This document shows positions 1-64,000 of a DNA stretch of 64,000 nt, piece by piece. The notes under the pieces are model-generated. The model searched no databases. It was given only the letters and a program-made list of their open reading frames with translations, and was not told where the DNA came from. Position 1 is the first letter of the stretch. Each line of letters begins with the position of its first letter. The stretch lies in assembly GCA_015232365.1 (NCBI GenBank), contig JADFZU010000005.1, forward strand, positions 19,683 through 83,682, written 5' to 3'. The position numbers were made by a program, and so were the translations under genes. The DNA comes from Magnetococcales bacterium. GTDB lineage: Bacteria; Pseudomonadota; Magnetococcia; Magnetococcales; JADFYX01.

Positions 1-1030
1 TGGTGATAGCAGCAAAAGGCTTATTTTAGGCATTGATCTAGGGACATCTCTTACAGCAGTAATGTCTAACCGGGGCAAGAGAGCTTTGGTTGGTTCGGTA
101 GTTGGCTACCCTAAAGATGTTATTGCGACAAAGCTGCTCAATAGTATACTGGTAATTGGTGATGAAGCGTTAAGCAAACGCTCCTATCTCAATCTCTACT
201 TTCCACTTGAAGATGGGGTGTTGAAAGAGGCTAGTGTCACGCATACCATAGCAGCAAAAGAGCTGTTGGAGAGGGCGATTGCCGAGATTGATCCCCAGCC
301 TGGAGATCAGATATACGGTATTATTGGTGTTCCGGCTCGTGCTTCGGTTAGTAATAAGAGTCAGCTATTAAAGCTGGCTGGTGAAATGATGGACAAGGTG
401 ATGGTGGTCTCTGAGCCGTTCATGGCTGCTTATGGTCTTGAGAGGCTGACCAACGCTATTATTATAGATATTGGTGCCGGTACAGTTGATTTTTGTGCCA
501 TGAAGGGGACTGTTCCAGGTTCAGAAGATCAGATAACCCTGCTCAAGGCAGGTAACTTTATCGATGAACTGTTGGCTGCAAATATTAGCGAAGCCTACCC
601 GGATGTGCAGATTACCAAGCAGTTAGCCAAAAAGATTAAAGAGCAATACGGCTATGTGGGAGAGGTTAGAGATGATGTTATTGTCACTCTAAGGGCGGAT
701 GGCAGGCCACATAATTATGATCTTGGTCTGGAGGTGCGTGATGCATGTGCTGCTATTTTACCGGATATTTTTGAGAGTTTGGAGCAGTTAATCCAGGTTT
801 TTGACCCAGAATATCAAGAAGAGGCATTGCAGAATGTTATTCTTGCTGGGGGAGGAAGTCACATAATCGGTTTAAGAGAGGCGGTGGCTGAATTTTTACA
901 GGATTATGGTGAGGCCAATGTAGTTCGGGTCACAGATCCTGTCTACTCTGGGGCTGCCGGAGCATTAAAATTGGCTTGTGAGTTGCCGCCTGAATATTGG
1001 CATGAGGTTGGTGATGTATTTGGTGATTAG
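1..1030 (+). CDS. mamK: Actin-like magnetosome filament protein MamK (5' end lies outside the window)
   Basis: The frame of ORF 62-1030 stays open back to base 2. The upstream in-frame residues GDSSKRLILGIDLGTSLTAV supply the actin-fold phosphate-1 motif, so the listed Met is internal. Later motifs are IIDIGAGTVD (phosphate-2) and VILAGGGSHIIGL (adenosine). SVVGYPKDVI...VIGDEA...YPLEDGVL matches MamK as I remember it. mamL/mamM/mamQ-like genes follow. Confidence 0.85.
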   Translation, partial: GDSSKRLILGIDLGTSLTAVMSNRGKRALVGSVVGYPKDVIATKLLNSILVIGDEALSKRSYLNLYFPLEDGVLKEASVTHTIAAKELLERAIAEIDPQPGDQIYGIIGVPARASVSNKSQLLKLAGEMMDKVMVVSEPFMAAYGLERLTNAIIIDIGAGTVDFCAMKGTVPGSEDQITLLKAGNFIDELLAANISEAYPDVQITKQLAKKIKEQYGYVGEVRDDVIVTLRADGRPHNYDLGLEVRDACAAILPDIFESLEQLIQVFDPEYQEEALQNVILAGGGSHIIGLREAVAEFLQDYGEANVVRVTDPVYSGAAGALKLACELPPEYWHEVGDVFGD

Positions 1031-1065
1031 TACCTGAATCCGTGATGTCCTGGCAGATTCAGGTA
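1031..1065 (+). terminator. Perfect 10-bp stem-loop immediately after the mamK stop (possible intra-operon attenuator)
   Basis: tacctgaatc (1031-1040) is the exact reverse complement of gattcaggta (1056-1065), with a 15-nt loop. A T-rich tract follows (gtggttttacctttgtttatttt). Confidence 0.4.
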
Positions 1066-1132
1066 GTGGTTTTACCTTTGTTTATTTTAATAAAACAGTG
1101 TCGAGATTGTTTTCTGAGTTTTGACACTTGAA

Positions 1133-1171
1133 CCTATTTTCGGTACTAATAACTGCTTGATCTAGGTTAAA
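1133..1171. repeat. Degenerate short copy of dispersed repeat family R1 (both arms, almost no spacer)
   Basis: cctattttcggtact resembles the R1 left arm (ctagattcggcagttg). ctgcttgatctaggttaaa (1153-1171) matches 18550-18568 at 18/19 positions and resembles the R1 right arm at 3391-3410. Confidence 0.45.
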
Positions 1172-1189
1172 CAATAGAGGAATTTAGTA

Positions 1190-1411
1190 GTGGTCAGGTT
1201 AGTTGTTTCCCTGCTTTTCGCTATATTTTTGCTGATATTTGCCTCCCAGAATATGCATGAGATTGTGGTGCGTTTTGTTTTTGGCGAGCCGGTAGAGATG
1301 CCAATGATTTTGGCTGTTGCCGGTGCTTTTGTCTGTGGATTTGCTTTGGCTATTTTTACCATTCTAGTACGTAGCGGTGATAAAAAAGGTGCCGATGAAT
1401 TTGATTATTAA
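1190..1411 (+). CDS. mamL: Small two-TM membrane protein, MamL-like (LapA/DUF1049-like topology)
   Basis: 73 aa with a GTG start 9 nt after agagg. There are two hydrophobic helices and an ASQN...RF motif typical of LapA-like proteins. The N-terminus MVRLVVSLLF...ASQNMHE..RF resembles MamL as I recall it. Its position between mamK and mamM is the canonical K-L-M synteny. Confidence 0.5.
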   Translation: MVRLVVSLLFAIFLLIFASQNMHEIVVRFVFGEPVEMPMILAVAGAFVCGFALAIFTILVRSGDKKGADEFDY

Positions 1412-1429
1412 CCTGGATACTTTGCTGCT

Positions 1430-2389
1430 ATGAGGTACTCTCAATGTGTTGTTTGTAATGAGACAGTAGGCTGGATTAGCCTTATGGCTAATCTTGCTAT
1501 GTCGACACTAAAGCTGTTTATCGGAGTCATCTCTGGTTCCCACGCTCTAGTTGCCGACTCTCTCTACTCTGCCAAAGATGTTGTCACCTCATTGATCATC
1601 ATTGTCGGGCTTAAAATATCCAAGCAGCCTATTGATCAAGAGCACCCTTTTGGTCATGGTAAAATCGAGTTTATTCTGGCTTTGGTTGTTAGTCTTATTC
1701 TGGTTTTGCTTACTGGTATTCTCTTCTATTTTGCTACTGAAACCCTATTGGAAGGCAAACATACCGCTCCTCACCTTATCGCTTTGTGGACTGCACTTTT
1801 ATCTATTGCGGTAAATATCTTCATGTTCCGGTTTACCCGTTGCGTCTCCTTGGAAATCAATAGTCCGGTTGTCGGAGTTATCTCAACCCACCATATGGCT
1901 GATGGCCTATCATCAATCGCGGTGGCTTTAGGTATTATAGGCTCCCACTATCTTGGTATGCCTTGGTTGGATACGGTGGTTGCTATTGGTGAGGCTCTAC
2001 ATCTAATTTATCTTGGCGGTGATGTTTTCTGGAATGCTTTTAAAGGGTTGATGGACACTTCTGCCCCTAAAGAGACCATCGGTGAAATCAATAGAATCGC
2101 CAGAGAGTGTTCTGGAGTGGAGAGCATTGAGCAGGTTCGTACCCGTTATGTCGGCCAGGAGTTGTGGATCGATATGACCATTGGAGTCAACCCAGAGCTC
2201 TCTGTCGGTTCGGCAAAGGTTATTAGCCGTAGGGTTGAAGAGCAGTTGGCAACCCATATACCACATGTTGGAGATGTTGGCTGTCATTTTTATGCTCGAC
2301 CTGGTTCAGTGCCGGAGATGGTAGAGTTAAAGCAGGATATATTACAGTTAACTAGTGAAGATAGTGAGGAAAAACCTGAGGATCGATAA
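1430..2389 (+). CDS. mamM: Cation diffusion facilitator, MamM-type magnetosome iron transporter
   Basis: CDF hallmarks: six TM helices, HPFGHGKIEF, and a C-terminal cytoplasmic domain (RTRYVGQELWIDMTIGV). N-terminal CVVC. TM2 has ADSLYSAKD and TM5 has HHMAD, the Y-xxx-D / H-xxx-D quartet I associate with MamM rather than MamB. Blocks PHLIALWTALLSI and AVALGIIGSHYLGMPWLD closely parallel MamM. Confidence 0.75.
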   Translation: MRYSQCVVCNETVGWISLMANLAMSTLKLFIGVISGSHALVADSLYSAKDVVTSLIIIVGLKISKQPIDQEHPFGHGKIEFILALVVSLILVLLTGILFYFATETLLEGKHTAPHLIALWTALLSIAVNIFMFRFTRCVSLEINSPVVGVISTHHMADGLSSIAVALGIIGSHYLGMPWLDTVVAIGEALHLIYLGGDVFWNAFKGLMDTSAPKETIGEINRIARECSGVESIEQVRTRYVGQELWIDMTIGVNPELSVGSAKVISRRVEEQLATHIPHVGDVGCHFYARPGSVPEMVELKQDILQLTSEDSEEKPEDR

Positions 2390-2467
2390 GATACAAAATC
2401 TGTACTTTTGGTGTGATTTTTATAAAATCCCGGGAATGAATTTTAATCTTTTGGAGTTGAATAGATA

Positions 2468-3274
2468 GTGGCAGATAAAGACACATTAGAGTTGGATGAT
2501 TTGGGGCCTAACTCAGCTAATAGCGAGCGTATGCGCCGTATGAAGCGGATGATGCGTGAACTCTACAAGGATGAGTTCGAAACTAAACGGTTTCGTATGC
2601 CGCCAATCAAGGCCAGATCTTTAATTGTTTTTTTGTCATTTGCCTCTATCATCATTTTTGGTGTTACCACACTCTATAATTTCAACCGTTTTGTTAATTT
2701 GGAAGAGCGGGTTCTTAATGCTGAGGGATTTGTTGAAGCTGTTTTGCAAAGGCGGATTAATCTCTTCTCCAACTTGATAAACTTAACCCTCAACCAAGCA
2801 GCACTTGAGCAGAATATTTTTCGTCATGTAGCTAATGTACGCTCTGATATTGGCGAGGGGATGGCTAATAATCAGGCTGGTGCAGAGGTAGGAAAACCTC
2901 TACCAGAATCTGGTTCTGGAGTGGAGTCTACTGCTGGTATGGATAAAATCACCGGTGTTCCCAGCATGGCAAAACTTCTTGCTGTTGTTGAGCAGTATCC
3001 AAAAATCCGTACCTCTGTAACTTATCAGCAGTTGATGGATAAACTTGTTGAGATTGAAAACCGAATCGCCAAACGCAGGGACGAGTATAATGAGGAGGTG
3101 AGGATTTACAACACCTTGATCTCATCTTTTCCATGGTATGTTTTAGCTAGGATTACCGGATTTAAACGTCATGAGTATTTTGATCTGCGTAATGTTGATA
3201 AAGCCAAGAGATTTAAGCTTCCTGATGTCTCCAAGCATGAGTTTAAACGGTTGCTGCCGATACCTGAAAGGTAG
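2468..3274 (+). CDS. mamQ: LemA-family membrane protein, MamQ
   Basis: GTG start, one N-terminal TM helix (LIVFLSFASIIIFGVTTLY) and a LemA-type body (RINLFSNLINL..., EQYPKIRTS..YQQLMDKLVEIENRIAKRRDEYNEEVRIYNT..SSFPW). It sits directly after mamM in a mam context. Confidence 0.7.
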   Translation: MADKDTLELDDLGPNSANSERMRRMKRMMRELYKDEFETKRFRMPPIKARSLIVFLSFASIIIFGVTTLYNFNRFVNLEERVLNAEGFVEAVLQRRINLFSNLINLTLNQAALEQNIFRHVANVRSDIGEGMANNQAGAEVGKPLPESGSGVESTAGMDKITGVPSMAKLLAVVEQYPKIRTSVTYQQLMDKLVEIENRIAKRRDEYNEEVRIYNTLISSFPWYVLARITGFKRHEYFDLRNVDKAKRFKLPDVSKHEFKRLLPIPER

Positions 3275-3287
3275 CAGTGCTTTTTAC

Positions 3288-3404
3288 CTAGATTCGGCAG
3301 TTGTTTGTACGTCACTTGTACAACCTCATGATTTACCTGGCAAACCATAAAAAAACAAATATGCTTGCTATGCCATTAATGCACGTCCAACTGCCGAATA
3401 TAGG
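3288..3404. repeat. Dispersed repeat family R1, full palindromic copy (also the likely mamQ/tolA convergent terminator)
   Basis: attcggcagttg (3292-3303) is the exact reverse complement of caactgccgaat (3388-3399), with 84 nt between the arms. CTAG/TAGG flank the arms. The internal ccattaatgcacg recurs at 41321-41333, and in reverse complement with 2 mismatches at 20310-20322. Confidence 0.65.
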
Positions 3405-3444
3405 TTAGAACAAGAGCATATAACTGAAAAGGTAATGAATTTTA

Positions 3445-4359
3445 CTACTCTTCTGTAGGTCTAAAGACAAAGTCCAGTGATCGGCACTCTTTGCAGCCTC
3501 TAGGCGGAGCTTCAACAGTCGTGGTCTTATGGATGGCTCTGAGAACAGAGCGGTCGTAAATTATGTTGCCTGATCCTTGAACAATTGCGGCATTCTGTAG
3601 TGAGCCGTCCGGGCCAACCGCAACTCTAACCACAACTTCCAACTCAAACTCATTACGCAGACCGCCAGGTTTTGTCCAGTTGTTGCGAACCTGCAGTCTT
3701 AGCTTACGCTGCCACAAGGCAATGGAGAGGCGGGAGGCTTTGGGAGCCGCTTTTGGTTGAATTTTGGCAGCATCTTTTTTAGATTTGTTAAATTTGGCAA
3801 TCGCCTTGGAAAAATCTATAGGAGTAGGTTTTTTCTCAACCTTTTTTTTCTTGACTATTTTTTTCTTTACCAGCTTTTTTGGGGCTGGAGTTGCCATTGG
3901 TTTTGGTCTAACCTTAGGTTTGTGGCTGGTCATCTGCAGAGGTTTTTTTGTCTCTTCAGGTTTTTTTATCAGCAATTTTTTTGTAGTTTTAAGCGGAGGC
4001 AGTGGCTCCACTTTTGGTTCTGGTATAGGTTCAACTACCGGTAGAGGCTCAATAACAGGTTCCGGCTCCGGCTCAATAACAGGCTCTGGCTCAACAACAG
4101 GCTCCGGCTCAACAACAGGCTCTGGCTCAACAACAGGCTCTGGCTCAATAACAGGTTCCGGCTCCGGCTCCGGCTCAACAACAGGCTCCGGCGGCTTTTC
4201 TTTTAGAGGTGGGGGTGGTTCTTCTGGAAGTTGTACCAAATTGACGATTAAAGGTTGTTTTTTGTCAATTAGCGGTTTTCCCATAGGTAAATAGACCGCA
4301 ATCAAGGCGATTACAATATGGAGCAGTACCGATCCAAGAATAGATAAGCGGGAGAACAT
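3445..4359 (-). CDS. tolA: TolA-like envelope-spanning protein (N-terminal TM, Pro/Glu repeats, Lys-rich linker, TolA/TonB C-terminal domain)
   Basis: N-terminal anchor [20 protein letters not shown], then (EPxPVVEP)n repeats, a K-rich region and a C-terminal TonB_C/TolA-like fold ([33 protein letters not shown]). It follows tolQ-tolR on the same strand. Confidence 0.7.
4046..4189. repeat. In-frame 18-bp tandem repeat array inside tolA
   Basis: Units ggctcaaYaacaggYtcY at 4046, 4070, 4088, 4106, 4124, 4142 and 4172, interspersed with ggctcc hexamers. On the minus strand they encode [12 protein letters not shown]. Confidence 0.85.
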
Positions 4360-4363
4360 CTGG

Positions 4364-4795
4364 TTAATCAGGTGACTCGGTGACCAGACCGATTTTTTCG
4401 ATGCCAGCCTGTTGTAGATTAGCCATTACCTTCATGACCGCACCATATTCAGCCTTTTTATCTCCACGAACATAGACCGGAAGATTAGGGTTTGTTTTAC
4501 GAATTCTGGCAATTTTATCCTTTAGTTCAGAGATGGTGACCGGATTTTGTTCAATAAAAGCGGTTCCGTCATTGGCAACTGTTACCACCAGTGGTTCGCT
4601 ATTGCTTCCTATGGCTCCGGCCTTTGCTTTGGGTAGGTTTACTTCAACTCCCTGGGTCATAAGAGGGGCAGCTACCATAAAGATGATCAACAGTACCAGC
4701 ATGATATCAACCATAGGTGTTACGTTGATATCGCTCATTGCTTGATAGTTATTATCGGAACCACCACTACCATCAAGGTTTACCCCCATGCTCAT
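4364..4795 (-). CDS. tolR: TolR (ExbD/TolR family)
   Basis: [23 protein letters not shown] signature of ExbD/TolR. 143 aa. Overlaps the tolQ stop by 4 nt. Confidence 0.85.
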
Positions 4796-5496
4796 GATAG
4801 ATCCTCCACGCGGCGAGAGGCTTGTCGTTCTAAAATGTTAAGAAACTCCGCCCCGAAATTATCTAGCTTTTGCTGAAGGCGTCTCATATCAGTGGCATAT
4901 TTATTATAGGCCATAACTGCTGGAATAGCTGCTACCAGACCCATTGCTGTAGCGATAAGTGCCTCGGCAATGCCTGGAGCCACCATGGTTAGAGTGGTGG
5001 TTTTTGCTCCAGCCAAACCTCTAAAGGAGTTCATGATTCCCCAGACTGTACCAAACAGGCCGATAAACGGGCCGGTGGAGCCTACTGTTGCCAGAAAGGT
5101 CAAGCCCTGTCCAACATTGTCCATCTCTCTATTGAGAGCAACGGTCATGGCACGACGAACATTGGGAAGTATCTCTCCTACCTCAGGGTTGTGCTTGCTG
5201 TCGCTTGTCCAGCGTTTCCACTCCCGAAATCCGGTAACAAATACAGCAACAATGGGACTTCCTGGCCACTCGGTAGCGGCAGTTTTATAGAGGCTGGCAA
5301 TGTTGCCTCCACTCCAGAATCTCTCTTCAAACGCAGTGACCACCTTTTTTATTTTTCTAAAGAGCAACCATTTGTGGAGAATAATTCCCCAAGAGGTCAT
5401 TGAGGCAGCCAGTAAGAGCAGCATTACCAGCTTAACTACCGGACCAGCCTGGGCAACCAGATCCCAAATGCTGTGTGAAGCTATGACATCGTTCAT
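4792..5496 (-). CDS. tolQ: TolQ (MotA/TolQ/ExbB proton channel)
   Basis: Three TM helices and the conserved C-terminal block GLTFLATVGSTGPFIGLFGTVWGIM...VAPGIAEALIATAMGL. Confidence 0.9.
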   Translation of the reverse strand: MNDVIASHSIWDLVAQAGPVVKLVMLLLLAASMTSWGIILHKWLLFRKIKKVVTAFEERFWSGGNIASLYKTAATEWPGSPIVAVFVTGFREWKRWTSDSKHNPEVGEILPNVRRAMTVALNREMDNVGQGLTFLATVGSTGPFIGLFGTVWGIMNSFRGLAGAKTTTLTMVAPGIAEALIATAMGLVAAIPAVMAYNKYATDMRRLQQKLDNFGAEFLNILERQASRRVEDLS

Positions 5497-5593
5497 AAGG
5501 TATAAAACTCCCCAATCATTAATCTATAACCCTAGGCGCGTGCTTCTAACCGCTATTTCTAGGATAACCAATACCTGAACTAGAAATGCTCAA

Positions 5594-6010
5594 TTACAGA
5601 GTCATTGATTCAGGCAATAATGAGAGAAACTCTTGCGGCATTCTGGTCGGCTTGAATTTATCATTGAGCATAGCAATTTTAACAGATGCTCGAACCAACA
5701 CAGAATCATCAGCCTCTCTCTCTATCTTTTGTCTCAAGTTTATGCTGGCTCTCCCCCTTTTGACCAGTGTTACTGAAACTTTGATCTTATCATCAAGCCG
5801 GGCTGGGGCCAAAAATTTAACATCCATTGCGGTTACCGCAAATACCAACCCCTTTTCAGTAGCCAGCTTTCTCTGACCAAAGCCCATTTTGCGTAGCCAC
5901 TCAGTTCTGGCCCTCTCCATAAAATTTAGATATTTGGAGTGATAGACGACACCACCTGCATCAGTATCCTCATAATAGACCTGGATAGGCCAGATAAAGT
6001 TTTTGTCCAT
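5594..6010 (-). CDS. ybgC: Tol-Pal-associated acyl-CoA thioesterase YbgC (4HBT family)
   Basis: VYYEDTDAGGVVYHSKYLNFMERARTEWL hot-dog thioesterase motif. Located between ruvB and tolQ. Confidence 0.85.
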   Translation of the reverse strand: MDKNFIWPIQVYYEDTDAGGVVYHSKYLNFMERARTEWLRKMGFGQRKLATEKGLVFAVTAMDVKFLAPARLDDKIKVSVTLVKRGRASINLRQKIEREADDSVLVRASVKIAMLNDKFKPTRMPQEFLSLLPESMTL

Positions 6011-7054
6011 TTAGAGAAGAACTCCCTGCTCATGATGGGGAACTTTTCGGCCCAAATGGTGGTAAGCTGCCGGAGTTGCTCTCCGCCCTCTTGGGGTGCG
6101 GTCTAAAAGCCCCTGTTGCAGCAGATACGGCTCTACCACATCTTCAATAGTATCTCTGGTTTCACCGATAATTGCCGATAATGTATCCAGCCCCACCGGA
6201 CCACCAGCAAACTTATCTATAATCGCCAACAACAGGCGACGGTCCATACTGTCCAGGCCCCGGTCATCTACCTCTAGAAGTCCTAGAGCTTTATCGGCTA
6301 CCTCTTGGTTGATGTGTCCCGGCCCTAAAACATCAGCAAAATCCCGGACCCGTTTTAATAGGCGGTTGGCTATACGTGGAGTTCCCCTGGACCGTCTTGC
6401 AATTTCTGTAGCCCCGGACTCATCCGTGCCAATATTTAAAATGGTGGCTGAGCGGTTGATAATTTCTGCCAGTTCCGCGGCAGAGTAGAACTCCATTCTG
6501 GCAAGAATACCAAAGCGGTCTCTAAGTGGGCTGGTGAGCATTCCAGCTCTTGTTGTTGCACCGATCAAGGTGAAATTGGGTAGATCAATTTTAATGGAGC
6601 GGGCTGATGGTCCTTCACCAATCATAATATCCAGTTGATAATCTTCCATGGCTGGATAGAGAATCTCCTCTACTGCTGGACTAAGGCGGTGAATCTCATC
6701 AATAAACAGGCAATCACCAGGCTCCAGGTTGGTCAGCAGGGCTGCTAGATCTCCAGCTTTCTCAATTATAGGTCCAGAGGTTGTGCGTAGCCCTGACTCC
6801 ATCTCGGCGGCAATAATTTGTGCCATGGTGGTTTTGCCAAGACCTGGAGGGCCATAAAGCAGTAGGTGGTCCAGGGCCTCTCCACGCCCTTTGGCAGCGT
6901 TTAAAAAAACTGTCAAGTTGGTTTTTAACTGTTGCTGACCGATAAATTCTGTCAGTCGTCGTGGGCGAATATAGGACTCGTTAAGTGGTTCACCCATCTC
7001 TCTATCTGCCGAGATTAGCCGTTGCTGTTCTTCATCTTCGTTAAACACGCTCAT
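6011..7054 (-). CDS. ruvB: Holliday junction branch migration helicase RuvB
   Basis: Walker [10 protein letters not shown], Walker [10 protein letters not shown], and the RuvB C-terminal winged helix ([10 protein letters not shown]...[16 protein letters not shown]). Confidence 0.95.
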
Positions 7055-7671
7055 TTAGCCAAAACCTTCAAAGCTCCACGAATGCCCAGGCCAACGTTAT
7101 CTATATCATCGGAGAGGCTAGCCCGAACAGCCCGTTCCGCCTCAGTTCGTTTATAACCTAGATTAACCAGTGCCGAGATTATCTCTTCACGGAGGGAGGC
7201 TGGAGGTTGCGGGGCAATTTTTCCTGTTGTTCCAGCCCCACCTGGCAGTTTTTCCGGCATAGTGGCATAGGCTGGAATTTTATCCCGCAGATCTATGATA
7301 ATACGCTGTGCAGTTCTTTTGCCCACACCGGGAACTGTTGATAGTTGGGCTACATCTTGCCTGGCAATTGCAGCAGCAAGCTCTTCTGGCGGCAAGGTTG
7401 ACAGAGCAGCCAAGGCCAGTTTTGTACCTATACCGTTAACATTATTTAAAAGACTGAAAAAGTTTTTCTCTGCAGGAGTGAAAAAACCATAGAGATGAAA
7501 AGCATCTTCACGGACATTGGTAATGATGAGTAGCTGGGTGATCTCCCCTGTCTCAGGTAGTTTTTCAAATGTGGAGATAGGAATGAAGACCCGGTAGCCA
7601 ACTCCACCAACATCGAGAATAATCTCTCCCGGCTCTTTGGAGATGATGCTGCCTCTAAGGCTGGCTATCAT
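7051..7671 (-). CDS. ruvA: Holliday junction DNA-binding protein RuvA
   Basis: MIASLRGSI...VGGVGYRV start, HhH motifs ([26 protein letters not shown]) and a C-terminal domain III. Confidence 0.9.
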
Positions 7672-8165
7672 CGTTTGGCTCCTTTTATTATATTAAGCCT
7701 TGGTGTGCTGTTGATGTGGCACATAGCAACTGCTAAAGCATCTGAGGCATCTTCCGATGCTGTTTTTGGAAGTGATAACAAAATTTTAACCATCTCTTGT
7801 ACCTGGGCTTTTTCTGCTCGACCATAACCAACAACAGATTTTTTTACCTGTAGGGCTGTATACTCATGTACCGGCAGCCTCCCTTGACTGATTGCCGCAA
7901 TAGCCACTCCACGGGCATGGCCGAGTTTTAGTGCACTCTGAACATTGCGTGAGACAAAAACCTCTTCCACAGAGGCGGTGGTTGGCTGGTGCTCTAAAAT
8001 TATCTTTGAGAGACTTTTGAAAATATTACCCAACCGCTCTGGGAGTGGGGTTTTGGCCTGAGTACGTATACAACCGTTAGCTATATGGTAGAACTTTCTA
8101 TCTCTAAATTCGACAATACCCCAACCGGTAACTACTGTGCCCGGGTCTATTCCCAATACTCGCAT
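7668..8165 (-). CDS. ruvC: Crossover junction endodeoxyribonuclease RuvC
   Basis: MRVLGIDPG...GWG catalytic start and DASDALAVAMCH near the C-terminus. I place the start at the ATG at 8165, 2 nt after the yebC stop, rather than the TTG at 8174. Confidence 0.9.
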   Translation of the reverse strand: MRVLGIDPGTVVTGWGIVEFRDRKFYHIANGCIRTQAKTPLPERLGNIFKSLSKIILEHQPTTASVEEVFVSRNVQSALKLGHARGVAIAAISQGRLPVHEYTALQVKKSVVGYGRAEKAQVQEMVKILLSLPKTASEDASDALAVAMCHINSTPRLNIIKGAKR

Positions 8166-8166
8166 G

Positions 8167-8910
8167 TTAACCAAGTTTTTCCATCACTTCGTCGGGCACA
8201 TCCATATTAGAGTGAACATTCTGCACATCGTCATTATCTTCAAGCATATCCAAAAATTTAAAAAATGATTCGGCACCTTTTTCATCCAGCGTGGTGGTGT
8301 TTTGGGGAATCATGGCCAGCTTGGATGAGCTTGGGTTGTCAAAGCCAGCTTCAGCCAGGTTGTTTTTAACATCTTCAAAATCTTCCGGGCTGGTAATTAC
8401 TTCAAAAACGCCATCTTCAGCGATCATATCTTCTGCTCCAGCCTCTAATGCTGCCTCCATCAAACTATCTTCATCACCATTTTCAAAGATTAGCTGGCCT
8501 TTTTTATCAAACATAAAAGCGACACAACCAGCACTACCCATATTGCCGCCATATTTGGAAAAGATGTGGCGAACATCAGCAACAGTACGGTTGTTGTTAT
8601 CGGTCAGTGTATCGACCAGTACAGCAACCCCACCAGGACCATAGCCCTCAAAACGCACCTCTTTATAGTCAACACCGTCCAGATCACCGGAGCCACGTTT
8701 TACTGCTTTATCGATGGTATCTTTAGGCATATTGCCCTGTCTTGCAGCAATAATCGCAGATCGAAGTCTTGGGTTGGCAGCGGCATCTCCGCCACCAATT
8801 CTGGCTGCTGTGGTTATCTCCCTGATTAGTTTTGTAAAGATCTTGCCCCGCTTTTTATCCTGTGCACCTTTGCGGAACTTAATATTGGCCCATTTACTAT
8901 GTCCTGCCAT
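8167..8910 (-). CDS. yebC: YebC/PmpR family transcriptional regulator
   Basis: MAGHSKWANIKFRKG... is the canonical N-terminus, so the start is at 8910, not 8928. Located upstream of ruvC as usual. Confidence 0.9.
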   Translation of the reverse strand: MAGHSKWANIKFRKGAQDKKRGKIFTKLIREITTAARIGGGDAAANPRLRSAIIAARQGNMPKDTIDKAVKRGSGDLDGVDYKEVRFEGYGPGGVAVLVDTLTDNNNRTVADVRHIFSKYGGNMGSAGCVAFMFDKKGQLIFENGDEDSLMEAALEAGAEDMIAEDGVFEVITSPEDFEDVKNNLAEAGFDNPSSSKLAMIPQNTTTLDEKGAESFFKFLDMLEDNDDVQNVHSNMDVPDEVMEKLG

Positions 8911-9113
8911 CGCTTTACTCCACTCCACTAATTTAATTGATCCTTACGTTAATGGTAGACAACTCTATGCAAACTGTCTAGCGTAGCCGGTTATATTTTA
9001 TTTATTTTTCTAGGAGTCTTCCTATCTATATTAGTGATAACCGATCTGATCCCGTCCAGGATATTTTACAGCAGTCATTTGGCTATGACTCTTTCTGGGG
9101 GTTTCAGCGCGAG

Positions 9114-10877
9114 GTGATCGACCACACCTTGGCTGGTGGTGATTCTTTAGTCTTGATGCCTACTGGTGGTGGTAAATCTCTCTGCTATCAGATTCCATCC
9201 ATGCTTCGTGATGGTGTAGGTATAGTCGTCTCACCGCTTATAGCCCTGATGCGAGACCAGGTTACAGCTTTGCAGCAGAACGGTGTTCGGGCTGCCTATA
9301 TAAACTCCTCTTTAGAGTCCCATGAGGTTGGAGAGATATTTCGGCAGGTACGAATGGGTGAGTTGGATCTGCTCTATGTTGCTCCAGAACGGCTGTTGAT
9401 GGACCACTTTCTAGAGCTACTATCCACCCTTGAAATTGCTCTTTTTGCCGTTGATGAGGCCCACTGCGTCTCCCAATGGGGCCATGATTTCAGGCCTCAC
9501 TATCTGGGCTTGTCCATACTATCGCAACGTTTTCCAAATATTCCACGCATAGCCCTGACTGCGACAGCAGACGAGCCGACCCGTAACGAGATTTTAGAGC
9601 GGCTGAACCTTAAAAGTGCCAACATGTTTGTCGCCGGATTTGACCGGCCCAATATTCGTTATCATGTGCTTCCAAAGGACAGTCCCAAGCAGCAGTTGCT
9701 AAAATTTATCAACTCTGAGCATGAGGGGGAGTCCGGTATTGTCTACTGTCTCTCCAGAAGGCGGGTTGAGGAGACAGCAGACTGGCTGGTGGAAAAAGGT
9801 TGGAACGCTCTGCCCTATCATGCCGGAATGGATAAAGGGACCCGTCAGGAGCATCAAGACCGTTTTTTGCGGGAGGAGGGGGTGGTTATTGTTGCAACAA
9901 TCGCTTTTGGCATGGGGATTGATAAACCAGATGTCCGTTTTGTCGCCCATCTGGATCTACCAAAAAATTTAGAGTCCTACTATCAAGAGACCGGACGTGC
10001 CGGACGGGATGGCCTGCCCTCCAACGCATTTTTAACTTTTGGCATGGATGATATTGCCATGCTTAACAGTTTTATTGATAAATCTTCAGCCGAGGAGCGG
10101 GTTAAGCAGGTCGAAAGGCGAAAGTTGGCGGCAATTATTAGTTTTTGTGAGATTGCCTCATGCCGGAGGCAAGCGTTGATGCACTATTTTGGTGACCAAC
10201 ATCCAGAGCCAACCTGCGGCAACTGTGATAACTGTCTCTCCAAAGTTGAAACCTGGGATGGTCTGGAGACGGCACAGAAGGCTCTATCTTGTGTCTACAG
10301 AACCGGGCAACGTTTTGGTGTTATCTACATAATTGATGTTCTGCTTGGGGTTGTAAACGAGAGGATTATCAATTTTGGCCATAAAAATTTAAGTACCTTC
10401 GGCATAGGTAAAGAGCATAGCCGTGGAGTCTGGCGTTCGGTCTTTCGGCAGTTGACAGGAGCTGGCTATCTTGAGGTGGATTATGAAGGCCATGGTGGTT
10501 TGCGACTGACTGAGAGAAGCCGGGATGTTCTTCGTGGTGAGGTTGAGATTGCTTTTCGTAAAGATGCCAAGCAGATATCGGTCTTTGGTAGTAAGGCAAA
10601 AAATAAAATCAAGAGCAGAACAACAAGCCGAAAGAGAAAAAGCCAAGCTGTTTCTGGCAGTAACAACCCTTTGTGGGATGCCCTACGTTCTATGCGTCTT
10701 GAGTTGGCTAATAAACAGGGGATTCCTGCCTACATGATATTTTCTGATAAAACCATGGATAGCCTGGTTGACCTGAAGCCGAGAAACCTTGATGATTTAG
10801 GCGATGTTTATGGAATCGGAGCCAATAAACAGAAAAAATACGGCAAGGCTATTTTGAAGGTTCTGGCAGGAAAATAA
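9114..10877 (+). CDS. recQ: ATP-dependent DNA helicase RecQ (true start is upstream of 9114 and uncertain)
   Basis: [29 protein letters not shown], the zinc-finger Cys cluster ([11 protein letters not shown]...CGNCDNC) and a C-terminal HRDC domain. Conserved N-terminal residues [20 protein letters not shown] are encoded in frame at 9054-9113, but that stretch has no ATG/GTG/TTG. Confidence 0.9.
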
Positions 10878-10891
10878 CTAGCCGGCATATC

Positions 10892-10926
10892 AAAAAATGC
10901 CCCGCCAATTGACAGGGCATTTTTTG
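10892..10926. terminator. Bidirectional rho-independent terminator between recQ and ppk2
   Basis: aaaaaatgccc-cgccaattgaca-gggcattttttgg: a GC-containing stem flanked by an A-run and a T-run. Confidence 0.7.
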
Positions 10927-10942
10927 GATGCGGTTTTAAAAT

Positions 10943-11803
10943 CTACTTACTTTTTTCTGCACCGTGGAACACTTCAGGAACCCAGGTCTGTTCATCAATT
11001 GGCGGTCTGACATATGATGATCCGGCTTTTCGTGGTGGTAGTTTGATCGGCTTTTTCGGAATCAGATTTTCATAAGGGATCTGGCTTAAAAGGTGGTGAA
11101 TACAGTTTAGGCGGGCATGCTTTTTAACGTCAGCATTAACCACATGCCAAGGAGCCTGTTTAATGTCGGTGTAGGCAAACATAGCGTCTTTAGCTTTTGA
11201 ATACTCTACCCAACGACTACGGGACTCAAGATCCATTGGACTGATTTTCCACTGCTTTGTTGGGTCAAGAGTACGGCTTTTGAAACGACGCTCTTGCTCT
11301 TCATCACTAACTGAGAACCAATATTTGATCAAGATAATACCGGAACGAACCAACATTCTTTCAAACTCAGGGCAGGAGCGAAGAAACTCACGGTACTCTT
11401 CATCGGTACAAAAACCCATAACGTGCTCAACACCAGCTCTATTGTACCAGCTACGGTCGAAAAGTACCATCTCACCTTTTGCAGGCAGGTGGGGAACATA
11501 GCGTTGGAAATACCATTGGCTTTTTTCTCTTTCAGTAGGCGTGCCGAGAGCAACAACTTTGGCAATCCGTGGACTTAATGATTCAGTAATACGCTTGATT
11601 ACACCGCCTTTACCAGCGGCATCACGCCCCTCAAACAGAACAACAACCCGCAGACCTTTCTGGGTGATCCACTCTTGTAGTTTAACCAGCTCAACTTGTA
11701 GTTTGGCTAGCTCTTTCAGATAATTTTCGTTACTGATTTTTTTGTACTCTTTACGTCCAGTAGATTGTGTACCACTCTTTGTCTCAGATTTCTTTTTAGC
11801 CAT
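10943..11803 (-). CDS. ppk2: Polyphosphate kinase 2 (single-domain PPK2)
   Basis: VVLFEGRDAAGKGG Walker A, FDRSWYNRAGVE and the lid region, all typical of PPK2. Confidence 0.9.
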   Translation of the reverse strand: MAKKKSETKSGTQSTGRKEYKKISNENYLKELAKLQVELVKLQEWITQKGLRVVVLFEGRDAAGKGGVIKRITESLSPRIAKVVALGTPTEREKSQWYFQRYVPHLPAKGEMVLFDRSWYNRAGVEHVMGFCTDEEYREFLRSCPEFERMLVRSGIILIKYWFSVSDEEQERRFKSRTLDPTKQWKISPMDLESRSRWVEYSKAKDAMFAYTDIKQAPWHVVNADVKKHARLNCIHHLLSQIPYENLIPKKPIKLPPRKAGSSYVRPPIDEQTWVPEVFHGAEKSK

Positions 11804-12285
11804 TTATTTTTTCTCCAATAAAAAACAGATGTTACCTAATTTGATCTTAAACTATGCAATTGTTGTTAAGACTGCCTTATACCACCACTTACAGATACAT
11901 ATCTAGTGATGAAGATCTTAAATATGATATTGAAAAACTGTGTGCAGGCTTTGTTAGTATTTGATTAACAATAAATTTTCATATTATAAACTGTCTAGAG
12001 CCATTTTGAGGTTAGTGATAATGTTTGTTAGATAAATCAAATAGTTAAGATGTTGTTGTTACGTTTTGTGAAAAAAAAGAATAGGTTAAGGTGTTTAGTT
12101 TATTTATCCATGCATGGACAAACAGCCTGATTCTATTTTTTATATGTGATTTACAAGGCAATTTTACGGATTTTGCTCTTTTTAGATTGCTGAAAGCAGG
12201 TTTTCTTATTAGAATGCACAGTTTGCCATATATGTATTTGGCTGGTGTGGTTAATTCGTTCGATTTAAACAGAAAGGGGATTTCC

Positions 12286-13071
12286 ATGGGACGGCGAGCC
12301 TTAATAGTCGGAAACTGGAAAATGAACGGGTTGATTGAGATAACCCGTGGTTTAGCAGGAGATATTCTTGCTGGGTTAACTAATAGAGAGAAAAAACGGA
12401 TGATGTGCGAGGTGGTGATCTGTCCCCCTTTCACAGGACTGTATAATCTAAGCGAGTTTTTGGCTGGTTCAGCACTAAAACTTGGTGGGCAGAACATGTC
12501 CGAGTATACTGCTGGTGCTCATACAGGTGAGATTTCCGGCATTATGTTGCGTAATGTTGGTTGTTGGTATGTTCTTCTTGGCCACTCTGAAAGACGGGCC
12601 GATAATTTTGAAGATAATGACCAGGTAGGGAGAAAGACTGCTGCTGCACTTCGTGATGGATTGGTACCTATTGTCTGTCTTGGTGAAACATTAGAAGAGA
12701 GGGAGCAATCCCGTACTCTAGAGGTGATTGAAGCTCAGCTATCGGCAGTTTTATCAGAGTTTTCTGCTAGTAAGGGTAAATCTCATCAGTTGGTTCTGGC
12801 TTATGAGCCTGTATGGGCTATTGGTACTGGTAAAAACGCCACTCCAGAGCAGGTGCAGGAGGTTCACGCATTTATTCGCAAACTGCTTGCCGATGCACTA
12901 GGGGCAGAGTTTGCTGATAAAATACGCATTCTTTATGGCGGTTCGGTAAAACCTGATAATGCAGAAAAACTTTTTAGGTTAGATGATGTTGATGGTGGTT
13001 TGATTGGCGGAGCATCTTTAAATGCCTCGGATTTTTTAGCAATTATTGATGCTTACCCAAATAATCTATAA
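12286..13071 (+). CDS. tpiA: Triosephosphate isomerase
   Basis: GNWKMNG, GHSERR and AYEPVWAIGTG motifs. I place the start at ATG 12286, preceded by aaagggga; the 65-aa extension in the ORF track is non-homologous. Confidence 0.95.
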   Translation: MGRRALIVGNWKMNGLIEITRGLAGDILAGLTNREKKRMMCEVVICPPFTGLYNLSEFLAGSALKLGGQNMSEYTAGAHTGEISGIMLRNVGCWYVLLGHSERRADNFEDNDQVGRKTAAALRDGLVPIVCLGETLEEREQSRTLEVIEAQLSAVLSEFSASKGKSHQLVLAYEPVWAIGTGKNATPEQVQEVHAFIRKLLADALGAEFADKIRILYGGSVKPDNAEKLFRLDDVDGGLIGGASLNASDFLAIIDAYPNNL

Positions 13072-13141
13072 TATACGATTTTTAAATTATAAATAGATAG
13101 GTACTTTTTGTCGGTTTGATTCTAATGGAGTAGGGTTAGTT

Positions 13142-13522
13142 ATGGATTTAGTAGTTACGGTTGCACATATAATTGCATGTTTTACACTCATTTTTGTAGT
13201 GCTCTTGCAAAAAGGTAGTGGAGCCGATATGGGGGCAGCGTTTGGCGGTGGCAGCTCAGAGAGTGTTTTTGGAGCACGAGGTTCAGGTAGTTTTCTTGGT
13301 AAGTTAACTGCTGGTGTTGCAACCATCTACATGCTAACCAGCCTTACCCTGGCTTTTTTCACTACAAAGCAGGGAGACGGGGTCTCAGTAATGGAGAAAG
13401 CAACTATTGAACAGAAGGTAGCTCCAGTTGAGGTTCCTGCATCGCCGATGCCGCCAAAATCAGGTGCAGCGGAGTCAAATTCATCACCAGCTACAGCCAA
13501 GCCAATTCCTCTGCCAGAGTAA
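13142..13522 (+). CDS. secG: Preprotein translocase subunit SecG
   Basis: VVLLQKGSGADMGAAFGGG...FGARG motif and two TM helices. The tpiA-secG synteny is classical. Confidence 0.85.
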   Translation: MDLVVTVAHIIACFTLIFVVLLQKGSGADMGAAFGGGSSESVFGARGSGSFLGKLTAGVATIYMLTSLTLAFFTTKQGDGVSVMEKATIEQKVAPVEVPASPMPPKSGAAESNSSPATAKPIPLPE

Positions 13523-13554
13523 CATTTTGCCAGAGCTGTTTCAGTCATATAAGA

Positions 13555-13602
13555 TAAAAAACCCCGGTCAATTGATCTATCTTGGCCGGGGTTTTTGTTT
13601 TT
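13555..13602. terminator. Bidirectional rho-independent terminator (secG / 13602-14651 gene)
   Basis: aaaaaaccccgg...ccggggtttttgtttttt: stem ccccgg (13562-13567) / ccgggg (13586-13591), with an A-run upstream and T-runs downstream. Confidence 0.7.
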
Positions 13603-14651
13603 TATTTAGCGTGTCGATAATGATTCGCCATAATCTCGTTTTTTCTAGCACACCAGCCATTATATAGATCTGCCCAAGCATTGATATGTTGGGAGACCAG
13701 CCTCTCATTTTTTACATAGTTATAAGCGTTTGTTGCTAGTTTGTTGGCAATGTTCTGGTCTTTCGCAAGTTTTTTTAATTGCTGGCCGAACTCTTGGGGA
13801 GTCTCAAATAGTAAACCGGTTTTTTCATGGATAATAGTCGTGCCATATACTGTATTGCTTGCAATTACTGCTGAACTTGAAGCAGAGGACTCAAGATATT
13901 TTACATCTGATTTAGCCAGGTTAAAAAAACTATTACCAAGAATGCATAGGGATATATTGAGCTTTTTCAAGAAATCCATATATTTATTGCGTGATAATAG
14001 TGGAAAAAACCGTTTGTTTGTAGAGGTAATAGAGTTGAATATATCATGGTCGCCAACAATCCATGTCTCTACTCTTACCCCTTCAGCCTCAAGCTCTGCT
14101 ATAGCTCTGTTATACTCATCTTGAATAGTATACCAGTCCTGGTAGTGGTCTAGGCCTGCTGCGTAACCAATAATAACCGGACCTTCCTGACCTCTCTTAT
14201 CAATAAAATCTTCAATGTGCTCTAGTTGGTTGGTAATAACGGCAACTTCACTGTTTAAAGGTCTGATTCTCTCTGCAAGTTGCAAAGTGCTGCACTGGAC
14301 AGCATGGCAAGAACTGATAAAAGCTTCTATGGACTGACCATAATCAACAGGAGCTTGTTTGGCATATCTGGATTCAGGATTCAGGTGCATTAGGTCGTCA
14401 TCAATCTCATAAACAGTAAATTTTCCAGCCTGTATTAATCCATCTAACAGCGGTTTGAATTCTTGATTTAATGGAGCTCTTTGTATAACAACAATGTCAG
14501 CATTTTGAACTATTTCATCAAACTCTTTTTGGGTAATATCGGAGAAGCAGGTTATTTTAAAGTCACCAGAGTTGTTTAAGATTTTTCTAGGCATATCCAG
14601 GCGGTATGGAGAGCAGACTGGATTTGTAGCAAATTGGTAAATATGCTTCAC
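13602..14651 (-). CDS. Putative GT-B fold glycosyltransferase (family 1-like), function unknown
   Basis: The C-terminal half resembles the GT1 nucleotide-sugar binding region (YLESSAS..VIASN..YGTTIIHEKTGLLFETPQEF). The N-terminal half is not recognisable. Solitary gene bracketed by terminator-like structures. Confidence 0.4.
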   Translation of the reverse strand: MKHIYQFATNPVCSPYRLDMPRKILNNSGDFKITCFSDITQKEFDEIVQNADIVVIQRAPLNQEFKPLLDGLIQAGKFTVYEIDDDLMHLNPESRYAKQAPVDYGQSIEAFISSCHAVQCSTLQLAERIRPLNSEVAVITNQLEHIEDFIDKRGQEGPVIIGYAAGLDHYQDWYTIQDEYNRAIAELEAEGVRVETWIVGDHDIFNSITSTNKRFFPLLSRNKYMDFLKKLNISLCILGNSFFNLAKSDVKYLESSASSSAVIASNTVYGTTIIHEKTGLLFETPQEFGQQLKKLAKDQNIANKLATNAYNYVKNERLVSQHINAWADLYNGWCARKNEIMANHYRHAK

Positions 14652-14671
14652 AAAAAGTGCCTTTTTTATTT

Positions 14672-14740
14672 AAAAAAAATCATGGGATTGGTCTGGGAAG
14701 GTGGGTTGCCCCTTCCCAGTGGGTTGGGGCTAAGCCCCAA
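14672..14740. repeat. Dispersed repeat family R2, copy 1 (double hairpin downstream of ettA)
   Basis: atgggattggtctgggaaggtgggttgccccttcccagtgggttggggctaagccccaa contains stems ctgggaagg/ccttcccag and ttggggc/gccccaa. About 70% identical by eye to 51751-51818. Confidence 0.6.
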
Positions 14741-14751
14741 TTTTCAAAGGT

Positions 14752-16431
14752 CTAATGGGTTAGTTTTTTGTATTTAACCCGTTTTGGATTATCAGCATCT
14801 ACACCCAACCGTTTGTGTCGGTCAGCTTCATAGTCCTGATAGTTTCCGGCAAAAAAGGTGACTTTCGAGTCGCCTTCAAAAGCTAGAATATGGGTGGCGA
14901 TACGGTCAAGAAACCAGCGGTCATGGGAGACAACAATGGCACTACCGGGAAACTCATTCAGAGCCTCTTCTAAAGCTCGTAGAGTTTCAACATCAAGATC
15001 GTTGGTTGGCTCATCCAGAAGGAGAACGTTGCCGCCAGCTTTTACCACTTTGGCAAGGTGGACCCGGTTGCGTTCACCGCCGGAGAGAAATTTAATCTTT
15101 TTCTGCTGATCAGCCCCCTTGAAATTAAACCAGGAGACATAGGCCCTTGAGTTTACCTCACGGTCGCCAAGATCAAGCATGTCTTTATCCTCGGAGATAA
15201 TATCCCAAACATTTTTTTCCGGGTCCATTCCCTCCCGGCTTTGATCTACATGGGCCAGTTTAACCGTCTCACCAAGGTTTAATGTACCGCTGTCTGGAGA
15301 CTCTGTACCGCTCATCATTCGCAGAAATGTGGTTTTACCAGCACCATTGCCGCCAATAATGCCCAATATTCCCCCTTGGGGCAGCATAAACGAGAGGTCA
15401 TCGATCAATAGTCGATCACCAAAGCCCTTGCAGAGGTTTTTTGCCTCTAATACCACATCACCAAGACGAGGGCCGGTAGGTATAAACAGGGTGTTGGTCT
15501 CACGCCTTTTCTCTCTGGATATTCTTGACATCTCTTCATAAGAGCGGAGGCGGGCTTTACCCTTTGACTGTCGGGCTTTTTGCGAGGAGTTTACCCACTC
15601 AAGCTCAGTTTTAAGCCGTTTAGAGAGAGAGTCGCCCTCTCGTTTTTCTTGAGCTAAACGGTCGCTCTTCTGTTTGAGCCATGAGGAGTAGTTGCCCTCC
15701 CATGGAATACCACGGCCCCGGTCAAGCTCGAGAATCCAACCGGCAACATTATCAAGAAAATAACGGTCATGGGTCACAGCCACTACAGTGCCAGGATAGT
15801 CGTGAAGAAACCTCTCAAGCCAGGCGACGGATTCGGCATCAAGATGGTTGGTAGGTTCGTCAAGGAGTAGCATATCCGGGGCCGATAGCAGTAGTCGGCA
15901 TAGAGCTACCCGGCGAATTTCACCTCCTGATAGTTTCGTTACGTCGGCATCCCAAGGTGGTAGACGCAGAGCATCTGCGGCTATCTCCAGTTTCCGGTCT
16001 AGATCCCAACCATCAATTTGATCTATGGACTCTTGAAGTTCGCCCTGTTCTTGAATCAAGGCGTTCATCTCGTCATCGTCAGTGATTTCTCCAAACTTCA
16101 TGGAGACTTCATTAAAGCGGTCCAGCAGAGCTTTGGTCTCAGCAACTCCTTCCTCTACATTACCCCGAACATCTTTGTTAGGGTCCAACAGTGGCTCCTG
16201 GGGGAGGTATCCAGCCTTAACTCCTGCTGCTGGTGCTGCCTCACCATTAAACTCTGTATCAAGGCCAGCCATAATTTTAAGTAGTGATGATTTACCAGAT
16301 CCGTTAAGGCCAAGAACGCCAATTTTTGCACCTGGATAAAATGATAGGCTGATATCTTCCAAGATAACCCTTTTCGGTGGGACTACCTTGGTTACTTTAT
16401 GCATGGTGAAAATATATTGAGGATTTGCCAT
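14752..16431 (-). CDS. ettA: Energy-dependent translational throttle protein EttA (ABC-F ATPase)
   Basis: Two ABC cassettes (GLNGSGKSS / GGNGAGKTT, LSGGE signatures) and the characteristic N-terminus MANPQYIFTMHKVTKVVPPKR. No TM domain. Confidence 0.95.
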   Translation of the reverse strand: MANPQYIFTMHKVTKVVPPKRVILEDISLSFYPGAKIGVLGLNGSGKSSLLKIMAGLDTEFNGEAAPAAGVKAGYLPQEPLLDPNKDVRGNVEEGVAETKALLDRFNEVSMKFGEITDDDEMNALIQEQGELQESIDQIDGWDLDRKLEIAADALRLPPWDADVTKLSGGEIRRVALCRLLLSAPDMLLLDEPTNHLDAESVAWLERFLHDYPGTVVAVTHDRYFLDNVAGWILELDRGRGIPWEGNYSSWLKQKSDRLAQEKREGDSLSKRLKTELEWVNSSQKARQSKGKARLRSYEEMSRISREKRRETNTLFIPTGPRLGDVVLEAKNLCKGFGDRLLIDDLSFMLPQGGILGIIGGNGAGKTTFLRMMSGTESPDSGTLNLGETVKLAHVDQSREGMDPEKNVWDIISEDKDMLDLGDREVNSRAYVSWFNFKGADQQKKIKFLSGGERNRVHLAKVVKAGGNVLLLDEPTNDLDVETLRALEEALNEFPGSAIVVSHDRWFLDRIATHILAFEGDSKVTFFAGNYQDYEADRHKRLGVDADNPKRVKYKKLTH

Positions 16432-17373
16432 TTATCTGTTTCCAGTTTTCAGTGGTGTTAACCAGGCCGCATGTTTATGGTGACGACCATTAACTACATC
16501 AAAATAGAGGCTCTGGACTCTTTTGGTTATGGGGCCAGCTTTACCGCTTCCGATTGTTCTGCCATCCAACTCCCGGATTGGGGTTATTTCAGCAGCAGTT
16601 CCAGTGAAGAATGCTTCGTCAGCAATCAAAACTTCATCACGTGGGAAACGTTGTTCTACAATCTCAACTCCGATCTCTTTAGCTAAAACAAATACGGTGT
16701 CACGGGTGATGCCATCCAAGGCAGAGTCTAGAGGAGGGGTGATGATCCGGCCATTTTTTACAATAAAAATATTCTCCCCAGAGCCTTCAGAGACATACCC
16801 TTCAGTATCAAGGAGCAGAGCCTCTTCAAAACCACAGGATAGAGCCTCTGTTTTAGCCAGAATTGAGTTTGAATAGTTACCAACTGCCTTGGCTCTGGTC
16901 ATTGTGACATTGGGATGGTGCCGGGTATATGAAGAGGTTTTAATACGAATTCCGTTGGTCATTCCATCCTCGCCAAGGTAGGCTCCCCACTCCCAGGCAG
17001 CAATAGAGACATGAACTTTACAGTTTGCGGTATTGATTCCCATACTCTCTGCACCAAAAAATACCAATGGGCGTATATAGGCTGAAGGGAGCCTGTTCTC
17101 TTCTACTGCGGCAATGCATGCGTGGATAATCTCATCTTTACGAAATGGGATCTTCATACCCAAAATATGGGCAGACTTAAATAGTCTGTTTATATGTTCT
17201 GAGAGGCGAAAAATAGCAGGGCCATCCACACCTTCATAACAGCGTATGCCTTCAAACACCCCCATACCGTAGTGCAGTGTGTGGGTTAGGACGTGGACCT
17301 TGGCATCACGCCAATCAACCATCTTCCCGTCCATCCATATTTTTCCGTCTCTATCTCCCATGGAATTACTCAA
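16432..17373 (-). CDS. ilvE: Branched-chain amino acid aminotransferase
   Basis: Fold-type IV PLP enzyme: HYGMGVFEGIRCY, PSAYIRP, TRAKAVGNYSNS, EGSGENIF, TGTAAEITPI. Confidence 0.95.
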   Translation of the reverse strand: MSNSMGDRDGKIWMDGKMVDWRDAKVHVLTHTLHYGMGVFEGIRCYEGVDGPAIFRLSEHINRLFKSAHILGMKIPFRKDEIIHACIAAVEENRLPSAYIRPLVFFGAESMGINTANCKVHVSIAAWEWGAYLGEDGMTNGIRIKTSSYTRHHPNVTMTRAKAVGNYSNSILAKTEALSCGFEEALLLDTEGYVSEGSGENIFIVKNGRIITPPLDSALDGITRDTVFVLAKEIGVEIVEQRFPRDEVLIADEAFFTGTAAEITPIRELDGRTIGSGKAGPITKRVQSLYFDVVNGRHHKHAAWLTPLKTGNR

Positions 17374-17643
17374 TGGTCTGTTCCTTATTTCGTCAACTTT
17401 TTTGAGGTTTATATAGGCATTAATGTCAAAAAAAAATCACTTCAACCTCTCATTGTCGCTTTCTATGGCTCAGTGATCAAGCCATGTTGCAAATAATTGT
17501 AAAAAAAAAGCTGAAAATATTTTTTTTTTGCAGTTTATCAAAAAAAACAAGTCTGTTGGAATAGGGCAGATACTTAAAAACAAACAAATTTTTTTTGTGG
17601 TTTTCTTTAGTAAAATTTATTGAAAGATTGAGGGGTTAATTGA

Positions 17644-17659
17644 TGGTACTGGATTTGCT
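17644..17659 (+). promoter_or_regulatory. Sigma-54 (-24/-12) promoter candidate for the 17697-18557 operon
   Basis: TGGTACtggatTTGCT versus the consensus TGGCAC-N5-TTGCW: GG and GC have exact spacing and there is one mismatch. It lies 38 nt upstream of ATG 17697. Long A/T tracts lie 60-150 nt upstream. Confidence 0.55.
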
Positions 17660-17696
17660 TTGAGTGCTGATAGATACCATAAACTAGGAGGATAAA

Positions 17697-18110
17697 ATGA
17701 GTGGACCTATTGGCTCAGTAATTTCACCCCTGCAACAGCTAAGAGGGCAAAACCCAGGTAGTAGCAGAGTAGAAATACATTTAGGTAGCAGTGAATATCA
17801 GTTTAATCAGGTTTTGGACCTGGTTGCACCTGGAGGTGGTGGTAGTGGGTACTTGTCTAGCGGCAACGCTGCTCACTACGACGAAGAGTCGATAGATCAG
17901 GTGAACGCTATGCTGAATGAGAGAGACAGTCAAAAGAGTGCTTGGAACAGTATGGCTGCCACAGTGCAAAAGCACAATTTTGACTCTACTGGTCTTTCGG
18001 CCAATCTAGGGCGGAACTCTTACAAGGTTTACTCAAATGCACTGACAAATGTTGATATCTCTAAACAGAGTGAGGTAATTGCCCCGGGTGGGATAAACTT
18101 TCAGTACTAG
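17697..18110 (+). CDS. Hypothetical protein (137 aa, no recognisable domain)
   Basis: Good RBS (aggagg, 7 nt before the ATG). Gly/Ser/Asn/Gln-rich, with no TM helix or signal peptide. Confidence 0.5.
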   Translation: MSGPIGSVISPLQQLRGQNPGSSRVEIHLGSSEYQFNQVLDLVAPGGGGSGYLSSGNAAHYDEESIDQVNAMLNERDSQKSAWNSMAATVQKHNFDSTGLSANLGRNSYKVYSNALTNVDISKQSEVIAPGGINFQY

Positions 18111-18170
18111 CCAGATGAAATATCAGGTTGGAATTAAATTTTAATTAGCAGATGTTTATATAGAAAGGTA

Positions 18171-18557
18171 ATGATAATGGACACAATTGGTGCTGAATTT
18201 GGCCGGAAAATACAAAGCTCTCTACAACAGCTATCTGAAGAGGCTCAGAGAGAGCGTCTAGAGTGTGCTGTTGCAATGTTTGATGGTTTGCGAGTTGTGC
18301 TTGCTGAGGAGGATCAGAGAGGTTCTCCTACTGGATACCTTACTGTTCAAGGCTGGACCAAGCTTCTGAATGGCTGGGATCAGAATATTCTTGGTGCTTC
18401 ATCTCGAAAGCTAAAGTATATGGTTGAGTTTGTTACTGAAGTTATGGGGCGAGAAGGGATGTATGCTCCACCTCTAGGGGTACTCTTCACAGAGATGAAA
18501 TCATTTTTGGAGAGTGCTGCAAAATCGCCTGGAGCAAATATTCAAGTTGCTGCTTGA
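18171..18557 (+). CDS. Hypothetical protein (128 aa, predicted helical, no recognisable domain)
   Basis: Follows the previous ORF by 60 nt; the alternative ATG at 18177 is equally plausible. A strong terminator at 18669-18719 ends the operon. Confidence 0.5.
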   Translation: MIMDTIGAEFGRKIQSSLQQLSEEAQRERLECAVAMFDGLRVVLAEEDQRGSPTGYLTVQGWTKLLNGWDQNILGASSRKLKYMVEFVTEVMGREGMYAPPLGVLFTEMKSFLESAAKSPGANIQVAA

Positions 18558-18568
18558 TATAGGTTAAA
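18550..18568. repeat. R1-family right-arm fragment overlapping the stop codon of the 18171-18557 ORF
   Basis: ctgcttgatataggttaaa matches 1153-1171 (ctgcttgatctaggttaaa) at 18/19 positions and resembles 3391-3410 (ctgccgaatataggttagaa). Confidence 0.5.
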
Positions 18569-18668
18569 TCAACTAACCAGCATATTTTATTAATTATTCT
18601 GGTTAGGATAGCAAAGCTTGTCTAGTGGAGTAAATCTATCTCAAGTAAATGTTGTGTTTTTGACGTTT

Positions 18669-18719
18669 ACAACAAAAAAAACCTGTTTCCATATTTTGGA
18701 AACAGGTTTTTTTTGTTGT
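18669..18719. terminator. Bidirectional rho-independent terminator
   Basis: acaacaaaaaaaacctgtttcc-atatttt-ggaaacaggttttttttgttgt: 9-bp stem cctgtttcc/ggaaacagg with symmetric A/T runs. Confidence 0.8.
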
Positions 18720-18780
18720 AAATGGTTGGTATATAATTGTTTTTATTGAATGGTACTAAATTTGCGTTAATAAACTTTAT

Positions 18781-19209
18781 TCAACACTGGACCCATGGCA
18801 GTTTATGGAACCGCCAGCCGTTAACACTGGAGCGATGATGGTTTTTATCTCTATCGCCTTCAAACCCTTCATCGACGTGGTAGACTTTTTTAAAACCATT
18901 TTCAATGAGGAAATTTCCGGCATCGATTGAGCGGTGACCAGATCTGCAGAGCAGAATTATAATTTGGTCTTTACGAGCGACTAATAGCATCTCCTTAAGA
19001 AAATCAGGGTTTAGCTCATAGTCGGGGGCATCTTGCCATGGAACATTAATAACTCCTGGTGGGCTGCCGACAAAGAAATGTTCAATTTCTGCCCTGATAT
19101 CAATAAAGGCCACATCTTTTGTCTGCACCATCTCATAGGCTTCATAAGGGGAAAGATGGGTTAGTTTTGCATTTGAAGGGCTGTGGGGAGCGGATGGTAT
19201 CATAGTCAT
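18781..19209 (-). CDS. Single-domain rhodanese-like sulfurtransferase
   Basis: Active-site loop LLCRSGHRS and rhodanese framing (FIDIRAEIE...G..PGVINVPW). Confidence 0.8.
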   Translation of the reverse strand: MTMIPSAPHSPSNAKLTHLSPYEAYEMVQTKDVAFIDIRAEIEHFFVGSPPGVINVPWQDAPDYELNPDFLKEMLLVARKDQIIILLCRSGHRSIDAGNFLIENGFKKVYHVDEGFEGDRDKNHHRSSVNGWRFHKLPWVQC

Positions 19210-19514
19210 ATCATCTTACTTCGAAATTTATTAAAGTGAAAGTATTTCAAAGGTTTATATAAAAGAGTGAAAAAAATTTGAGTTTCATTAAAAAAAATTG
19301 TCGAAACTTATCAAGATTCATGTCATTATCTGACTTTGACTGTTATTAAGATGACTGTTTCTACAATTTAGTTCTAGGTATTTTGTAAAATATCCAGGTA
19401 AAATGTTGGAGCTGAGTGATTACATACCGATAGTAGAGGGGATCGTTATGATAACAAAATCACAACTCGCAGACATACTATATCTCAACTTATGCCATAA
19501 AACTAAGAGATGAT

Positions 19515-20189
19515 ATGCTAGTTTCTAATAAACAACGTTCTAAACGCAAACAAAGCAAGCTGAATAGCAGAGGAAGGCAGTGGGCAGGTAAGCCGTCAAT
19601 TCTGGAAAATCAACATGTTCAGCGTCGAAACAAGAAAAGTGGCTGGAGTGGCGGTTCACATACAGAGTTTAAATCCGGTATGCGTAGTGCAAGCAGTTGG
19701 GGTTCTGAGCCTAAAGGCGGAGAGTGGCGTACCAGGTTTCTAGAGGGTGGTTTTGTTATTGCTGCAGGTCTTTCTGATGTTATAAAAAATGGAGTGGGAT
19801 ATCTGTTTAGCTTGGTTGGTGTAGGGCAGAGAGGGGACGATGATTCTGTTGTCATGCCAGGAAAAATTAATTTATTCGATGAGAACGGCTCTATCTTATC
19901 TGACCGGGTTGAACCAGAACTAGAACCAGGATATGATACCGACCAGAATCGGGAGTGGCTGCAGAGCAGTGCAGAGGCTCAAACAGATACAACTCTTGTA
20001 AGTCCTGGAGAGTTTTTACCACTTTCTGTTGAACAACCGCTATCCAATTCTGATCTACTCTGGGATAATATTGAGTGGAGTAAGATGAATTCTCAAGACC
20101 AACAAGAGATTGGGCTTGGCGAGGATGAGTTGGAAGATCAGGCTGGTGCTTTACGTTCCATGTTTTCAAATCGTGATACTGCCTCTTAG
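19515..20189 (+). CDS. Hypothetical protein: basic N-terminus, one hydrophobic segment, acidic C-terminus
   Basis: KQRSKRKQSKLNSRGR... N-terminus, hydrophobic GGFVIAAGLSDVIKNGVGYLFSLVGV and a D/E-rich tail. No recognisable domain; the start is uncertain. Confidence 0.35.
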   Translation: MLVSNKQRSKRKQSKLNSRGRQWAGKPSILENQHVQRRNKKSGWSGGSHTEFKSGMRSASSWGSEPKGGEWRTRFLEGGFVIAAGLSDVIKNGVGYLFSLVGVGQRGDDDSVVMPGKINLFDENGSILSDRVEPELEPGYDTDQNREWLQSSAEAQTDTTLVSPGEFLPLSVEQPLSNSDLLWDNIEWSKMNSQDQQEIGLGEDELEDQAGALRSMFSNRDTAS

Positions 20190-20291
20190 GCTTACCAACT
20201 AAAAATCCTTTCTTGATTCGTTTTTCTCCATTGGCAACCCTTGGATATTTTCTATAACCATCAGTTAAAATCCTGGGATTAATTGGTCAAT

Positions 20292-20335
20292 CTGGTTTCG
20301 GCAGTTGGGCGTACGTTAATGGTGCAACATATTGG
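20292..20335. repeat. Dispersed repeat family R1, half copy
   Basis: tttcggcagttgggcgtacgttaatggtgcaac aligns with the 3404-3360 reverse complement (attcggcagttggacgtgcattaatggcat) and with 3292-3325. Confidence 0.55.
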
Positions 20336-20467
20336 TTTGTCTGGTAAATCAGAAAAAATCGAATTAACCTTATTGGTGATGAGGCTTTTTCCTGGTTTTC
20401 CCGGTTCATCAAAATATTGTTCCAGTGACGCGGGAATGGTTGGCTTATCTATGGTCAGTAAGCCATT

Positions 20468-22384
20468 ATGAGTTCCAAGATCTTTAACGATGCACTACCT
20501 CCAGGATCAAAACTGCTCTGGTTTGAGATCATTAAAGTTCTTGGCAAGGGTGGTTTTGGAATCACCTATCTTGGCAAAGATACAAAGCAGGATAAGTTTG
20601 TTGCCATCAAAGAGTATCTACCTACAGCTTTTGCCTCTCGCACTGAGGATATGGAAGTGCGTCCCAACTCTCCAGGAGATGCTAAAACCTTTGAATGGGG
20701 GTTGGTGCGGTTTCTTAAAGAGGCACAAATTCTTGCCCGGTTTAAACACTCATCTATAGTTAGGGTAGTCAGCTTTTTCAGAGATAGCTCCACTGCCTAT
20801 ATGGTTATGGAGTATATTGAAGGTAATGGGTTGGATTATGTCTTGAAAAAGAGAAAAACCCTCTCTGAAGATTATATAAAACAGATTCTGCCGCCTCTTT
20901 TAGATGGTCTGCAGATGATGCACAGTGCCAACTTTATCCATCGAGATATTAAACCTCCCAATATCATGATACGTAAGGATGGCAGGCCGGTACTGCTGGA
21001 TTTTGGCTCTGCAAGGCAGTCTGTTGCTGGTCAGGGTGTGGAGATGACTAGCCTTTTGAGTATTGGTTACTCGCCGTTTGAACAGTATGATTCGTCAGGT
21101 GACCGCCAAGGAGCTTGGTCTGATATATATGCTCTGAGCGGTGTGCTCTATCGGGCAATAACAGGTAAAAAACCCCCTGATGCTTCCCAAAGAATAGCCG
21201 CTCGTCTTCGAAGTGATCCCGATCCAATGCTCAGTGCTGTTGAAATGGGAGCCGGTCGCTATGACGAGTCATTTTTAAAGGCAATTGATCACGCTTTAAT
21301 GGTTCTGGAGACTGAGCGCCCCCAATCTATTGCCGAGTGGAGGGTGGAGTTGTTCGGTGCTGTCAAAGATTTAAAGCCAGCACCGGCTTCAAAGTCAGCA
21401 TATACATCTGCTGGTTCCAAAGTTGGAACTCCCAAGAAGAGAAAAAAAAGTAGCTGGCGAAGTTTTATAGCTTCGGTTAGTGAGTTGGGCGGTAATCAAG
21501 AAAATAGAGAGAGCATTACTGCTATTTGTAAGGATGGTATCACTCCTGTAAAGGGTGATGTGAAACGCAAAGTTTCTGTTGCGGCAGATAAAAACCCCCA
21601 ATCTGAGCCTACCCCTGTCTTAGTCGTATCCAAGCCGGAAAAAGAGCAAACTTTAAAAGCAGACGGCAACTGGATTGAGCAGAAAACTAAAATGGAGTTT
21701 ATCTGGGTTCCCGCTGGGAAGTTTATGATGGGGTCCAGAGAGAAAGAGCCTGGACATAAGCCATCTGAAGGGCCGGTGCATGAGGTAGAGTTGGACGGTT
21801 TTTGGTTTGGGAAATATCCTGTTACCTGGGAGCAGTGGCGACAGGTTATGGGAAACTATCCCAGCGGGTTGTTTGATCCGGTCAAAGCTAAACATCCGGT
21901 TGAGCGGGTCAGTTTTTCTGCGATAAATAAATTTTTAAGCCGTTTTTCCAATATTGGGGATGGAGAGAACATCTATCGACTTCCAACAGAGGCGGAGTGG
22001 GAGTATTCCGTTCGTTGCGGAACCAATAACCTCTTCCATTTTAAGGGTGGATCTAAGGAGTTGGCCACTTATGCGTGGTACAAAACCAACAGCGAAGGTG
22101 GAACCCACCCAGTTGGCGAAAAACAGCCCAACAAGTGGGGTTTCCACGACCTGATGGGTAACGTATGGGAGTGGGTTTCAGACTGGTATGGGCAAGATTT
22201 TTATAAAATCAGTCCGGCAAAAAACCCTGTTGGTAAAATGGATGAGAGTAAAAAAAGAGCACTCCGTGGTGGGAGTTGGGCCAGTCCCCCCAAAGAGTGC
22301 CGCTCCGCCAATCGCCAAGGGGTCTCAGAAAAGATAAAAAACAGTATGATTGGTTTTCGGGTGGTTCGGGTTAAACGTAGATAG
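20468..22384 (+). CDS. Ser/Thr protein kinase fused to a C-terminal formylglycine-generating-enzyme (FGE/SUMF1-like) domain
   Basis: Kinase: GKGGFGITY, VAIKE, HRDIKPPNIMI, DFGSAR, GYSPFEQ. C-terminal domain: MEFIWVPAGKFMMGS, YPVTWEQW, LPTEAEWEY, GNVWEWVSDWY, RGGSW....RSANR. Confidence 0.9.
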   Translation: MSSKIFNDALPPGSKLLWFEIIKVLGKGGFGITYLGKDTKQDKFVAIKEYLPTAFASRTEDMEVRPNSPGDAKTFEWGLVRFLKEAQILARFKHSSIVRVVSFFRDSSTAYMVMEYIEGNGLDYVLKKRKTLSEDYIKQILPPLLDGLQMMHSANFIHRDIKPPNIMIRKDGRPVLLDFGSARQSVAGQGVEMTSLLSIGYSPFEQYDSSGDRQGAWSDIYALSGVLYRAITGKKPPDASQRIAARLRSDPDPMLSAVEMGAGRYDESFLKAIDHALMVLETERPQSIAEWRVELFGAVKDLKPAPASKSAYTSAGSKVGTPKKRKKSSWRSFIASVSELGGNQENRESITAICKDGITPVKGDVKRKVSVAADKNPQSEPTPVLVVSKPEKEQTLKADGNWIEQKTKMEFIWVPAGKFMMGSREKEPGHKPSEGPVHEVELDGFWFGKYPVTWEQWRQVMGNYPSGLFDPVKAKHPVERVSFSAINKFLSRFSNIGDGENIYRLPTEAEWEYSVRCGTNNLFHFKGGSKELATYAWYKTNSEGGTHPVGEKQPNKWGFHDLMGNVWEWVSDWYGQDFYKISPAKNPVGKMDESKKRALRGGSWASPPKECRSANRQGVSEKIKNSMIGFRVVRVKRR

Positions 22385-22530
22385 ATTGCTTATTATTTAC
22401 GCAACATATAAAGCAAAACGCCTGAATTTTAGGCGTTAAGCACAATTCTTGAGCAGTAGCAGCCGTTTTTTTTCCTCTATAGTTTGTAATAATCCTGAAA
22501 AATTGATCATTATTCGAAAGTTAAAATTGC

Positions 22531-22546
22531 TGGCGTTCGTTTTGCA
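22531..22546 (+). promoter_or_regulatory. Sigma-54 (-24/-12) promoter candidate for amt
   Basis: TGGCgttcgttTTGCa has exact GG-N10-GC spacing and lies about 80 nt upstream of ATG 22628. This is consistent with NtrC/sigma-54 control of ammonium transporters. Confidence 0.55.
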
Positions 22547-22627
22547 GTTCATGGCAGAGACTAAACCTAAATTCTGCGGTTAAAAGAATCTAAATATCTG
22601 CTGATGACTTCAAGGGAATATCTGTAA

Positions 22628-23917
22628 ATGAAGTTTGTTATATCACTACTGACAGTTTTATTATTGCCTGCTGCCGTTTTTGCAGATGACGGTTCTGGTT
22701 TGAATATGGCTAATACTGCCTGGATCTTAACGGCAACAGCTTTGGTGCTTTTCATGACTTTGCCTGGTTTGGCTCTCTTTTATGGCGGGCTGGTCAGAAC
22801 CAAAAATATTTTATCAATCATGATGCAGTGTTTTGCTATTAGCTGTCTGGTCTCCATACTCTGGTTTGCTTTTGTCTATAGTCTGGCGTTTGGTGATGGT
22901 GGCTCTTTGAACGGTATCATCGGCGGTCTTGAGAAGAGTTTTATGATGGGAGTTACTACGGATAGTCTTTCCGGTGATATTCCTGAGACAGTTTTTGCCA
23001 TGTTCCAGATGACCTTTGCGATTATTACCCCGGCTTTGGTAGTTGGTGGTTTTGCTGAGCGGATGAAATTTTCTGCTGTAATGCTTTTTACCGCTTTATG
23101 GATGGTTCTTGTTTACGCACCTATCTGTCATTGGGTATGGGGTGGAGGATGGCTGGCAGAGATGGGGTTTCGTGATTTTGCAGGTGGATCTGTAGTTCAT
23201 ATCAATGCTGGTATGGCCGCTCTAGTTGCTGTTATTGTTATGGGTAACCGGAAAGGTTTTCCTAAAACCCCAATGATGCCTCACAACATGACCATGGTCT
23301 TTACTGGTGCTTCCATGTTATGGGTAGGTTGGTACGGATTTAACGCTGGTAGTGCCCTATCGGCTAACGGCTCTGCAGGAATGGCAATGCTTGTTACCCA
23401 TCTTGGGGCAGCATCTGGCTCAATGGCCTGGATGACTATGGAGTGGGTTCGTCATGGTAAACCCAGTCTTTTGGGTATCGTGACCGGAATGGTTGCCGGA
23501 TTGGGAACAATAACTCCGGCCTCTGGTTATGTTGGGCCTGTTGGTGGTATTGTGATCGGATTTATTGCTGGTGTGGTCTGTTATCTTGCTACCCAGCATC
23601 TTAAACAGAAGCTTCAGATTGATGACTCTCTTGATGTATCCCCGGTTCACGGGGTTGGCGGTATAGTTGGAACTCTTCTTACTGCGGTATTTGCAGCCCC
23701 ATTTTTTGGCGGATTAGGCTTTGATGAGGGGAGTGGAATGGCCTCACAATTTACTGTTCAGATGATTGGAGTAACAGCCACCATTGTTTGGAGTGGAATT
23801 CTGTCTTACATTATCTTCAAAATTGTTGATGATATGGTCGGTTTACGGGTAACAGCCGACGAAGAGACCGAGGGTCTTGATTTGGTTCTCCATGATGAAA
23901 GAGGTTACAATATGTAA
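22628..23917 (+). CDS. amt: Ammonium transporter (Amt family)
   Basis: Signal peptide plus 11 TM helices. Motifs: AWILTATALVLFMT.PGLALFYGG, DFAGGSVVHINAG, WYGFNAGS, VHGVGGIVGTLL. Confidence 0.95.
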   Translation: MKFVISLLTVLLLPAAVFADDGSGLNMANTAWILTATALVLFMTLPGLALFYGGLVRTKNILSIMMQCFAISCLVSILWFAFVYSLAFGDGGSLNGIIGGLEKSFMMGVTTDSLSGDIPETVFAMFQMTFAIITPALVVGGFAERMKFSAVMLFTALWMVLVYAPICHWVWGGGWLAEMGFRDFAGGSVVHINAGMAALVAVIVMGNRKGFPKTPMMPHNMTMVFTGASMLWVGWYGFNAGSALSANGSAGMAMLVTHLGAASGSMAWMTMEWVRHGKPSLLGIVTGMVAGLGTITPASGYVGPVGGIVIGFIAGVVCYLATQHLKQKLQIDDSLDVSPVHGVGGIVGTLLTAVFAAPFFGGLGFDEGSGMASQFTVQMIGVTATIVWSGILSYIIFKIVDDMVGLRVTADEETEGLDLVLHDERGYNM

Positions 23918-24007
23918 TTCGAAAACATTTTTTACTAATCAATTCGTCGGATATTTTAAGTTGAGTATCCAGGCAATAACTTATCACTTTGCTAAAAAGG
24001 ATTTATA

Positions 24008-25429
24008 ATGTCAGACCAAGCAGCCGTAAAAAAAACGTTGGATATGATCAAAGAGAATGACGTTCATTTTGTCGATTTTCGTTTCACAGATTTTCATGGT
24101 AAATGGCAGCATATCACAGCACCAGCTACCCAGGTTGATGAAGACTCTTTTGTAAACGGATTTGGTTTTGATGGTTCATCCATAGCTGGTTGGTGTGTTA
24201 TTGACCAGTCAGATATGGTCTACATGCCTGATGCCTCAACCGCTACGATGGACCCGTTTACCGATGTGCCAACTATCATAATTATTTGTGATATTGTTGA
24301 TCCATTCACTGGCGAAGGTTATGCTCGAGATCCGCGTGCTGTTGCCAAGCGTGCTAAAGAATACTTGAAGTTTACCGGCGTTGGCGATCAAGTGTTGATC
24401 GGCCCGGAAGCTGAGTTTTTTATCTTTGACTCAGCCCGTTTTGGTACAGGAATCAACTTTGCATCCGTAGAGCTTGACTCAGAAGAGGGTGTCTGGAACT
24501 CCACCACCGATTATGAAGATGGTAACATGGGGCACCGTCCTGGTGTTAAAGGCGGCTACTTTCCTACTGCTCCAGTAGACTCACTACACGACCTTCGTTC
24601 TGAAATGTGCATGGTGATGGAAGATATGGGTATCACCATTGAGTTCCACCATCATGAGGTTGCCACAGCAGGTCAGTGTGAAATCGACATGAAGTATGGC
24701 GATTTGCTGAAAATGGCTGATGATATCCAAAGGTATAAATATGTGGTCCATAATGTTGCTCATGCAGCAGGCAAAACAGCGACATTTATGCCAAAACCTC
24801 TTGCTGGTGATAACGGTTCTGGTATGCACACCCATATCTCCATTTGGAAAAATGGCAAGCCTGTATTTGCAGGCAACCAATATGCTGACCTCTCTGAAGA
24901 GGCTCTATATTTTATCGGCGGCATCAAAAAACATGCTCGTGCCCTCAACGCTTTTACCAACTCTTCAACTAACTCATACAAACGGTTGATTCCAGGTTTT
25001 GAAGCTCCAGTTTTGTTGGCTCATTCAGCACGCAACCGTTCTGCTAGTATTCGGATTCCTGCAGCTAGCAACCCGGCAGCAAAGCGTTGTGAGGTCCGTT
25101 TTCCAGATCCAACTGCCAACCCATACATGTGTTTCGCTGCCATCATGATGGCAGGTTTGGACGGAATTCAAAACAAGATTGATCCTGGTGCACCAATGGA
25201 TAAAAATCTTTACGATTTGCCACCAGAAGAGCTGGCAGGTATTCCAACCGTGTGTGGTTCATTACGGGAAGCGTTGGCAGCATTGAGTGCCGACCGTGAG
25301 TTTTTGACTCAAGGCGAAGTATTCAGCGATGATCTTATTGATGCTTGGATTGATCTGAAGATGGATGAAATTCATAAAGTTGAGCATACACCGCATCCTG
25401 CTGAGTTTGAGATGTACTATAGCGTTTAA
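24008..25429 (+). CDS. glnA: Glutamine synthetase type I (with the adenylylation-site motif)
   Basis: [41 protein letters not shown] and NLYDLPPEE (adenylylatable Tyr). Confidence 0.97.
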
Positions 25430-25460
25430 TCAGCACTATTTTTTCAAATTTAGTTTAATA

Positions 25461-25495
25461 AAAAAGGCCATCTGCACTGCAGGTGGCCTTTTTTG
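25461..25495 (+). terminator. Rho-independent terminator after glnA
   Basis: aaaaaggccatctgca-ctgcaggtggccttttttg. Confidence 0.75.
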
Positions 25496-25588
25496 CTTAT
25501 GCTGGGATACCTTTTTGACGATTAATATTGGAAATAGAGTTGATGGTTACTGCAGCTTACAGTAAAAAAATCTACTAACACCTATGAG

Positions 25589-26122
25589 ATGATACGGGAG
25601 ACAGGTGTGGGGCAATATTTAGATCCTGAAGGTTGGTTGTCCTTTGACGATTATATGCATGGGGTAAGGCGGGAGGTTGTTGACAAACAGCCAGTTGCCA
25701 AGCGGCTCTCGATGCCAGATGAGCCTGAAAGCTGGGTTTCAGAACAGGATTATTATGTAAATAATGTTCGCAGGTCAATTCCTAAACCAAGTCCAGAGTC
25801 TTATATAGAGTGTCTTAGACCGGCCGGTCCTGAAGAACATTATGTTGCACCGCCAGAGGCAAGTATAACCATGATTGAGGCGATAGATGAAGTTATGGCT
25901 CCGACCAAAAGTCTAGAGTTGGCATCGCGACTTATGATGATGGCTAGAGAGGATCAGCGAGAGTGTGATGCCGGTTTGATTGAGCCGGAAGAGTTGGAGC
26001 GTCGCCGGATTGCCGCAAGCATCATTCAAGAGAATCATAACCGCCGGGCACAACGAATTGCCGATTGGTATCTTGAGAACTATTTCCGGGCTTTTGAAAC
26101 TCCAGAATCCGAAGATAATTAA
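25589..26122 (+). CDS. Hypothetical acidic protein (177 aa)
   Basis: ORF only, with no recognisable domain. The start is uncertain (weak RBS). The next ORF follows 12 nt downstream. Confidence 0.4.
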   Translation: MIRETGVGQYLDPEGWLSFDDYMHGVRREVVDKQPVAKRLSMPDEPESWVSEQDYYVNNVRRSIPKPSPESYIECLRPAGPEEHYVAPPEASITMIEAIDEVMAPTKSLELASRLMMMAREDQRECDAGLIEPEELERRRIAASIIQENHNRRAQRIADWYLENYFRAFETPESEDN

Positions 26123-26134
26123 CTTGGCTATTTC

Positions 26135-27037
26135 ATGAAGCAGAACATTTTTCTGAGCTTTTTCGTAGGGGCCTTGCTCTCTATATCCATATGTATATCA
26201 CCAGGCTTGCTCTGGGCAAATAGAGGCTCTGTAGCTGATCTGGTTTCTGAGTTGGACTCTCTAATAGAGAGTGTAGACAGCTCCAAACTAGCAACTCCTG
26301 CCTTTATTATCGAAGTTAAAAAAATCCTTAAAAAATATCGACCAGCTATACAGTATAAGCTCCTTGTCGATACATTTTCCGATGGCAATTTTACCCATAA
26401 CCCAGAGTGGAAGGTTCTGCGGGGTATCTTTCGGGTTGACGGTAACGGTGCACTTCTATCTACAACTGGTGTGAGTGATGACAGCTTGAAGATGCAAAAA
26501 GGCGGGGTAGTTGCTAAAAAGAGTGCCCAGAATAATGAGATCGGTCAAATTATGGGGCTGATGCAGGTTCTATCAGGAGAGGGGAAAACAGCTAAACCTA
26601 CCAATAAGATTAAACGCTCTATCATATACAGCAATGTTCAAACTCCCAACAGTTTTGACCTCTCTCTCTCTTTTCGTTCAGGTCATGAACAAGGTCATGG
26701 TGAGGTTGGCTTGTTTGTAGATAACCCCCAGAAGACCGGATACCGTCTGTTGCTTTCTGCCGACCCAATGGTTAGCCAATCTATATCCTTGATCCGTTAT
26801 GTGCGGGGACGGTCACAGGTGTTGCGTGGCAGTGGTGGAATCTATCTTGGCAACGGCTTGAGCCACCAGATTAGGTGGCGGCGGCTGGAGAGTGGAATGA
26901 TGAGTGTATGGGTTGATGGGGTTGAAATGCTAAGGGTTCGAGATGCCAGCCTATGGAACGGTTTTTCTGGATTGGTTCTAGTCAATGACCGTGGTGAGTT
27001 TGCTTTTGATAATATATCGTTGCAATCTATAGAATAA
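26135..27037 (+). CDS. Secreted hypothetical protein, possibly concanavalin-A/LamG-like (DUF1080-like) fold
   Basis: Signal peptide MKQNIFLSFFVGALLSISICISPGLLWA. DTFSDGNFTHNPEWKVLRGIFRVDGNGALL near the start of the domain and GEFAFDNISL at the end are reminiscent of DUF1080/LamG jelly-roll proteins. Confidence 0.45.
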   Translation: MKQNIFLSFFVGALLSISICISPGLLWANRGSVADLVSELDSLIESVDSSKLATPAFIIEVKKILKKYRPAIQYKLLVDTFSDGNFTHNPEWKVLRGIFRVDGNGALLSTTGVSDDSLKMQKGGVVAKKSAQNNEIGQIMGLMQVLSGEGKTAKPTNKIKRSIIYSNVQTPNSFDLSLSFRSGHEQGHGEVGLFVDNPQKTGYRLLLSADPMVSQSISLIRYVRGRSQVLRGSGGIYLGNGLSHQIRWRRLESGMMSVWVDGVEMLRVRDASLWNGFSGLVLVNDRGEFAFDNISLQSIE

Positions 27038-27776
27038 TTTTCAGAAGATCTTCGGCCAGGGTAATTGGTCCAGAGTAGTGTTTGGCACACTCAGCAGCTC
27101 GGAGGCTATCTGGACCATTGATTGGGTAAAAGTGGGTTGGTACCAGATGTTTTACCTGTGCCTGCTGGGCTACCTGACCAGCTTCTAGAGCTGAGAGATG
27201 TCCGGGTATTTTTCCTTCTGCAAGTGTTGAGCAGTCGCAAACCAGCAGATCGGTTTTTTTTGCAAGGGTAATGATATCTTGGTCAAGATCGCAATCTCCT
27301 GAAAAAACAGCAGATTTACCATACTCATCAAAACGGTAAGCAAGGCTTTTAAAGTTTTTCGAGTGGACTGTGTTGCAAGTTGTGATGGTAAGGCTACCCA
27401 GGCGCCATTTAACCGGAGCCTCTTTGATGAAAAATGGAAACTTTGTTGGTGGAGTGACAACAGGCCGGATAATATTGTTGAAAAAATTGATAAAATTTTC
27501 TGGGCCGTAGATGTGAAAAGGTTTGCTGCGTTGGAGGGTTGGCAGACGAAAAGCGTGGACCATAGAGGTTAGGTCGCCTATATGGTCACTGTGGCTGTGG
27601 GTGATAAATAGAGCATCAATTTCACTAAAGCTGGTTTTGTTATGCTCCAACTGGCGTAAAATACCACTGCCACAGTCTATTAGATAGTTTTTGTTTGTAG
27701 CTTGTAAAAGATAACCAGAGGCACAACGTTCAACGGATGGAATTCCAGTACCACTGCCTAAAATAGTAATACGCAT
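27027..27776 (-). CDS. MBL-fold metallo-hydrolase (RNase Z / beta-lactamase superfamily)
   Basis: MRITILGSGTGIP, the HSHSDH zinc motif, and later FSGD and THF. Confidence 0.85.
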   Translation of the reverse strand: MRITILGSGTGIPSVERCASGYLLQATNKNYLIDCGSGILRQLEHNKTSFSEIDALFITHSHSDHIGDLTSMVHAFRLPTLQRSKPFHIYGPENFINFFNNIIRPVVTPPTKFPFFIKEAPVKWRLGSLTITTCNTVHSKNFKSLAYRFDEYGKSAVFSGDCDLDQDIITLAKKTDLLVCDCSTLAEGKIPGHLSALEAGQVAQQAQVKHLVPTHFYPINGPDSLRAAECAKHYSGPITLAEDLLKIIL

Positions 27777-27788
27777 AGTGTTGGTTGT

Positions 27789-28250
27789 CTATCCGAAAAC
27801 ATCAATTTTATGGGTTGTTGGTTTTGGCTGGGTATTGCCTTGGAGTTTGTCTTTAGCTGTTGGCAGGTCCGCACTATGAATGCTGGCTAGGCGTTGAAAA
27901 AAAGGATCAGATGATGGCTCAGAGGCATGCTTTCCCTGTTGTGGTTCTTTTTCTACGGTTTTACCGTCTAAAGGGTTTTGAGCCTGCTCATGGGTTATCT
28001 CTTTAGGGTGGCTTTCTGAAAGAAAGTTGGTTAATGCCCGGCTGATTTTTACCCGTGAAGAGTCTGAAAAGTCACTTATGTCACGGTTTTTTTCAACTGT
28101 ACGTTTCAGGTCAGAATGTTTCTCTTCTTGGTCGTTATTGATTTTTTCACGTCTGGCTTTAATTTCCTCAGTTCGCTCTTTATTGCGGGCTGCATGAGCA
28201 ACCTGTTCGGAGTGTGACGAACCAGATATCTGTTGTGTTGACTCAGCCAT
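27789..28250 (-). CDS. Hypothetical highly charged, probably disordered protein (153 aa)
   Basis: ORF immediately upstream of the MBL gene on the same strand (12-nt gap). K/E/S/Q-rich with no TM helix. Confidence 0.4.
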   Translation of the reverse strand: MAESTQQISGSSHSEQVAHAARNKERTEEIKARREKINNDQEEKHSDLKRTVEKNRDISDFSDSSRVKISRALTNFLSESHPKEITHEQAQNPLDGKTVEKEPQQGKHASEPSSDPFFQRLASIHSADLPTAKDKLQGNTQPKPTTHKIDVFG

Positions 28251-28500
28251 TATGGTTCACCTTTAGTCAGAATAGAGGAGCCTTACCTGACTATATTATT
28301 AGCCATAATTTAGTAAAAAAGCAACGCAATTTAGCAAGATCCTAGAGATGGTGGTTGGTTGGCTGTCAATCAAATTCATTGCATAGTTTGCTACCAGTTT
28401 TGTACAATGATGGTGCGATCAGGTTTATAAAGAGATATTTATATGTTTGATTCAGGTAGTTTTCAGCTATGAAAACTACTGCTTTTTGGAGGTGAAGTCT

Positions 28501-29022
28501 ATGATTTCAATATCCAATACTCCTGATGTTGGGCAGGGGTTTTTCCACCGGTTGACAGACCGTGTGGATGAGTTGACCAGATCAGGGGCGGCCTTTAAAT
28601 CCGCGTTGGCTTCTGGTTTTAAAAAGTGGTCTACGACAGCTTTTGCCCTGGCTATTTCTGTCCACGCTCAATCTCTGCTTACAGTTTTTCAGGAAGCTAC
28701 AGAGGCTGTATTTGATGCAGGCCATCAGCATATCTCATCTATTTACAACCGTTCTGGCGAGAGCTTACCCTTAGATATTGACAGGTCGAACTCAAAAGCC
28801 TGGAGTGGGAATCGAGAGATTGTTAATGGTCGCTGGAGCCGAGATGCTTTTTATGTCTCACTGTCAAATGTTGGCCATTTAGCTGGAGGAATTGCTGAGA
28901 ACCACTCTATAACGCCAGAAGACCGACAACCATTTGTTGAACATGTGGTCAAAGGACGGGTATCTGGTCAATATGATGCCAAGGTCTTTTCAGATGTTCG
29001 TGCCTTGCTTAGAAAGAGCTAG
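28501..29022 (+). CDS. Hypothetical protein (173 aa)
   Basis: I place the start at ATG 28501, preceded by ggaggtg. No recognisable domain. Confidence 0.4.
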   Translation: MISISNTPDVGQGFFHRLTDRVDELTRSGAAFKSALASGFKKWSTTAFALAISVHAQSLLTVFQEATEAVFDAGHQHISSIYNRSGESLPLDIDRSNSKAWSGNREIVNGRWSRDAFYVSLSNVGHLAGGIAENHSITPEDRQPFVEHVVKGRVSGQYDAKVFSDVRALLRKS

Positions 29023-29632
29023 ATTCAAGATCTGTTTTAAGTGCATATCTCAGTGGTTCATGGATGACTTTCAGAGTTTTTTCCATCAACTTGTTAGACT
29101 CATCAATTGTCATTCCTGTACCACTTTCAACAATAAGAATTCGATCCCACTTATCTAACGGCTCACCTGTCCAGAGGTGAAATAGCCAACTTTGTTGTCG
29201 CCAATGGCGTATTCTCGGTAGGGGGCCATCTATAATTGCTTGGGTTTTTTCGAGTAGGTCGTTACAGCTTTCATCTTTGCTTTTACAGTATAAACTCCTT
29301 AAACCACTGCGTGGATTCCAGTAGGCTACCAACTTGATTGGTATAATTTGGTTCAACCAAGATGAAATAGCTTCCACAGTTGGTTGTAGCTCTGGTTTTG
29401 ACTCTTGCAAAAAGTTGTGAAGCAGTTTTAAATCCAAATTTAGCGGTGCATGTATATTATTTGAAGAGGAGGTCACCCTACCTTTTGCCAATTTCTGCTC
29501 ATAGCCGTTATCTTGACTGGTTTTAAGGTTCATGGTCATACCTTTGTAACGTTGGCATAATTTTTTTGCTATTAATATATAGCTATATATTGCTTGTATT
29601 AACTCTTGAAAGTAGCTTCTCAAGTTAATCAC
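29009..29632 (-). CDS. Hypothetical protein (start uncertain; internal ATG at 29539 possible)
   Basis: ORF only. It converges on and overlaps the previous ORF by 14 nt. Confidence 0.35.
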   Translation of the reverse strand: MINLRSYFQELIQAIYSYILIAKKLCQRYKGMTMNLKTSQDNGYEQKLAKGRVTSSSNNIHAPLNLDLKLLHNFLQESKPELQPTVEAISSWLNQIIPIKLVAYWNPRSGLRSLYCKSKDESCNDLLEKTQAIIDGPLPRIRHWRQQSWLFHLWTGEPLDKWDRILIVESGTGMTIDESNKLMEKTLKVIHEPLRYALKTDLESSSF

Positions 29633-29674
29633 TGCTATATTTATGCCAATTTTTTTTTAATATGAGGCATCTAA

Positions 29675-30346
29675 ATGATTACAAGACCACCCAGTTCTGC
29701 TTTATTGGTTAGAAGATCTGTTTTATTGATAATAGTAGCCCTTTTTAATGTAGGGTTGGCTCGAGCAGAAGCTGTTGATCCGGCTATTGAGCGTCTCTAC
29801 TCATTTTTAAACGGTTTGCAAACGGTGGAGGCAGAGTTTGTCCAGCAGGTTGAGGAGGCCGATGGCCATGTGCCAGAGGTAAGTCGGGGCAGGTTTTCTG
29901 CTAAACGTCCTGGTAAATTTCGTTGGGACTACCGGGAGCCTTTTGAGCAGATGATTCTCTCAGATGGAAGTTCAGTATACTATTACGAGATCGATCTAGC
30001 CCAGGTCACAAAAACCAGTGCCAGACTTTTAGAAGATACTCCGGCAGCATTTTTTGTCTCAGACCGGGCTTTGAGTAAAACTTTTACCTTGAGTGTGGCT
30101 GAAGATAAGGTTTGGAAGCTGCCTAGTGTTCGAATGTTGCCAAAAAAGGAGGGGACGGTGACTGCTATTATAATTACCCTTCACCCCCAGAAAAATGAGA
30201 TCCTTAACTTGGCAGTAGAGGACTCTTTAGGCAACTACTCCAGGTTTACTTTCTCTAAAATGCACTACAACCAACCTATAGAGGCAGAGCGTTTCAACTT
30301 TACTCTGCCGGATGGGGTTGATCTAATAGATGAACCTGCAAATTAA
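29675..30346 (+). CDS. lolA: Outer-membrane lipoprotein carrier protein LolA
   Basis: Signal peptide, F.Q...........G.F..KRPGKFRW.Y..P..Q.I.SDG..V..Y pattern. Confidence 0.85.
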   Translation: MITRPPSSALLVRRSVLLIIVALFNVGLARAEAVDPAIERLYSFLNGLQTVEAEFVQQVEEADGHVPEVSRGRFSAKRPGKFRWDYREPFEQMILSDGSSVYYYEIDLAQVTKTSARLLEDTPAAFFVSDRALSKTFTLSVAEDKVWKLPSVRMLPKKEGTVTAIIITLHPQKNEILNLAVEDSLGNYSRFTFSKMHYNQPIEAERFNFTLPDGVDLIDEPAN

Positions 30347-30371
30347 TAATAATTAAATAGGAGAGAGCACA

Positions 30372-30857
30372 ATGCCATCATTTGACATTGTTTCAGAGGT
30401 GGATCTGCAAGAGGCTGATAACGCAGTTAATCAAGCCTCAAAAGAGATCGGAACCCGTTATGATTTTAAAGGCTCGAAAAGCAGTATAAAGCGTGACGGG
30501 GCGATTGTTACCGTCATCAGTGATGATGAGTACAAGATGGAACAGGTGATGGAGGTTCTAAAAGGCAAGTTGGTCAAGCGAAAAATAGACCCTGGAGTCC
30601 TGGAGTTTTCCAATATTGAGCCAGCATCCGGTGCTCTGGTAAGGCAAACCGTTACCATACGCCAGGGTGTTGATAAAGAGCTTGCTAAAAAAATCATCAA
30701 AATCATCAAAGAGAGCAAAATAAAGGTCCAGGCATCTATACAGGGTGAACAGGTGCGGATAACTGGTAAAAAACGTGATGATTTACAGAGTGTTATAGCT
30801 CTTATGAAAGAGTCAAAATTAGAAATGCCCCTTCAGTATATCAACTTTCGAGATTAA
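30372..30857 (+). CDS. yajQ: YajQ family nucleotide/cyclic-di-GMP-binding protein (UPF0234)
   Basis: MPSFDIVSEVDLQE.DNAVNQA.KEI.TRYDFKGS is the canonical start. 161 aa. Confidence 0.9.
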   Translation: MPSFDIVSEVDLQEADNAVNQASKEIGTRYDFKGSKSSIKRDGAIVTVISDDEYKMEQVMEVLKGKLVKRKIDPGVLEFSNIEPASGALVRQTVTIRQGVDKELAKKIIKIIKESKIKVQASIQGEQVRITGKKRDDLQSVIALMKESKLEMPLQYINFRD

Positions 30858-30863
30858 TAGGTT

Positions 30864-32213
30864 ATGCCTTCGAAAAAAAACCCCGGCTTGGTTGGAGTGA
30901 TCTCTCTTGGCTGCCCAAAAAACCTGGTTGATACTGAAAAAATGCTCGGCAGGTTTATTGATAAAGGTTATGACCTGACAGCAGATCCTCAAGAGGCAGA
31001 TCTGTTGGTGGTAAATACCTGTGGTTTCAAGGCTGATGCAGAGGAGGAGTCACGTGAAGCAATTGCCGAGATGGCTGCAATCAAAGGGGCAAAGCCCGGT
31101 GTTCGTCTGGTGGTGACTGGCTGTCTCTCCCAGCGATACGGAGAGAGCCTCCGTGATGATATCCCGGAAATTGATGTTTTAACCGGAACTTCAGAGTACG
31201 AACAGTTGATCCATATTCTAGAGGATTCACCTTCGTCTCCACCTGTGGTTACCTCCAGGCCGGTTGTGGCTGAAAATGGACCAAGAGTTTTAACAACTCT
31301 GCCCCACACCGCCTATGTTAAAGTTGCTGAAGGGTGTAACAACCCCTGTGCCTTCTGTATTATTCCAAAGCTGCGTGGACCTTTTGTATCTCGTGAACCA
31401 GAGGATATTGATGAGGAGGTGGTCTCTTTAGTTGACGAGGGGGTTGTTGAGATCAATCTTATCTCTCAGGATACCACCCTGTATGGCCGGGATCTTGATC
31501 GGCGTTTAAGTCTGGCAGATCTTTTGGATGGTCTGAAGGTGATTGAAGGTTTAGCCTGGATTCGCCTCTTGTACCTATACCCGACCATGGTTACCGACCA
31601 ACTGCTTGCTGTGATGGCAGAGGAAAATAATATTCTGCCATATTTTGATATTCCTCTGCAACATAGCCATTCCGAGGTGTTAAAACGGATGAAACGGGCT
31701 GAGCGGGAGGGAGATGTCTATAAGTTGATTCAGCGGATTCGCCATAAAATCCCCAATGCTGCCATTAGGAGTACCTTTATCGTCGGTTTTCCTGGTGAGA
31801 GCGAAGAGGAGTTTCAGCATCTTTATGACTTTGTTAAGGAGACTCGTTTTGACCATGTTGGAGTATTTACCTACTCTGACGAGGTTGGCACTACCGCTTA
31901 TGAGCTTCCAGAAAAGATACCATTAGAGATTGCCGAGGAGCGTCGTGATCGGTTGATGGCCATGCAACAGGTTATAAGCCAACAGAAGCTAGAGAGGATG
32001 ATAGGCTCTACAATCCCGGTTTTGGTTGAAGGAGTGTCTGAGGAGAATGAGTGGCTTTTAGAGGGTAGAACCATGGGGCAAGCTCCTGATGTTGATGGCA
32101 TTGTCTACATAAATGACGGCTCGCCAGAGATTGGTAGCGTGGTTGATATAGAGATCACCGCAGCCCATGAATATGATCTGGTTGGCAGGTATGTTGATGT
32201 AAGAGAGACTTGA
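30864..32213 (+). CDS. rimO: Ribosomal protein S12 methylthiotransferase RimO
   Basis: N-terminal UPF0004 (SLGCPKN..D), radical-SAM CNNPCAFCIIP and a C-terminal TRAM domain. Confidence 0.92.
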   Translation: MPSKKNPGLVGVISLGCPKNLVDTEKMLGRFIDKGYDLTADPQEADLLVVNTCGFKADAEEESREAIAEMAAIKGAKPGVRLVVTGCLSQRYGESLRDDIPEIDVLTGTSEYEQLIHILEDSPSSPPVVTSRPVVAENGPRVLTTLPHTAYVKVAEGCNNPCAFCIIPKLRGPFVSREPEDIDEEVVSLVDEGVVEINLISQDTTLYGRDLDRRLSLADLLDGLKVIEGLAWIRLLYLYPTMVTDQLLAVMAEENNILPYFDIPLQHSHSEVLKRMKRAEREGDVYKLIQRIRHKIPNAAIRSTFIVGFPGESEEEFQHLYDFVKETRFDHVGVFTYSDEVGTTAYELPEKIPLEIAEERRDRLMAMQQVISQQKLERMIGSTIPVLVEGVSEENEWLLEGRTMGQAPDVDGIVYINDGSPEIGSVVDIEITAAHEYDLVGRYVDVRET

Positions 32214-32214
32214 T

Positions 32215-33543
32215 ATGTCCAGACTCTCCTTTTCCAGTTCAGTTTCGCCGCTTGCCGACCGGATGCGACCCCGATCATTGGCCGAGGTGGTTGGGCAGGA
32301 GCATCTAACTGCTGAAGGTAAGCTTCTCCATGAGGCTTTGCTTGCAAACCGGATTCCATCCCTGATTCTTTGGGGGCCGCCTGGGTGTGGAAAAACCACC
32401 ATTGCTAGAGTGATTGCCAACAAGACAAAGTACCGTTTTGAAGCTCTGTCAGCAGTTTTGGCTGGGGTAAAAGAGGTTCGTGAGGTGGTAAGCAGGGCAC
32501 GCGGCGAGCTTGATGAAGGAGGGGTTGGGACAATTCTGTTTGTTGATGAGATTCACCGATTCAACAAGGGGCAGCAAGATGCTTTTTTGCCGTTTGTTGA
32601 AGATGGAACCATCACCCTGATTGGGGCAACAACTGAAAACCCATCATTTGAGCTAAATGGGGCACTGTTGTCACGCTGTCAGGTGATGGTGTTGCAGCCT
32701 CTTGATAAGGGCGGGTTGATCACCCTATTGAAGAGAGCTATTACTGACCCTAAAAGGGGGTATGGGGATAGAACTATTGATCTTGAGCCAGATTTATTGG
32801 CTGAGATTGCTAGTCAAGCTGATGGAGATGCCCGTTACAGCTTGAATTTGTTAGAATCTCTGATAGAGGTTGCTGCACAAAAAATAGCTGATGGTGAAAA
32901 ATTGCTGGTTGACGACTTGACAGAAAGCCTCAATCGGCGGGCAACTCTTTACGATAAAACCGGGGAGTTTCACTACAACCTTATATCAGCATTCCACAAA
33001 TCCATGCGTGGTTCCGATGTTGATGCATCTCTATACTGGCTGGCTCGCATGTTGGACGGAGGCGAGGATGGTTTATACATTGCCCGGCGTATGGTCCGTT
33101 TTGCATCAGAAGATGTTGGAAACGCCGATCCACAGGCTCTGGCTATCACCATTCAGGCTAAAGAGTCCTATCATTTTCTGGGTTCGCCGGAGGGAGACCT
33201 TGCCCTGGCACAGGCGGTTATATATCTGGCATGTGCTCCAAAAAGCAATAGTGCTTATATGGCCTTTAAAGCTGCACAACACTGCTCAAAAAAATATGGG
33301 CCTCTGCCGCCGCCAGCCCATATACTAAATGCACCGACAAAGTTGATGAAAGATCTTGGGTTTGGCAAAGGTTACCGTTATGCTCATGATTATGAAGGTG
33401 GGATTGTTAGTCAGGAGTATATGCCTGAGCCTTTGAAAAATGAAAAGTTTTATCAACCTGTTGAGAGGGGATATGAACGGGAAATTTCCCGCCGGTTGGA
33501 GTATTGGCAAAGGTTGAAAGCTGAGCAGATGGAACATAAATAA
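32215..33543 (+). CDS. rarA: Replication-associated recombination protein A (RarA/MgsA)
   Basis: [62 protein letters not shown]. Confidence 0.93.
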
Positions 33544-33917
33544 TGAAAACTATCCTGTATGTAGCTGCTGGTGGGTCTATTGGAGCTGTGTTGCGTTATC
33601 TTGTCTCTGGCTGGGTACATCAACTTATGGGGCACGGTTTTCCCTGGGGAACTTTAGTGGTCAATGTTGTAGGCTCCTTGCTTATGGGGTTGGGGTATTT
33701 TCTGCTTACAGAGCGGTTTATGGTTAGCCCGGAATTGCGGATGGCAATTTTGGTTGGCTGCTTGGGGGCTGTTACGACTTTTTCTACATTCTCAATAGAA
33801 ACTATGAATTTGATTGAAAGTGGGACGAATCTACTGGCTCTGTTAAATATTCTTGTCAGTGTTGTTCTGTGTCTTAGTTCTGTTTGGTTAGGTATGTGGT
33901 TGGCAAGAATGATGTAA
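33543..33917 (+). CDS. crcB: Fluoride channel CrcB/FluC
   Basis: 124 aa with four TM helices and GG..GA.LRY...........FPWGTL.VN..GS. Its start overlaps the rarA stop (ATAATG). Confidence 0.9.
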   Translation: MKTILYVAAGGSIGAVLRYLVSGWVHQLMGHGFPWGTLVVNVVGSLLMGLGYFLLTERFMVSPELRMAILVGCLGAVTTFSTFSIETMNLIESGTNLLALLNILVSVVLCLSSVWLGMWLARMM

Positions 33918-34321
33918 TCAAAAAATAAGTACCATAAGCAGAAGAGTGATAGAGAATTGGGTGTTATAAAATTGAAAGTAATGATCAGAAAGACTCATTG
34001 TTGATGGATCGGATCTATTTTAATTAATATAACCTTTATGAAAGCACTCCATTAGCCGACTATCTATTAGACGATATTGATAAGACAGGTTTTCCAGGGC
34101 CACGGTTTTTCGTGGTATAATGGGGTTTGGTAAGTACCACTTTGTTCTCTCAACTTCTCTGCTAAGATTGACATAGAGCCTGTAGCTGATTTTAGAAGTA
34201 ATGGAAGCTGAGGGTAAGTTGTTAAAATTAATTAAGAAATTAAAGCCAGCATTGGATGAGTGTAAGATTGTAAAGATTCCTGTTGAGCCGCTTTATTTTA
34301 TAGTGGAGTAATTAAAATTAG

Positions 34322-35629
34322 ATGAAAAACAGCTTATTAAAAAAAATTCAGCAAAAAAGTGCTGTGATTGGGATTATTGGCCTTGGTTATGTTGGTCTGC
34401 CACTTGCTCTGAGGTTTTTAGAGGAGGGGTTTGTGGTTGTCGGTTTTGATATTGATCCTGTTAAAATTGCCAAACTTGAATCTAGAGAGCCATATATAGA
34501 ACATATTGATCCTGGACCTTTTTATTCTGCAATTAAGAATAAAAAATTTATAGCTACAATTGATTTTTCAGAGATAAAAACTGTTGATGCAATTATTTTA
34601 TGTGTGCCGACTCCGCTAAATAAAAACCGTGAGCCTGATCTTAGCTATGTTACTGGATCTCTTTACAATATTATTCCCCATATGCGAAAAGGCCAGGTAG
34701 TCTCATTAGAGAGTACCACCTATCCGGGAACCACAGAAGAGCAGATAGTGCCGCCTATTAAGATGTCTGGTTATACCGTTGGCAGCGATGTGTTTGTAAT
34801 CTATTCCCCTGAACGGGAAGATCCTGCAAACCCAGAATTCACTACCAGGAACATTCCCAAAGTGGTTGGCGGCTCCACTGCTAACTGCTTGGAGGTTGGT
34901 AAAGGGCTATATGAAGAGATAATCGATACCGTTGTGCCTGTCTCTTCAACTGGAGCTGCTGAGATGGTTAAAATTCTGGAGAATACCTTCCGTTCTGTCA
35001 ATATTGCCCTGGTAAATGAACTGAAGATAGTTGCCGATAAAATGGGGCTGGATATCTTTGAGGTAGTTCGAGCTGCTGCGACCAAACCTTTTGGCTACAC
35101 ACCATTTTTTCCTGGTCCAGGTCTTGGAGGGCACTGCATTCCCATTGATCCATTCTACCTGACATGGAAGGCTAGAGAGTATGGTGTTAATACCCGTTTT
35201 ATTGAATTGGCAGGTGAAGTTAACACTTCAATGCCTGATTTTGTCATCAGCAAGATTGTTTCTGCTCTGAATAATGTAAGTCTTGCGGTTCGTGGTTCAA
35301 AAATATTGGTTTTAGGTCTTGCTTACAAAAAAAATGTTGATGATGTACGGGAATCACCTAGTATTGTGTTATTAAAAATGTTGCAAGAGATTGGTGCAGA
35401 TGTAGACTACTCTGATCCCCATGTACCTGTGACTCCTGACATGCGTGCCCACTCTATAAATCTATCAAGTGTTGCTCTAACACCAGATGTAATCTCCGCA
35501 TATGATTGTGTCGTGGTTGCAACAGACCACGATCGGTTTGATTGGGATATGATTAAACAAAACGCAAAGTTGGTTGTTGATCCTCGCGGTGTATTTCAGG
35601 CCGATGATAAAAAAATATATCGTGCATGA
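34322..35629 (+). CDS. Nucleotide-sugar dehydrogenase (UDP-N-acetyl-hexosamine dehydrogenase type, WecC/TviB-like)
   Basis: Rossmann [15 protein letters not shown], catalytic GGHCIPIDP and a C-terminal UDP-binding domain ([16 protein letters not shown]). Confidence 0.88.
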
Positions 35630-35645
35630 TCCTGTGAGAGATAAT

Positions 35646-37079
35646 ATGAAAATAAAAAGAAAATTTGTTCCGGTAATTTTATCTGGAGGTTCTGGTACAC
35701 GCCTCTGGCCTCTATCAAGGGATGTCTATCCAAAACAGTTTCTGCCGCTATTGAATGAAAAATCACCTTTTCAGGCTACTATGCAGCGTTTAAGTGGGAT
35801 TGAAAATATAGAATTACCACTAATTATCTGCAACGAACAACACCGTTTTTTAGTTGCAGAACAGGCGAGAAAAGTAGATCAGAATCTAGAATCAATTATT
35901 TTGGAGCCTATTGGCCGTAATACTGCCCCTGCTACAGCTTGTGCAGCTATAATAGCTGCTAAAAAAGATCCTGACTCTATACTTTTGGTTCTGCCTGCTG
36001 ATCATATCATTCAAAATACCGAGGCTTTTCATGAAAGCATTGCTGTGGCGATAGAGGAGGCGTCCCAAGGATGTTTGGTAACCTTTGGTATTGTTCCCTC
36101 AGCAGCAGAGACCGGTTTTGGTTATATAAAGCGTGGAGATAAGAATCAAGGATCAAAGACTTTCCAGGTTGCAGCTTTTGTTGAAAAGCCGAGTATTGAT
36201 GTGGCTCAAGAGTATGTTGATTCTGGTGAGTATTACTGGAACAGTGGCATGTTTATGTTTAGTGCAGCTAAATATTTAGCTGAATTAGAACAGTTTGCTC
36301 CAGATATGCTTGCGGCCTGCAGCAGGTCAGTACAGAAGGCAAATAAAGATTTAGATTTTTTTAGGCTGGATAGGGAGGAGTTTAGCAACTGCCCTAAAGA
36401 CTCCATTGATTATGCTGTTATGGAAAAAACTGCAGATGCCGTTGTTGTTCCCCTTGATGCAGGGTGGAGTGATATCGGTTCCTGGTCTGCATTGTGGGAT
36501 ATTGGTGATAAAGATTGTGATAACAACGTTATTCGTGGCGATGTCTGTTTAGAGGGTACAAGTAACTGTTATATCAATGCCAGCCACCGTCTGGTTGCTG
36601 CCGTTGGCCTTGAAGATCATGTTATTGTTGAGACCTCAGACTCGGTATTTGTTGCTCCTAAATCGCAGGTACAGAATGTTAAAAAAATTGTTGAAGAGCT
36701 AACCAATCAAAACAGGGTAGAGACGGTTAGTCACCGGAAGGTCTACCGGCCTTGGGGAGCATATGAAACGATTACTATTGCCAAACGGTTTCAGGTTAAG
36801 CTTATTACCGTCAACCCAGGGGCTATTCTCTCGCTTCAGATGCACCACCACCGGGCTGAGCACTGGATTATAGTCAGCGGTACAGCAAGAGTGACCAGGG
36901 GTGACGATGTTATAGTTCTAGCAGAGGATCAATCTACCTACATTCCCTTGGGAGTAAAGCACCGTTTGGAGAATCCCGGCATTATTCCTTTAGAGTTGAT
37001 TGAGGTGCAGAGTGGTAGTTATCTTGGTGAAGATGATATTGTTCGTTTGGAAGATTTGTATGGGAGAGCCTCTGTCTAG
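35646..37079 (+). CDS. manC: Mannose-1-phosphate guanylyltransferase / mannose-6-phosphate isomerase (type II PMI)
   Basis: ILSGGSGTRLWPLSR, EP.GRNTAPA and the C-terminal cupin HHHRAEHWIIVSGTA. I place the start at ATG 35646; the extension in the ORF track overlaps the previous gene. Confidence 0.92.
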   Translation: MKIKRKFVPVILSGGSGTRLWPLSRDVYPKQFLPLLNEKSPFQATMQRLSGIENIELPLIICNEQHRFLVAEQARKVDQNLESIILEPIGRNTAPATACAAIIAAKKDPDSILLVLPADHIIQNTEAFHESIAVAIEEASQGCLVTFGIVPSAAETGFGYIKRGDKNQGSKTFQVAAFVEKPSIDVAQEYVDSGEYYWNSGMFMFSAAKYLAELEQFAPDMLAACSRSVQKANKDLDFFRLDREEFSNCPKDSIDYAVMEKTADAVVVPLDAGWSDIGSWSALWDIGDKDCDNNVIRGDVCLEGTSNCYINASHRLVAAVGLEDHVIVETSDSVFVAPKSQVQNVKKIVEELTNQNRVETVSHRKVYRPWGAYETITIAKRFQVKLITVNPGAILSLQMHHHRAEHWIIVSGTARVTRGDDVIVLAEDQSTYIPLGVKHRLENPGIIPLELIEVQSGSYLGEDDIVRLEDLYGRASV

Positions 37080-37331
37080 ATAACAATAATACATGTTATT
37101 GAAAGCTAGGCAGCGATTTAATATATTAATGTAAAAGATCCATTTTAGCTCTTGCTGGTTTGTGTTAATATTTTTCTCGGTGGTTTAGTCTTTAAAATAA
37201 GATTTTTATGGCTTAGCCGTACAGTGAGAGCTTGTAAAAAAAGAAGACCCTAATGCGAACACCTCAAAATGTGCCCCGAAACAGGATTCATTTTTTCACA
37301 AGCTCTGAGAACTTTAGCTGATAGTTGATAT

Positions 37332-39080
37332 TTGGTGATAGCAACCAATACTACTCATGAGGTCTCTGCAACTTCGGGAATTCTTGGCAATAGGCTGGCA
37401 AAACCATCCTCTCCAAGGCTCGGCAAGGGACTCTATTTCTCAATTAGAAGCCACGCTCCTGTTTGGCGTATCTTCCGTAGCTCTATTGTCCAGGGCGAAG
37501 GGGTTATTTTAATAACTGGAGAGCAGGGAGTTGGTAAAAGCTGTTTTTTAAGCCGACTGAAGGATATTCTACCAGACAATCGGGATATGGTCCAAATCCA
37601 AGATCCCACCATGCCCGCAGATATTTTTTTACAATCTCTCATGAATGCCGTTAGGTTTGGTGATCAGGCCGAGACCGCTTTAACACCAATTGATAGTACC
37701 CACAAACAGCTATTAGAGGCTCTTGAAGAGAGGGTTGCTACCGGACGCAGATTGCTTGTTGCTATTGATCAAGCCCATATGCTGAGTGATACAAATGCTG
37801 AACTACTATCTCTACTGGTGCCTTTCTCTCACAAAGGGATGAAACCTGTACAACTTCTATTAGTTGGACGTCCTGAGTTATGGGGCTGTCTTGAGAGTGA
37901 GCCCTTCAGGTTAATCCGTAAAGAGATTATTGGCTCCGGCGAAATCACTCCACTGACGAGATCTGAAGTTCTGGATTTTATTCATTTTTTTATTAAAAAG
38001 AAATTAGGACGTAAAATTCGTGTCTCTTGGTTTGCTTGGGTTGATATTTTTGCTATTACTCAAGGTAACCCTTTTAAAATTGAGCAGATTCTTAACCAAA
38101 CTCTAGCTTTAATCAAGCTACGCCCCAGGTGGATTATTACCCGCTCTCTGGTAAAAGTTGCCCAAGAAAACCAGCCTGATATATCAATGCATCATGGTTT
38201 TTTTGGTTCTAAGGCAATTGTTTTTGCGGCTGTTTCACTAGTTGTTATCGTTGCGTTGTTTAGTGGACTGTTTGATTTTTCAGATAAAGAGCCAAACTTT
38301 ACTAGAGTTGCAATTCCCTTTACCAGCAATGAGACAGCTTCACCACCAGTTACCAATAAACCAAAAATTGTTGCAGCAGCTAAAGAAGAGGTGGAGATAG
38401 AGTCAACATCTGTTGCTGTACCAGCTATTGTTACTCCTCAGCAAACAATAAGAAAAAGCAAAAAAATTATCTGGAAACCTACACCTAGAGAGTCAACAAT
38501 TTCATCTTTTGTTCATGAACCTCCTGTTAGTAAGCCGCATAGGGTTAAAAATGTATTTAAGCCTATGGTAAAAAAACCAAAGAAAAGTATTTTATCAATA
38601 CCAGCAGTAGCTCCACTGACAAAAGGTTATTTTGTTACTCCAAAAAATCTTAGACCAATGCAGGTCGTTCCTGGAATGCCGTCTACAGCACCGCTATTGG
38701 TTGGCTCTCCTGATGATCGAATGTTTGGAAAAATTGTTGAAAAGTTTCAAAAACCAAGCTCTGCTGAGACTCTATCTGCTGCGGGCCTGCTGGAAAGCAC
38801 TCCACTGCCATTGACTACTGAAGATACATTGAGGTCGGCAGGTAAAATTTTTGTGGTGCAGATTGGCTCATTTTTAAACCGGGATAATGCTGAAAGGTTG
38901 ATGCTAGATCTTTCTAAGCAGGGGCTGGAGCCATATGTGCATCTTTTTGAGGACGGTGCAGAAAAGTGGTTTTCCGTCAGGCTGAACTACCGTGATAAAA
39001 CAGCAGCCAGAGATATGGCAGAAGGTCTTAGCAACAACATGAACATGCCCGCAAGAGTCATTGAGCTATTTTATGAATAG
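37332..39080 (+). CDS. ExeA/GspA-like AAA ATPase, one TM helix, Pro/Lys-rich linker, C-terminal SPOR domain
   Basis: Walker A ITGEQGVGKS and Walker B LLVAIDQAH. TM helix AIVFAAVSLVVIVALFSGLF. C-terminal FVVQIGSFLNRDNAERLMLDLSKQGLEPYVH....KWFSVRLNYRDKTAARDMAE is a SPOR fold signature. The start codon (TTG 37332) is uncertain. Confidence 0.7.
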   Translation: MVIATNTTHEVSATSGILGNRLAKPSSPRLGKGLYFSIRSHAPVWRIFRSSIVQGEGVILITGEQGVGKSCFLSRLKDILPDNRDMVQIQDPTMPADIFLQSLMNAVRFGDQAETALTPIDSTHKQLLEALEERVATGRRLLVAIDQAHMLSDTNAELLSLLVPFSHKGMKPVQLLLVGRPELWGCLESEPFRLIRKEIIGSGEITPLTRSEVLDFIHFFIKKKLGRKIRVSWFAWVDIFAITQGNPFKIEQILNQTLALIKLRPRWIITRSLVKVAQENQPDISMHHGFFGSKAIVFAAVSLVVIVALFSGLFDFSDKEPNFTRVAIPFTSNETASPPVTNKPKIVAAAKEEVEIESTSVAVPAIVTPQQTIRKSKKIIWKPTPRESTISSFVHEPPVSKPHRVKNVFKPMVKKPKKSILSIPAVAPLTKGYFVTPKNLRPMQVVPGMPSTAPLLVGSPDDRMFGKIVEKFQKPSSAETLSAAGLLESTPLPLTTEDTLRSAGKIFVVQIGSFLNRDNAERLMLDLSKQGLEPYVHLFEDGAEKWFSVRLNYRDKTAARDMAEGLSNNMNMPARVIELFYE

Positions 39081-39142
39081 CTTGATCATGGAATTGGTTT
39101 ATTTGCTGACCAAGTGAAAATCTAAGCCAGATTATTGTTTAA

Positions 39143-39187
39143 CTTAGATTCTGCAGTTGCTTACTCCACACTATTAATAGCAGCACG
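39143..39187. repeat. R1-family partial copy overlapping the 3' end of the DUF302 gene
   Basis: tagattctgcagttg (39145-39159) matches tagattcggcagttg (3289-3303) at 14/15 positions. attaat....gcacg follows, as in the other copies. Confidence 0.5.
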
Positions 39188-39559
39188 AATTCGTTGGTCT
39201 ACATCTGCTGCAATAGCATTGACCTCAGGATTGTCCATTAGGTGGCTTAGGATCATAGGGTCCATAGCGACAATTTCCACCTCTTTTTGTTGGTTCTCCC
39301 TTACAACAACATTACATGGAAGCAGAACGGCAATATCAGGAACTGCCGTCAACGCTTTATAGGCAATAGGAGGGTTGCAGGCTCCGAGAATAATTGTGCG
39401 AGGATAGTCAACATCAATTTTTTTTTTCAATGTTGCTGCAATATCTATCTGGGTTAAAACCCCAAAACCCTGATCTGCAAGTGCCTTTGTTATCCGTTCA
39501 ACTGTTTTGGTATAATTGCTAGAAACCTGTTTAACTATTGAATAATTAACGTTTTTCAT
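39161..39559 (-). CDS. DUF302 domain protein
   Basis: 132 aa. Pattern ...AL...GFGVLTQIDIAATLKKK......P..ILGACNP..A..AL......A.LLPCNV.V. Confidence 0.8.
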   Translation of the reverse strand: MKNVNYSIVKQVSSNYTKTVERITKALADQGFGVLTQIDIAATLKKKIDVDYPRTIILGACNPPIAYKALTAVPDIAVLLPCNVVVRENQQKEVEIVAMDPMILSHLMDNPEVNAIAADVDQRIRAAINSVE

Positions 39560-39619
39560 GGTTTTTGTGAGCTCTCTATCTGTAGGTTTTTATAAAATCA
39601 ACTGGATTTGTAATGTGAA

Positions 39620-41146
39620 TTATTTTTCCCAATCCTTAACAGGTGGTAAATGGGCTATGGTTTCGTCAAAAGATATTTTTTTACCAGAGTTTTTGTCAAA
39701 AAGTCCTATCTTGGTATTATAATCTACAATGGCCTTTGTTGTTTTGGGGCCTATGTAACCATCAATAGGTCCAGGATTAATTCCAATAGCAGTCAATCTA
39801 GCTTGAATAAGACGTATTTTTTCTTTACGTTTTTTTGGCATTATAAAACTTGGCTGATGTTTTAATACCATCTCTGCAACAAGTTTTTGCTGATATTGCA
39901 AAGCTTCTATTGCCAGTGCTGTGCCGGCCCCATTAATTTTAACCAGCATCTCTAATGCTTGTCGGTTGTTCTCTTCTGCACTTATTATGTTGCCTTTAAC
40001 ATATAGAGAGTGGGCCAGGCCGCGAATAGTTTTAGCAATTAGGTTCGAAGAGCTGTCTTTTGTTTGGAGTATTGTTAAAGCACGGTTATAAATGGAAATT
40101 GCTAGATCTGGTTGATTGTCAAGACGAAAATTATCTGCCAGCACCAAGAGAGTTGTAGCAATCTCTTGGTGGTTTGGGCTGTTTTTATATTTCTTTTCCA
40201 GTAAGGTTAAAGAGCGGCTAAGAATGGGGCGGCCCATGGCCGGTTTGCCAATAAGCTGATAATTTTTAGCCATCTGGATGAGTATAGGCACCAGGTGGGG
40301 ATGTTCAAGACCCTGAATATTTTCAGAAATAGCCAAAGCTCCCTTTAAATATTCAATTGCTTCTTCATACTTCGCATCTTTTTGGCTTGATTTAGCTAAT
40401 GATAATAGCAGCTTAATTCTAGCTAGATGAAAAGGGCCTCTGCTGCCCATATATATGTCCAAGGCACTTTTTTGTAAAACAACAGCCTGTTCGACATCTC
40501 CAGCAAGGAGTTTGATTTCAGCCTCTTCTGCCTGCAAAACTGCTTTAGCGGTTGAGTTGCTGGGAATAGAGTCAGTTAATTGTTTGCGAATTTTCTGTTT
40601 CCATAATTCGGCATCTTTACTTTTACCGGTTTCTGCAGATATTTTTACAAGATCTTCAAGAATATTTATGGTTAGAATATGTTTAGTACCAAAATTATCC
40701 TCTATTAGTTTTAAGGCCCGTTCCAACGCCTGTTTTGCACGAGTATACTCCTTCTGCTTTAGCCAAACATGGGCTAGCTGCTGGAGATGAGTGGCCAACA
40801 TTGGGTTTTTTTTGCCAAGTTTGCTCTCTTGCAGTCGAAAAGAGCGAGCCAGAAATCTCTCTTCAGCTTTAGAGTTTCCCTCTGTATGATAAAAGCTGGC
40901 AACCCGGTTTAAGCCCCATATAAATTTTAAGTTGTTCTGGGGAAGTTTGTTGCCATCATTGCTAATTTTATCAAATATCTGTTCAGCAACCATGTATTCA
41001 TCAGGGGTTGTGGCCGACCATGAAGCGTCGATAAAGGGTTGCCATGGAGAGTCGCTGGAACCTGCTCTCACGACAGAGAGTGGCACTGTAAGTATTATTA
41101 GTATAAAAACAGTGGTTAAATTTGAGGTTATAGACCTAAACAGCAA
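39620..41146 (-). CDS. Secreted TPR-repeat protein with a C-terminal peptidoglycan-binding (PG_binding_1) domain
   Basis: Signal-like N-terminus and multiple TPR-like helical repeats (A..YEEAIEYLKGAL.I...). C-terminal IQARLTAIGINPGPIDGYIGPKTTKAIVDYN. Confidence 0.7.
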   Translation of the reverse strand: MLFRSITSNLTTVFILIILTVPLSVVRAGSSDSPWQPFIDASWSATTPDEYMVAEQIFDKISNDGNKLPQNNLKFIWGLNRVASFYHTEGNSKAEERFLARSFRLQESKLGKKNPMLATHLQQLAHVWLKQKEYTRAKQALERALKLIEDNFGTKHILTINILEDLVKISAETGKSKDAELWKQKIRKQLTDSIPSNSTAKAVLQAEEAEIKLLAGDVEQAVVLQKSALDIYMGSRGPFHLARIKLLLSLAKSSQKDAKYEEAIEYLKGALAISENIQGLEHPHLVPILIQMAKNYQLIGKPAMGRPILSRSLTLLEKKYKNSPNHQEIATTLLVLADNFRLDNQPDLAISIYNRALTILQTKDSSSNLIAKTIRGLAHSLYVKGNIISAEENNRQALEMLVKINGAGTALAIEALQYQQKLVAEMVLKHQPSFIMPKKRKEKIRLIQARLTAIGINPGPIDGYIGPKTTKAIVDYNTKIGLFDKNSGKKISFDETIAHLPPVKDWEK

Positions 41147-41282
41147 AAATTATATCCTTTTTGAGAAAGATAGATTTGGAGACTACGTTTTTGTTATATC
41201 TGATCCAATTATAAAATACCTTTTACTTAATAAACCACTTTATTCACAATAAATTGGGAAACGATGGTGATAATTGATTATT

Positions 41283-41359
41283 CTAGTTTCGGCAATAGGG
41301 CATGAATCAAGAAGATGCACCATTAATGCACGCCAAATTGTCGAATCTAGGATTCTAGG
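41283..41359. repeat. Dispersed repeat family R1, copy with a 35-nt spacer
   Basis: ctagtttcggcaatag (41283-41298) ... ccattaatgcacg (41321-41333) ... caaattgtcgaatctag (41334-41350). About 28/36 identical to 3371-3406. Confidence 0.6.
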
Positions 41360-41462
41360 TAGTTTATAAACTAAGCCGCTACCGTTTAGTGTAACAAATA
41401 TTTTCCTGGATTGATTTGGGAATCATGAAATATTTAGATAAAAAGAGCAAGGCTGGAAAATT

Positions 41463-44180
41463 ATGTTGAAAAAGGCTTGGGATCTAGATCTACAAGAGGG
41501 GTGGGTGGTTTTAACCGTCAACCGCCGCCTTGCTCGCTATATTGACGGGCTTTATGAGCAACAGAAAAAGAGAGATGGGCAGATCATATGGTCTACTCCA
41601 GATATTATGCCATTTTCTGCATGGTTGGAGAAGTGTTGGTTGTCTCTTCTCGATGAGGCAATAACAGATTTTGCTCTACTTAGTGAAGAGCAGGAACGAG
41701 TTGTTTGGCAAGAGGTAGTGTCAAGTTCATCTAATAAAGGTTCGCTATTATGGACAGACAGTGCTGCCCATGGGGCGCAACAGGCGTGGAACCTTCTTGA
41801 ATCATGGCTGATTGAGTTGCCAGAGTCAGAGACTGTTGGTAATGATGATGCCAGTGCATTTTATCAATGGTCTAAGAGCTTTGAGGCGAAATGTCAGCAG
41901 GAAAAGTGGCTGCCAAAGGCGGCTATGGTTCAAATGCTGACTCTAAACCTAGATAAAATTAACAAGCCTAAAGGGGTGATTCTGGCAGGTTTTAATGAGA
42001 TTCCAGCAAATCAGAAGCAGCTATTATCCAGTTTAGAGAAGCTGGGGGTGGCTGTGGTTATCTGGCAGGAGCAAAAAATCGAACCTGATGTTGAGGTTCT
42101 CTCTTGCCATGATGTGAACGCAGAAATTATAGCTGCGGCAAATTGGGCTAGATTAGAGTTGGAAAGAGAGCTGGATCAAGGTCAGGGTTCTGAGGATGTA
42201 ACAGGTTCTTCAATTGGCATTATTGTCCCGGAGTTACAAAATCTTCGTGGGAAGATTATCCGTATATTTTCTGAGGTTTTCTATCCAGGCCGCCCACAAC
42301 AGGCTCCATTTCCCGATCAATCTATATTTAACATCTCTCTTGGTGCTCCGCTGCTTGAAACCCCTATGATTAGAGATGGTATGCTGTTGCTGGAACTATC
42401 TCGTAGCAAGTTAAGTTGGCAGGATTGGGGGGCGATATTAAACTCCCCATATTTAGCTGGTGGTGATGTGGAGTGGAGTTGCCGGGGTTTGTTGGATGCT
42501 GCTCTGCGTCGGCAAGGGGCGATGGATTTGTCTATTGCCGATATTGCTCTAAGCTCAGCTACAAACGCACCACTTTTGCACAGCAGGTTGACCGCTGTAC
42601 AAGATTTTTTAGGTAATGAGGAGTGGGGAGACGGTTTTGTCCAGACACCAGGACGGTGGGCCAACTGTTTTGATAAACTGCTCCAGATTTTAGGCTGGCC
42701 TGGAGATGGTGGTCTTAATAGCCAAGAGTTTCAATGTGTTGAGTCATGGAAAAAGGTTCTTGGGGTGTTTGCCTCTCTAGAGATGGTGTTACCAGAAATT
42801 GATCTTGATATTGCTCTGTCAGAGCTAAAAGAGCTTGTGGGAACAGCCATATTTCAACCTGTTGAGGCTGAAGCCAAGGTACAAATTCTTGGAGTGTTGG
42901 AGGCAGAGGGTGAAATTTTTGACTCTTTATGGCTATTGGGTCTGACTGACAAGGTGTGGCCTAAAATTCCTGAACCTAACCCATTTATCCCTGTTGCCTT
43001 TCAAAGAAAACATGATCTACCCAGATCATCAAGTCAGCGTGAGTTAAGGTATGCAAAACAGTTGACCAATCGGATTCTAACTTCCTCTAACAAAGTTATC
43101 GTAAGTTATCATGAGTGGGAAGGAGAGATGCAGCAAAAGAAGAGTCCTTTAATTAGCTCAATTAAGCAAGTTGATATTAAAGATATTTTAAAGAAAACTT
43201 ATCCAACATTGGCCGATGTCATTCTCGCACAGCCGGGAATGAGTTTTCAGGAAGAACAGCCACTTCCTGTATTTTTAAATGATGAACCAATAACTGGCGG
43301 AACATCCGTTATCAAAAGTCAGGCACAGTGCCCATTTTCCGCTTTTGCCAAATTTCGCCTTAATGCCCACCCACTAGAAGAGCCCCAGCAAGGTTTTAAT
43401 GCCGGAGAGCGGGGCGAAATTACCCATGCCAGTCTCGCCTCTTTCTGGGGAGAGGTTGGCAGTTCCGCTAACCTTAATTTGATGAGCTATCAACAGCGAG
43501 ACAGCTTAATCTTTAAGGTGACAAGCAGAGCGGTTAAGGCTCAATCATTAAAAAGTGGTAATTCAATATCCAAACCATATCTTCAATTAGAGATAAAACG
43601 GCAAAAAAGACTGCTATTAACCTGGTTAGGGGTTGAAGAGAGGCGGGAAGCCCCGTTTAACGTTGTAGAGAGAGAGTCTGAAGGCTCTATAAAGCTCGGA
43701 GGAGTTGTTATCAATTTTCGTATTGACAGGGTTGATAGCCTGGATTCTGGTGAGTTGGTGGTGGTTGACTATAAAACCGGGGCAGCAAATGTTAGTAGTT
43801 GGTTCTCTGAACGCCCTCATGAGCCACAGATGCTCTTATATGCCATGGCCAATGCTGATAAGCTGGCGGCTCTGGTTTATGGGCAGCTAGCTACTGGTAA
43901 ACTGCGCTATATGGGGCTGGCCCATACAGATGGTATCATACCGGCCTTAGACCTCCTTGAAGATGGTAAATACACCCCTGATCACATGGACTGGCAGAGC
44001 CTTATTGCCGACTGGTCAACGGTTGTTGGGCAGTTAGCTGAACAGTATCGCCTGGGGGAGCATGCTGTTGACCCCCTTGAAAAAGCGTGTGAATGGTGCG
44101 ACCTACCAGTGTTGTGCCGGGTTGCTGCAAAAAACTACTCCCAACCAGCAGATCTTGATTTAGATGAGGGGGTGTCATGA
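41463..44180 (+). CDS. AddB-like PD-(D/E)XK nuclease subunit with putative Fe-S cysteines
   Basis: No intact Walker A. C-terminal nuclease motif IDRVD....GELVVVDYKTG. Cys pattern AQCPF...(long)...CEWCDLPVLC resembles the AddB iron-staple. The stop overlaps the start of the helicase gene (4 nt). Confidence 0.7.
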   Translation: MLKKAWDLDLQEGWVVLTVNRRLARYIDGLYEQQKKRDGQIIWSTPDIMPFSAWLEKCWLSLLDEAITDFALLSEEQERVVWQEVVSSSSNKGSLLWTDSAAHGAQQAWNLLESWLIELPESETVGNDDASAFYQWSKSFEAKCQQEKWLPKAAMVQMLTLNLDKINKPKGVILAGFNEIPANQKQLLSSLEKLGVAVVIWQEQKIEPDVEVLSCHDVNAEIIAAANWARLELERELDQGQGSEDVTGSSIGIIVPELQNLRGKIIRIFSEVFYPGRPQQAPFPDQSIFNISLGAPLLETPMIRDGMLLLELSRSKLSWQDWGAILNSPYLAGGDVEWSCRGLLDAALRRQGAMDLSIADIALSSATNAPLLHSRLTAVQDFLGNEEWGDGFVQTPGRWANCFDKLLQILGWPGDGGLNSQEFQCVESWKKVLGVFASLEMVLPEIDLDIALSELKELVGTAIFQPVEAEAKVQILGVLEAEGEIFDSLWLLGLTDKVWPKIPEPNPFIPVAFQRKHDLPRSSSQRELRYAKQLTNRILTSSNKVIVSYHEWEGEMQQKKSPLISSIKQVDIKDILKKTYPTLADVILAQPGMSFQEEQPLPVFLNDEPITGGTSVIKSQAQCPFSAFAKFRLNAHPLEEPQQGFNAGERGEITHASLASFWGEVGSSANLNLMSYQQRDSLIFKVTSRAVKAQSLKSGNSISKPYLQLEIKRQKRLLLTWLGVEERREAPFNVVERESEGSIKLGGVVINFRIDRVDSLDSGELVVVDYKTGAANVSSWFSERPHEPQMLLYAMANADKLAALVYGQLATGKLRYMGLAHTDGIIPALDLLEDGKYTPDHMDWQSLIADWSTVVGQLAEQYRLGEHAVDPLEKACEWCDLPVLCRVAAKNYSQPADLDLDEGVS

Positions 44181-47100
44181 GCATAGTTCTATCTGATGGT
44201 TCTGCCCGTAGCCAGGCTTTAGACCCTGCAAGATCTTTTATTGTTCAAGCTCCAGCTGGGTCTGGAAAAACCGGATTGTTAAGTTTACGTTTTTTAAAGC
44301 TACTGGCTCAGGTTGAGCAACCGGAGCAGGTGGTAGCTATCACCTTTACCAAAAAAGCTGCCGCTGAGATGAAAAGCCGTATTTTAGAAGCGATTGTTTT
44401 GGCAGGTGATGCTGTACCAACTGTCGACTTTCAAAAGCAGGCATGGGACTTGGCTAAGGAGGTTGTTAAGCGGGACCGTCAGTTGGAGTGGGGTTTGATT
44501 GACAACCCTGGACGTTTGCGTATTCTCACCATCGACTCTCTATGTTCTACCATCTCCAGACAGATGCCGGTCCTCTCTAGGTTGGGGGGGGCGCCGGATA
44601 TTGTTGAAGATTCCCAACCACTATTTTTGGAGGCGGCACGGACCACCATCAACCATATTGACGGGGATGGAGAGTTAGGGAAAGCGGTGGAGGTTTTACT
44701 GGACCATCTTGATAATAACCTAAACCGTGTTGAGACTCTGTTAGGGGCTATGTTATCCCGTCGGGAGCAGTGGTTGCGGCATGTTACCGGGCGGAGAGGG
44801 GTTGAGGTTCGCAAACTATTAGAAGAGAGCTTGGAGAAGATAGTTTTTGCCGAAGTACGACGGGTTAAAAGCTTGATTCCCAATGATTTGTTCGAAGAAA
44901 TTATTCTAGTAGCAAGAGAGGCAGGACGACAGTTGCAAGCTAGTGGTGTCTCTACAGGAGAGCTGGCTAAATGGGCTGATATAGAGGAGATAGCCAAGGA
45001 TGAAAAATCTGCTCTTCCGGCTTTAATCGGTTTAGGGGAACTGTTGTTGACCAACTCTGGTAGCTGGCGGAAAACTTTTACTTATAAAACCGGTTTTCCA
45101 GCCCCAAGTAATGGGCGTAACCCTCAAGAGAAAGCTGCTCTTAAAAAATCTAAAGCCCGTGCTGGTGACTTGGTTGTAAAGTTATCACGCCATGATCTGT
45201 TCCGGCTAGCTCTTCACGGAACCAGAGCACTCCCTCCTATACGCTACAACAATGGGCAGTGGGCTATTCTATCTGCACTGCTGAACCTGCTGCCGGTCTG
45301 TGCTGCCCATCTTAAAGTGCTCTTTTCTGAAAATAGAGTGGTTGATTTTTCCGAGGTATCACAGAGTGCTCTTTATGCTCTTGGAGAGAGTGACCGGCCT
45401 ACCGATTTGGCTCTGAAACTTGATTATCAGATCTCTCATCTACTGGTTGATGAGTTTCAAGACACTTCACGAAGCCAATATGAGTTGATCAAAAGATTGG
45501 TTGCCGGGTGGGGTGAGGAGAGTGGTAACACCCTGTTTTTAGTAGGAGATCCCATGCAGTCCATATACCGTTTTCGTGAGGCTGAGGTAGGACTGTTTCT
45601 CCAGGCAAGGATGGCTGGCATTCCGCCAGTTAAACTTACCCCTCTCAGCTTGAAGGTCAACTTTCGTTCAAAAGCAGGGATAGTTAACTGGGTCAACAGT
45701 GCCATGGGGGACATTTTCCCTATTGAGGAGCATATATCTGTTGGTGCAGTTCCCTACAGTGATTCAGTCTCTTTTCACCCTGTAGGCAGTGAGCAGGCTG
45801 TAAGTGTTCACCCTATGCCGCCGAAAGATGTACTGGCTGAAGCCGGACAGGTGGCAGCTATAACTGCTAAAGCTCGCCAAGAGGGGTTTAGTGTGGCGGT
45901 TTTGGTTCGATCCAGAAACCATCTAGCCCATATTCTTCCGGCTTTTGAGGATGCAGGACTCCGTTATCAAGCGGTAGAGTTACACCCCTTGGCGGGGCGA
46001 CCGATGATTCAGGATCTGCTGGCTTTAACCAGAGCGTTGAACCATCCAGCCGATAGAATAGCCTGGCTTGCCATCTTGCGTGCTCCATGGTGTGGTCTCT
46101 CAGTGGCTGACATTTACCAACTGGTTGCAGCTAGTGACCATAAAAAAGTTACTGTTTGGCAGATAGTTGCGGATGATGATCTACCACTTAAATTGTCGTT
46201 ACATGGTCGACAAAGGTTGTTACGTTTTAAAGAGGTTATGGGGGCTACTTTAAAAAGTAGGGGCCGGGGGGACCATTTTCCTGGTGCTGGAGAGTGGCGA
46301 CGCTGGGTTGAGGGTTGCTGGCTTGCTTTAGGTGGTCCGGCAACTCTGGCTAAAGATGCTGAACTTCTTGATGCTGAAACATTTTTTGATCTTGTTGAGA
46401 CTGTTGAAGGGAGTGCTGGCAGGTTAAACTTACTCCTACTAAATAAAAAATTAGAAAAACTTTATGCTGCAACTGACCCACATGCCGACCCAGACTTAAC
46501 AGTTATGACTCTGCATAAAGCCAAAGGGTTGGAGTTTGATGTGGTTATTCTTCCCGGTTTGGATCGCCGGACAAGAGGGGAAGAGCGAAGGTTGCTGACA
46601 TGGCTGGATGGCTCTTTGGATGACAGCTCAGAGGCAACTCCACTGCTGGCCCCCATAGGTAGAAGTGACCAGGAGGCTGAGGATGAAATTCAAGCCTATA
46701 TTAGAAATATTGAAAAGCAAAAAAGTAGTTATGAAACAGCACGTTTGCTCTATGTTGCAGTGACCAGGGCTAAACAGCAGCTCCATCTTCTGGCTGGTAC
46801 GGTTGAAGAGGGTAAAAAACCACAAGCAAACTCATTTTTAGCCACCCTGTGGCCGGTTCTTAATGAGCCGTTTACCAAAAACCAGGAAAGCTCTGAAGAG
46901 GCCGGGCCTGGCTGGGCAGAGTTGACTGTTATGCCGGATAGAGCCTTGCCAGCCGGGTGGCAAATGCCAGAACTGCCGGATATGGTGGTAAACCAAGGAG
47001 TTGTTACACAAGCTGAGATCTCAACTGAAGAGCCGGTTCTGTTTGATTGGGCAGGTGATACGGCCCGGCTGCTAGGTTTGGTAGTCCACCGTTATTTAAG

Positions 47101-47626
47101 CAAGATAGCTGATGATGGAGTTATAAGCTGGTCTGCAGAGAGGGTAGAGAGGCAGCACTCTGCAATTTCTGCCCACTTATTAAACCTCTCAATTCCAAAA
47201 AAACATTTAGCCGAAACCGTAGGCCGGGTAAAGTTGGCTTTGACAAGAAGTATTAAAGACAAACGTGGCCGTTGGATACTGGATGCCAACCATCTTGATT
47301 CACGTTCTGAGCTATCTATGAGTGGTTTTTTTGCTGGACGGAGAATTCGTGCTATAATAGACCGGAGTTTTATTGATAGTAACGGTACTCGCTGGATAAT
47401 AGATTTTAAAACCAGCTTTCATGCCGGAGGTGGTCTTGATGGTTTTTTAGATAATGAATCAATACGCTACCAAGATCAGCTCAACCGTTATGGTTTGGTT
47501 TTTTCCAAGCTTGAAGATCGCCCCATTCGCCTTGGACTATATTTCCCATTGTTGTCAGGTTGGCGAGAGTGGGCTTATGAAGATGATGTGAATAATCTTG
47601 AAAAGGAGAACATTAGTGGTAGATGA
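44177..47626 (+). CDS. AddA-like UvrD/Rep-family helicase with a C-terminal PD-(D/E)XK nuclease
   Basis: APAGSGKTG, LLVDEFQDTS, FLVGDPMQSIYRFR, TLHKAKGLEFDVVILPG, LLYVAVTRAKQQLHL and C-terminal RWIIDFKTS. Confidence 0.85.
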   Translation: MSIVLSDGSARSQALDPARSFIVQAPAGSGKTGLLSLRFLKLLAQVEQPEQVVAITFTKKAAAEMKSRILEAIVLAGDAVPTVDFQKQAWDLAKEVVKRDRQLEWGLIDNPGRLRILTIDSLCSTISRQMPVLSRLGGAPDIVEDSQPLFLEAARTTINHIDGDGELGKAVEVLLDHLDNNLNRVETLLGAMLSRREQWLRHVTGRRGVEVRKLLEESLEKIVFAEVRRVKSLIPNDLFEEIILVAREAGRQLQASGVSTGELAKWADIEEIAKDEKSALPALIGLGELLLTNSGSWRKTFTYKTGFPAPSNGRNPQEKAALKKSKARAGDLVVKLSRHDLFRLALHGTRALPPIRYNNGQWAILSALLNLLPVCAAHLKVLFSENRVVDFSEVSQSALYALGESDRPTDLALKLDYQISHLLVDEFQDTSRSQYELIKRLVAGWGEESGNTLFLVGDPMQSIYRFREAEVGLFLQARMAGIPPVKLTPLSLKVNFRSKAGIVNWVNSAMGDIFPIEEHISVGAVPYSDSVSFHPVGSEQAVSVHPMPPKDVLAEAGQVAAITAKARQEGFSVAVLVRSRNHLAHILPAFEDAGLRYQAVELHPLAGRPMIQDLLALTRALNHPADRIAWLAILRAPWCGLSVADIYQLVAASDHKKVTVWQIVADDDLPLKLSLHGRQRLLRFKEVMGATLKSRGRGDHFPGAGEWRRWVEGCWLALGGPATLAKDAELLDAETFFDLVETVEGSAGRLNLLLLNKKLEKLYAATDPHADPDLTVMTLHKAKGLEFDVVILPGLDRRTRGEERRLLTWLDGSLDDSSEATPLLAPIGRSDQEAEDEIQAYIRNIEKQKSSYETARLLYVAVTRAKQQLHLLAGTVEEGKKPQANSFLATLWPVLNEPFTKNQESSEEAGPGWAELTVMPDRALPAGWQMPELPDMVVNQGVVTQAEISTEEPVLFDWAGDTARLLGLVVHRYLSKIADDGVISWSAERVERQHSAISAHLLNLSIPKKHLAETVGRVKLALTRSIKDKRGRWILDANHLDSRSELSMSGFFAGRRIRAIIDRSFIDSNGTRWIIDFKTSFHAGGGLDGFLDNESIRYQDQLNRYGLVFSKLEDRPIRLGLYFPLLSGWREWAYEDDVNNLEKENISGR

Positions 47627-48287
47627 TTTTAAAACAACCGAAGCCTGGCGGGTGTTGCGTATTCAGGCTGAGTTGGTTGATGGTATTGAAGTTTTAAGAG
47701 GGTTGGGTGCAGCGGTGACAATCTTTGGCAGTGCTCGTTCAGGACCAAAGTCACAATATTATAAAGATGCGAAACTTTTAGGTCGCAATCTATCAAAAAA
47801 GGGTATTGCAGTTATTACTGGCGGTGGCCCAGGCATTATGGAGGCGGCAAATAAGGGGTGTCATAAAAAGGGCGGGTGCTCAGTAGGTCTTAACATTGCC
47901 CTGCCTTTTGAGCAGGCTCCAAATAAATATCAGGATATAAGCCTATCTTTCCGTTACTTTTTTATCCGTAAACTGATGTTCGCCAAACATGCAAAGTCCA
48001 TTGTTATCTTTCCAGGTGGTTTTGGTACCATGGATGAACTGTTTGAGGCGTTGACTTTAGTTCAGACCGAAAAAGTCAGTCCGTTTCCAATTATTCTTTA
48101 CGGTACAAAATATTGGCATGGGCTTTTGAATTGGTGGAGAGAGAGCGTTTTAGCTGATGGCTATATCAGTAAATCAGACCTAGACCTGATACGCTTAGTG
48201 GATACACCTGATGAAGCTATGAAAATTATTACAGATTTTATGGTGGATAGAAAAGAGTTGGGGCGTAAAAGAAGTAATACAAAATAG
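47616..48287 (+). CDS. LOG family (TIGR00730) nucleotide 5'-monophosphate nucleosidase
   Basis: TIFGSARSG, GGGPGIMEAANKG, PGGFGTMDELFE. I place the start at GTG 47616, 7 nt after aaggag, rather than TTG 47598. Confidence 0.85.
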   Translation: MVDDFKTTEAWRVLRIQAELVDGIEVLRGLGAAVTIFGSARSGPKSQYYKDAKLLGRNLSKKGIAVITGGGPGIMEAANKGCHKKGGCSVGLNIALPFEQAPNKYQDISLSFRYFFIRKLMFAKHAKSIVIFPGGFGTMDELFEALTLVQTEKVSPFPIILYGTKYWHGLLNWWRESVLADGYISKSDLDLIRLVDTPDEAMKIITDFMVDRKELGRKRSNTK

Positions 48288-48324
48288 GCCTGCCCGGTAT
48301 ATCTCATCTTATTAAATATCCGGT

Positions 48325-49722
48325 TTAGATGGTCTCTTGTTCTAGAATCCACTCATAAATCTTTTTCTCAAGGGTTTCAGTGTTGTTTCTTGATGAATCT
48401 TTTTCAATATAGTCCAACAGTGTATTCTGTAGCTCTCCCAGCCATGGACCTGGAGGTTTTCTGACCAAATTAAGAATGTCCCCACCTGAAATTGCTAAAT
48501 CATTGGTTCTAGGACGTTGTTTTGCTTTGCGAATGGCTTGGCAACTGGATAAAATATCTTGAAGGTTCTCTTCAGCTATGCGATGGCTGTCTGGAGTCAG
48601 CTCATCAATTGGTATTCCAGCTTGACTCCAAGCGTAGTGGAGGCGGTATAGCCCCTCTAATGGTATAGAGTCATTTAAAAGCCGCTTGAGAACCCGGTCA
48701 GATGGCGTAGAGTCAAGGTTCAAGTGGAATAGAAGGTTGGATATACGGCGTTGTCGGCGTTTTGAAAAACAGAATTTTTCAAGTATCTGTTTACAACAGA
48801 CCGGTGACTCTTCATGGGGAGCTTTAAGACCTGCAGAAGAGAAGAGCTGTTCTCTCTCACCAAATGTTGAACTGATGCCTATGAATAGTGCCGACCAACG
48901 TAGATCTAGTAGAGATAGCTCTTCTTTATTGGGTATAGATGATAGAGAAAGAATGGTTCTAATAGTACGCTCCCATAGTGTTTGCTTGGGGTTGCCACTA
49001 TCAATGATAACTTTTAGCTGGTCCAATTCAGGGAGTAGGTTGACCCCTAATGTAGTGTTAAGCATATAGCGAAATAGCTTGCGGTCAGACTCTGTTCGTA
49101 AAGGAAAAGAAAAAACTCTATCTAGCTCTGCCCTAAGCCGTTCTGGTATTACGTCATTAACCAGGGTTTCGGAGGACCGGGCAAGATCAACTGAGTCAGG
49201 CTTGAAAGATAGTTGTAGAGAAAAGCGGAAAAAACGTAGTGCACGCAGTGGGTCATCTTTTAAAGTTGCGGCTCCGTTAACAAGTCTGATTTTTCGGTTG
49301 GCAAGATCTTCCTGGCCTTTGAATGGGTCGGTAATAGGGCCGTTAGGCCAGAGGTAGGCCATGGCATTAATGGTGATATCTCGCTGCAATAGATCCTCTT
49401 CCACACTTGGCGGCTGGCCTTGTCGGTGGCGAAATGTTGATATTTCAACAGTTTTTGGCTTTTCACAGCCTTTTAGAGGTATGAACAGTACATTATGTCT
49501 GGAACTAGCAATTCCTGGAGAATAGCCTTTTTCAGTCAAAAGTTGCTGACACTCATAAAGAGGGCGGGCAACAAGAATATTCAGGTCGTTTGTCGGTGGC
49601 TTGTTTTGTAACCCATTGCGAACAGCTCCGCCTACCAGATATATCGGACCGATTAGATGGTGTAGATCATCTAACATTGTTTGCAGGGTCTTGGGCAGAC
49701 TGCTATTAAAGTATGGTATCAT
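48325..49722 (-). CDS. CCA-adding enzyme / poly(A) polymerase family protein with a degenerate catalytic motif
   Basis: YLVGGAVRNGL....NDLNILV aligns to GGxVRD....DxD of class II nucleotidyltransferases (RD to RN, DxD to DxN). EDLLQRDITINAMA is conserved, as are the body/tail helices. Confidence 0.75.
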   Translation of the reverse strand: MIPYFNSSLPKTLQTMLDDLHHLIGPIYLVGGAVRNGLQNKPPTNDLNILVARPLYECQQLLTEKGYSPGIASSRHNVLFIPLKGCEKPKTVEISTFRHRQGQPPSVEEDLLQRDITINAMAYLWPNGPITDPFKGQEDLANRKIRLVNGAATLKDDPLRALRFFRFSLQLSFKPDSVDLARSSETLVNDVIPERLRAELDRVFSFPLRTESDRKLFRYMLNTTLGVNLLPELDQLKVIIDSGNPKQTLWERTIRTILSLSSIPNKEELSLLDLRWSALFIGISSTFGEREQLFSSAGLKAPHEESPVCCKQILEKFCFSKRRQRRISNLLFHLNLDSTPSDRVLKRLLNDSIPLEGLYRLHYAWSQAGIPIDELTPDSHRIAEENLQDILSSCQAIRKAKQRPRTNDLAISGGDILNLVRKPPGPWLGELQNTLLDYIEKDSSRNNTETLEKKIYEWILEQETI

Positions 49723-49861
49723 AATTTCTTTTTAGATTAGACGTTAAGCTTGGCTAGTTTGTTTAATTGACATTCTGAATCCTTGCTATTTTGTCTATTT
49801 AACCAAAAGTGATTATTACATAATTTTCACAAATGTTAAGAGTATTGTTTGTATTAGGTCA

Positions 49862-51259
49862 ATGAATAAGAGAAAAAACTACCGCCCCATGTCGGTTATT
49901 ACCATGGGTTGCCGGGTAAATCAGTTTGAAACTGAGCTGTTACGTCACGGTGGGTTTGAGAGAGGCTTTTACATCGCCAAAGATATTGATGATGTTGAGT
50001 TAATTATCGTCAATACCTGCTCAGTAACAAGTGAAAGCGACAGGCAGGCTCGACAGCTAATCCGTCGTGCAGCAAAGGATAATCCCCAGGCAAAAATAGT
50101 TGTCACCGGCTGTTATGCCCAGAGAACACCGGAAATATTGAGCCAGCTACCGCAAGTTGCTCTGGTATTGGGTAATCAGGAAAAAAGTGAGCTATGGAGC
50201 TATGTAGATACTCTCTACCACGCAAATGGTAAGGAGGAGGTGCATACGCCCCATGGAGATGGAGCCAAATCTGACATAGATGCAGAAGGCTCTAACACTA
50301 CTATCCATGTAGGAAAAATATCTGAACTAGAGATGGTTCCCAGCCGTCCGGTTGTTGATACCTTTAGCGATCGGGCCAGAGCATTTTTACAGTTGCAAGA
50401 TGGTTGTGACAGGTCGTGCACCTATTGCCTCATACCAAGTGTTAGAGGTCCAAGCCGCTCTTTAACTTCTGAACAGATTTTAGCCCAGGCTGAAAGGTTT
50501 GTTGCTTCCGGTTTTAATGAGTTGGTTCTAACCGGTATCGATTTAGGCTCTTATGGTCTGGACCTCTCTCCAGCTATATCATTAGCTGATATTATTAGTA
50601 AGATTTTGAATATTCCTGGAGTAGGGCGGATAAGATTATCGTCAATCGACCCTGCTGATATTGATGATAAATTATTGGATCTTTTAGCCAGTGAAGATAA
50701 AATATGTGCCTATCTCCATCTATCTATCCAGTCTGGTGATGATATGATTTTGAAAAGAATGGGGCGCAGGTCTGACAGTCGGGGAACACTTGATAAGATA
50801 AAGCAGATTAAAAAAGCCAGACCGCAGACGGAAGTCGGTGCTGACCTTATTGTTGGTTTTCCAACTGAGAGTGATGAGGCTTTTCAAAATAGTTTGAAAT
50901 TGGTAGAGGAGGGGCGGTTGGTTTTTCTCCATATTTTCCGTTATTCAGACCGCCCTGGTACACCAGCAGCAAAAATCCCCAGTAATTTCAGGGTTTCTGG
51001 TGTTGAGGCAAAAAAAAGGTCGGAAATTTTACGTAAAGCTGGAGAGACAAACCTATCGCTAGCTGCTTTGGATAGGTTCGGGCAGACGGATTTAGTTTTG
51101 ATAGAGTCGATAGAAGGTGGTTTTGCAACTGGAAAAACCGACTCGTTTCTACCGGTTAAATTTGCTGTGAAAGGCGGAGAGAAAGTAGGTGAATTAATGA
51201 AAATCAGGCTAAAAAGTTTTGATAGTATTAATAGCCATTTAGGTGGCGTTGTCCAATAA
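49862..51259 (+). CDS. mtaB: tRNA methylthiotransferase MtaB (MiaB-like)
   Basis: TMGCRVNQFE N-terminal domain and radical-SAM CDRSCTYCLIP. The C-terminal region is TRAM-like. Confidence 0.88.
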   Translation: MNKRKNYRPMSVITMGCRVNQFETELLRHGGFERGFYIAKDIDDVELIIVNTCSVTSESDRQARQLIRRAAKDNPQAKIVVTGCYAQRTPEILSQLPQVALVLGNQEKSELWSYVDTLYHANGKEEVHTPHGDGAKSDIDAEGSNTTIHVGKISELEMVPSRPVVDTFSDRARAFLQLQDGCDRSCTYCLIPSVRGPSRSLTSEQILAQAERFVASGFNELVLTGIDLGSYGLDLSPAISLADIISKILNIPGVGRIRLSSIDPADIDDKLLDLLASEDKICAYLHLSIQSGDDMILKRMGRRSDSRGTLDKIKQIKKARPQTEVGADLIVGFPTESDEAFQNSLKLVEEGRLVFLHIFRYSDRPGTPAAKIPSNFRVSGVEAKKRSEILRKAGETNLSLAALDRFGQTDLVLIESIEGGFATGKTDSFLPVKFAVKGGEKVGELMKIRLKSFDSINSHLGGVVQ

Positions 51260-51305
51260 CTATCCACAGGTTTTTCAACAATTTTTGTGGATAAAATGTG
51301 GATAG
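51260..51305. terminator. Stem-loop with two alternative 3' partners between convergent mtaB and the PilZ gene
   Basis: ctatccaca (51260-51268) can pair with tgtggatag (51297-51305) or with tgtggata (51286-51293). T-rich loop. Confidence 0.35.
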
Positions 51306-51345
51306 TTAAATTTACGATAAAATATAATACTGAAAGTAAGAGTCT

Positions 51346-51705
51346 CTACTCGTCATCATCTTCATAATAGTCATCATCATCATCTTCTTCTTCGCTCTCA
51401 AAATCAAAAGCAACTCCTTCATTTGGCTTTATTCTGGATATAACGCAGTGAAAAGAGAGCTGAAATGTCTCTCCATCTTCGTTAGTCTCAACAAAAACTA
51501 CCCCTTCATCGCCAACGTTTAAACCAGTGAGTGGTTGTGAGCTCTCCAGAAATGCACCACTCATGCTTACATTTGTTGTCTCGCCAACAATAACTATACC
51601 GCTTCTGTCAGCTTCAAAGCGTAACTTGGCCCGAAAAGAGATCCGTTCATCCCGGTTTGTTTTATTTTCTAGGCTGTTGCTGCTCATTAGTTTGTTCTCC
51701 ATCAA
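51346..51705 (-). CDS. PilZ-domain (c-di-GMP binding) protein with a poly-acidic C-terminal tail
   Basis: RISFR (RxxxR) followed by NVSMSGAF (D/NxSxxG). The tail is ESEEEDDDDDYYEDDDE. Confidence 0.65.
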   Translation of the reverse strand: MMENKLMSSNSLENKTNRDERISFRAKLRFEADRSGIVIVGETTNVSMSGAFLESSQPLTGLNVGDEGVVFVETNEDGETFQLSFHCVISRIKPNEGVAFDFESEEEDDDDDYYEDDDE

Positions 51706-51750
51706 TTGTAGCGTATTTCAAAATTACAAACTGTCGCAATAATTTTTTTT

Positions 51751-51818
51751 AAAAAGAATGGGATGGTCCCAGGAAGGTGGCAAACCCCTTTCCAGTTAGA
51801 TTTGGGATAAGGTCCAAA
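51751..51818. repeat. Dispersed repeat family R2, copy 2 (downstream of pepN)
   Basis: atgggatggtcccaggaaggtggcaaacccctttccagttagatttgggataaggtccaaa is colinear with 14680-14740 (shared atggga, ggaaggtgg, cccctt.cc.agt and the second hairpin). Confidence 0.6.
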
Positions 51819-51884
51819 CTGTTACAAAAAAGAATTCTAAAAATCTATGAATTATAAAAACTTAACCATTTTTCCATCATTATT

Positions 51885-54545
51885 CTACCCCAAAATCTTA
51901 GTAACTATCTCATAGACATCCCTAGAAAGCTTTGGCTCTGCCGATATTCGTTTTAAAGCATTATGCATTTGCTCTTGTCTATCCTTGCTAAAGCGTCGCC
52001 ATTGGCTCATAGAGGTAAGTAGTCTTGCAGCAATTTGCGGGTTGGTCAGGTTTAGCTCCAACACCATATCAGCTAGAAATTGATAACCAGACCCTGAAAT
52101 ATCATGGAAGCAGTAAGGGTTGGAGTGGCAAAAAGTCCCAATCAAAGCTCTAACCCTGTTTGGATTCTTCAAGGTAAATAGTGGGTGGTCCATCAACTTT
52201 TTTACCTGGTTTAAAGTGTCAGGCAGTGGGGCCATGGCCTGCAGAGAAAACCATTTATCCATAACCAGTGGGTCATCACTCCATGATTTCTCAAATGCAG
52301 CTAAAACCTCAATCCGCTCTGGAGAGTCAATGGCAGTTAGAGGTGCCATTGCTCCCAGCGTATCTGTCATGTTGTCAGCTTTATAAAACCTATCAATTGC
52401 TAGCTTACGATAATCAGTGTTATTGGATGCTAGCAAATATGATAAGCTTATGTTTTTCAAAGATCTGCATCCAGCGTCATTAGGGGTGAATTTATATGAG
52501 GTATTTCTGGAATATTCATCCAATAACCTCTTGAAATCACCCTCTAGACTATTGGCCAATGTGGTGCGTAGCCATTCACGAACAGTGTGAACTCTTTGTG
52601 GATTTGGATTTTCTACTCTATCAATCAGCGTTTTTTGAGAGGGCAGTGTTAGAGTCAATGCTTTTGGGGCCGGAGATAATTTTTCATCGTTCAAAGTTTT
52701 GGCAAATGCGGCAATAAAACTTTGCACACGCTTTATATCTACAGTTTCTGGGGCTGCTTTTGAGCTAATAATTGCCTGTAATAGCCTGGTTGCCAGCTCT
52801 TGACCACCCTCCCAACGGTTAAATGTGTCTGAGTCGTGGCTCCATAAAAAGGCCAGATCTTCATCTTCTAAATTAATCTGCATTCGTACTGGAGCAGAAA
52901 AACCTCTTAACAGAGAGGGAACAGGTGGTTGTGATATTGAGGTAAATATAAACTGTTCCTGTTCATTTCTAAGTTCCAAAACCCGCTCTGTTGCTTTGGA
53001 AGGTGTCGCCTCTTCACCTTGTAAAATTAGTGGTAGATCATCACCGTTTCTATCTAGAAGGCCCATGGTAATAGGAATATGCAGAGGTTTTTTGTTTTTT
53101 TGACCAGGGGTTGGCGGACAAACTTGTTTGATGGTCAGCTTATAGGTTTTTTCATATGGATTGTGAATACCATCAACTTTCAAAAGAGGGGTTCCTGCCT
53201 GCTTATACCACAGTTTGAACTGCTTTAAATCTTTATCTGATGCAGACTCCATAGCAGCAATAAAATCGTCTACTGTCACTGCTTGACCGTCATGACGGTT
53301 AAAATAGAGGTCTATCCCTCGTCGATAGTTGTCAGCTCCTATTAAACGTTTGATCATGCCAACCAGTTCTGCCCCTTTTTCATAAATAGTCAGGGTATAG
53401 AAGTTGTTGATCTCCAAATATGAATCAGGCTGTACGGAGTGGGCTGTAGGACCAGCATCTTCAGGGAACTGGTTGCTTCTCAATAAGCTTACATCTTGAA
53501 TTCTTTGCACATCACTAGATATAGACTCACCAGAGAACTCCTGTTCCCTAAAGACCGTCAGTCCCTCTTTAAGGCTAAGTTGAAACCAATCCCGGCAGGT
53601 TACACGGTTACCTGACCAGTTGTGAAAATATTCATGGCCAATTACCGCCTCTATTAAGTGATAATCGCTATCAGTTGCACTCTCTGGTTTGGCTAAAACA
53701 TACTTTGCATTAAAAAGATTTAGCCCTTTGTTCTCCATTGCTCCCATATTAAAATCATTAACAGCAACAATCATATAGATGTCTAGATCATACTCAAGAC
53801 CATAGCGTTTTTCATCCCAGGCCATGGCTTTTTTCAGTGATATAAGGGCGTGGGCACATTTGTCCTGGTTTTGACTCTCCACATAGATCCGCAGGGAGAC
53901 ATTTCGACCTGATTTTGTGGTAAAACTATCCTCTTTGCAGATCAAATCACCTGCAACTACAGCAAATAGATATGCTGGCTTGGGAAAAGGATCTTGCCAC
54001 AGTGCAAAGTGTCTACCACCGTCCATTTCACCAGAGTCAATTAAATTACCGTTAGAAAGCAGAGTTGGAAACTTTTTGGCATCTGCTATCAACTTGGTTG
54101 TGTAGCTAGCCATGACATCGGGCCGGTCTGGGAAAAAAGTTATTTTTCTAAAGCCTTCAGCCTCACATTGTGAGCAGATAATGTCACCGGAACTATACAA
54201 CCCCTCTAGTGATGTGTTGGCCTTGGGAGAGGTCTCTACTGTACTCTCTAAATAAAATTTATCTGGGCAGTTGTTTATGGTGAGATGTTCAGTTGTTAAT
54301 TCATAACGGTCATCGTCTAATGAGTCGCCATCAATAGATATTGAGAGGAGTTTTAAATCACGGCCATTGAGAAGCAAATCTGCGGCTTTTTCAGTTGAGT
54401 CTGGGTTGCGTTCAAATTTGATTTTTGCCTGTACCAGACTTTTTTCTGGTTTAAGGTCAATTGTTAGATCTATCTGTCTTACTATAAATGGATAGGGTTT
54501 GTAATCTTTTAGTAGTTTAAGCTTTTTTGATTTATCAGCCGACAT
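51885..54545 (-). CDS. pepN: Aminopeptidase N (M1 family)
   Basis: GAMENKGLN exopeptidase motif, HEYFHNWSGNRVT...E zinc site. 886 aa. Confidence 0.95.
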   Translation of the reverse strand: MSADKSKKLKLLKDYKPYPFIVRQIDLTIDLKPEKSLVQAKIKFERNPDSTEKAADLLLNGRDLKLLSISIDGDSLDDDRYELTTEHLTINNCPDKFYLESTVETSPKANTSLEGLYSSGDIICSQCEAEGFRKITFFPDRPDVMASYTTKLIADAKKFPTLLSNGNLIDSGEMDGGRHFALWQDPFPKPAYLFAVVAGDLICKEDSFTTKSGRNVSLRIYVESQNQDKCAHALISLKKAMAWDEKRYGLEYDLDIYMIVAVNDFNMGAMENKGLNLFNAKYVLAKPESATDSDYHLIEAVIGHEYFHNWSGNRVTCRDWFQLSLKEGLTVFREQEFSGESISSDVQRIQDVSLLRSNQFPEDAGPTAHSVQPDSYLEINNFYTLTIYEKGAELVGMIKRLIGADNYRRGIDLYFNRHDGQAVTVDDFIAAMESASDKDLKQFKLWYKQAGTPLLKVDGIHNPYEKTYKLTIKQVCPPTPGQKNKKPLHIPITMGLLDRNGDDLPLILQGEEATPSKATERVLELRNEQEQFIFTSISQPPVPSLLRGFSAPVRMQINLEDEDLAFLWSHDSDTFNRWEGGQELATRLLQAIISSKAAPETVDIKRVQSFIAAFAKTLNDEKLSPAPKALTLTLPSQKTLIDRVENPNPQRVHTVREWLRTTLANSLEGDFKRLLDEYSRNTSYKFTPNDAGCRSLKNISLSYLLASNNTDYRKLAIDRFYKADNMTDTLGAMAPLTAIDSPERIEVLAAFEKSWSDDPLVMDKWFSLQAMAPLPDTLNQVKKLMDHPLFTLKNPNRVRALIGTFCHSNPYCFHDISGSGYQFLADMVLELNLTNPQIAARLLTSMSQWRRFSKDRQEQMHNALKRISAEPKLSRDVYEIVTKILG

Positions 54546-54605
54546 TATTTGTCCTATTTAAGAGTTGGTACTGTTGGAAGGCCGCACCAACCCCATCAAT
54601 ACTGG

Positions 54606-57600
54606 CTAGAAGAGAACCCGCTCTATACCGTTCCTGTTAACTCGTTCTGTAAATTTTTGCCGCCAGGACTCACCTTGTAGTTTTTTAACCAGTTCAACAG
54701 CTAAAAATTCTGATTTTATTGGTAGTTCGTCACGGTATCTACCAAGACCTTGATAACAAGACGGGCAGGTAGTTAGTATCTTGGTTTTGGTTTGTTGACT
54801 AGCTATACCTGGAGATATCTCATCGACTCCATCTTTAATTACAACAGACTTTTTATACCTGACCTGAGCAGAGATATCCGGTCTGGCTACGGCAAAAGTA
54901 CCAGCTTCACCACAACAGCGGTCTGACAATAGAGCCTCTCCACCCATTAGTTTCGATGCTACGGATGTAGCAGATGTAGTTTTGGTTGGTGTGTGGCAAG
55001 GGTCGTGAAACAGAAACTGTTCACCAGTAGCAGCAGCGGTCTCCATACCACGCTCAACCAGATATTCATGGATATCCAGAATGCGACAGCCAGGAAAAAT
55101 TTTATCAAATTGATAGCTTTCCAGTTGGGAAAGACATGTACCACAGGATACTAAAACAGTCTTTATATCTAAATAATTCAATGCATTAGCAACCCGGTGC
55201 AACAAAACACGGTTGGTAGTGCTAATTTTTCGGCTTGTCGCTTCGTCTCCAGATGATGCTTGGGGAAAACCACAACATAAATAGCCTGGTGGTAAAACTG
55301 TCTGCACTCCTTCACTGAAGAGTAGAGCCATTACCGCCATGGAAATATCACTAAAAAGCCGTTCACAACCACAGCCGGGAAAATAGAAAACCGATTCACT
55401 TTTCGGGGTTAACTTTTTCAAATCACGAATAATAGGAATGGTTTCTGCCTCTTCAATATTCAAGGCCGACCTGGTGGTGGCTGCGTGAATATATTCAGGC
55501 AGTGGTCTTGACAGCAGAGGGAATACCCGGTTTTTGAGGGTTGGTTTCCCCCCTGTTCCTTGAGGTCGTTTTTGGTGGTTTACCATCCCTAGTTTATTTA
55601 GAGCCTGATAACCAAGAAGCTGGGCTGCATATCCGCCGACAATAAAGCTTTTATGAGCCATAAGAATAATCCGGGGATCGGTCATTGTCAGGTAAGAGAG
55701 GGCCACTTTACTGCCGATAGAGCCTCTTTTTTTGTTGTTTTGTTTTAAAATCTCTCGCATGCGAATGGTGATTTTGCCAAAATCAATATTAACAGGGCAG
55801 GGAACAACACAACGATGGCAAATTGTACAGTGGTCTGCTAAATCTCCCATTTCATCAAAATGGTGCAGAGAGACCCCGCGCCTGGTCTGCTCTTCATAAA
55901 GAAAAGCCTCAATCATCAATCCGGTAGCCAAAATTTTATTACGTGGCGAGTAGAGTAAATTGGCACTGGGAACATGTGTAGAGCAGACCGCCTGACATTT
56001 GCCACAGCGCAGACAGTTGCTAAAAGCATCGTTGAGAGAGCCTAAATCACTCTCTTGCAATATCAACGCCTCCTGCTGAACCAAACGCAGAGAAGGGGTG
56101 TAGGCATTTTCCAGGCTAGACCCTGGCATAAGCTTACCGCGATTAAAATGGCCTTTGGGATCGACTGTTTTTTTATAGGCAACAAAATCATCAATAGTTT
56201 TTTGGTTAAGATAGGCAAATTTTGTTAAACCGATACCGTGTTCTCCAGAGACCTGACCACCTAGTTCGATAGTCAACTCCATAATTTGGTCAACCATTCG
56301 CTCTGCCTCTTGCAGCATGGCGTAGTCATTAGAGTTTACTGGAATATTGGTGTGAACATTGCCGTCACCGGCATGCATGTGTAGAGCAATAAACAGCCGG
56401 TTGGCTCTAAGACGGCCATGTATGGCATCAAACTCTCCACAGACCCCGCCCCAAAGATCTCCAGAGAAGATATGTTTAATCGGTTGTTCAATCTCCTCCC
56501 GGTAAGATATACGAAGTTCACGGCGGAGAATTAGAGCTAGAAGCAACTCATCAGGTCGGCCCAATTTCCGCTCATTATCTGTGAGATGAATCGCCGGGTC
56601 GTTTATGGGGTTGTCCAGTGAAGAGAGTATGGACTTCCAGCGTTTCTGTACCTTCTCCAAAAGGCCGTTAGCCACCTGTCGTTTAACAAAAACAATGGCC
56701 TCTCCCTCCTGACTGGATGGATAACCCTGGACAAAAAAATCAGAGAAGCTATTACTTTCAATAAAATTAGATACTTCCTTAGCCATCTCCAGCTTGTTTT
56801 TAATCGACTGCTCTATATTTATCCGTTCAATACCAGCAGAATATTCTGCTAGTTTTTCCAGTGGGATGACAATATCTTCATTGATTTTAAAAGCGTTAGT
56901 GTGTGCGGCAATAGCTGCGGTTCGGGAACGGTCGGCCCAGAAACGTTTGCGACCCTCTGGAGTTACAGCAATAAAACCCTCTCCAGCCCTTATGGCAGCT
57001 AGTTTTACCACCTCTGCTGCAGCTTGGGCTACCACATCTTTATCATCACCAACTATATCAGCAAGTAGAACCATTTTTGGCCGTTCGCCACGGGGAGCTT
57101 TGGTATTGTAGCCAATGGCTTTTACATAACGCTCATCGAGGTGCTCAAGCCCGGCACAACCAGCCAGCTTATGGTTGTCTAAGTAGTTTTTAATCTCAAC
57201 GATAGCTCCAACGGCCTGGGCTAGATCTGGCCCAAAAAACTCTAAACATACTGTATGTGTGGTTTTTGGCTCAATATGAAGTAGAAAACGGGCACTTGTA
57301 ATCAGACCGTCACACCCCTCTTTTTGTACCCCAGGCAGACCACCGAGAAATTTGTTGGTAACATCTTTGCCAAGCCCAGGTTTTCTAATCTCTGCTGAGG
57401 GTATGGAGAGTTGCTCTATATCACCTTTTTGGCTGACTCCATCGGCATAGTAACGGGTTATCTGAAAAGCCGCCTCCGGTTGATCATGAATTTTACCAAG
57501 GTTGTGGTTTAACCTGGTAACTTCCAGCCATTCGCCGTCTGGAGTAACCATTCGCCACGAAATTAAATTATCAAGGGTGGTTCCCCACAATACCGCCTTT

Positions 57601-58454
57601 TTTCCACCGGCATTCATGGCAACATTTCCACCAATGGTGCAGGCATTTTTTGAAGTTGGATCAACAGCAAAGACAAACCCAGCTTTTTTGGCTGCTTCGG
57701 CAACCTGGCTTGTAATAGCTCCAGCTTCCGTATCAATCACTGTAACTGGATCAGCAACACCAGGTATAGTCATCTTTTTTACCAGACCAACCCTATCCAG
57801 ACGCTCCATATTGATGATGGCTGTATCGGCATAAATAGGTACTCCAGAGCCGGTATAACCTGTTCCGCCGCCACGAGGAATAATGGTCAGTCCCAACCTG
57901 ATACAGGCTGAAACCAGAAGTGCTACCTCTCTCTCGCTATCTGGAGTTAAAACTACAAACGGATACTCAATACGCCAGTCAGTTGCATCGGTGACATGGG
58001 CAACCCGGCCACGGCCGGAAAAATCAATGTTATCTTTAGCTGTAACCAAGATAAGAGCCTGGATGATTCTATCCCTCAGAGCAGTAGTTTCAGGAAAACT
58101 ATCAGCAAAATTTTTCACCGCTGTTGTGACTGAATCAACAAGTTGCAAAACGTTGGCATTACCGTCAGCTCTGGCAATAATACGATCAATCCGCTGCTGC
58201 ATCATCTCCAGTAATGAGTTGAGGTGATCACTATTTTCCAGCAGATCTTCTTGCAGGTATGGGTTACGGGAGATCATCCATATATCACCAAGAATTTCCA
58301 GCAGCATCTTGGCCGACTGGCCTGTTTTTCGGCTTACCCTGAGCCCATCCAGGATTGTCCACATATCTGAGCCAAGAAGACGAATAACAATTTCTCGATC
58401 AGAAAATGAGGTGTAATTATATGGAATTTCGCGTATGCGTTGTTTAGTATTCAT
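54606..58454 (-). CDS. Large DUF3683 / FAD-linked oxidase / 4Fe-4S / CCG-domain oxidoreductase
   Basis: N-terminal REIPYNYTSFSDREIV (DUF3683). GlcD-like FAD-binding IIPRGGGTGYTGSGVP. Ferredoxin clusters CLRCGKCQAVC and CTICHRCVVPCP. Two C-terminal Cys-rich CCG modules (FPGCGCE, HDPCH). Confidence 0.85.
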   Translation of the reverse strand: MNTKQRIREIPYNYTSFSDREIVIRLLGSDMWTILDGLRVSRKTGQSAKMLLEILGDIWMISRNPYLQEDLLENSDHLNSLLEMMQQRIDRIIARADGNANVLQLVDSVTTAVKNFADSFPETTALRDRIIQALILVTAKDNIDFSGRGRVAHVTDATDWRIEYPFVVLTPDSEREVALLVSACIRLGLTIIPRGGGTGYTGSGVPIYADTAIINMERLDRVGLVKKMTIPGVADPVTVIDTEAGAITSQVAEAAKKAGFVFAVDPTSKNACTIGGNVAMNAGGKKAVLWGTTLDNLISWRMVTPDGEWLEVTRLNHNLGKIHDQPEAAFQITRYYADGVSQKGDIEQLSIPSAEIRKPGLGKDVTNKFLGGLPGVQKEGCDGLITSARFLLHIEPKTTHTVCLEFFGPDLAQAVGAIVEIKNYLDNHKLAGCAGLEHLDERYVKAIGYNTKAPRGERPKMVLLADIVGDDKDVVAQAAAEVVKLAAIRAGEGFIAVTPEGRKRFWADRSRTAAIAAHTNAFKINEDIVIPLEKLAEYSAGIERINIEQSIKNKLEMAKEVSNFIESNSFSDFFVQGYPSSQEGEAIVFVKRQVANGLLEKVQKRWKSILSSLDNPINDPAIHLTDNERKLGRPDELLLALILRRELRISYREEIEQPIKHIFSGDLWGGVCGEFDAIHGRLRANRLFIALHMHAGDGNVHTNIPVNSNDYAMLQEAERMVDQIMELTIELGGQVSGEHGIGLTKFAYLNQKTIDDFVAYKKTVDPKGHFNRGKLMPGSSLENAYTPSLRLVQQEALILQESDLGSLNDAFSNCLRCGKCQAVCSTHVPSANLLYSPRNKILATGLMIEAFLYEEQTRRGVSLHHFDEMGDLADHCTICHRCVVPCPVNIDFGKITIRMREILKQNNKKRGSIGSKVALSYLTMTDPRIILMAHKSFIVGGYAAQLLGYQALNKLGMVNHQKRPQGTGGKPTLKNRVFPLLSRPLPEYIHAATTRSALNIEEAETIPIIRDLKKLTPKSESVFYFPGCGCERLFSDISMAVMALLFSEGVQTVLPPGYLCCGFPQASSGDEATSRKISTTNRVLLHRVANALNYLDIKTVLVSCGTCLSQLESYQFDKIFPGCRILDIHEYLVERGMETAAATGEQFLFHDPCHTPTKTTSATSVASKLMGGEALLSDRCCGEAGTFAVARPDISAQVRYKKSVVIKDGVDEISPGIASQQTKTKILTTCPSCYQGLGRYRDELPIKSEFLAVELVKKLQGESWRQKFTERVNRNGIERVLF

Positions 58455-58476
58455 TTAAGTTAGGCTGTGGTAATTG

Positions 58477-58848
58477 TTAGTTAGCCTGTTCACCCTGCTT
58501 GGCAACCTCTTTTTTTATCTCTTCCATATCCAATTCGCTAGCTTTGGTTACAATCTCTACAAACGGCTCTTCTGGTAGCATACCAGGCTGGGAGAAAATG
58601 ATTATTTTTTCTCTGAAAATCATTAATGTTGGTATAGATCTAATCTGAAAAGAGCCAGCTAACTCCTGCTGTTGGTCGGTCTCAACCTTGGCAAAAACTA
58701 TGTCAGGAAATTGCTCAGATACCTTCTCAAAAATTGGTGCAAAGGTTTTGCAAGGCCCACACCATGATGCCCAAAAGTCGACGATAACCATGTCGTTATC
58801 CGAGACTATTTGTTGAAAATTTTCTTTAGTAAGATCGATTGTTGCCAT
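58477..58848 (-). CDS. trxA: Thioredoxin
   Basis: WASWCGPCK active site. 123 aa. Confidence 0.88.
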   Translation of the reverse strand: MATIDLTKENFQQIVSDNDMVIVDFWASWCGPCKTFAPIFEKVSEQFPDIVFAKVETDQQQELAGSFQIRSIPTLMIFREKIIIFSQPGMLPEEPFVEIVTKASELDMEEIKKEVAKQGEQAN

Positions 58849-58902
58849 TATTAAACTCCGCTTATATATAGGCTGAATATATTTCCAGCCTCTGAATTTT
58901 AA

Positions 58903-60096
58903 TTATTTGCTGGGTAAAAAATCAATTATTACATCAGCAGGAGTCTTGGTAGGGTGGGATAGTTTTTCCCTAATCTCCTGGTAGCCATCCTGAATATTCG
59001 CAATAACCTTTGTACTGTTTAACAGTTGATCCAAATCCTCTGCCAACTGGGTTGGGTTGGCTTCAGCTTGAATACGTTCATGGACCAATTTACGCCCAGC
59101 TACCAGGTTTGCCAAAGCGATAAAAGGGACTTTAATCACTCTTTTACCAATCTCATATGTTAGCTGATTTACCTGATATAGCACCACCATTGGAGTACCA
59201 AGCAGAGCGGTTTCCAGAGTTGCTGTACCAGATGCGACTATAGCTGCATCTGCTGCCATTAGCAGGTTGTAGGTCTCACCCTGACGGATCAACGTGCTTT
59301 TCCGTAACTCCTCTGCTCCAGCAACCTCAGACTCTGCAGGCCATAAAGAGTTCAATGTCTCATCAGATATTGTTTCAGCCTGAGCTAAAACATACCGGAC
59401 TCTATTGCCTTTTCCTATAACTTTGCTCTGTGTTGCCAGCATGATAGCCAGCAGCCTTTTAACTTCACTATGCCTGCTTCCCGGAAGCAGAACCACCATT
59501 TTTTCTTCATCTCTAATGGCTAATGAGTTGCGAACATCCCTAGATCCAACTCCAGTTTGTCTGCCTTTAATCCAAGGTGCAAGTTTTTCTACCAGTGGAT
59601 GGCCGACAAAAGTGACCGGCATCTTGGTGTGGGCATATATTTCAGCCTCAAAAGGGAACAAAACCAAGAGATGGTCAACCAGGCGGGCAATCTTGTCGAC
59701 TCTTCCCGAACGCCAAGCCCAAACCTGGGGGCTGACGTAGTGAATAATAGGTATACCAAGGGCTTTTGCCTGCCTAGCCAGTAAAAAATTAAAATCTGGC
59801 AGATCGATTGTCACCAATAAATTTGGCTTTTTCTCTCTGAGGAGGCCGGTTAAATAACGAAATACCCTAATTAATCCTGGTAGCCGCTTGATAACCTCTA
59901 CTATACCAATTACTGAAAGATCGTTTACATCATAAGGGCCAGTAACTCCCTGTTCTTGCATTTTCGGGCCACCAACGCCATAGATCTCTAAATCTTTACT
60001 CCGGTCTTTTAAGTGGCTTATTAAATCTCCACCGAGCAGATCCCCAGAGGCCTCGCCAGCAACCATTACAATTTTTAGCGGGTTGCTGTTGTTCAT
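58903..60096 (-). CDS. lpxB: Lipid-A-disaccharide synthase LpxB
   Basis: GEASGD N-terminal motif, IHYVSPQVWAWR, LPGSR..E, SGTATLE. Confidence 0.92.
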   Translation of the reverse strand: MNNSNPLKIVMVAGEASGDLLGGDLISHLKDRSKDLEIYGVGGPKMQEQGVTGPYDVNDLSVIGIVEVIKRLPGLIRVFRYLTGLLREKKPNLLVTIDLPDFNFLLARQAKALGIPIIHYVSPQVWAWRSGRVDKIARLVDHLLVLFPFEAEIYAHTKMPVTFVGHPLVEKLAPWIKGRQTGVGSRDVRNSLAIRDEEKMVVLLPGSRHSEVKRLLAIMLATQSKVIGKGNRVRYVLAQAETISDETLNSLWPAESEVAGAEELRKSTLIRQGETYNLLMAADAAIVASGTATLETALLGTPMVVLYQVNQLTYEIGKRVIKVPFIALANLVAGRKLVHERIQAEANPTQLAEDLDQLLNSTKVIANIQDGYQEIREKLSHPTKTPADVIIDFLPSK

Positions 60097-60324
60097 AACA
60101 GGAGACCGTTAAACCTAAATTCGTAAGTAGGATTAGCATTAATGGAGCAACATTTTGCTTTATCTGGTGAAAAAGAAAAAATCGGACTCACCTTTTTTGA
60201 GAAGATGTTTTTTTTTAATTTGCCAGTTGAATCAATGGTTTGTGCCATTGAAATGCGAACTACTTCAGAATCTATATTTAACCTAGGTTGCGTCAGGTAC
60301 GTGGTTGCAACTGGCTCATCCAGG

Positions 60325-61326
60325 TTAAGAGGCAGGAAAAGCACCAGCTATTGACTCCCGGATTTTAGCAACAACCGCCAGAGCTTTGCGGCCATCTCTA
60401 CCGCTGACCAATGGAGGTGTGCCATTACGCACAGCGTTGCAAAATGAGCGGACTTCAGCCTCCAAGGTGTCATATTTTTCAATTGGAAGTGTGGTCTGCT
60501 TTATAGCTGGAACCTCTGTACCGTCCAGCACCATTGTCCCCTGATCTCGTTGCATGATTATGATATCGCTATCAATAAAATCTAGGGATATAAAACTGTC
60601 ATCCTGAAAAATACGGATGCGTCTGGTAGAGTCTCTTGCCACTCGTGAGGCCGTGACATTAGCCACGCAGCCATTTTGAAACTTAAGCCTGGCATTGGCG
60701 ATATCAGTATGTTCAGTCACCACACGACTGCCTATTGCATCAATATCAACCAGTTCAGAATCGACAAAATTTAGGATTAGATCAATATCATGAATCATAA
60801 GATCCAATACCACATCCACATCCAGAGAGCGACTTTTAAAAGGGGCAAGACGTTGGGATTCAATAAACTTTGGCCGTTTTAAAACCCCGCTGTTCTTCAA
60901 GGCAGTTACAGCAGGGTGAAATCTTTTTAGATGTCCTACCTGTAGAACAAGGTTTTTTCTATCTGCCAGCTCGTTCAACTCATCAGCATCAGCAATAGAG
61001 ACGGTTATCGGTTTTTCAACCAATACATGAACTCCAGCATTCAGGCAGGCTTCGGTAATTCTAAAGTGGGAGGGGGTTGAGGTAGCTACAGTGACCAGAT
61101 CAACTGATTGCAACAGGTCATTATAATCAGTGTAAGCTTTAACTCCCAACTCTTTACTTACAGCTTGAACGCACTCCTTGCTAGAGTCAGCAACACCAAC
61201 CAGTTCAACTCCTGGTATGGCGATATATTTCATGGCATGAAAACGGCCAAGATAGCCTGTACCTATAACAGCAGCTCGCAAAGGAGTGCCACTACTATCT
61301 GTTAAAAATTCAGAGGGAAAAGTCAT
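60325..61326 (-). CDS. Gfo/Idh/MocA family NAD-dependent oxidoreductase embedded in the lpx cluster (GnnA-like candidate)
   Basis: N-terminal Rossmann AAVIGTGYLGRFH, EKP motif (VLVEKP) and a C-terminal alpha/beta domain. Located between lpxI and lpxB. Confidence 0.8.
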   Translation of the reverse strand: MTFPSEFLTDSSGTPLRAAVIGTGYLGRFHAMKYIAIPGVELVGVADSSKECVQAVSKELGVKAYTDYNDLLQSVDLVTVATSTPSHFRITEACLNAGVHVLVEKPITVSIADADELNELADRKNLVLQVGHLKRFHPAVTALKNSGVLKRPKFIESQRLAPFKSRSLDVDVVLDLMIHDIDLILNFVDSELVDIDAIGSRVVTEHTDIANARLKFQNGCVANVTASRVARDSTRRIRIFQDDSFISLDFIDSDIIIMQRDQGTMVLDGTEVPAIKQTTLPIEKYDTLEAEVRSFCNAVRNGTPPLVSGRDGRKALAVVAKIRESIAGAFPAS

Positions 61327-62279
61327 TAATCAATTTCTACCTTCTGTATGGCCTGCTCAGTACATCCGAGAAGGATTATGTTATATTTATCGGCAAGGCG
61401 GACAGTAGTTTCAGGCTCTAAAATCATTGTTGCATTAGCCTCAATAGCTACTACTCGAATACCGGCTTTATGTACGTTTTCAATTGTTTCTGGGCCAATA
61501 GTTGGCAAATCCAAACGGTGGTCTTGCTGTGGCTTGGCTGTTTTAATCAATATCGCTGAATCTTTCTGCGTCCAACTTTTTGCTGAACCAGATATCAGAG
61601 CTCCAGTTCGTTTGAGCATGGCATCTGTTCCTTCCATGGCCTCAACCGAAACCACCACACCCTTTTTTACCACCACCCCCTGGCCTATATCAAGTCGGCC
61701 TAGCTCTTTAGCAGCGTGCCAGCCAAAACGAATATCCTTCCACTGATTCTGGTCCGGCCCTTTTTTGGTTAAAGCTCCCGGAGGAGTCAATAAATCAGGA
61801 ACAAAATCTGTTATGGAGCCTAAGGTAAATCCATGCTGTTCCAGCTTCTTGGCAACGGCTCTTAGAAGTTGATCATCATGGAGACTTTTAAGACTTATTG
61901 CTATGGATAGAGCCATGGAATCAGGGCGGATTTTCCAGACGTTGGTCTTGGTTATTCCACCAGCCATAACAATCCACTCAACACGGTTTTGCAGCATAAA
62001 GTGGATGATTTTTTTAAACTGCCCAAGTTTGACCCATTTAACAGCTGTCGCAATCTGCTCTATTGCCGGGTCAGCTTCACCCTCATGAGCGGCAACAAAC
62101 AGGGGATAATCTTCTCTGCTCTTACCATGGTTTGCTGTAGACCTGTCAAACAGAGCCTGAGCAAAAACCAAAGGAAGCTGCCCACTGCCAGCAATCAAAC
62201 CGATTCGCGTTCCAGGAGGTGGTAATGTACCTGACTTATCAATACTAGCTGAGGCTACGTGACCGGTTTTATGCTGCAT
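61326..62279 (-). CDS. lpxI: UDP-2,3-diacylglucosamine diphosphatase LpxI (DUF1009)
   Basis: IGLIAGSGQLP start and DIGQGVVV..G.VV.VEAMEGTDAML and D.PTIGPETI blocks. Located between lpxA and lpxB. Confidence 0.8.
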   Translation of the reverse strand: MQHKTGHVASASIDKSGTLPPPGTRIGLIAGSGQLPLVFAQALFDRSTANHGKSREDYPLFVAAHEGEADPAIEQIATAVKWVKLGQFKKIIHFMLQNRVEWIVMAGGITKTNVWKIRPDSMALSIAISLKSLHDDQLLRAVAKKLEQHGFTLGSITDFVPDLLTPPGALTKKGPDQNQWKDIRFGWHAAKELGRLDIGQGVVVKKGVVVSVEAMEGTDAMLKRTGALISGSAKSWTQKDSAILIKTAKPQQDHRLDLPTIGPETIENVHKAGIRVVAIEANATMILEPETTVRLADKYNIILLGCTEQAIQKVEID

Positions 62280-62303
62280 ATCAGTATGTTGTCCAACATA
62301 AAT

Positions 62304-63125
62304 TTAACGACAAATTCCTCTCTGACCACTCTGCAGGAACTCCAGAACACACTGTACCTCAGCTACAGATGGGAACTGGCTTTCAATCTCTCCAACAGCC
62401 TGTTCTAGTCTAAGTCCTGCTCTAAATATCAATCTATGGGCCTTGCGAATTGCCTTTATGACCTCTTCAGAATAACCACTACGCCTGAGACCAACAACAT
62501 TAACACCGGTGATCTTTGCCCGGTTTCCTGCTGCAGAAGCAAAAGGGACCACATCCATGGATATGGCAGATGCTCCGCCAATAAACGTATTTCTTCCTAC
62601 TCTGGCAAATTGATGAATGGCAGTCAAACCACCAATAATGGCCTGCTCTTGAATCTCTACATGGCCAGCCAGGGTGACACCATTTGCCATCACAACTTTG
62701 TCGTCAACCCGGCAATCATGGGCAACGTGGGAGTAGGCCATAAGCATACAGCCGTTACCAACTCTAGTTAAACCACCACCTTTTTTTGTTCCTCTGTGGA
62801 TACTGACAAACTCTCTAATTTGGCAATCAGTGCCAATCTCTACTCTTGTTTGCTCGCCTTTGTAGCCGATATCTTGCGGCTCTAGACCGATAGATGCAAA
62901 GTTGAAAACTCTGCTATTGTTACCGATTACTGTCTTACCATCAATAACAGCATGGGGGCCGATCTCAACACCATCCATTAACTCTACATCTGGCCCTATA
63001 ACAGCGTAAGCCCCTATGCGAACATTTTCACCAACTTTAGCACTGGATGCCACAACGGCAGTTTTGTGGATAAGCGGTTCTTTAACAACAGAGCCGTCTC
63101 TATTTTCGGGAAGGTTTTTTTTCAC
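62304..63125 (-). CDS. lpxA: UDP-N-acetylglucosamine acyltransferase LpxA
   Basis: Left-handed beta-helix hexapeptide repeats, IHKTAVV start region, MAYSHVAHDC..G and a C-terminal helical domain. The start may be downstream of the listed Met. Confidence 0.93.
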   Translation of the reverse strand: MKKNLPENRDGSVVKEPLIHKTAVVASSAKVGENVRIGAYAVIGPDVELMDGVEIGPHAVIDGKTVIGNNSRVFNFASIGLEPQDIGYKGEQTRVEIGTDCQIREFVSIHRGTKKGGGLTRVGNGCMLMAYSHVAHDCRVDDKVVMANGVTLAGHVEIQEQAIIGGLTAIHQFARVGRNTFIGGASAISMDVVPFASAAGNRAKITGVNVVGLRRSGYSEEVIKAIRKAHRLIFRAGLRLEQAVGEIESQFPSVAEVQCVLEFLQSGQRGICR

Positions 63126-63572
63126 CTATTTTGTATCCCTAGTCATTGCCATCAATTCAGCCTCAGCCACAATACTATCACCTACATAGGCCCGTCCATC
63201 AAATTTCCATATATCTCTACGTCGCTTAATCAGTGCAATCTCCAGGCGGAGCTGGTCTCCTGGTATGACCGGTTTGCGAAAACGGGCTTTATCAATGGTC
63301 ATGAAGTAGATTAGGCGGTCTTTCATTGAAATTGGGTCGGTATGTGCAGCAAATAGTGCCCCTGCCTGGGCTAACGCTTCAAGAATCAAGACTCCTGGCA
63401 TTACAGGGTTATCAGGAAAGTGGCCCTGAAAGTGAGGTTCGTTGAAGGTCACATTTTTAATTGCAGTTATCGCTTCGCCTGGAACCACATTAACAATGCG
63501 ATCAATCATTAAAAATGGATAGCGGTGGGGTAGAAATTTCAGTATAACTTCTGGATTGTTAATAAAGTCCAT
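63126..63572 (-). CDS. fabZ: 3-hydroxyacyl-ACP dehydratase FabZ
   Basis: LPHRYPFLMIDR, FFQGHFP..PVMPGVLILEALAQ. Confidence 0.95.
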   Translation of the reverse strand: MDFINNPEVILKFLPHRYPFLMIDRIVNVVPGEAITAIKNVTFNEPHFQGHFPDNPVMPGVLILEALAQAGALFAAHTDPISMKDRLIYFMTIDKARFRKPVIPGDQLRLEIALIKRRRDIWKFDGRAYVGDSIVAEAELMAMTRDTK

Positions 63573-64000
63573 TATTTAAACCAGTCATTTGTTTTTTTAT
63601 CTAGTTGAATAAGCACCTGCTCGGTAATCTCAATGTCAGGAGCGGTAAAAATTGTTTGACCTCTGCTGAATATAGCAGTGTATTTTTTCTCTCTGCCTAT
63701 CTCTTCAATAACCTCTCGCAGTGCCTCAGTAAGTTTTTTTGTCCAGAGGCGGTTTTTTCGGTCAACAGCAGCTTGGTTGTCCTCAATGAGGCGTTGAAAC
63801 TCTCTGAACTTCCGACGAATTTTGTTTGCTAACTCATTACGGGCTTCATGAGTCATAACATTTTTGCGCTCTTCAAGATCTTTTTTCATCTTGGTTATGT
63901 CGGCTTTCATAGAAGTAACTTCCTTCTGCTTGATAGCCAAAGTTTTCTTCAATAGCTCTGTCGCCTGTTTTGAGGCCTTTGATGAGGCCATAACTCTTGG
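63572..64000 (-). CDS. skp: OmpH/Skp periplasmic chaperone (N-terminus outside the window)
   Basis: Coiled-coil K/E/Q-rich body typical of Skp. The listed Met lacks a signal peptide and the frame stays open to the window edge. Located upstream of fabZ. Confidence 0.75.
   Translation of the reverse strand, partial: PRVMASSKASKQATELLKKTLAIKQKEVTSMKADITKMKKDLEERKNVMTHEARNELANKIRRKFREFQRLIEDNQAAVDRKNRLWTKKLTEALREVIEEIGREKKYTAIFSRGQTIFTAPDIEITEQVLIQLDKKTNDWFK

Follow-up and report, generated by a model that had tools for sequence, protein, structure and literature searches.

A compact mamK, mamL-like, mamM and mamQ set in an uncultured magnetotactic coccus is probably a reduced secondary copy of a mamAB-type operon

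Introduction

Secondary sets of mam genes and multiple copies of mamK are already known, and in cocci the way chains are arranged has been linked to how similar the MamK copies are (PMC2818848, PMC5955933, PMC9840458). One such set, the magnetotaxis islet (MIS) of Magnetospirillum magneticum AMB-1, is a second, partial mam set that lies away from the main island (Rioux et al. 2010, PMC2818848). A mamAB-2 remnant with genes such as mamE, mamJ and mamO has also been reported (Du et al. 2019, PMC6819731; Lin et al. 2018, PMC5955933; Liu et al. 2022, PMC9840458). It has been suggested that extra copies of mamK or mamAB genes influence how many chains cocci form and the geometry of these chains; the studies in question do not describe a set made up of mamK, mamL, mamM and mamQ (PMC6819731; PMC5955933; PMC9840458).

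Here we analyze such a K-L-M-Q set, a new compact variant among the known secondary mam sets. It stands at the beginning of a 64-kb stretch of DNA, the whole of which was analyzed (hereafter, the window), from an uncultured magnetotactic coccus of the order Magnetococcales in the clade of GTDB family UBA8363, genus GCA-2753565. We propose, with a probability of about 0.65, that positions 1–3274 of the window are a reduced secondary copy of a mamAB-type operon, that the main cluster lies elsewhere in the assembly, and that the window genes are accessory to the magnetosomes of that main cluster.

Results

Identity of the four genes

Positions 1–3274 hold four intact, co-oriented open reading frames on the forward strand, none with an internal stop, which are genuine magnetosome genes: mamK, a mamL-like gene, mamM and mamQ. 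The window MamM is identical to MBF0357371, and the source contig, 92,128 bp long, belongs to a Magnetococcales metagenome-assembled genome (MAG) at NCBI. The top matches of the window proteins were Magnetococcales MamK, MamM and MamQ at 61–84% identity; against the locus L001 of nJSW_bin1, identities were 65% for K, 85% for L, 84% for M and 70% for Q. A preliminary description made from the sequence had placed these four frames at the same coordinates and on the same strand and had given them the same names, which the family models and best matches support. The comparison that it had proposed as a check, with profile models and BLAST, returned no generic CzcD, LemA or MreB among the best matches.

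The mamK paralogue (1–1030, forward strand), encoding an actin-like filament protein, is open from base 2 to its stop codon at 1028–1030, and the ATG at 62 is internal to the frame. The NCBIfam MamK model NF040964 scored 489.9 bits (cutoff 400), with model position 1 falling on residue 7, and the MamK structure 5LJW in the PDB scored 383 bits in an alignment beginning at chain residue 6; because both alignments start so early, only about five mamK codons are lost at the window edge. Other actin-family models scored far lower (BeeR 218 bits, MreB at most 63 bits), in keeping with the earlier view that the product is of MamK type rather than MreB or ParM type. The motifs DLGTS, VVSEPF, DIGAGT and AGGGS, which we take to be the catalytic (nucleotide-binding) motifs of MamK, are all kept relative to 5LJW. 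Identity to each canonical MamK of the genus was 61–68%, and a relative-rate test gave the window copy a rate about twice that of the canonical copies, one meaning of which could be relaxed constraint.

The mamL-like gene (1190–1411, forward strand; MBF0357370) encodes 73 amino acids with two transmembrane segments predicted from hydropathy and a LapA domain (Pfam LapA_dom, 1.6e-7), and its product is 75–85% identical to the positional counterparts in loci L001, L003, L081 and L082. We call it MamL-like, or a positional counterpart, because it misses the cutoff of the NCBIfam MamL model NF040988 (17.3 bits, cutoff 100), as do the proteins at the MamL position of canonical Magnetococcales clusters (25–30 bits). 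The mamM paralogue (1430–2389, forward strand; MBF0357371) encodes a cation diffusion facilitator, and the earlier question of whether it belongs with MamM or MamB was settled in favor of MamM both by model scores (NF033615 CDF_MamM 410.1 bits, cutoff 350; CDF_MamB 233, MamV 176, FieF 124) and by a tree that placed it inside the MamM clade of the genus. Residues D43, Y46, D50, H154, H155 and D158, presumably the transmembrane residues of the CDF metal site, are invariant in 16–17 MamM sequences, the window copy included.

The mamQ paralogue (2468–3274, forward strand; MBF0357372) encodes a LemA-family protein, matched by Pfam LemA, with one transmembrane segment; only the variable C-terminal tail is missing from the product, and no mamB follows the gene. 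Its score with the MamQ model NF040966 (243.9 bits, cutoff 250) overlaps those of the canonical MamQ proteins encoded ahead of mamB in the same clade (250.2, 243.0 and 246.8 bits), so this cutoff does not separate the two. The protein is 66–73% identical over its full length to MamQ of L001, L003, L081, L082 and L083, and the MamQ tree places it inside the clade formed by these loci with a bootstrap value of 100%. A metagenome scan with the window MamQ found only relatives at 40–49% identity.

For the window genes dN was far below dS, but since synonymous sites were saturated (dS from 0.6 to more than 3, or undefined), the ratios are uninformative and relative-rate tests were used in their place. 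By these tests MamL, MamM and MamQ of the window are not accelerated.

Gene order and the extent of loss

Across about 50 Magnetococcales and gammaproteobacterial loci the order was H-I-E-(J)-K-F-L-M-(N)-O-P-A-(TPR)-Q-B, and in none of them did Q directly follow M. Relative to this order the window set is missing F, N, O, P, A, the TPR gene and B. The preliminary description had measured the locus against K-L-M-N-O-P-A-Q-R-B, the order of Magnetospirillum. That is the wrong reference for the present lineage, in which mamF separates K from L and Q is preceded by a large gene for a MamA-like TPR protein, but it was right that N, O, P and A are skipped. Because the Magnetococcales order is K-F-L-M, mamF is missing too, which had gone unremarked.

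The K-L spacer (1031–1189, 159 nt) occupies the mamF site of relatives (327 nt), and homology to relatives detected by blastn restarts at about 1173–1175, 15–17 nt ahead of the mamL start; tblastn with MamF over the window and tblastx of the spacer found no mamF remnant there. The M-Q junction (2390–2467), whose length of 78 nt agrees with the earlier reading, replaces mamN, mamO, mamP, mamA and the large MamA-like TPR gene, and homology to the region preceding mamQ in relatives restarts at 2451 (blastn), about 16 nt before the start codon. Neither tblastx nor tblastn found gene remnants in this junction, and none were found in any of the three spacers of the locus. A JGI metagenome contig also carries a K-L-M arrangement without mamF, with the same 18-nt L-M spacer.

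A tblastn search of all 64 kb with queries from a close relative recovered K, L, M and Q only; H, I, E, F, N, O, P, A, TPR and B were absent across the window. This result and the tol genes downstream agree with the earlier statement that nothing of the cluster follows Q. A self-sufficient cluster would have mamB, mamI, mamE and mamO alongside M, Q and L, a combination not found within the 64-kb window. Because mamB, mamI, mamE and mamO are absent, the four genes are insufficient on their own to make magnetosomes.

Beyond mamQ, where the mam genes end, lies an intergenic palindromic repeat of MITE/REP-like character (3286–3405) with a predicted RNA fold of -37 kcal/mol (z = -4.85). Further copies occur at 20297–20430 and 60112–60274 and a half copy at 41320–41351, and the same repeat is found in the spacers of the magnetosome gene clusters of nER1_bin6. 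As the preliminary description had noted, the set then abuts housekeeping genes: a TolA-like gene (3445–4359), tolR (4364–4795) and tolQ (4792–5496; MBF0357375), all on the reverse strand and identified by Pfam and NCBIfam matches, followed on the same strand by genes for a YbgC-type thioesterase, ruvB (MBF0357377), ruvA, ruvC and YebC. This tolQRA-ybgC-ruvABC block is convergent to the mam genes and bounds them. The 60 kb downstream held core genes only, with no tRNA, transposase or integrase gene; no Rfam families were found at the boundary, and promoter and terminator scans there stayed at background level. The mam part had a GC content of 0.432, against 0.436 for the remainder of the window, so that the set lacks deviant GC, and transposases or phage genes as marks of horizontal acquisition were not found on the 60-kb downstream side.

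A second MamM and a MamB in the same assembly

A second MamM (P0258, MBF0357299) and a MamB (P0250, MBF0357306) lie together on one 93,113-bp contig, with accessions 65–72 below those of the window genes (MBF0357370–372); it is these adjacent accessions that put them in the same assembly, and that they share one genome rests on MAG binning. The two genes are seven genes apart, matching M-N-O-P-A-TPR-Q-B of L001, and the assembly has an apparently complete cluster, mamB included, on another contig. A secondary set is one whose genes have their own copies in a main cluster elsewhere, as P0258 and P0250 do here, and a second MamM with MamB on another contig indicates that the window holds a secondary, reduced mam set.

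The preliminary description had left two alternatives standing, a secondary islet or a rearranged cluster with its remaining essential genes upstream. The second MamM and MamB favor the former. On the latter, the mam genes of the window would be the 3' end of the only cluster, with mamB, mamE/O, mamI, mamP and mamA further upstream on the same contig. There is room for some of this: the window begins within mamK, ahead of which there may be mamE, mamI or further genes, a forward-strand gene ends 79 nt upstream of mamK in the JGI relative, and split or rearranged clusters do exist, with L005 stopping after mamM and L013 carrying an inverted O-P-A block. For mamB, however, the proposal found no support, as not one of the 120 best MamB matches (all at least 54% identical) lies on the 92,128-bp contig whereas MamB with an adjacent accession is on the 93,113-bp contig, which also has a second MamM at the distance expected of a canonical cluster. 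An assembly with two MamM genes has two gene sets and not one rearranged set, and we consider a single rearranged cluster the least probable of the explanations weighed here.

Given that the source is a MAG whose two contigs were joined by binning, the apparent duplication might also be an artefact, with the contigs coming from different related cocci or K-L-M-Q being a chimeric join of co-occurring strains. Related populations can co-occur, since one JGI sample contained at least four different mam contigs of the genus, and the M-Q and Q-tolA junctions are known from this assembly alone. Yet both contigs exceed 90 kb, and binning can usually be trusted for contigs of that length, the mam part matches the rest of the window in GC, and the repeat family found after mamQ recurs three more times in the housekeeping part. 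The arrangement without mamF, together with its L-M spacer, is moreover reproduced in an independent assembly, and the congeneric MAG nER1_bin6, with an estimated contamination of 1.7%, also has three clusters. An artefact is therefore very unlikely in our judgment.

Age and fate of the secondary copy

The window copy is old: its MamM shares 83% identity with P0258, compared with 91% between P0258 and the MamM of a different species, and a clade of canonical MamM that leaves out the window copy and spans four different populations has a bootstrap value of 97%. In nER1_bin6 the three clusters, one canonical, one M-N-O'-TPR-Q-B with a 63-aa MamO stump (O') and one M-TPR-Q-B, form a deletion series. 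A common origin of the window set with the reduced clusters of nER1_bin6 was rejected (bootstrap at most 0.21 in all four proteins), and because they do not group in trees, the reductions are independent. No orthologue of the set was found in the two closest MAGs, nJSW_bin1 and nwag_bin5, which are only 85–87% complete.

Progressive loss of this kind, with F, N, O, P, A, TPR and B gone from the window, a MamO stump in the deletion series of a congener and an approximately twofold acceleration of the window MamK, is what would be seen if a duplicated cluster were decaying toward loss and had left a remnant with no function, whose four genes would be intact merely through shortage of time. We think this unlikely, as time has not been short for a copy that falls outside the 97%-supported clade and has saturated synonymous sites, and the four frames are nonetheless intact, with catalytic and binding motifs kept and no rate asymmetry in MamL, MamM or MamQ. 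The deletions also ended before the roughly 16 nt that precede the mamL and mamQ starts, and a second population, represented by the JGI contig, retains K-L-M without mamF.

Discussion

Magnetosome formation is a model of bacterial organelle biogenesis, and most tests of which genes make up the minimal set and which control chain architecture have used Magnetospirillum. Uncultured cocci whose genomes have several clusters offer independent evolutionary evidence, because the genes that outlast a duplication can be read from the reduced copies.

On the favored reading of a reduced secondary operon copy, the ancestor would have had the layout of the lineage, ...K-F-L-M-(N)-O-P-A-(TPR)-Q-B..., from which the window copy would be derived by internal deletions that took mamF, the entire N/O/P/A/TPR block and everything from mamB on. 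The survivors would have stayed intact, co-oriented and tightly packed, retaining about 16 nt before the mamL and mamQ starts, in a copy placed in an ordinary chromosomal neighborhood. If both contigs come from one cell and the genes are expressed, their products would act on magnetosomes made by the main cluster. The divergent second MamK may form or co-form a filament that positions the chain or chains, the second MamM may partner the single MamB in iron transport, and the extra MamL-like protein and MamQ may contribute to the magnetosome membrane. Expression of K-L-M-Q would predict a second MamK filament system and an excess of MamM over MamB.

A further possibility, which we entertain tentatively, is that K-L-M-Q is a selected minimal accessory module, in which the O-P-A core of protease, magnetochrome and TPR protein (and, in this set, B) would be needed once per cell, while selection would keep extra copies of the filament protein K and of the membrane and iron-transport factors L, M and Q to tune chain number or geometry, or magnetosome number. 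Part of that proposal, and just as tentative, is that mamAB-type clusters of this genus may have been repeatedly duplicated and then trimmed; were it true, the genus would be a natural deletion series for copy-number-sensitive magnetosome functions. Counts of mamK, mamM or mamQ matches in MAGs can in any case overestimate the number of complete clusters.

The canonical cluster L001 (nJSW_bin1 contig JADFZS010000061), with the order H-I-E-J-K-F-L-M-N-O-P-A-TPR-Q-B, has orthologous or paralogous proteins, orientation and relative order in common with the window set but retains F, N, O, P, A, TPR and B, all seven of which the window set is without. In the same genus-level clade, nER1_bin6 (GCA_015232865.1, contigs 6 and 20; loci L087 and L082) has extra mamAB-type copies beside a canonical one, and internal deletions have removed O-P-A from these, as in the window; they still carry I, E, F, the large MamA-like TPR gene and mamB, and the window set is more reduced. 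Partial duplicates of mamAB together with extra mamK, as in the window, also characterize the mamAB-2 and multicopy-mamK systems of magnetotactic Pseudomonadota. The AMB-1 MIS resembles the window in having mamK-like, mamL-like and mamQ-like genes and a clearly diverged MamK, which at 54.5% identity is still a competent actin-like protein (PMC2818848), compared with about 61–68% identity to congeners for the window copy. The MIS, however, has seven genes (K, D, L, J, E, F and Q-like) and no mamM, and across its 22 kb these are interspersed with transposases and phage genes; its GC is lower, and it was judged horizontally acquired (PMC2818848), whereas GC in the window set equals that of its flank. 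Unlike the set of AMB-1, that of the window packs four genes, mamM among them, into 3.3 kb in operon order, in a host of the order Magnetococcales.

Four intact mam genes in a compact order

The first 3274 nt of the window contain four co-oriented ORFs, all on the + strand, and the protein assignments made in the preliminary description agreed with our model comparisons. The first ORF (stop at 1030, +) has an open frame from base 2 on. Against the NCBIfam MamK model (cutoff 400) its product reaches 489.9 bits, vs 507–511 bits for canonical MamKs of relatives, and MreB models give at most 63 bits. The product aligns with the solved structure of MamK (5LJW) starting at residue 6 of the chain, and its nucleotide-binding motifs are retained. 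The ORF is therefore a mamK of which the window edge removes only some five codons. The product of the mamL-like gene (1190–1411, +) is 73 aa long and has a LapA domain and two hydrophobic segments. It falls below the cutoff of the MamL model, which was built on Magnetospirillum (17 bits, cutoff 100), as do the 73-aa proteins that canonical clusters of cocci encode in the place of MamL (25–30 bits), to which it is 75–85% identical. The third ORF (1430–2389, +) encodes MamM rather than MamB (410 bits vs 233 bits; cutoffs 350). After a spacer of 78 nt, as previously described, mamQ (2468–3274, +) encodes a LemA-family protein. With 243.9 bits on the MamQ model (cutoff 250) this protein is level with the MamQs encoded directly 5' of mamB in relatives (243–250 bits), and it is homologous as far as ...FKRLLPI, only the variable tail being absent.

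NCBI protein MBF0357371, which is annotated as 'MamM [Magnetococcales bacterium]' and encoded on a contig of 92,128 bp, has the same sequence as the window MamM. The other products are deposited as MBF0357370 (MamL-like, named 'LapA family protein'), MBF0357372 (MamQ, named 'LemA family protein'), MBF0357375 (TolQ) and MBF0357377 (RuvB); these numbers match the gene order, indicating that accessions follow the genes of the window one by one.

All four genes are intact, and MamM retains the residues that are invariant across 16–17 MamMs. Because synonymous sites were saturated, dN/dS was unusable; in Tajima relative-rate tests against canonical copies, MamL, MamM and MamQ showed no asymmetry. 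MamK, alone of the four, had about twice as many lineage-specific changes (45–51 vs 20–28, p = 0.0007–0.02), L081 (a canonical cluster of the MAG nER1_bin6) being the exception among these comparisons. The window MamK shares 61–68% identity with each canonical MamK of the genus, and these share 68–92% with one another. Its faster change might be expected of a functionless, decaying remnant; with intact frames and conserved MamM residues set beside it, we consider such decay unlikely.

Gene order in relatives

About 80 loci around MamM relatives were annotated by tblastn with the proteins of L001, the canonical cluster of nJSW_bin1 and the closest to the window set, as queries. The order H-I-E-(J-like)-K-F-L-M-(N)-O-P-A-(large MamA-like TPR)-Q-B recurred in about 50 Magnetococcales and magnetotactic gammaproteobacterial loci, and in none of these did mamQ directly follow mamM. 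With the exception of L025 and L052, mamF lay between K and L in every locus having both. Compared with this layout, mamF, all of the N/O/P/A/TPR block, mamB and everything beyond mamB are missing from the window, bearing out the earlier statement that N/O/P/A are skipped and that nothing follows Q. Nucleotide homology to relatives stops at the mamK stop codon and restarts 15–17 nt 5' of the mamL start; it stops again just before the mamM stop codon and restarts 16 nt 5' of the mamQ start. No remnants of the lost genes were detectable in the window by nucleotide and translated comparison with relatives or by tblastn.

An independent JGI metagenome contig (sample 3300072015) also carries K-L-M without F, with the same 18-nt L-M spacer and a MamL-like protein 93% identical to that of the window; 79 nt before its mamK, another gene on the + strand comes to an end. 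This sample contains no fewer than four different mam contigs of the genus (2679, 3244, 5688 and 9422 bp), three of canonical type (with mamF, and N-O where the contig reaches) and one being the F-less K-L-M.

Several other arrangements were seen among the annotated loci. In L051 (JADGBN010000037, nTS_bin2) and L030, both from gammaproteobacterial (Thiohalomonadales) MAGs, the order is a compact L-M-O-like-Q-B from which K, F, N, P and A are missing; L051 contains an L-M-O set twice in less than 10 kb (185–4300 and 9709–11900). The cluster of L005 (JADFWT010000009) stops after mamM, L013 (PEAO01000070) has an inverted A-P-O block after mamM, and Magnetococcus sp. DMHC-6 (L020, L050) has a second locus, E-x-M-A, besides its canonical cluster. 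Large TPR proteins (724–1104 aa) are encoded directly 5' of mamQ in L001 (14716–18030) and in two further nER1_bin6 clusters, L082 (10421–12829) and L087 (8573–10747); their C-terminal 200 residues score 131–136 bits on the MamA model (cutoff 200), and in L001 the gene is additional to that of an ordinary 221-aa MamA.

A probable second mam locus in the same assembly

The preliminary description left two alternatives, a cluster whose remaining genes lie upstream and a secondary islet, and our results point to the second. The 90%-identity cluster listing places a MamB (MBF0357306) and a second MamM (MBF0357299) on one contig of 93,113 bp. Their accessions are 65–72 lower than those of the window genes, and the 93,113-bp and 92,128-bp contigs are neighbours in a length-sorted assembly. 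The distance of seven genes between this MamM and MamB equals that of M-N-O-P-A-TPR-Q-B in L001. MBF0357299 and the window proteins alike have no entry in the contig index; proteins of every other MAG tried do have one. From this we infer that a canonical-looking mam locus and the window's K-L-M-Q set belong to a single MAG assembly. That the latter is the sole cluster, with its remainder upstream, would accord with a mamK that runs into the window edge; none of the 120 best MamB relatives, all at least 54% identical, lies on the 92,128-bp contig, and we regard this possibility as very improbable.

The two MamMs of the assembly are 83% identical, vs 91% between MBF0357299 and the MamM of a different MAG, and a clade of four canonical MamMs leaves out the window MamM (bootstrap 97%). 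Recent duplication is therefore not the origin of the window MamM: it is an old paralogue, or it was transferred from a congener. Each of the four window proteins is placed within the genus-level clade (bootstrap 0.94–1.0 for K, M and Q); the closest MamMs (76–84%) are from MAGs of Lin et al. 2018, 2020 (GTDB family UBA8363, genus GCA-2753565).

A deletion series in nER1_bin6

The MAG nER1_bin6 (GCA_015232865.1; estimated contamination 1.7%) has three mamAB-type clusters: L081 on contig 21, with a canonical I-E-K-F-L-M-O-P-A-Q-B-S-T; L087 on contig 6, with I-E-x-K-F-L-M-N-O'-TPR-Q-B; and L082 on contig 20, with I-E-x-K-F-L-M-TPR-Q-B. L082 and L087, 87–89% identical in DNA, both lack O-P-A, and one also lacks N. 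The O' of L087 (8199–8390) is an ORF of 63 aa that shares 75% identity with the N-terminal 63 residues of MamO, and this stump is a deletion scar. The clusters form a deletion series of which the window set is the most reduced stage; in the trees of the four proteins, the window set never grouped with L082 or L087, and its reduction was therefore independent of theirs.

The two reduced clusters of nER1_bin6 are closely followed by genes for PEGA plus FGE-sulfatase proteins (L082, 17365–18759; L087, 15644–16872), and in the window a Ser/Thr protein kinase carries a fused FGE-sulfatase domain (20468–22384, +). This co-occurrence may be coincidence.

Surroundings and an intergenic repeat

As described earlier, the mam genes end against housekeeping genes: a 170-nt spacer follows mamQ, then convergent tolA-like, tolR, tolQ, ybgC, ruvB, ruvA, ruvC and yebC. 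The remaining 60 kb encodes core functions (Tol, Ruv, RecQ, PPK2, TIM, ABC-F, Amt, GlnA, LolA, MiaB/RimO-type enzymes, RarA, AddAB-like nuclease and helicase, PepN, LpxB, LpxI, LpxA and FabZ), and no transposase, integrase or tRNA was found there. GC content differs little between the mam genes (0.432) and the rest of the window (0.436). A mis-binned or chimeric contig could bring two mam loci into one assembly; given the even GC and the F-less K-L-M of the independent JGI contig, we judge this quite improbable. The TolA-like gene (3445–4359, −) has a long proline/glutamate-rich tract of EPEPVV/IEPEPV units, encoded by eight overlapping copies of an 18-nt-period tandem repeat (4022–4194).

The spacer after mamQ contains a palindromic MITE/REP-like repeat (3286–3405, about 120 nt; about 120–175 nt in general) with terminal inverted repeats near CCTAGATTCGGCAGTTG...CAACTGCCGAATCTAGG and an RNA fold of −37 kcal/mol (z = −4.85). 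Further copies lie in the window at 20297–20430, 60112–60274 (−) and 41320–41351, with weak ones at 39135–39162 and 1143–1171; in L081 at 8–76, 4085–4137 and 11824–11934; and in L082 at 5844–5870, 6935–7052, 8832–8897 and 18941–19103. The repeat is thus common to the window's MAG and nER1_bin6, often within spacers of magnetosome gene clusters, and may be a candidate recombination substrate, also for the deletions.

Interpretation and comparison with known systems

We propose, with a probability of roughly 65% for its structural and evolutionary part, that the window carries a reduced secondary mamAB-type gene set. In Magnetospirillum genetics, MamK places the magnetosome chain, MamM stabilises MamB, and MamL and MamQ have roles in membrane formation. 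By analogy with these roles and with published parallels, the K-L-M-Q set, if expressed, would act together with the main cluster.

Among these parallels, a MamK-like protein of an AMB-1 islet is transcribed and polymerises (PMC2818848), and 'Etaproteobacteria' magnetosome gene clusters with multicopy mamK include ER1bin7 of this genus (PMC5955933). Double chains in cocci are associated with MamK copies whose similarity exceeds ~67%, and twisted, partial or dispersed arrangements with copies of lower similarity; a 'mamAB-2' has been recognised as the remnant of an operon duplication (PMC9840458). Partial duplicate mam gene sets are already known, and the window proteins are deposited and partly named. 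New relative to this cited literature are the compact K-L-M-Q composition, its location in a core-gene neighbourhood without mobile-element marks, and a natural deletion series within one genus.

Follow-up and report, generated by a model that had tools for sequence, protein, structure and literature searches.

Well-described sigma-54 operons such as glnAp2, pspA and those of the middle-class flagellar genes possess promoters with GG at -24 and GC at -12 in the geometry TGGYAC-N5-TTGCW, and architectural proteins usually bind at sigma-54 promoters between -30 and -110. ClpXP recognizes C-terminal tags like ssrA (...LAA), the RseA fragment (...VAA) and that of CtrA, which ends in AA. ATPases of the ExeA/MshM-like type aid the assembly of peptidoglycan-spanning machines; ExeA/GspA and MshM are AAA+ ATPases with a peptidoglycan-binding domain which assist secretin or pilus assembly with a small partner, ExeB/GspB. 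For E. coli it has been reported that sigma-54 binds many sites which do not drive genes (PMC4591121). RpoN is encoded by the one finished Magnetococci genome surveyed in Table 1 of PMC3372290. A full-text literature search combining names beginning with Magnetococc and the terms sigma-54 or rpoN retrieved no regulon study, and the sigma-54 regulon of magnetotactic cocci appears essentially unexplored.

The window analyzed here is a stretch of 64,000 nucleotides (64 kb) from a metagenome-assembled genome (MAG) of Magnetococcales. It contains a sigma-54-type promoter sequence, from now on named P1, in front of two genes, ORF1 and ORF2. The features of this locus are given below.

17644-17659, + strand: P1, sigma-54-type promoter TGGTAC-TGGAT-TTGCT (sequence, statistics, conservation)
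17686-17691, + strand: ribosome-binding site AGGAGG, 5 nt upstream of the ORF1 ATG
17697-18110, + strand: ORF1, 137 aa, acidic, cysteine-free and mostly disordered (homologues, model, pN/pS)
18177-18557, + strand: ORF2, 126 aa, acidic and all-helical (homologues, clusters, model, pN/pS)
18664-18724, no strand assigned: bidirectional intrinsic terminator, perfect 28-bp hairpin (folding energy, A8 and T8 flanks)
18751-18766, + strand: P2, second sigma-54-type site TGGTAC-TAAAT-TTGCG, just 3' of the terminator

P1 consists of TGGTAC (17644-17649), the spacer TGGAT and TTGCT (17655-17659). The -24 GG (17645-17646) and the -12 GC (17657-17658) are spaced as GG-N10-GC, and the predicted transcription start lies at about 17670. 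From the end of P1 to the ORF1 ATG at 17697 there are 38 nt; orientation and distance fit a promoter, and purine-rich counterparts of the AGGAGG site are present in the upstream alignment of relatives. Reading of the sequence thus confirmed an earlier note on this DNA, which had described TGGTAC-N5-TTGCT with exact -24/-12 spacing, followed after 38 nt by a well-placed ribosome-binding site and ATG. A single exact match to TGGYAC-N5-TTGCW is present in the window versus 0.20 expected, and at least one match was found in 19 of 100 shuffled sequences. When one mismatch was allowed, five matches were obtained versus 4.98 expected. According to a simple weighted -24/-12 consensus score devised for this analysis (maximum 19.5), P1 is the top-scoring site of all 64 kb. 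By itself the P1 motif lies within chance and has no significance; it is raised above chance by its conservation in relatives, which is the decisive evidence.

In 16 out of 18 Magnetococcales genomes, counted at species level, a near-perfect sigma-54 site precedes the homologues of these genes. At 15 of the 18 species loci this site scores 18-19 of a possible 19.5, and at the sixteenth (L031/L032) TGGCTC-N5-CTTGCT is located 84 nt upstream of an ORF1-like gene in a wholly different genomic context. Among the close relatives forming the window clade the P1 16-mer is invariant across five distinct upstream regions; conservation in the alignment falls right after the -12 element, and the 5' UTR beyond it is not conserved. 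The sequence TGGTAYYGGWYTTGCW reappears in distant, GC-rich lineages in which the rest of the intergenic DNA is unalignable. In its position the site follows the first gene of the unit. It is found 470-630 nt upstream of ORF2 when an ORF1-like gene lies between them and 75-120 nt upstream when ORF2 stands alone, and its distance to the first start codon amounts to 38-120 nt in 16 species and three different genomic contexts. It is always oriented towards the genes, and the conserved positions are those which define sigma-54 recognition. P1 is phylogenetically footprinted in this way, which supports its assignment as a putative sigma-54-type promoter. Dependence of P1 on rpoN is very probable on these sequence grounds; the 64-kb window itself contains no rpoN gene.

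The DNA upstream of P1 is rich in A and T, with a GC content of 0.275-0.285 at 17400-17699 versus about 0.45-0.48 in the flanking genes. A/T tracts suitable for looping had been proposed for this region. Runs of 8-10 are indeed present, but the region is clade-specific, and in L026/L027 only some 25 nt separate the promoter from the start codon of ilvE. Two conserved blocks were recognized.

17451-17509, no strand assigned: far-upstream conserved block CATTGTCGCTTTCT.TGGCTC.GTGA.CAAGCCATGTT...A-run (five window-clade upstream regions)
17567-17639, no strand assigned: promoter-proximal conserved block (alignment of the window clade)

For the far-upstream block we infer only that it may represent either a sigma-70-type promoter of ilvE on the - strand or a site at which an activator of P1 binds. 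The candidate ilvE promoter consists of TTGATC (17480-17475), a 17-nt spacer and GACAAT (17457-17452) with 8 of 12 consensus positions, and it was not listed by the sigma-70-type consensus scan. The promoter-proximal block includes the dyad TCTTT-N14-AAAGA (17604-17627), whose center precedes the predicted start by about 54 nt and which occurs in the window and in L014. Compared to the E. coli Lrp consensus the dyad exhibits one mismatch, and it has an equal offset in four of five clade members; it was not found as such in distant lineages. An architectural or regulatory protein might bind here. An IHF site upstream of P1 was discarded, since the consensus matches were inconsistent between relatives. 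Comparison across lineages revealed no upstream activator site common to all of them, and no reading frame with the GAFTGA signature of enhancer-binding proteins was detected in the window or in 33 fetched loci. The P1 unit resembles the known sigma-54 operons in promoter geometry, in its short leader and A/T-rich upstream region, in the conserved block between -30 and -110 and in a promoter more strictly conserved than its flanks. In contrast to these operons it has no linked activator gene or recognizable upstream activator sequence, its spacer (TGGWT) is itself conserved, and ORF1 and ORF2 fall outside the functional classes known to be controlled by sigma-54.

Two ORFs of 137 and 128 aa without a recognized domain had been reported behind the promoter. 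The 137 aa of ORF1 were confirmed. An alternative ATG at 18171 would indeed yield a 128-aa ORF2 (18171-18557), but the second protein is better read as 126 aa: every ORF2 homologue begins with MDTIG, corresponding to the ATG at 18177, and GAAAGG is located 8 nt upstream. Neither ORF matches Pfam at E<=1, and searches with ORF1, ORF2, a 224-aa neighbour and distant homologues against Pfam, NCBIfam, PADLOC and PHROGs yielded nothing. The description of the pair as orphan is therefore correct in that no annotated family exists; however, the genes form an order-wide family restricted to Magnetococcales. A coding signature is present in relatives for both, with pN well below pS (ORF1, pN 0.36-0.42 versus pS 0.74-0.79; ORF2, pN 0.14-0.23 versus pS 0.62-0.78). 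Judged by these values, both ORFs are under purifying selection. The two genes are adjacent in every examined lineage that has an ORF1-like gene. Of the three results which the earlier note had named as refuting its reading, two, a pair not conserved together and ORFs without a coding signature, are thereby dismissed.

All 12 ORF1 homologues found are from Magnetococcales. They share short conserved motifs, namely N-terminal MSGxIG, YQFNQVLDLVAP, W..MA, YK(V/I)YS and C-terminal (V/I)(D/N)F, and the same short motifs are present in hyperdivergent positional orthologues. The AF2 model of ORF1 has a pLDDT of 50 and contains two helices only; a membrane segment or similarity to GspB was not found.

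ORF2 homologues exhibit 65-92% identity and carry the motifs ERLECA, GxLTVxGW..L...W, YAPP and C-terminal IQVAA. The family comprises 36 clusters among 1.84 billion representatives, and both this cluster search and a genome scan, for which an alignment of 10 sequences served as query, restrict it to Magnetococcales. Matches of the ORF2 profile to two giant Patescibacteria proteins consist of many short stretches and were treated as repeat or compositional artefacts. The ORF2 model shows five helices at a pLDDT of 69.7, with residues 120-126 below 50. A Foldseek search of the PDB with this model revealed no structural relative. Owing to this lack and to the moderate confidence of the model, "helical bundle" is all that it supports. 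PDB profile searches (A2, A3, A6) gave only spurious, biased matches to designed repeat proteins, without a scoring stretch. That long-form ORF2 homologues carry a fused ORF1 as their N-terminal extension was rejected, since a profile-profile comparison revealed no similarity (probability 0.1).

An Ala-Ala C-terminus is found in 38 of 55 distinct ORF2 members, while the residues before it vary. The remaining 17, mostly long forms, end without it; all short-form ORF2 proteins encoded next to an ORF1-like gene possess it. ORF2 of the window ends with QVAA on a predicted exposed tail (pLDDT below 50), which corresponds to an exposed x-Ala-Ala degron. This resemblance to a ClpXP degradation tag is suggestive, not diagnostic. 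Like the known tags, the members of the family end with VAA, AAA, QAA or EAA, and the tail carrying these residues is modelled with low confidence and presumably flexible. Unlike them, a third of its members, mostly long forms, lack the terminus, and no adaptor or protease gene is linked to ORF2. Because the exposed tail ends with Ala-Ala as in ssrA- and RseA-type tags, we infer that ORF2 may be short-lived; turnover by ClpXP itself is conceivable, with the odds slightly against it.

Downstream of ORF2 the strong bidirectional terminator described before was confirmed. The folding energy of its 28-bp stem is -40.3 kcal/mol (z = -10.0) for the + strand; for the - strand it is -35.1 kcal/mol (z = -9.8). 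With a run of A on one side and a run of T on the other, the hairpin can serve as a terminator in both directions. Relatives have an equivalent hairpin in the same position. An Rfam scan of 17000-19600 revealed sub-threshold hairpin look-alikes at the terminator only. Overall, the sequence analysis supports the earlier proposal of a probably tightly regulated two-gene module between a sigma-54-type promoter and a strong terminator.

The neighbours found across the loci are ettA, ilvE, a gene for an ExeA-like ATPase or a rhodanese gene. The divergent neighbour is ilvE in 14 of 18 species. Directly 3' of ORF2 the ExeA-like AAA+/SPOR gene is located in 11 of 18 species. The neighbours of the module are unrelated in L024, L025, L030 and L031. 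The window copy of the ExeA-like gene is the following.

37332-39080, + strand: ExeA/MshM-like AAA_22 ATPase with C-terminal SPOR domain, 582 aa (ancestral ORF2 neighbour)

Its product matches AAA_22 (2.2e-15) and SPOR (1.4e-08), the domains by which an ExeA/GspA/MshM-like ATPase was recognized here; the XrtA-associated ATPase model was matched only weakly, well below its cut-off. After the ATPase gene come DUF302 and TPR/PG_binding genes in an arrangement identical to that of L012. In the window lineage about 18.8 kb including amt-glnA separate ORF2 from this gene, for which no sigma-54 site of its own was found. Since the two are 19 kb apart and the ExeA-like gene has no such site, the pair is independent of it in cis. 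Where they adjoin, the gap of 120-180 nt between ORF2 and the ExeA-like gene (L018, L029, L026) contains neither a + strand terminator nor a sigma-70-like promoter. As in the ExeA/GspA and MshM systems, the ancestral third gene combines an AAA_22 ATPase with a C-terminal peptidoglycan-binding domain beside small accessory genes, and one ORF2 paralogue, a long form, is located 3 kb upstream of an MSHA-type cluster of MshL secretin, SPOR-TPR, MshE and T2SSF genes. In contrast to these systems, the neighbouring ATPase carries SPOR and not PG_binding_1, and ORF1 and ORF2 show neither a membrane segment nor GspB similarity, apart from the 19-kb separation in the window lineage. A functional link of the pair to the ExeA-like ATPase is possible, albeit doubtful.

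Our preferred reading is a genuine RpoN promoter and a bicistronic mRNA for a co-acting pair which serves an envelope ATPase. As a whole we assign it a probability of roughly 0.6. In this model sigma-54 holoenzyme would bind P1 as a closed complex, and P1 would fire only after remodelling of that complex by an enhancer-binding ATPase whose gene would be located elsewhere in the genome. A bicistronic mRNA of about 1.05 kb, starting near 17670 and ending with the hairpin (18664-18724), would yield two cytoplasmic Magnetococcales-specific proteins, the disordered ORF1 and the well-conserved putative helical bundle ORF2. ORF1 evolves very fast except for four or five short linear motifs, which may dock on ORF2 or on a partner common to both proteins; the chances that ORF1 and ORF2 form a complex appear evenly balanced. 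Activator-gated transcription together with proteolysis of ORF2 would produce a sharp, transient pulse of the pair. The ExeA/MshM-like SPOR ATPase gene is apparently the third gene of the operon in most lineages. Since the pair directly precedes it there, the most likely role of the two proteins would be that of accessory or regulatory factors for this ATPase. The most specific version, a previously undescribed control module found only in Magnetococcales with the two proteins as its core, is improbable as it stands. In this version ORF2 would be a helical adaptor and ORF1 its disordered, fast-evolving partner with the motifs, and their sigma-54-gated, protease-limited pulse would time or localize a SPOR-anchored AAA+ ATPase. 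If true, the ATPase would help to build an organelle that spans the peptidoglycan, possibly coupled to the cell cycle; examples would be a pilus, a secretin or the flagellar apparatus of these cocci, which is unusual.

Three other explanations were weighed against this reading. P1 could belong to an NtrC-type regulon with amt-glnA. The two proteins would then have a role in the metabolism of nitrogen or amino acids, such as the modulation of an assimilation enzyme at the protein level; a precedent would be the disordered factors by which cyanobacteria inactivate glutamine synthetase. It fits that ilvE encodes a glutamate-dependent aminotransferase, that the Lrp-like dyad would suit amino-acid control and that a conserved sigma-54 site (TGGCGT-N5-TTGCA, 22531-22546) also belongs to amt, 4 kb downstream of the pair. 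The neighbours had been taken before as a hint at nitrogen control, including the sigma-54 match of amt-glnA, which we confirmed. Of these candidates on the window side, however, ilvE is the sole ancestral neighbour. The hint from amt-glnA is weak, because the extra DNA of about 18.8 kb before the ancestral neighbour is present only in the window lineage. Furthermore, the amt promoter has no obvious upstream site in common with P1, no resemblance to a family of nitrogen metabolism was seen for either protein, and the module also occurs away from ilvE (L024, L025, L030, L031/L032). A nitrogen module is thus improbable. Slightly less probable still is a flagellar or type III export module, analogous to FlgM/FlgN or flagellin/FliS, in which ORF2 would be the small helical chaperone of ORF1, a disordered protein that is exported or acts like an anti-sigma factor. 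Magnetococcales are vigorous flagellates, and sigma-54 drives the middle-class flagellar genes of polar flagellates. Sigma-54 control of flagellar genes has been described for many Pseudomonadota (PMC12316311). The pair, with a first protein of about 140 aa that is disordered, acidic and free of cysteine and a second of about 125 aa that is acidic and helical, recalls FlgM-FlgN in size, acidity, disorder versus helicity, adjacency and the sigma-54 promoter. In contrast to FlgM-FlgN, the two proteins exhibit no detectable similarity in sequence or fold: FlgM, FlgN, FliS, FliT and other Pfam and NCBIfam models remained unmatched at E<=1 even with the distant homologues, and the PDB gave neither a sequence nor a fold match (Foldseek empty). 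Flagellar context is also lacking, as about 30 loci adjoin no flagellar genes, the sole one being a FliG_C-domain gene beyond ettA (L004/L005).

Finally, the conserved 16-mer might not be a working promoter at all but an unproductive sigma-54 site, like those documented in E. coli (PMC4591121), or the site of another protein, with sigma-70-type transcription starting from the A/T-rich region. The chance-level frequency of the motif alone would permit this, weak sigma-70-like hexamers such as TAGATA-16-TAAAAT (17671-17698) are located nearby, and P2 is a conserved sigma-54 site without an ordinary gene after it. Nevertheless, what is conserved at P1 are the sigma-54 recognition positions in a constant orientation towards the genes, the distance of 38-120 nt was held in 16 species despite full turnover of the surrounding sequence, and the sigma-70-like matches (8 versus 5.9 expected) are not conserved. 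We regard a non-promoter role of P1 as very unlikely and retain the RpoN promoter with its co-acting pair as the preferred reading.

With P1 the locus offers a clean, phylogenetically validated sigma-54-type promoter, and P2 and the amt promoter are located within 5 kb of it. The three sites could seed a lineage-specific promoter model and help to assign activators. The two unannotated, order-specific protein families under selection are tractable targets for interaction and stability assays; one of them has a putative degradation tag that is conserved and is ancestrally linked to an envelope ATPase. The locus overturns nothing and raises no question of long standing; it is a well-defined entry into the regulation of a poorly studied group. 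P2 points into a convergent rhodanese gene (18781-19209, - strand) from the 3' side, and the P2 counterparts in four relatives (TGGCAY-N5-TTGCW) reach scores of up to 19 of a possible 19.5.

Direct reading of the sequence bore out the sigma-54-type site P1 before ORF1. The earlier note had claimed TGGTAC-N5-TTGCT with exact -24/-12 spacing at 17644-17659, and this is what the sequence reads, with ten bases separating GG from GC. The A/T tracts claimed upstream of the motif are present as well: several A or T runs, 8-10 long, lie within 270 nt, and GC drops there to 0.275-0.285, compared with ~0.45-0.48 in the genes.

Features of the ORF1-ORF2 unit and its surroundings
17451-17509, read on the - strand: far block, TTGATC, 17-nt spacer, GACAAT; weak sigma-70-type match, 8/12
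17567-17639: proximal block, holding the dyad TCTTT-N14-AAAGA at 17604-17627
17644-17649, +: -24 element of P1, TGGTAC (direct sequence reading)
between the two elements, +: five-base spacer TGGAT (direct sequence reading)
17655-17659, +: -12 element of P1, TTGCT (direct sequence reading)
17686-17691, +: ribosome-binding site AGGAGG before the ORF1 ATG at 17697
17697-18110, +: ORF1, 137 aa, ATG start
18171, +: listed ATG of ORF2, 128 aa
18177, +: homologue-supported ATG of ORF2, 126 aa; GAAAGG 8 nt upstream
18664-18724, both strands: bidirectional terminator, perfect 28-bp hairpin, A run before, T run after
22531-22546, +: sigma-54-type site TGGCGT-TCGTT-TTGCA, 81 nt before the amt start
37332-39080, +: ExeA-like AAA_22/SPOR orthologue, with DUF302 and TPR/PG_binding genes (-) behind it

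By itself, the P1 motif is no more than chance. TGGYAC-N5-TTGCW had one exact match in the window where 0.20 were expected, and shuffling the window 100 times gave at least one exact match in 19 cases; with one mismatch allowed, 5 matches were observed versus 4.98 expected. Sites across the 64-kb window were ranked by their weighted agreement with the -24/-12 consensus, a simple score with a maximum of 19.5. P1 was the top-scoring site. Three of the six best sites, namely P1, a second site at 18751-18766 (P2) and the one before amt, are intergenic and aimed at + strand genes.

Comparison with homologous loci of other Magnetococcales was more informative. Five distinct upstream regions from the close relatives of the window (the window clade) carry the 16-mer as TGGTAYTGGATTTGCT, otherwise unchanged; conservation ends directly after the -12 element and returns only at the ribosome-binding site. 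Distant GC-rich lineages have intergenic DNA that does not align with the window. The sigma-54 element is nevertheless kept, as TTGGTACTGGTTTTGCAG in L008/L018, TTGGTATTGGTTTTGCTT in L012, TGGTATCGGTCTTGCA in L019/L021 and TGGCATTATTTTTGCT in L026/L027. A correctly oriented site scoring 17-19 of 19.5 was detected in 15 of 18 species loci. The sixteenth locus (L031/L032) has TGGCTC-N5-CTTGCT 84 nt upstream of an ORF1-like gene in an unrelated genomic neighbourhood. Throughout the species loci the site tracks whichever gene comes first in the unit: it lies 470-630 nt upstream of ORF2 when an ORF1-like gene stands between, and 75-120 nt upstream when ORF2 is alone and carries an N-terminal extension (long form). 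Such tracking is what a functional promoter should show, and other explanations for it are hard to find. The single finished Magnetococci genome surveyed (PMC3372290, Table 1) has RpoN. We put the probability that P1 is sigma-54 dependent at about 85%; a non-productive sigma-54 site in an operon transcribed via sigma-70 appears very improbable beside the tracking, even though the motif taken alone would allow it. As far as sequence can tell, the regulatory architecture is that of a standard sigma-54 operon in its -24/-12 geometry, its orientation and distance to a start codon, and its conservation.

The two ORFs had been described as 137 and 128 aa long. For ORF1 this length stands, whereas all ORF2 homologues start with MDTIG; in the window this sequence is encoded from the ATG at 18177, pointing to 126 aa. 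The strong bidirectional terminator postulated behind them was recovered as the perfect hairpin with its flanking A and T runs, with folding energies of -40.3 (+ strand) and -35.1 kcal/mol (- strand), each ~10 SD beyond shuffles. A simple terminator scan missed it because the stem is G+C-poor. Both ORFs show a coding signature in relatives, with pN well below pS (0.36-0.42 vs 0.74-0.79 for ORF1, 0.14-0.23 vs 0.62-0.78 for ORF2; synonymous sites saturated).

In agreement with the claimed lack of a recognisable domain, neither ORF1, ORF2 nor their distant homologues matched Pfam, NCBIfam, PADLOC, PHROGs or PDB sequences. The genes are thus orphans in having no annotated family, but they are not singletons. 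A hypothetical protein from a Magnetococcales metagenome-assembled genome matches ORF1 over its whole sequence without a difference. Twelve homologues of ORF1 (33-85% identity) and nine close homologues of ORF2 (65-92%) were obtained, and every contig of sufficient length has the order ettA (-), ilvE (-), ORF1 and ORF2 (+). The ORF2-alignment profile matched 36 clusters among 1.84 billion representative proteins, 23 of them below 1e-10, and the named clusters were Magnetococcales; a scan of GTDB with one genome per species yielded 18 ORF2 loci, all from this order. Consequently, ORF1 and ORF2 represent two unannotated families confined to Magnetococcales.

ORF1 is acidic, hydrophilic and predicted to be almost entirely disordered (pLDDT 50, only two helices); cysteine is absent from all orthologues. 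In distant lineages the positional orthologues have diverged to the point where BLAST hardly connects them, but they share an N-terminal MS....., F...L....P (YQFNQVLDLVAP in the window), W.L.A and (G/A)Y(K/R)IY(S/T), often with a terminal VD(F/I). ORF2 is also acidic (pI ~5), with 80% mean column identity among close relatives. Its model comprises five helices at moderate confidence (pLDDT 69.7) and a low-confidence tail (residues 120-126), and Foldseek returned no match for it in the PDB. R27, W60 and W67 are invariant over 43 family members, and the motifs ERLE.A and G.LTV.GW..L...W nearly so. The most striking feature of ORF2 is an Ala-Ala C-terminus (VAA, AAA, QAA, EAA), present after variable residues in 38 of 55 distinct members, including all short forms (without the extension) that adjoin an ORF1-like gene. 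Ala-Ala termini are a hallmark of ssrA-like ClpXP recognition signals such as the ssrA tag, the RseA fragment ending VAA, and CtrA. By this analogy, turnover of ORF2 by ClpXP is possible, with the odds slightly against it.

Alignment revealed two further blocks conserved within the window clade. The far block could be a candidate sigma-70-type promoter for ilvE or, equally, an activator site. The dyad in the proximal block is centred ~54 nt upstream of the predicted transcription start and fits, with 1 mismatch, the Lrp consensus YAGHAWATTWTDCTR of E. coli, an organism distant from the host. The offset of this match to the E. coli consensus is identical in four of five clade members. With 1 mismatch, this consensus from a distant organism matched 6 times in the window vs 1.14 expected; a second match, at 18578-18592 directly 3' of the ORF2 stop, lies within the inverted repeat AACCAG...CTGGTT. 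Next to it, ilvE would plausibly be a target of Lrp-type control, judged by a consensus taken from afar; we treat the resemblance as a lead and not as an identification. The two blocks were not found in distant lineages, and in L026/L027 a mere ~25 nt separate the promoter from the ilvE start codon. Thus, the A/T-rich region to which looping had been ascribed does exist in the window clade, but as a clade feature that the module does not require. The ilvE gene itself (16432-17373, -) starts with TTG in the window; this start is favoured over the internal ATG at 17361 because L006 and L002 have ATG at the corresponding codon and a conserved AAGGAA lies 7 nt upstream.

The gene immediately downstream of ORF2 in 11 of 18 species encodes a protein of 580-960 aa that combines an AAA_22 ATPase domain at its N-terminus with a SPOR domain at its C-terminus. 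ExeA/GspA/MshM-type proteins are built the same way, but with PG_binding_1 in the place of SPOR. The 120-180 nt gap between ORF2 and the ATPase gene contained no + strand terminator and no sigma-70-like promoter in three lineages, which is consistent with a three-gene operon. In L012, where the ATPase gene abuts ORF2, the DUF302 and TPR/PG_binding arrangement behind it is identical to that behind the ExeA-like gene of the window. In the window clade, ~18.8 kb (window 18558-37331) separate ORF2 from this ancestral neighbour and hold genes for a rhodanese, a 224-aa unknown protein, a Ser/Thr kinase-FGE-sulfatase fusion, amt, glnA and others up to GDP-mannose genes. The proximity of amt-glnA is therefore secondary. 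Of the nitrogen hint in the earlier note only ilvE, the sole ancestral neighbour retained (adjoining in 14 of 18 species), persists, and a nitrogen (NtrC) module is unlikely. The sigma-54 site before amt is kept in L015/L003 as TGGCTT-TCGTT-TTGCT; no comparable site lies directly upstream of glnA.

We propose that P1 is bound by sigma-54 holoenzyme, which stays inactive until an enhancer-binding ATPase acts on it; the gene for such a protein would lie elsewhere, none being found within the window or any of the loci examined. Activation would yield a bicistronic mRNA of ~1.05 kb, terminated at the hairpin. ORF1, disordered and motif-bearing, may act together with the helical ORF2, and for a complex of the two we see even chances. 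Turnover through the Ala-Ala tail would make the pair present only transiently. Finally, the pair might serve the ExeA-like peptidoglycan-anchored ATPase, its putative ancestral co-transcription partner, although we consider this link doubtful. That the two proteins form a flagellar export pair seems still less likely, slightly behind the NtrC module. The finding is solid: a phylogenetically validated, probable sigma-54 operon with useful handles and little that is surprising.

P2 (18751-18766, +; TGGTAC-TAAAT-TTGCG) lies just past the bidirectional terminator and faces the 3' end of the convergent rhodanese gene (18781-19209, -). Counterparts (TGGCAY-N5-TTGCW) scoring 19 of 19.5 occur in four relatives (L016 6620, L003 900, L004 6814, L007 1733). 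No + strand ORF of at least 50 aa lies under P2. A transcript from P2, if made, would run antisense to rhodanese and might extend to the 224-aa gene (19515), giving this gene and the kinase gene that follows it a long leader.

One long-form ORF2 paralogue of 177 aa (L033 9001-9534) does not end in Ala-Ala, and no sigma-54 site was found for it. Downstream, at a distance of 3 kb, is a cluster encoding a secretin (MshL type, Secretin_N_2), SPOR-TPR, an MshE-type ATPase and T2SSF (12819-18534). The other paralogous ORF2 loci have unrelated neighbours. One clade has a 150-aa FliG_C-only protein between secG and ettA (L004 1968-2420, L005 960-1412); the window lacks this gene and has a glycosyltransferase-like one (13602-14651, -) in its place. 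The 224-aa protein (19515-20189, +) is conserved, with a very basic N-terminus, an acidic C-terminus and no family match, and in the window clade its gene always precedes the Ser/Thr kinase-FGE-sulfatase fusion gene (20468-22384, +).
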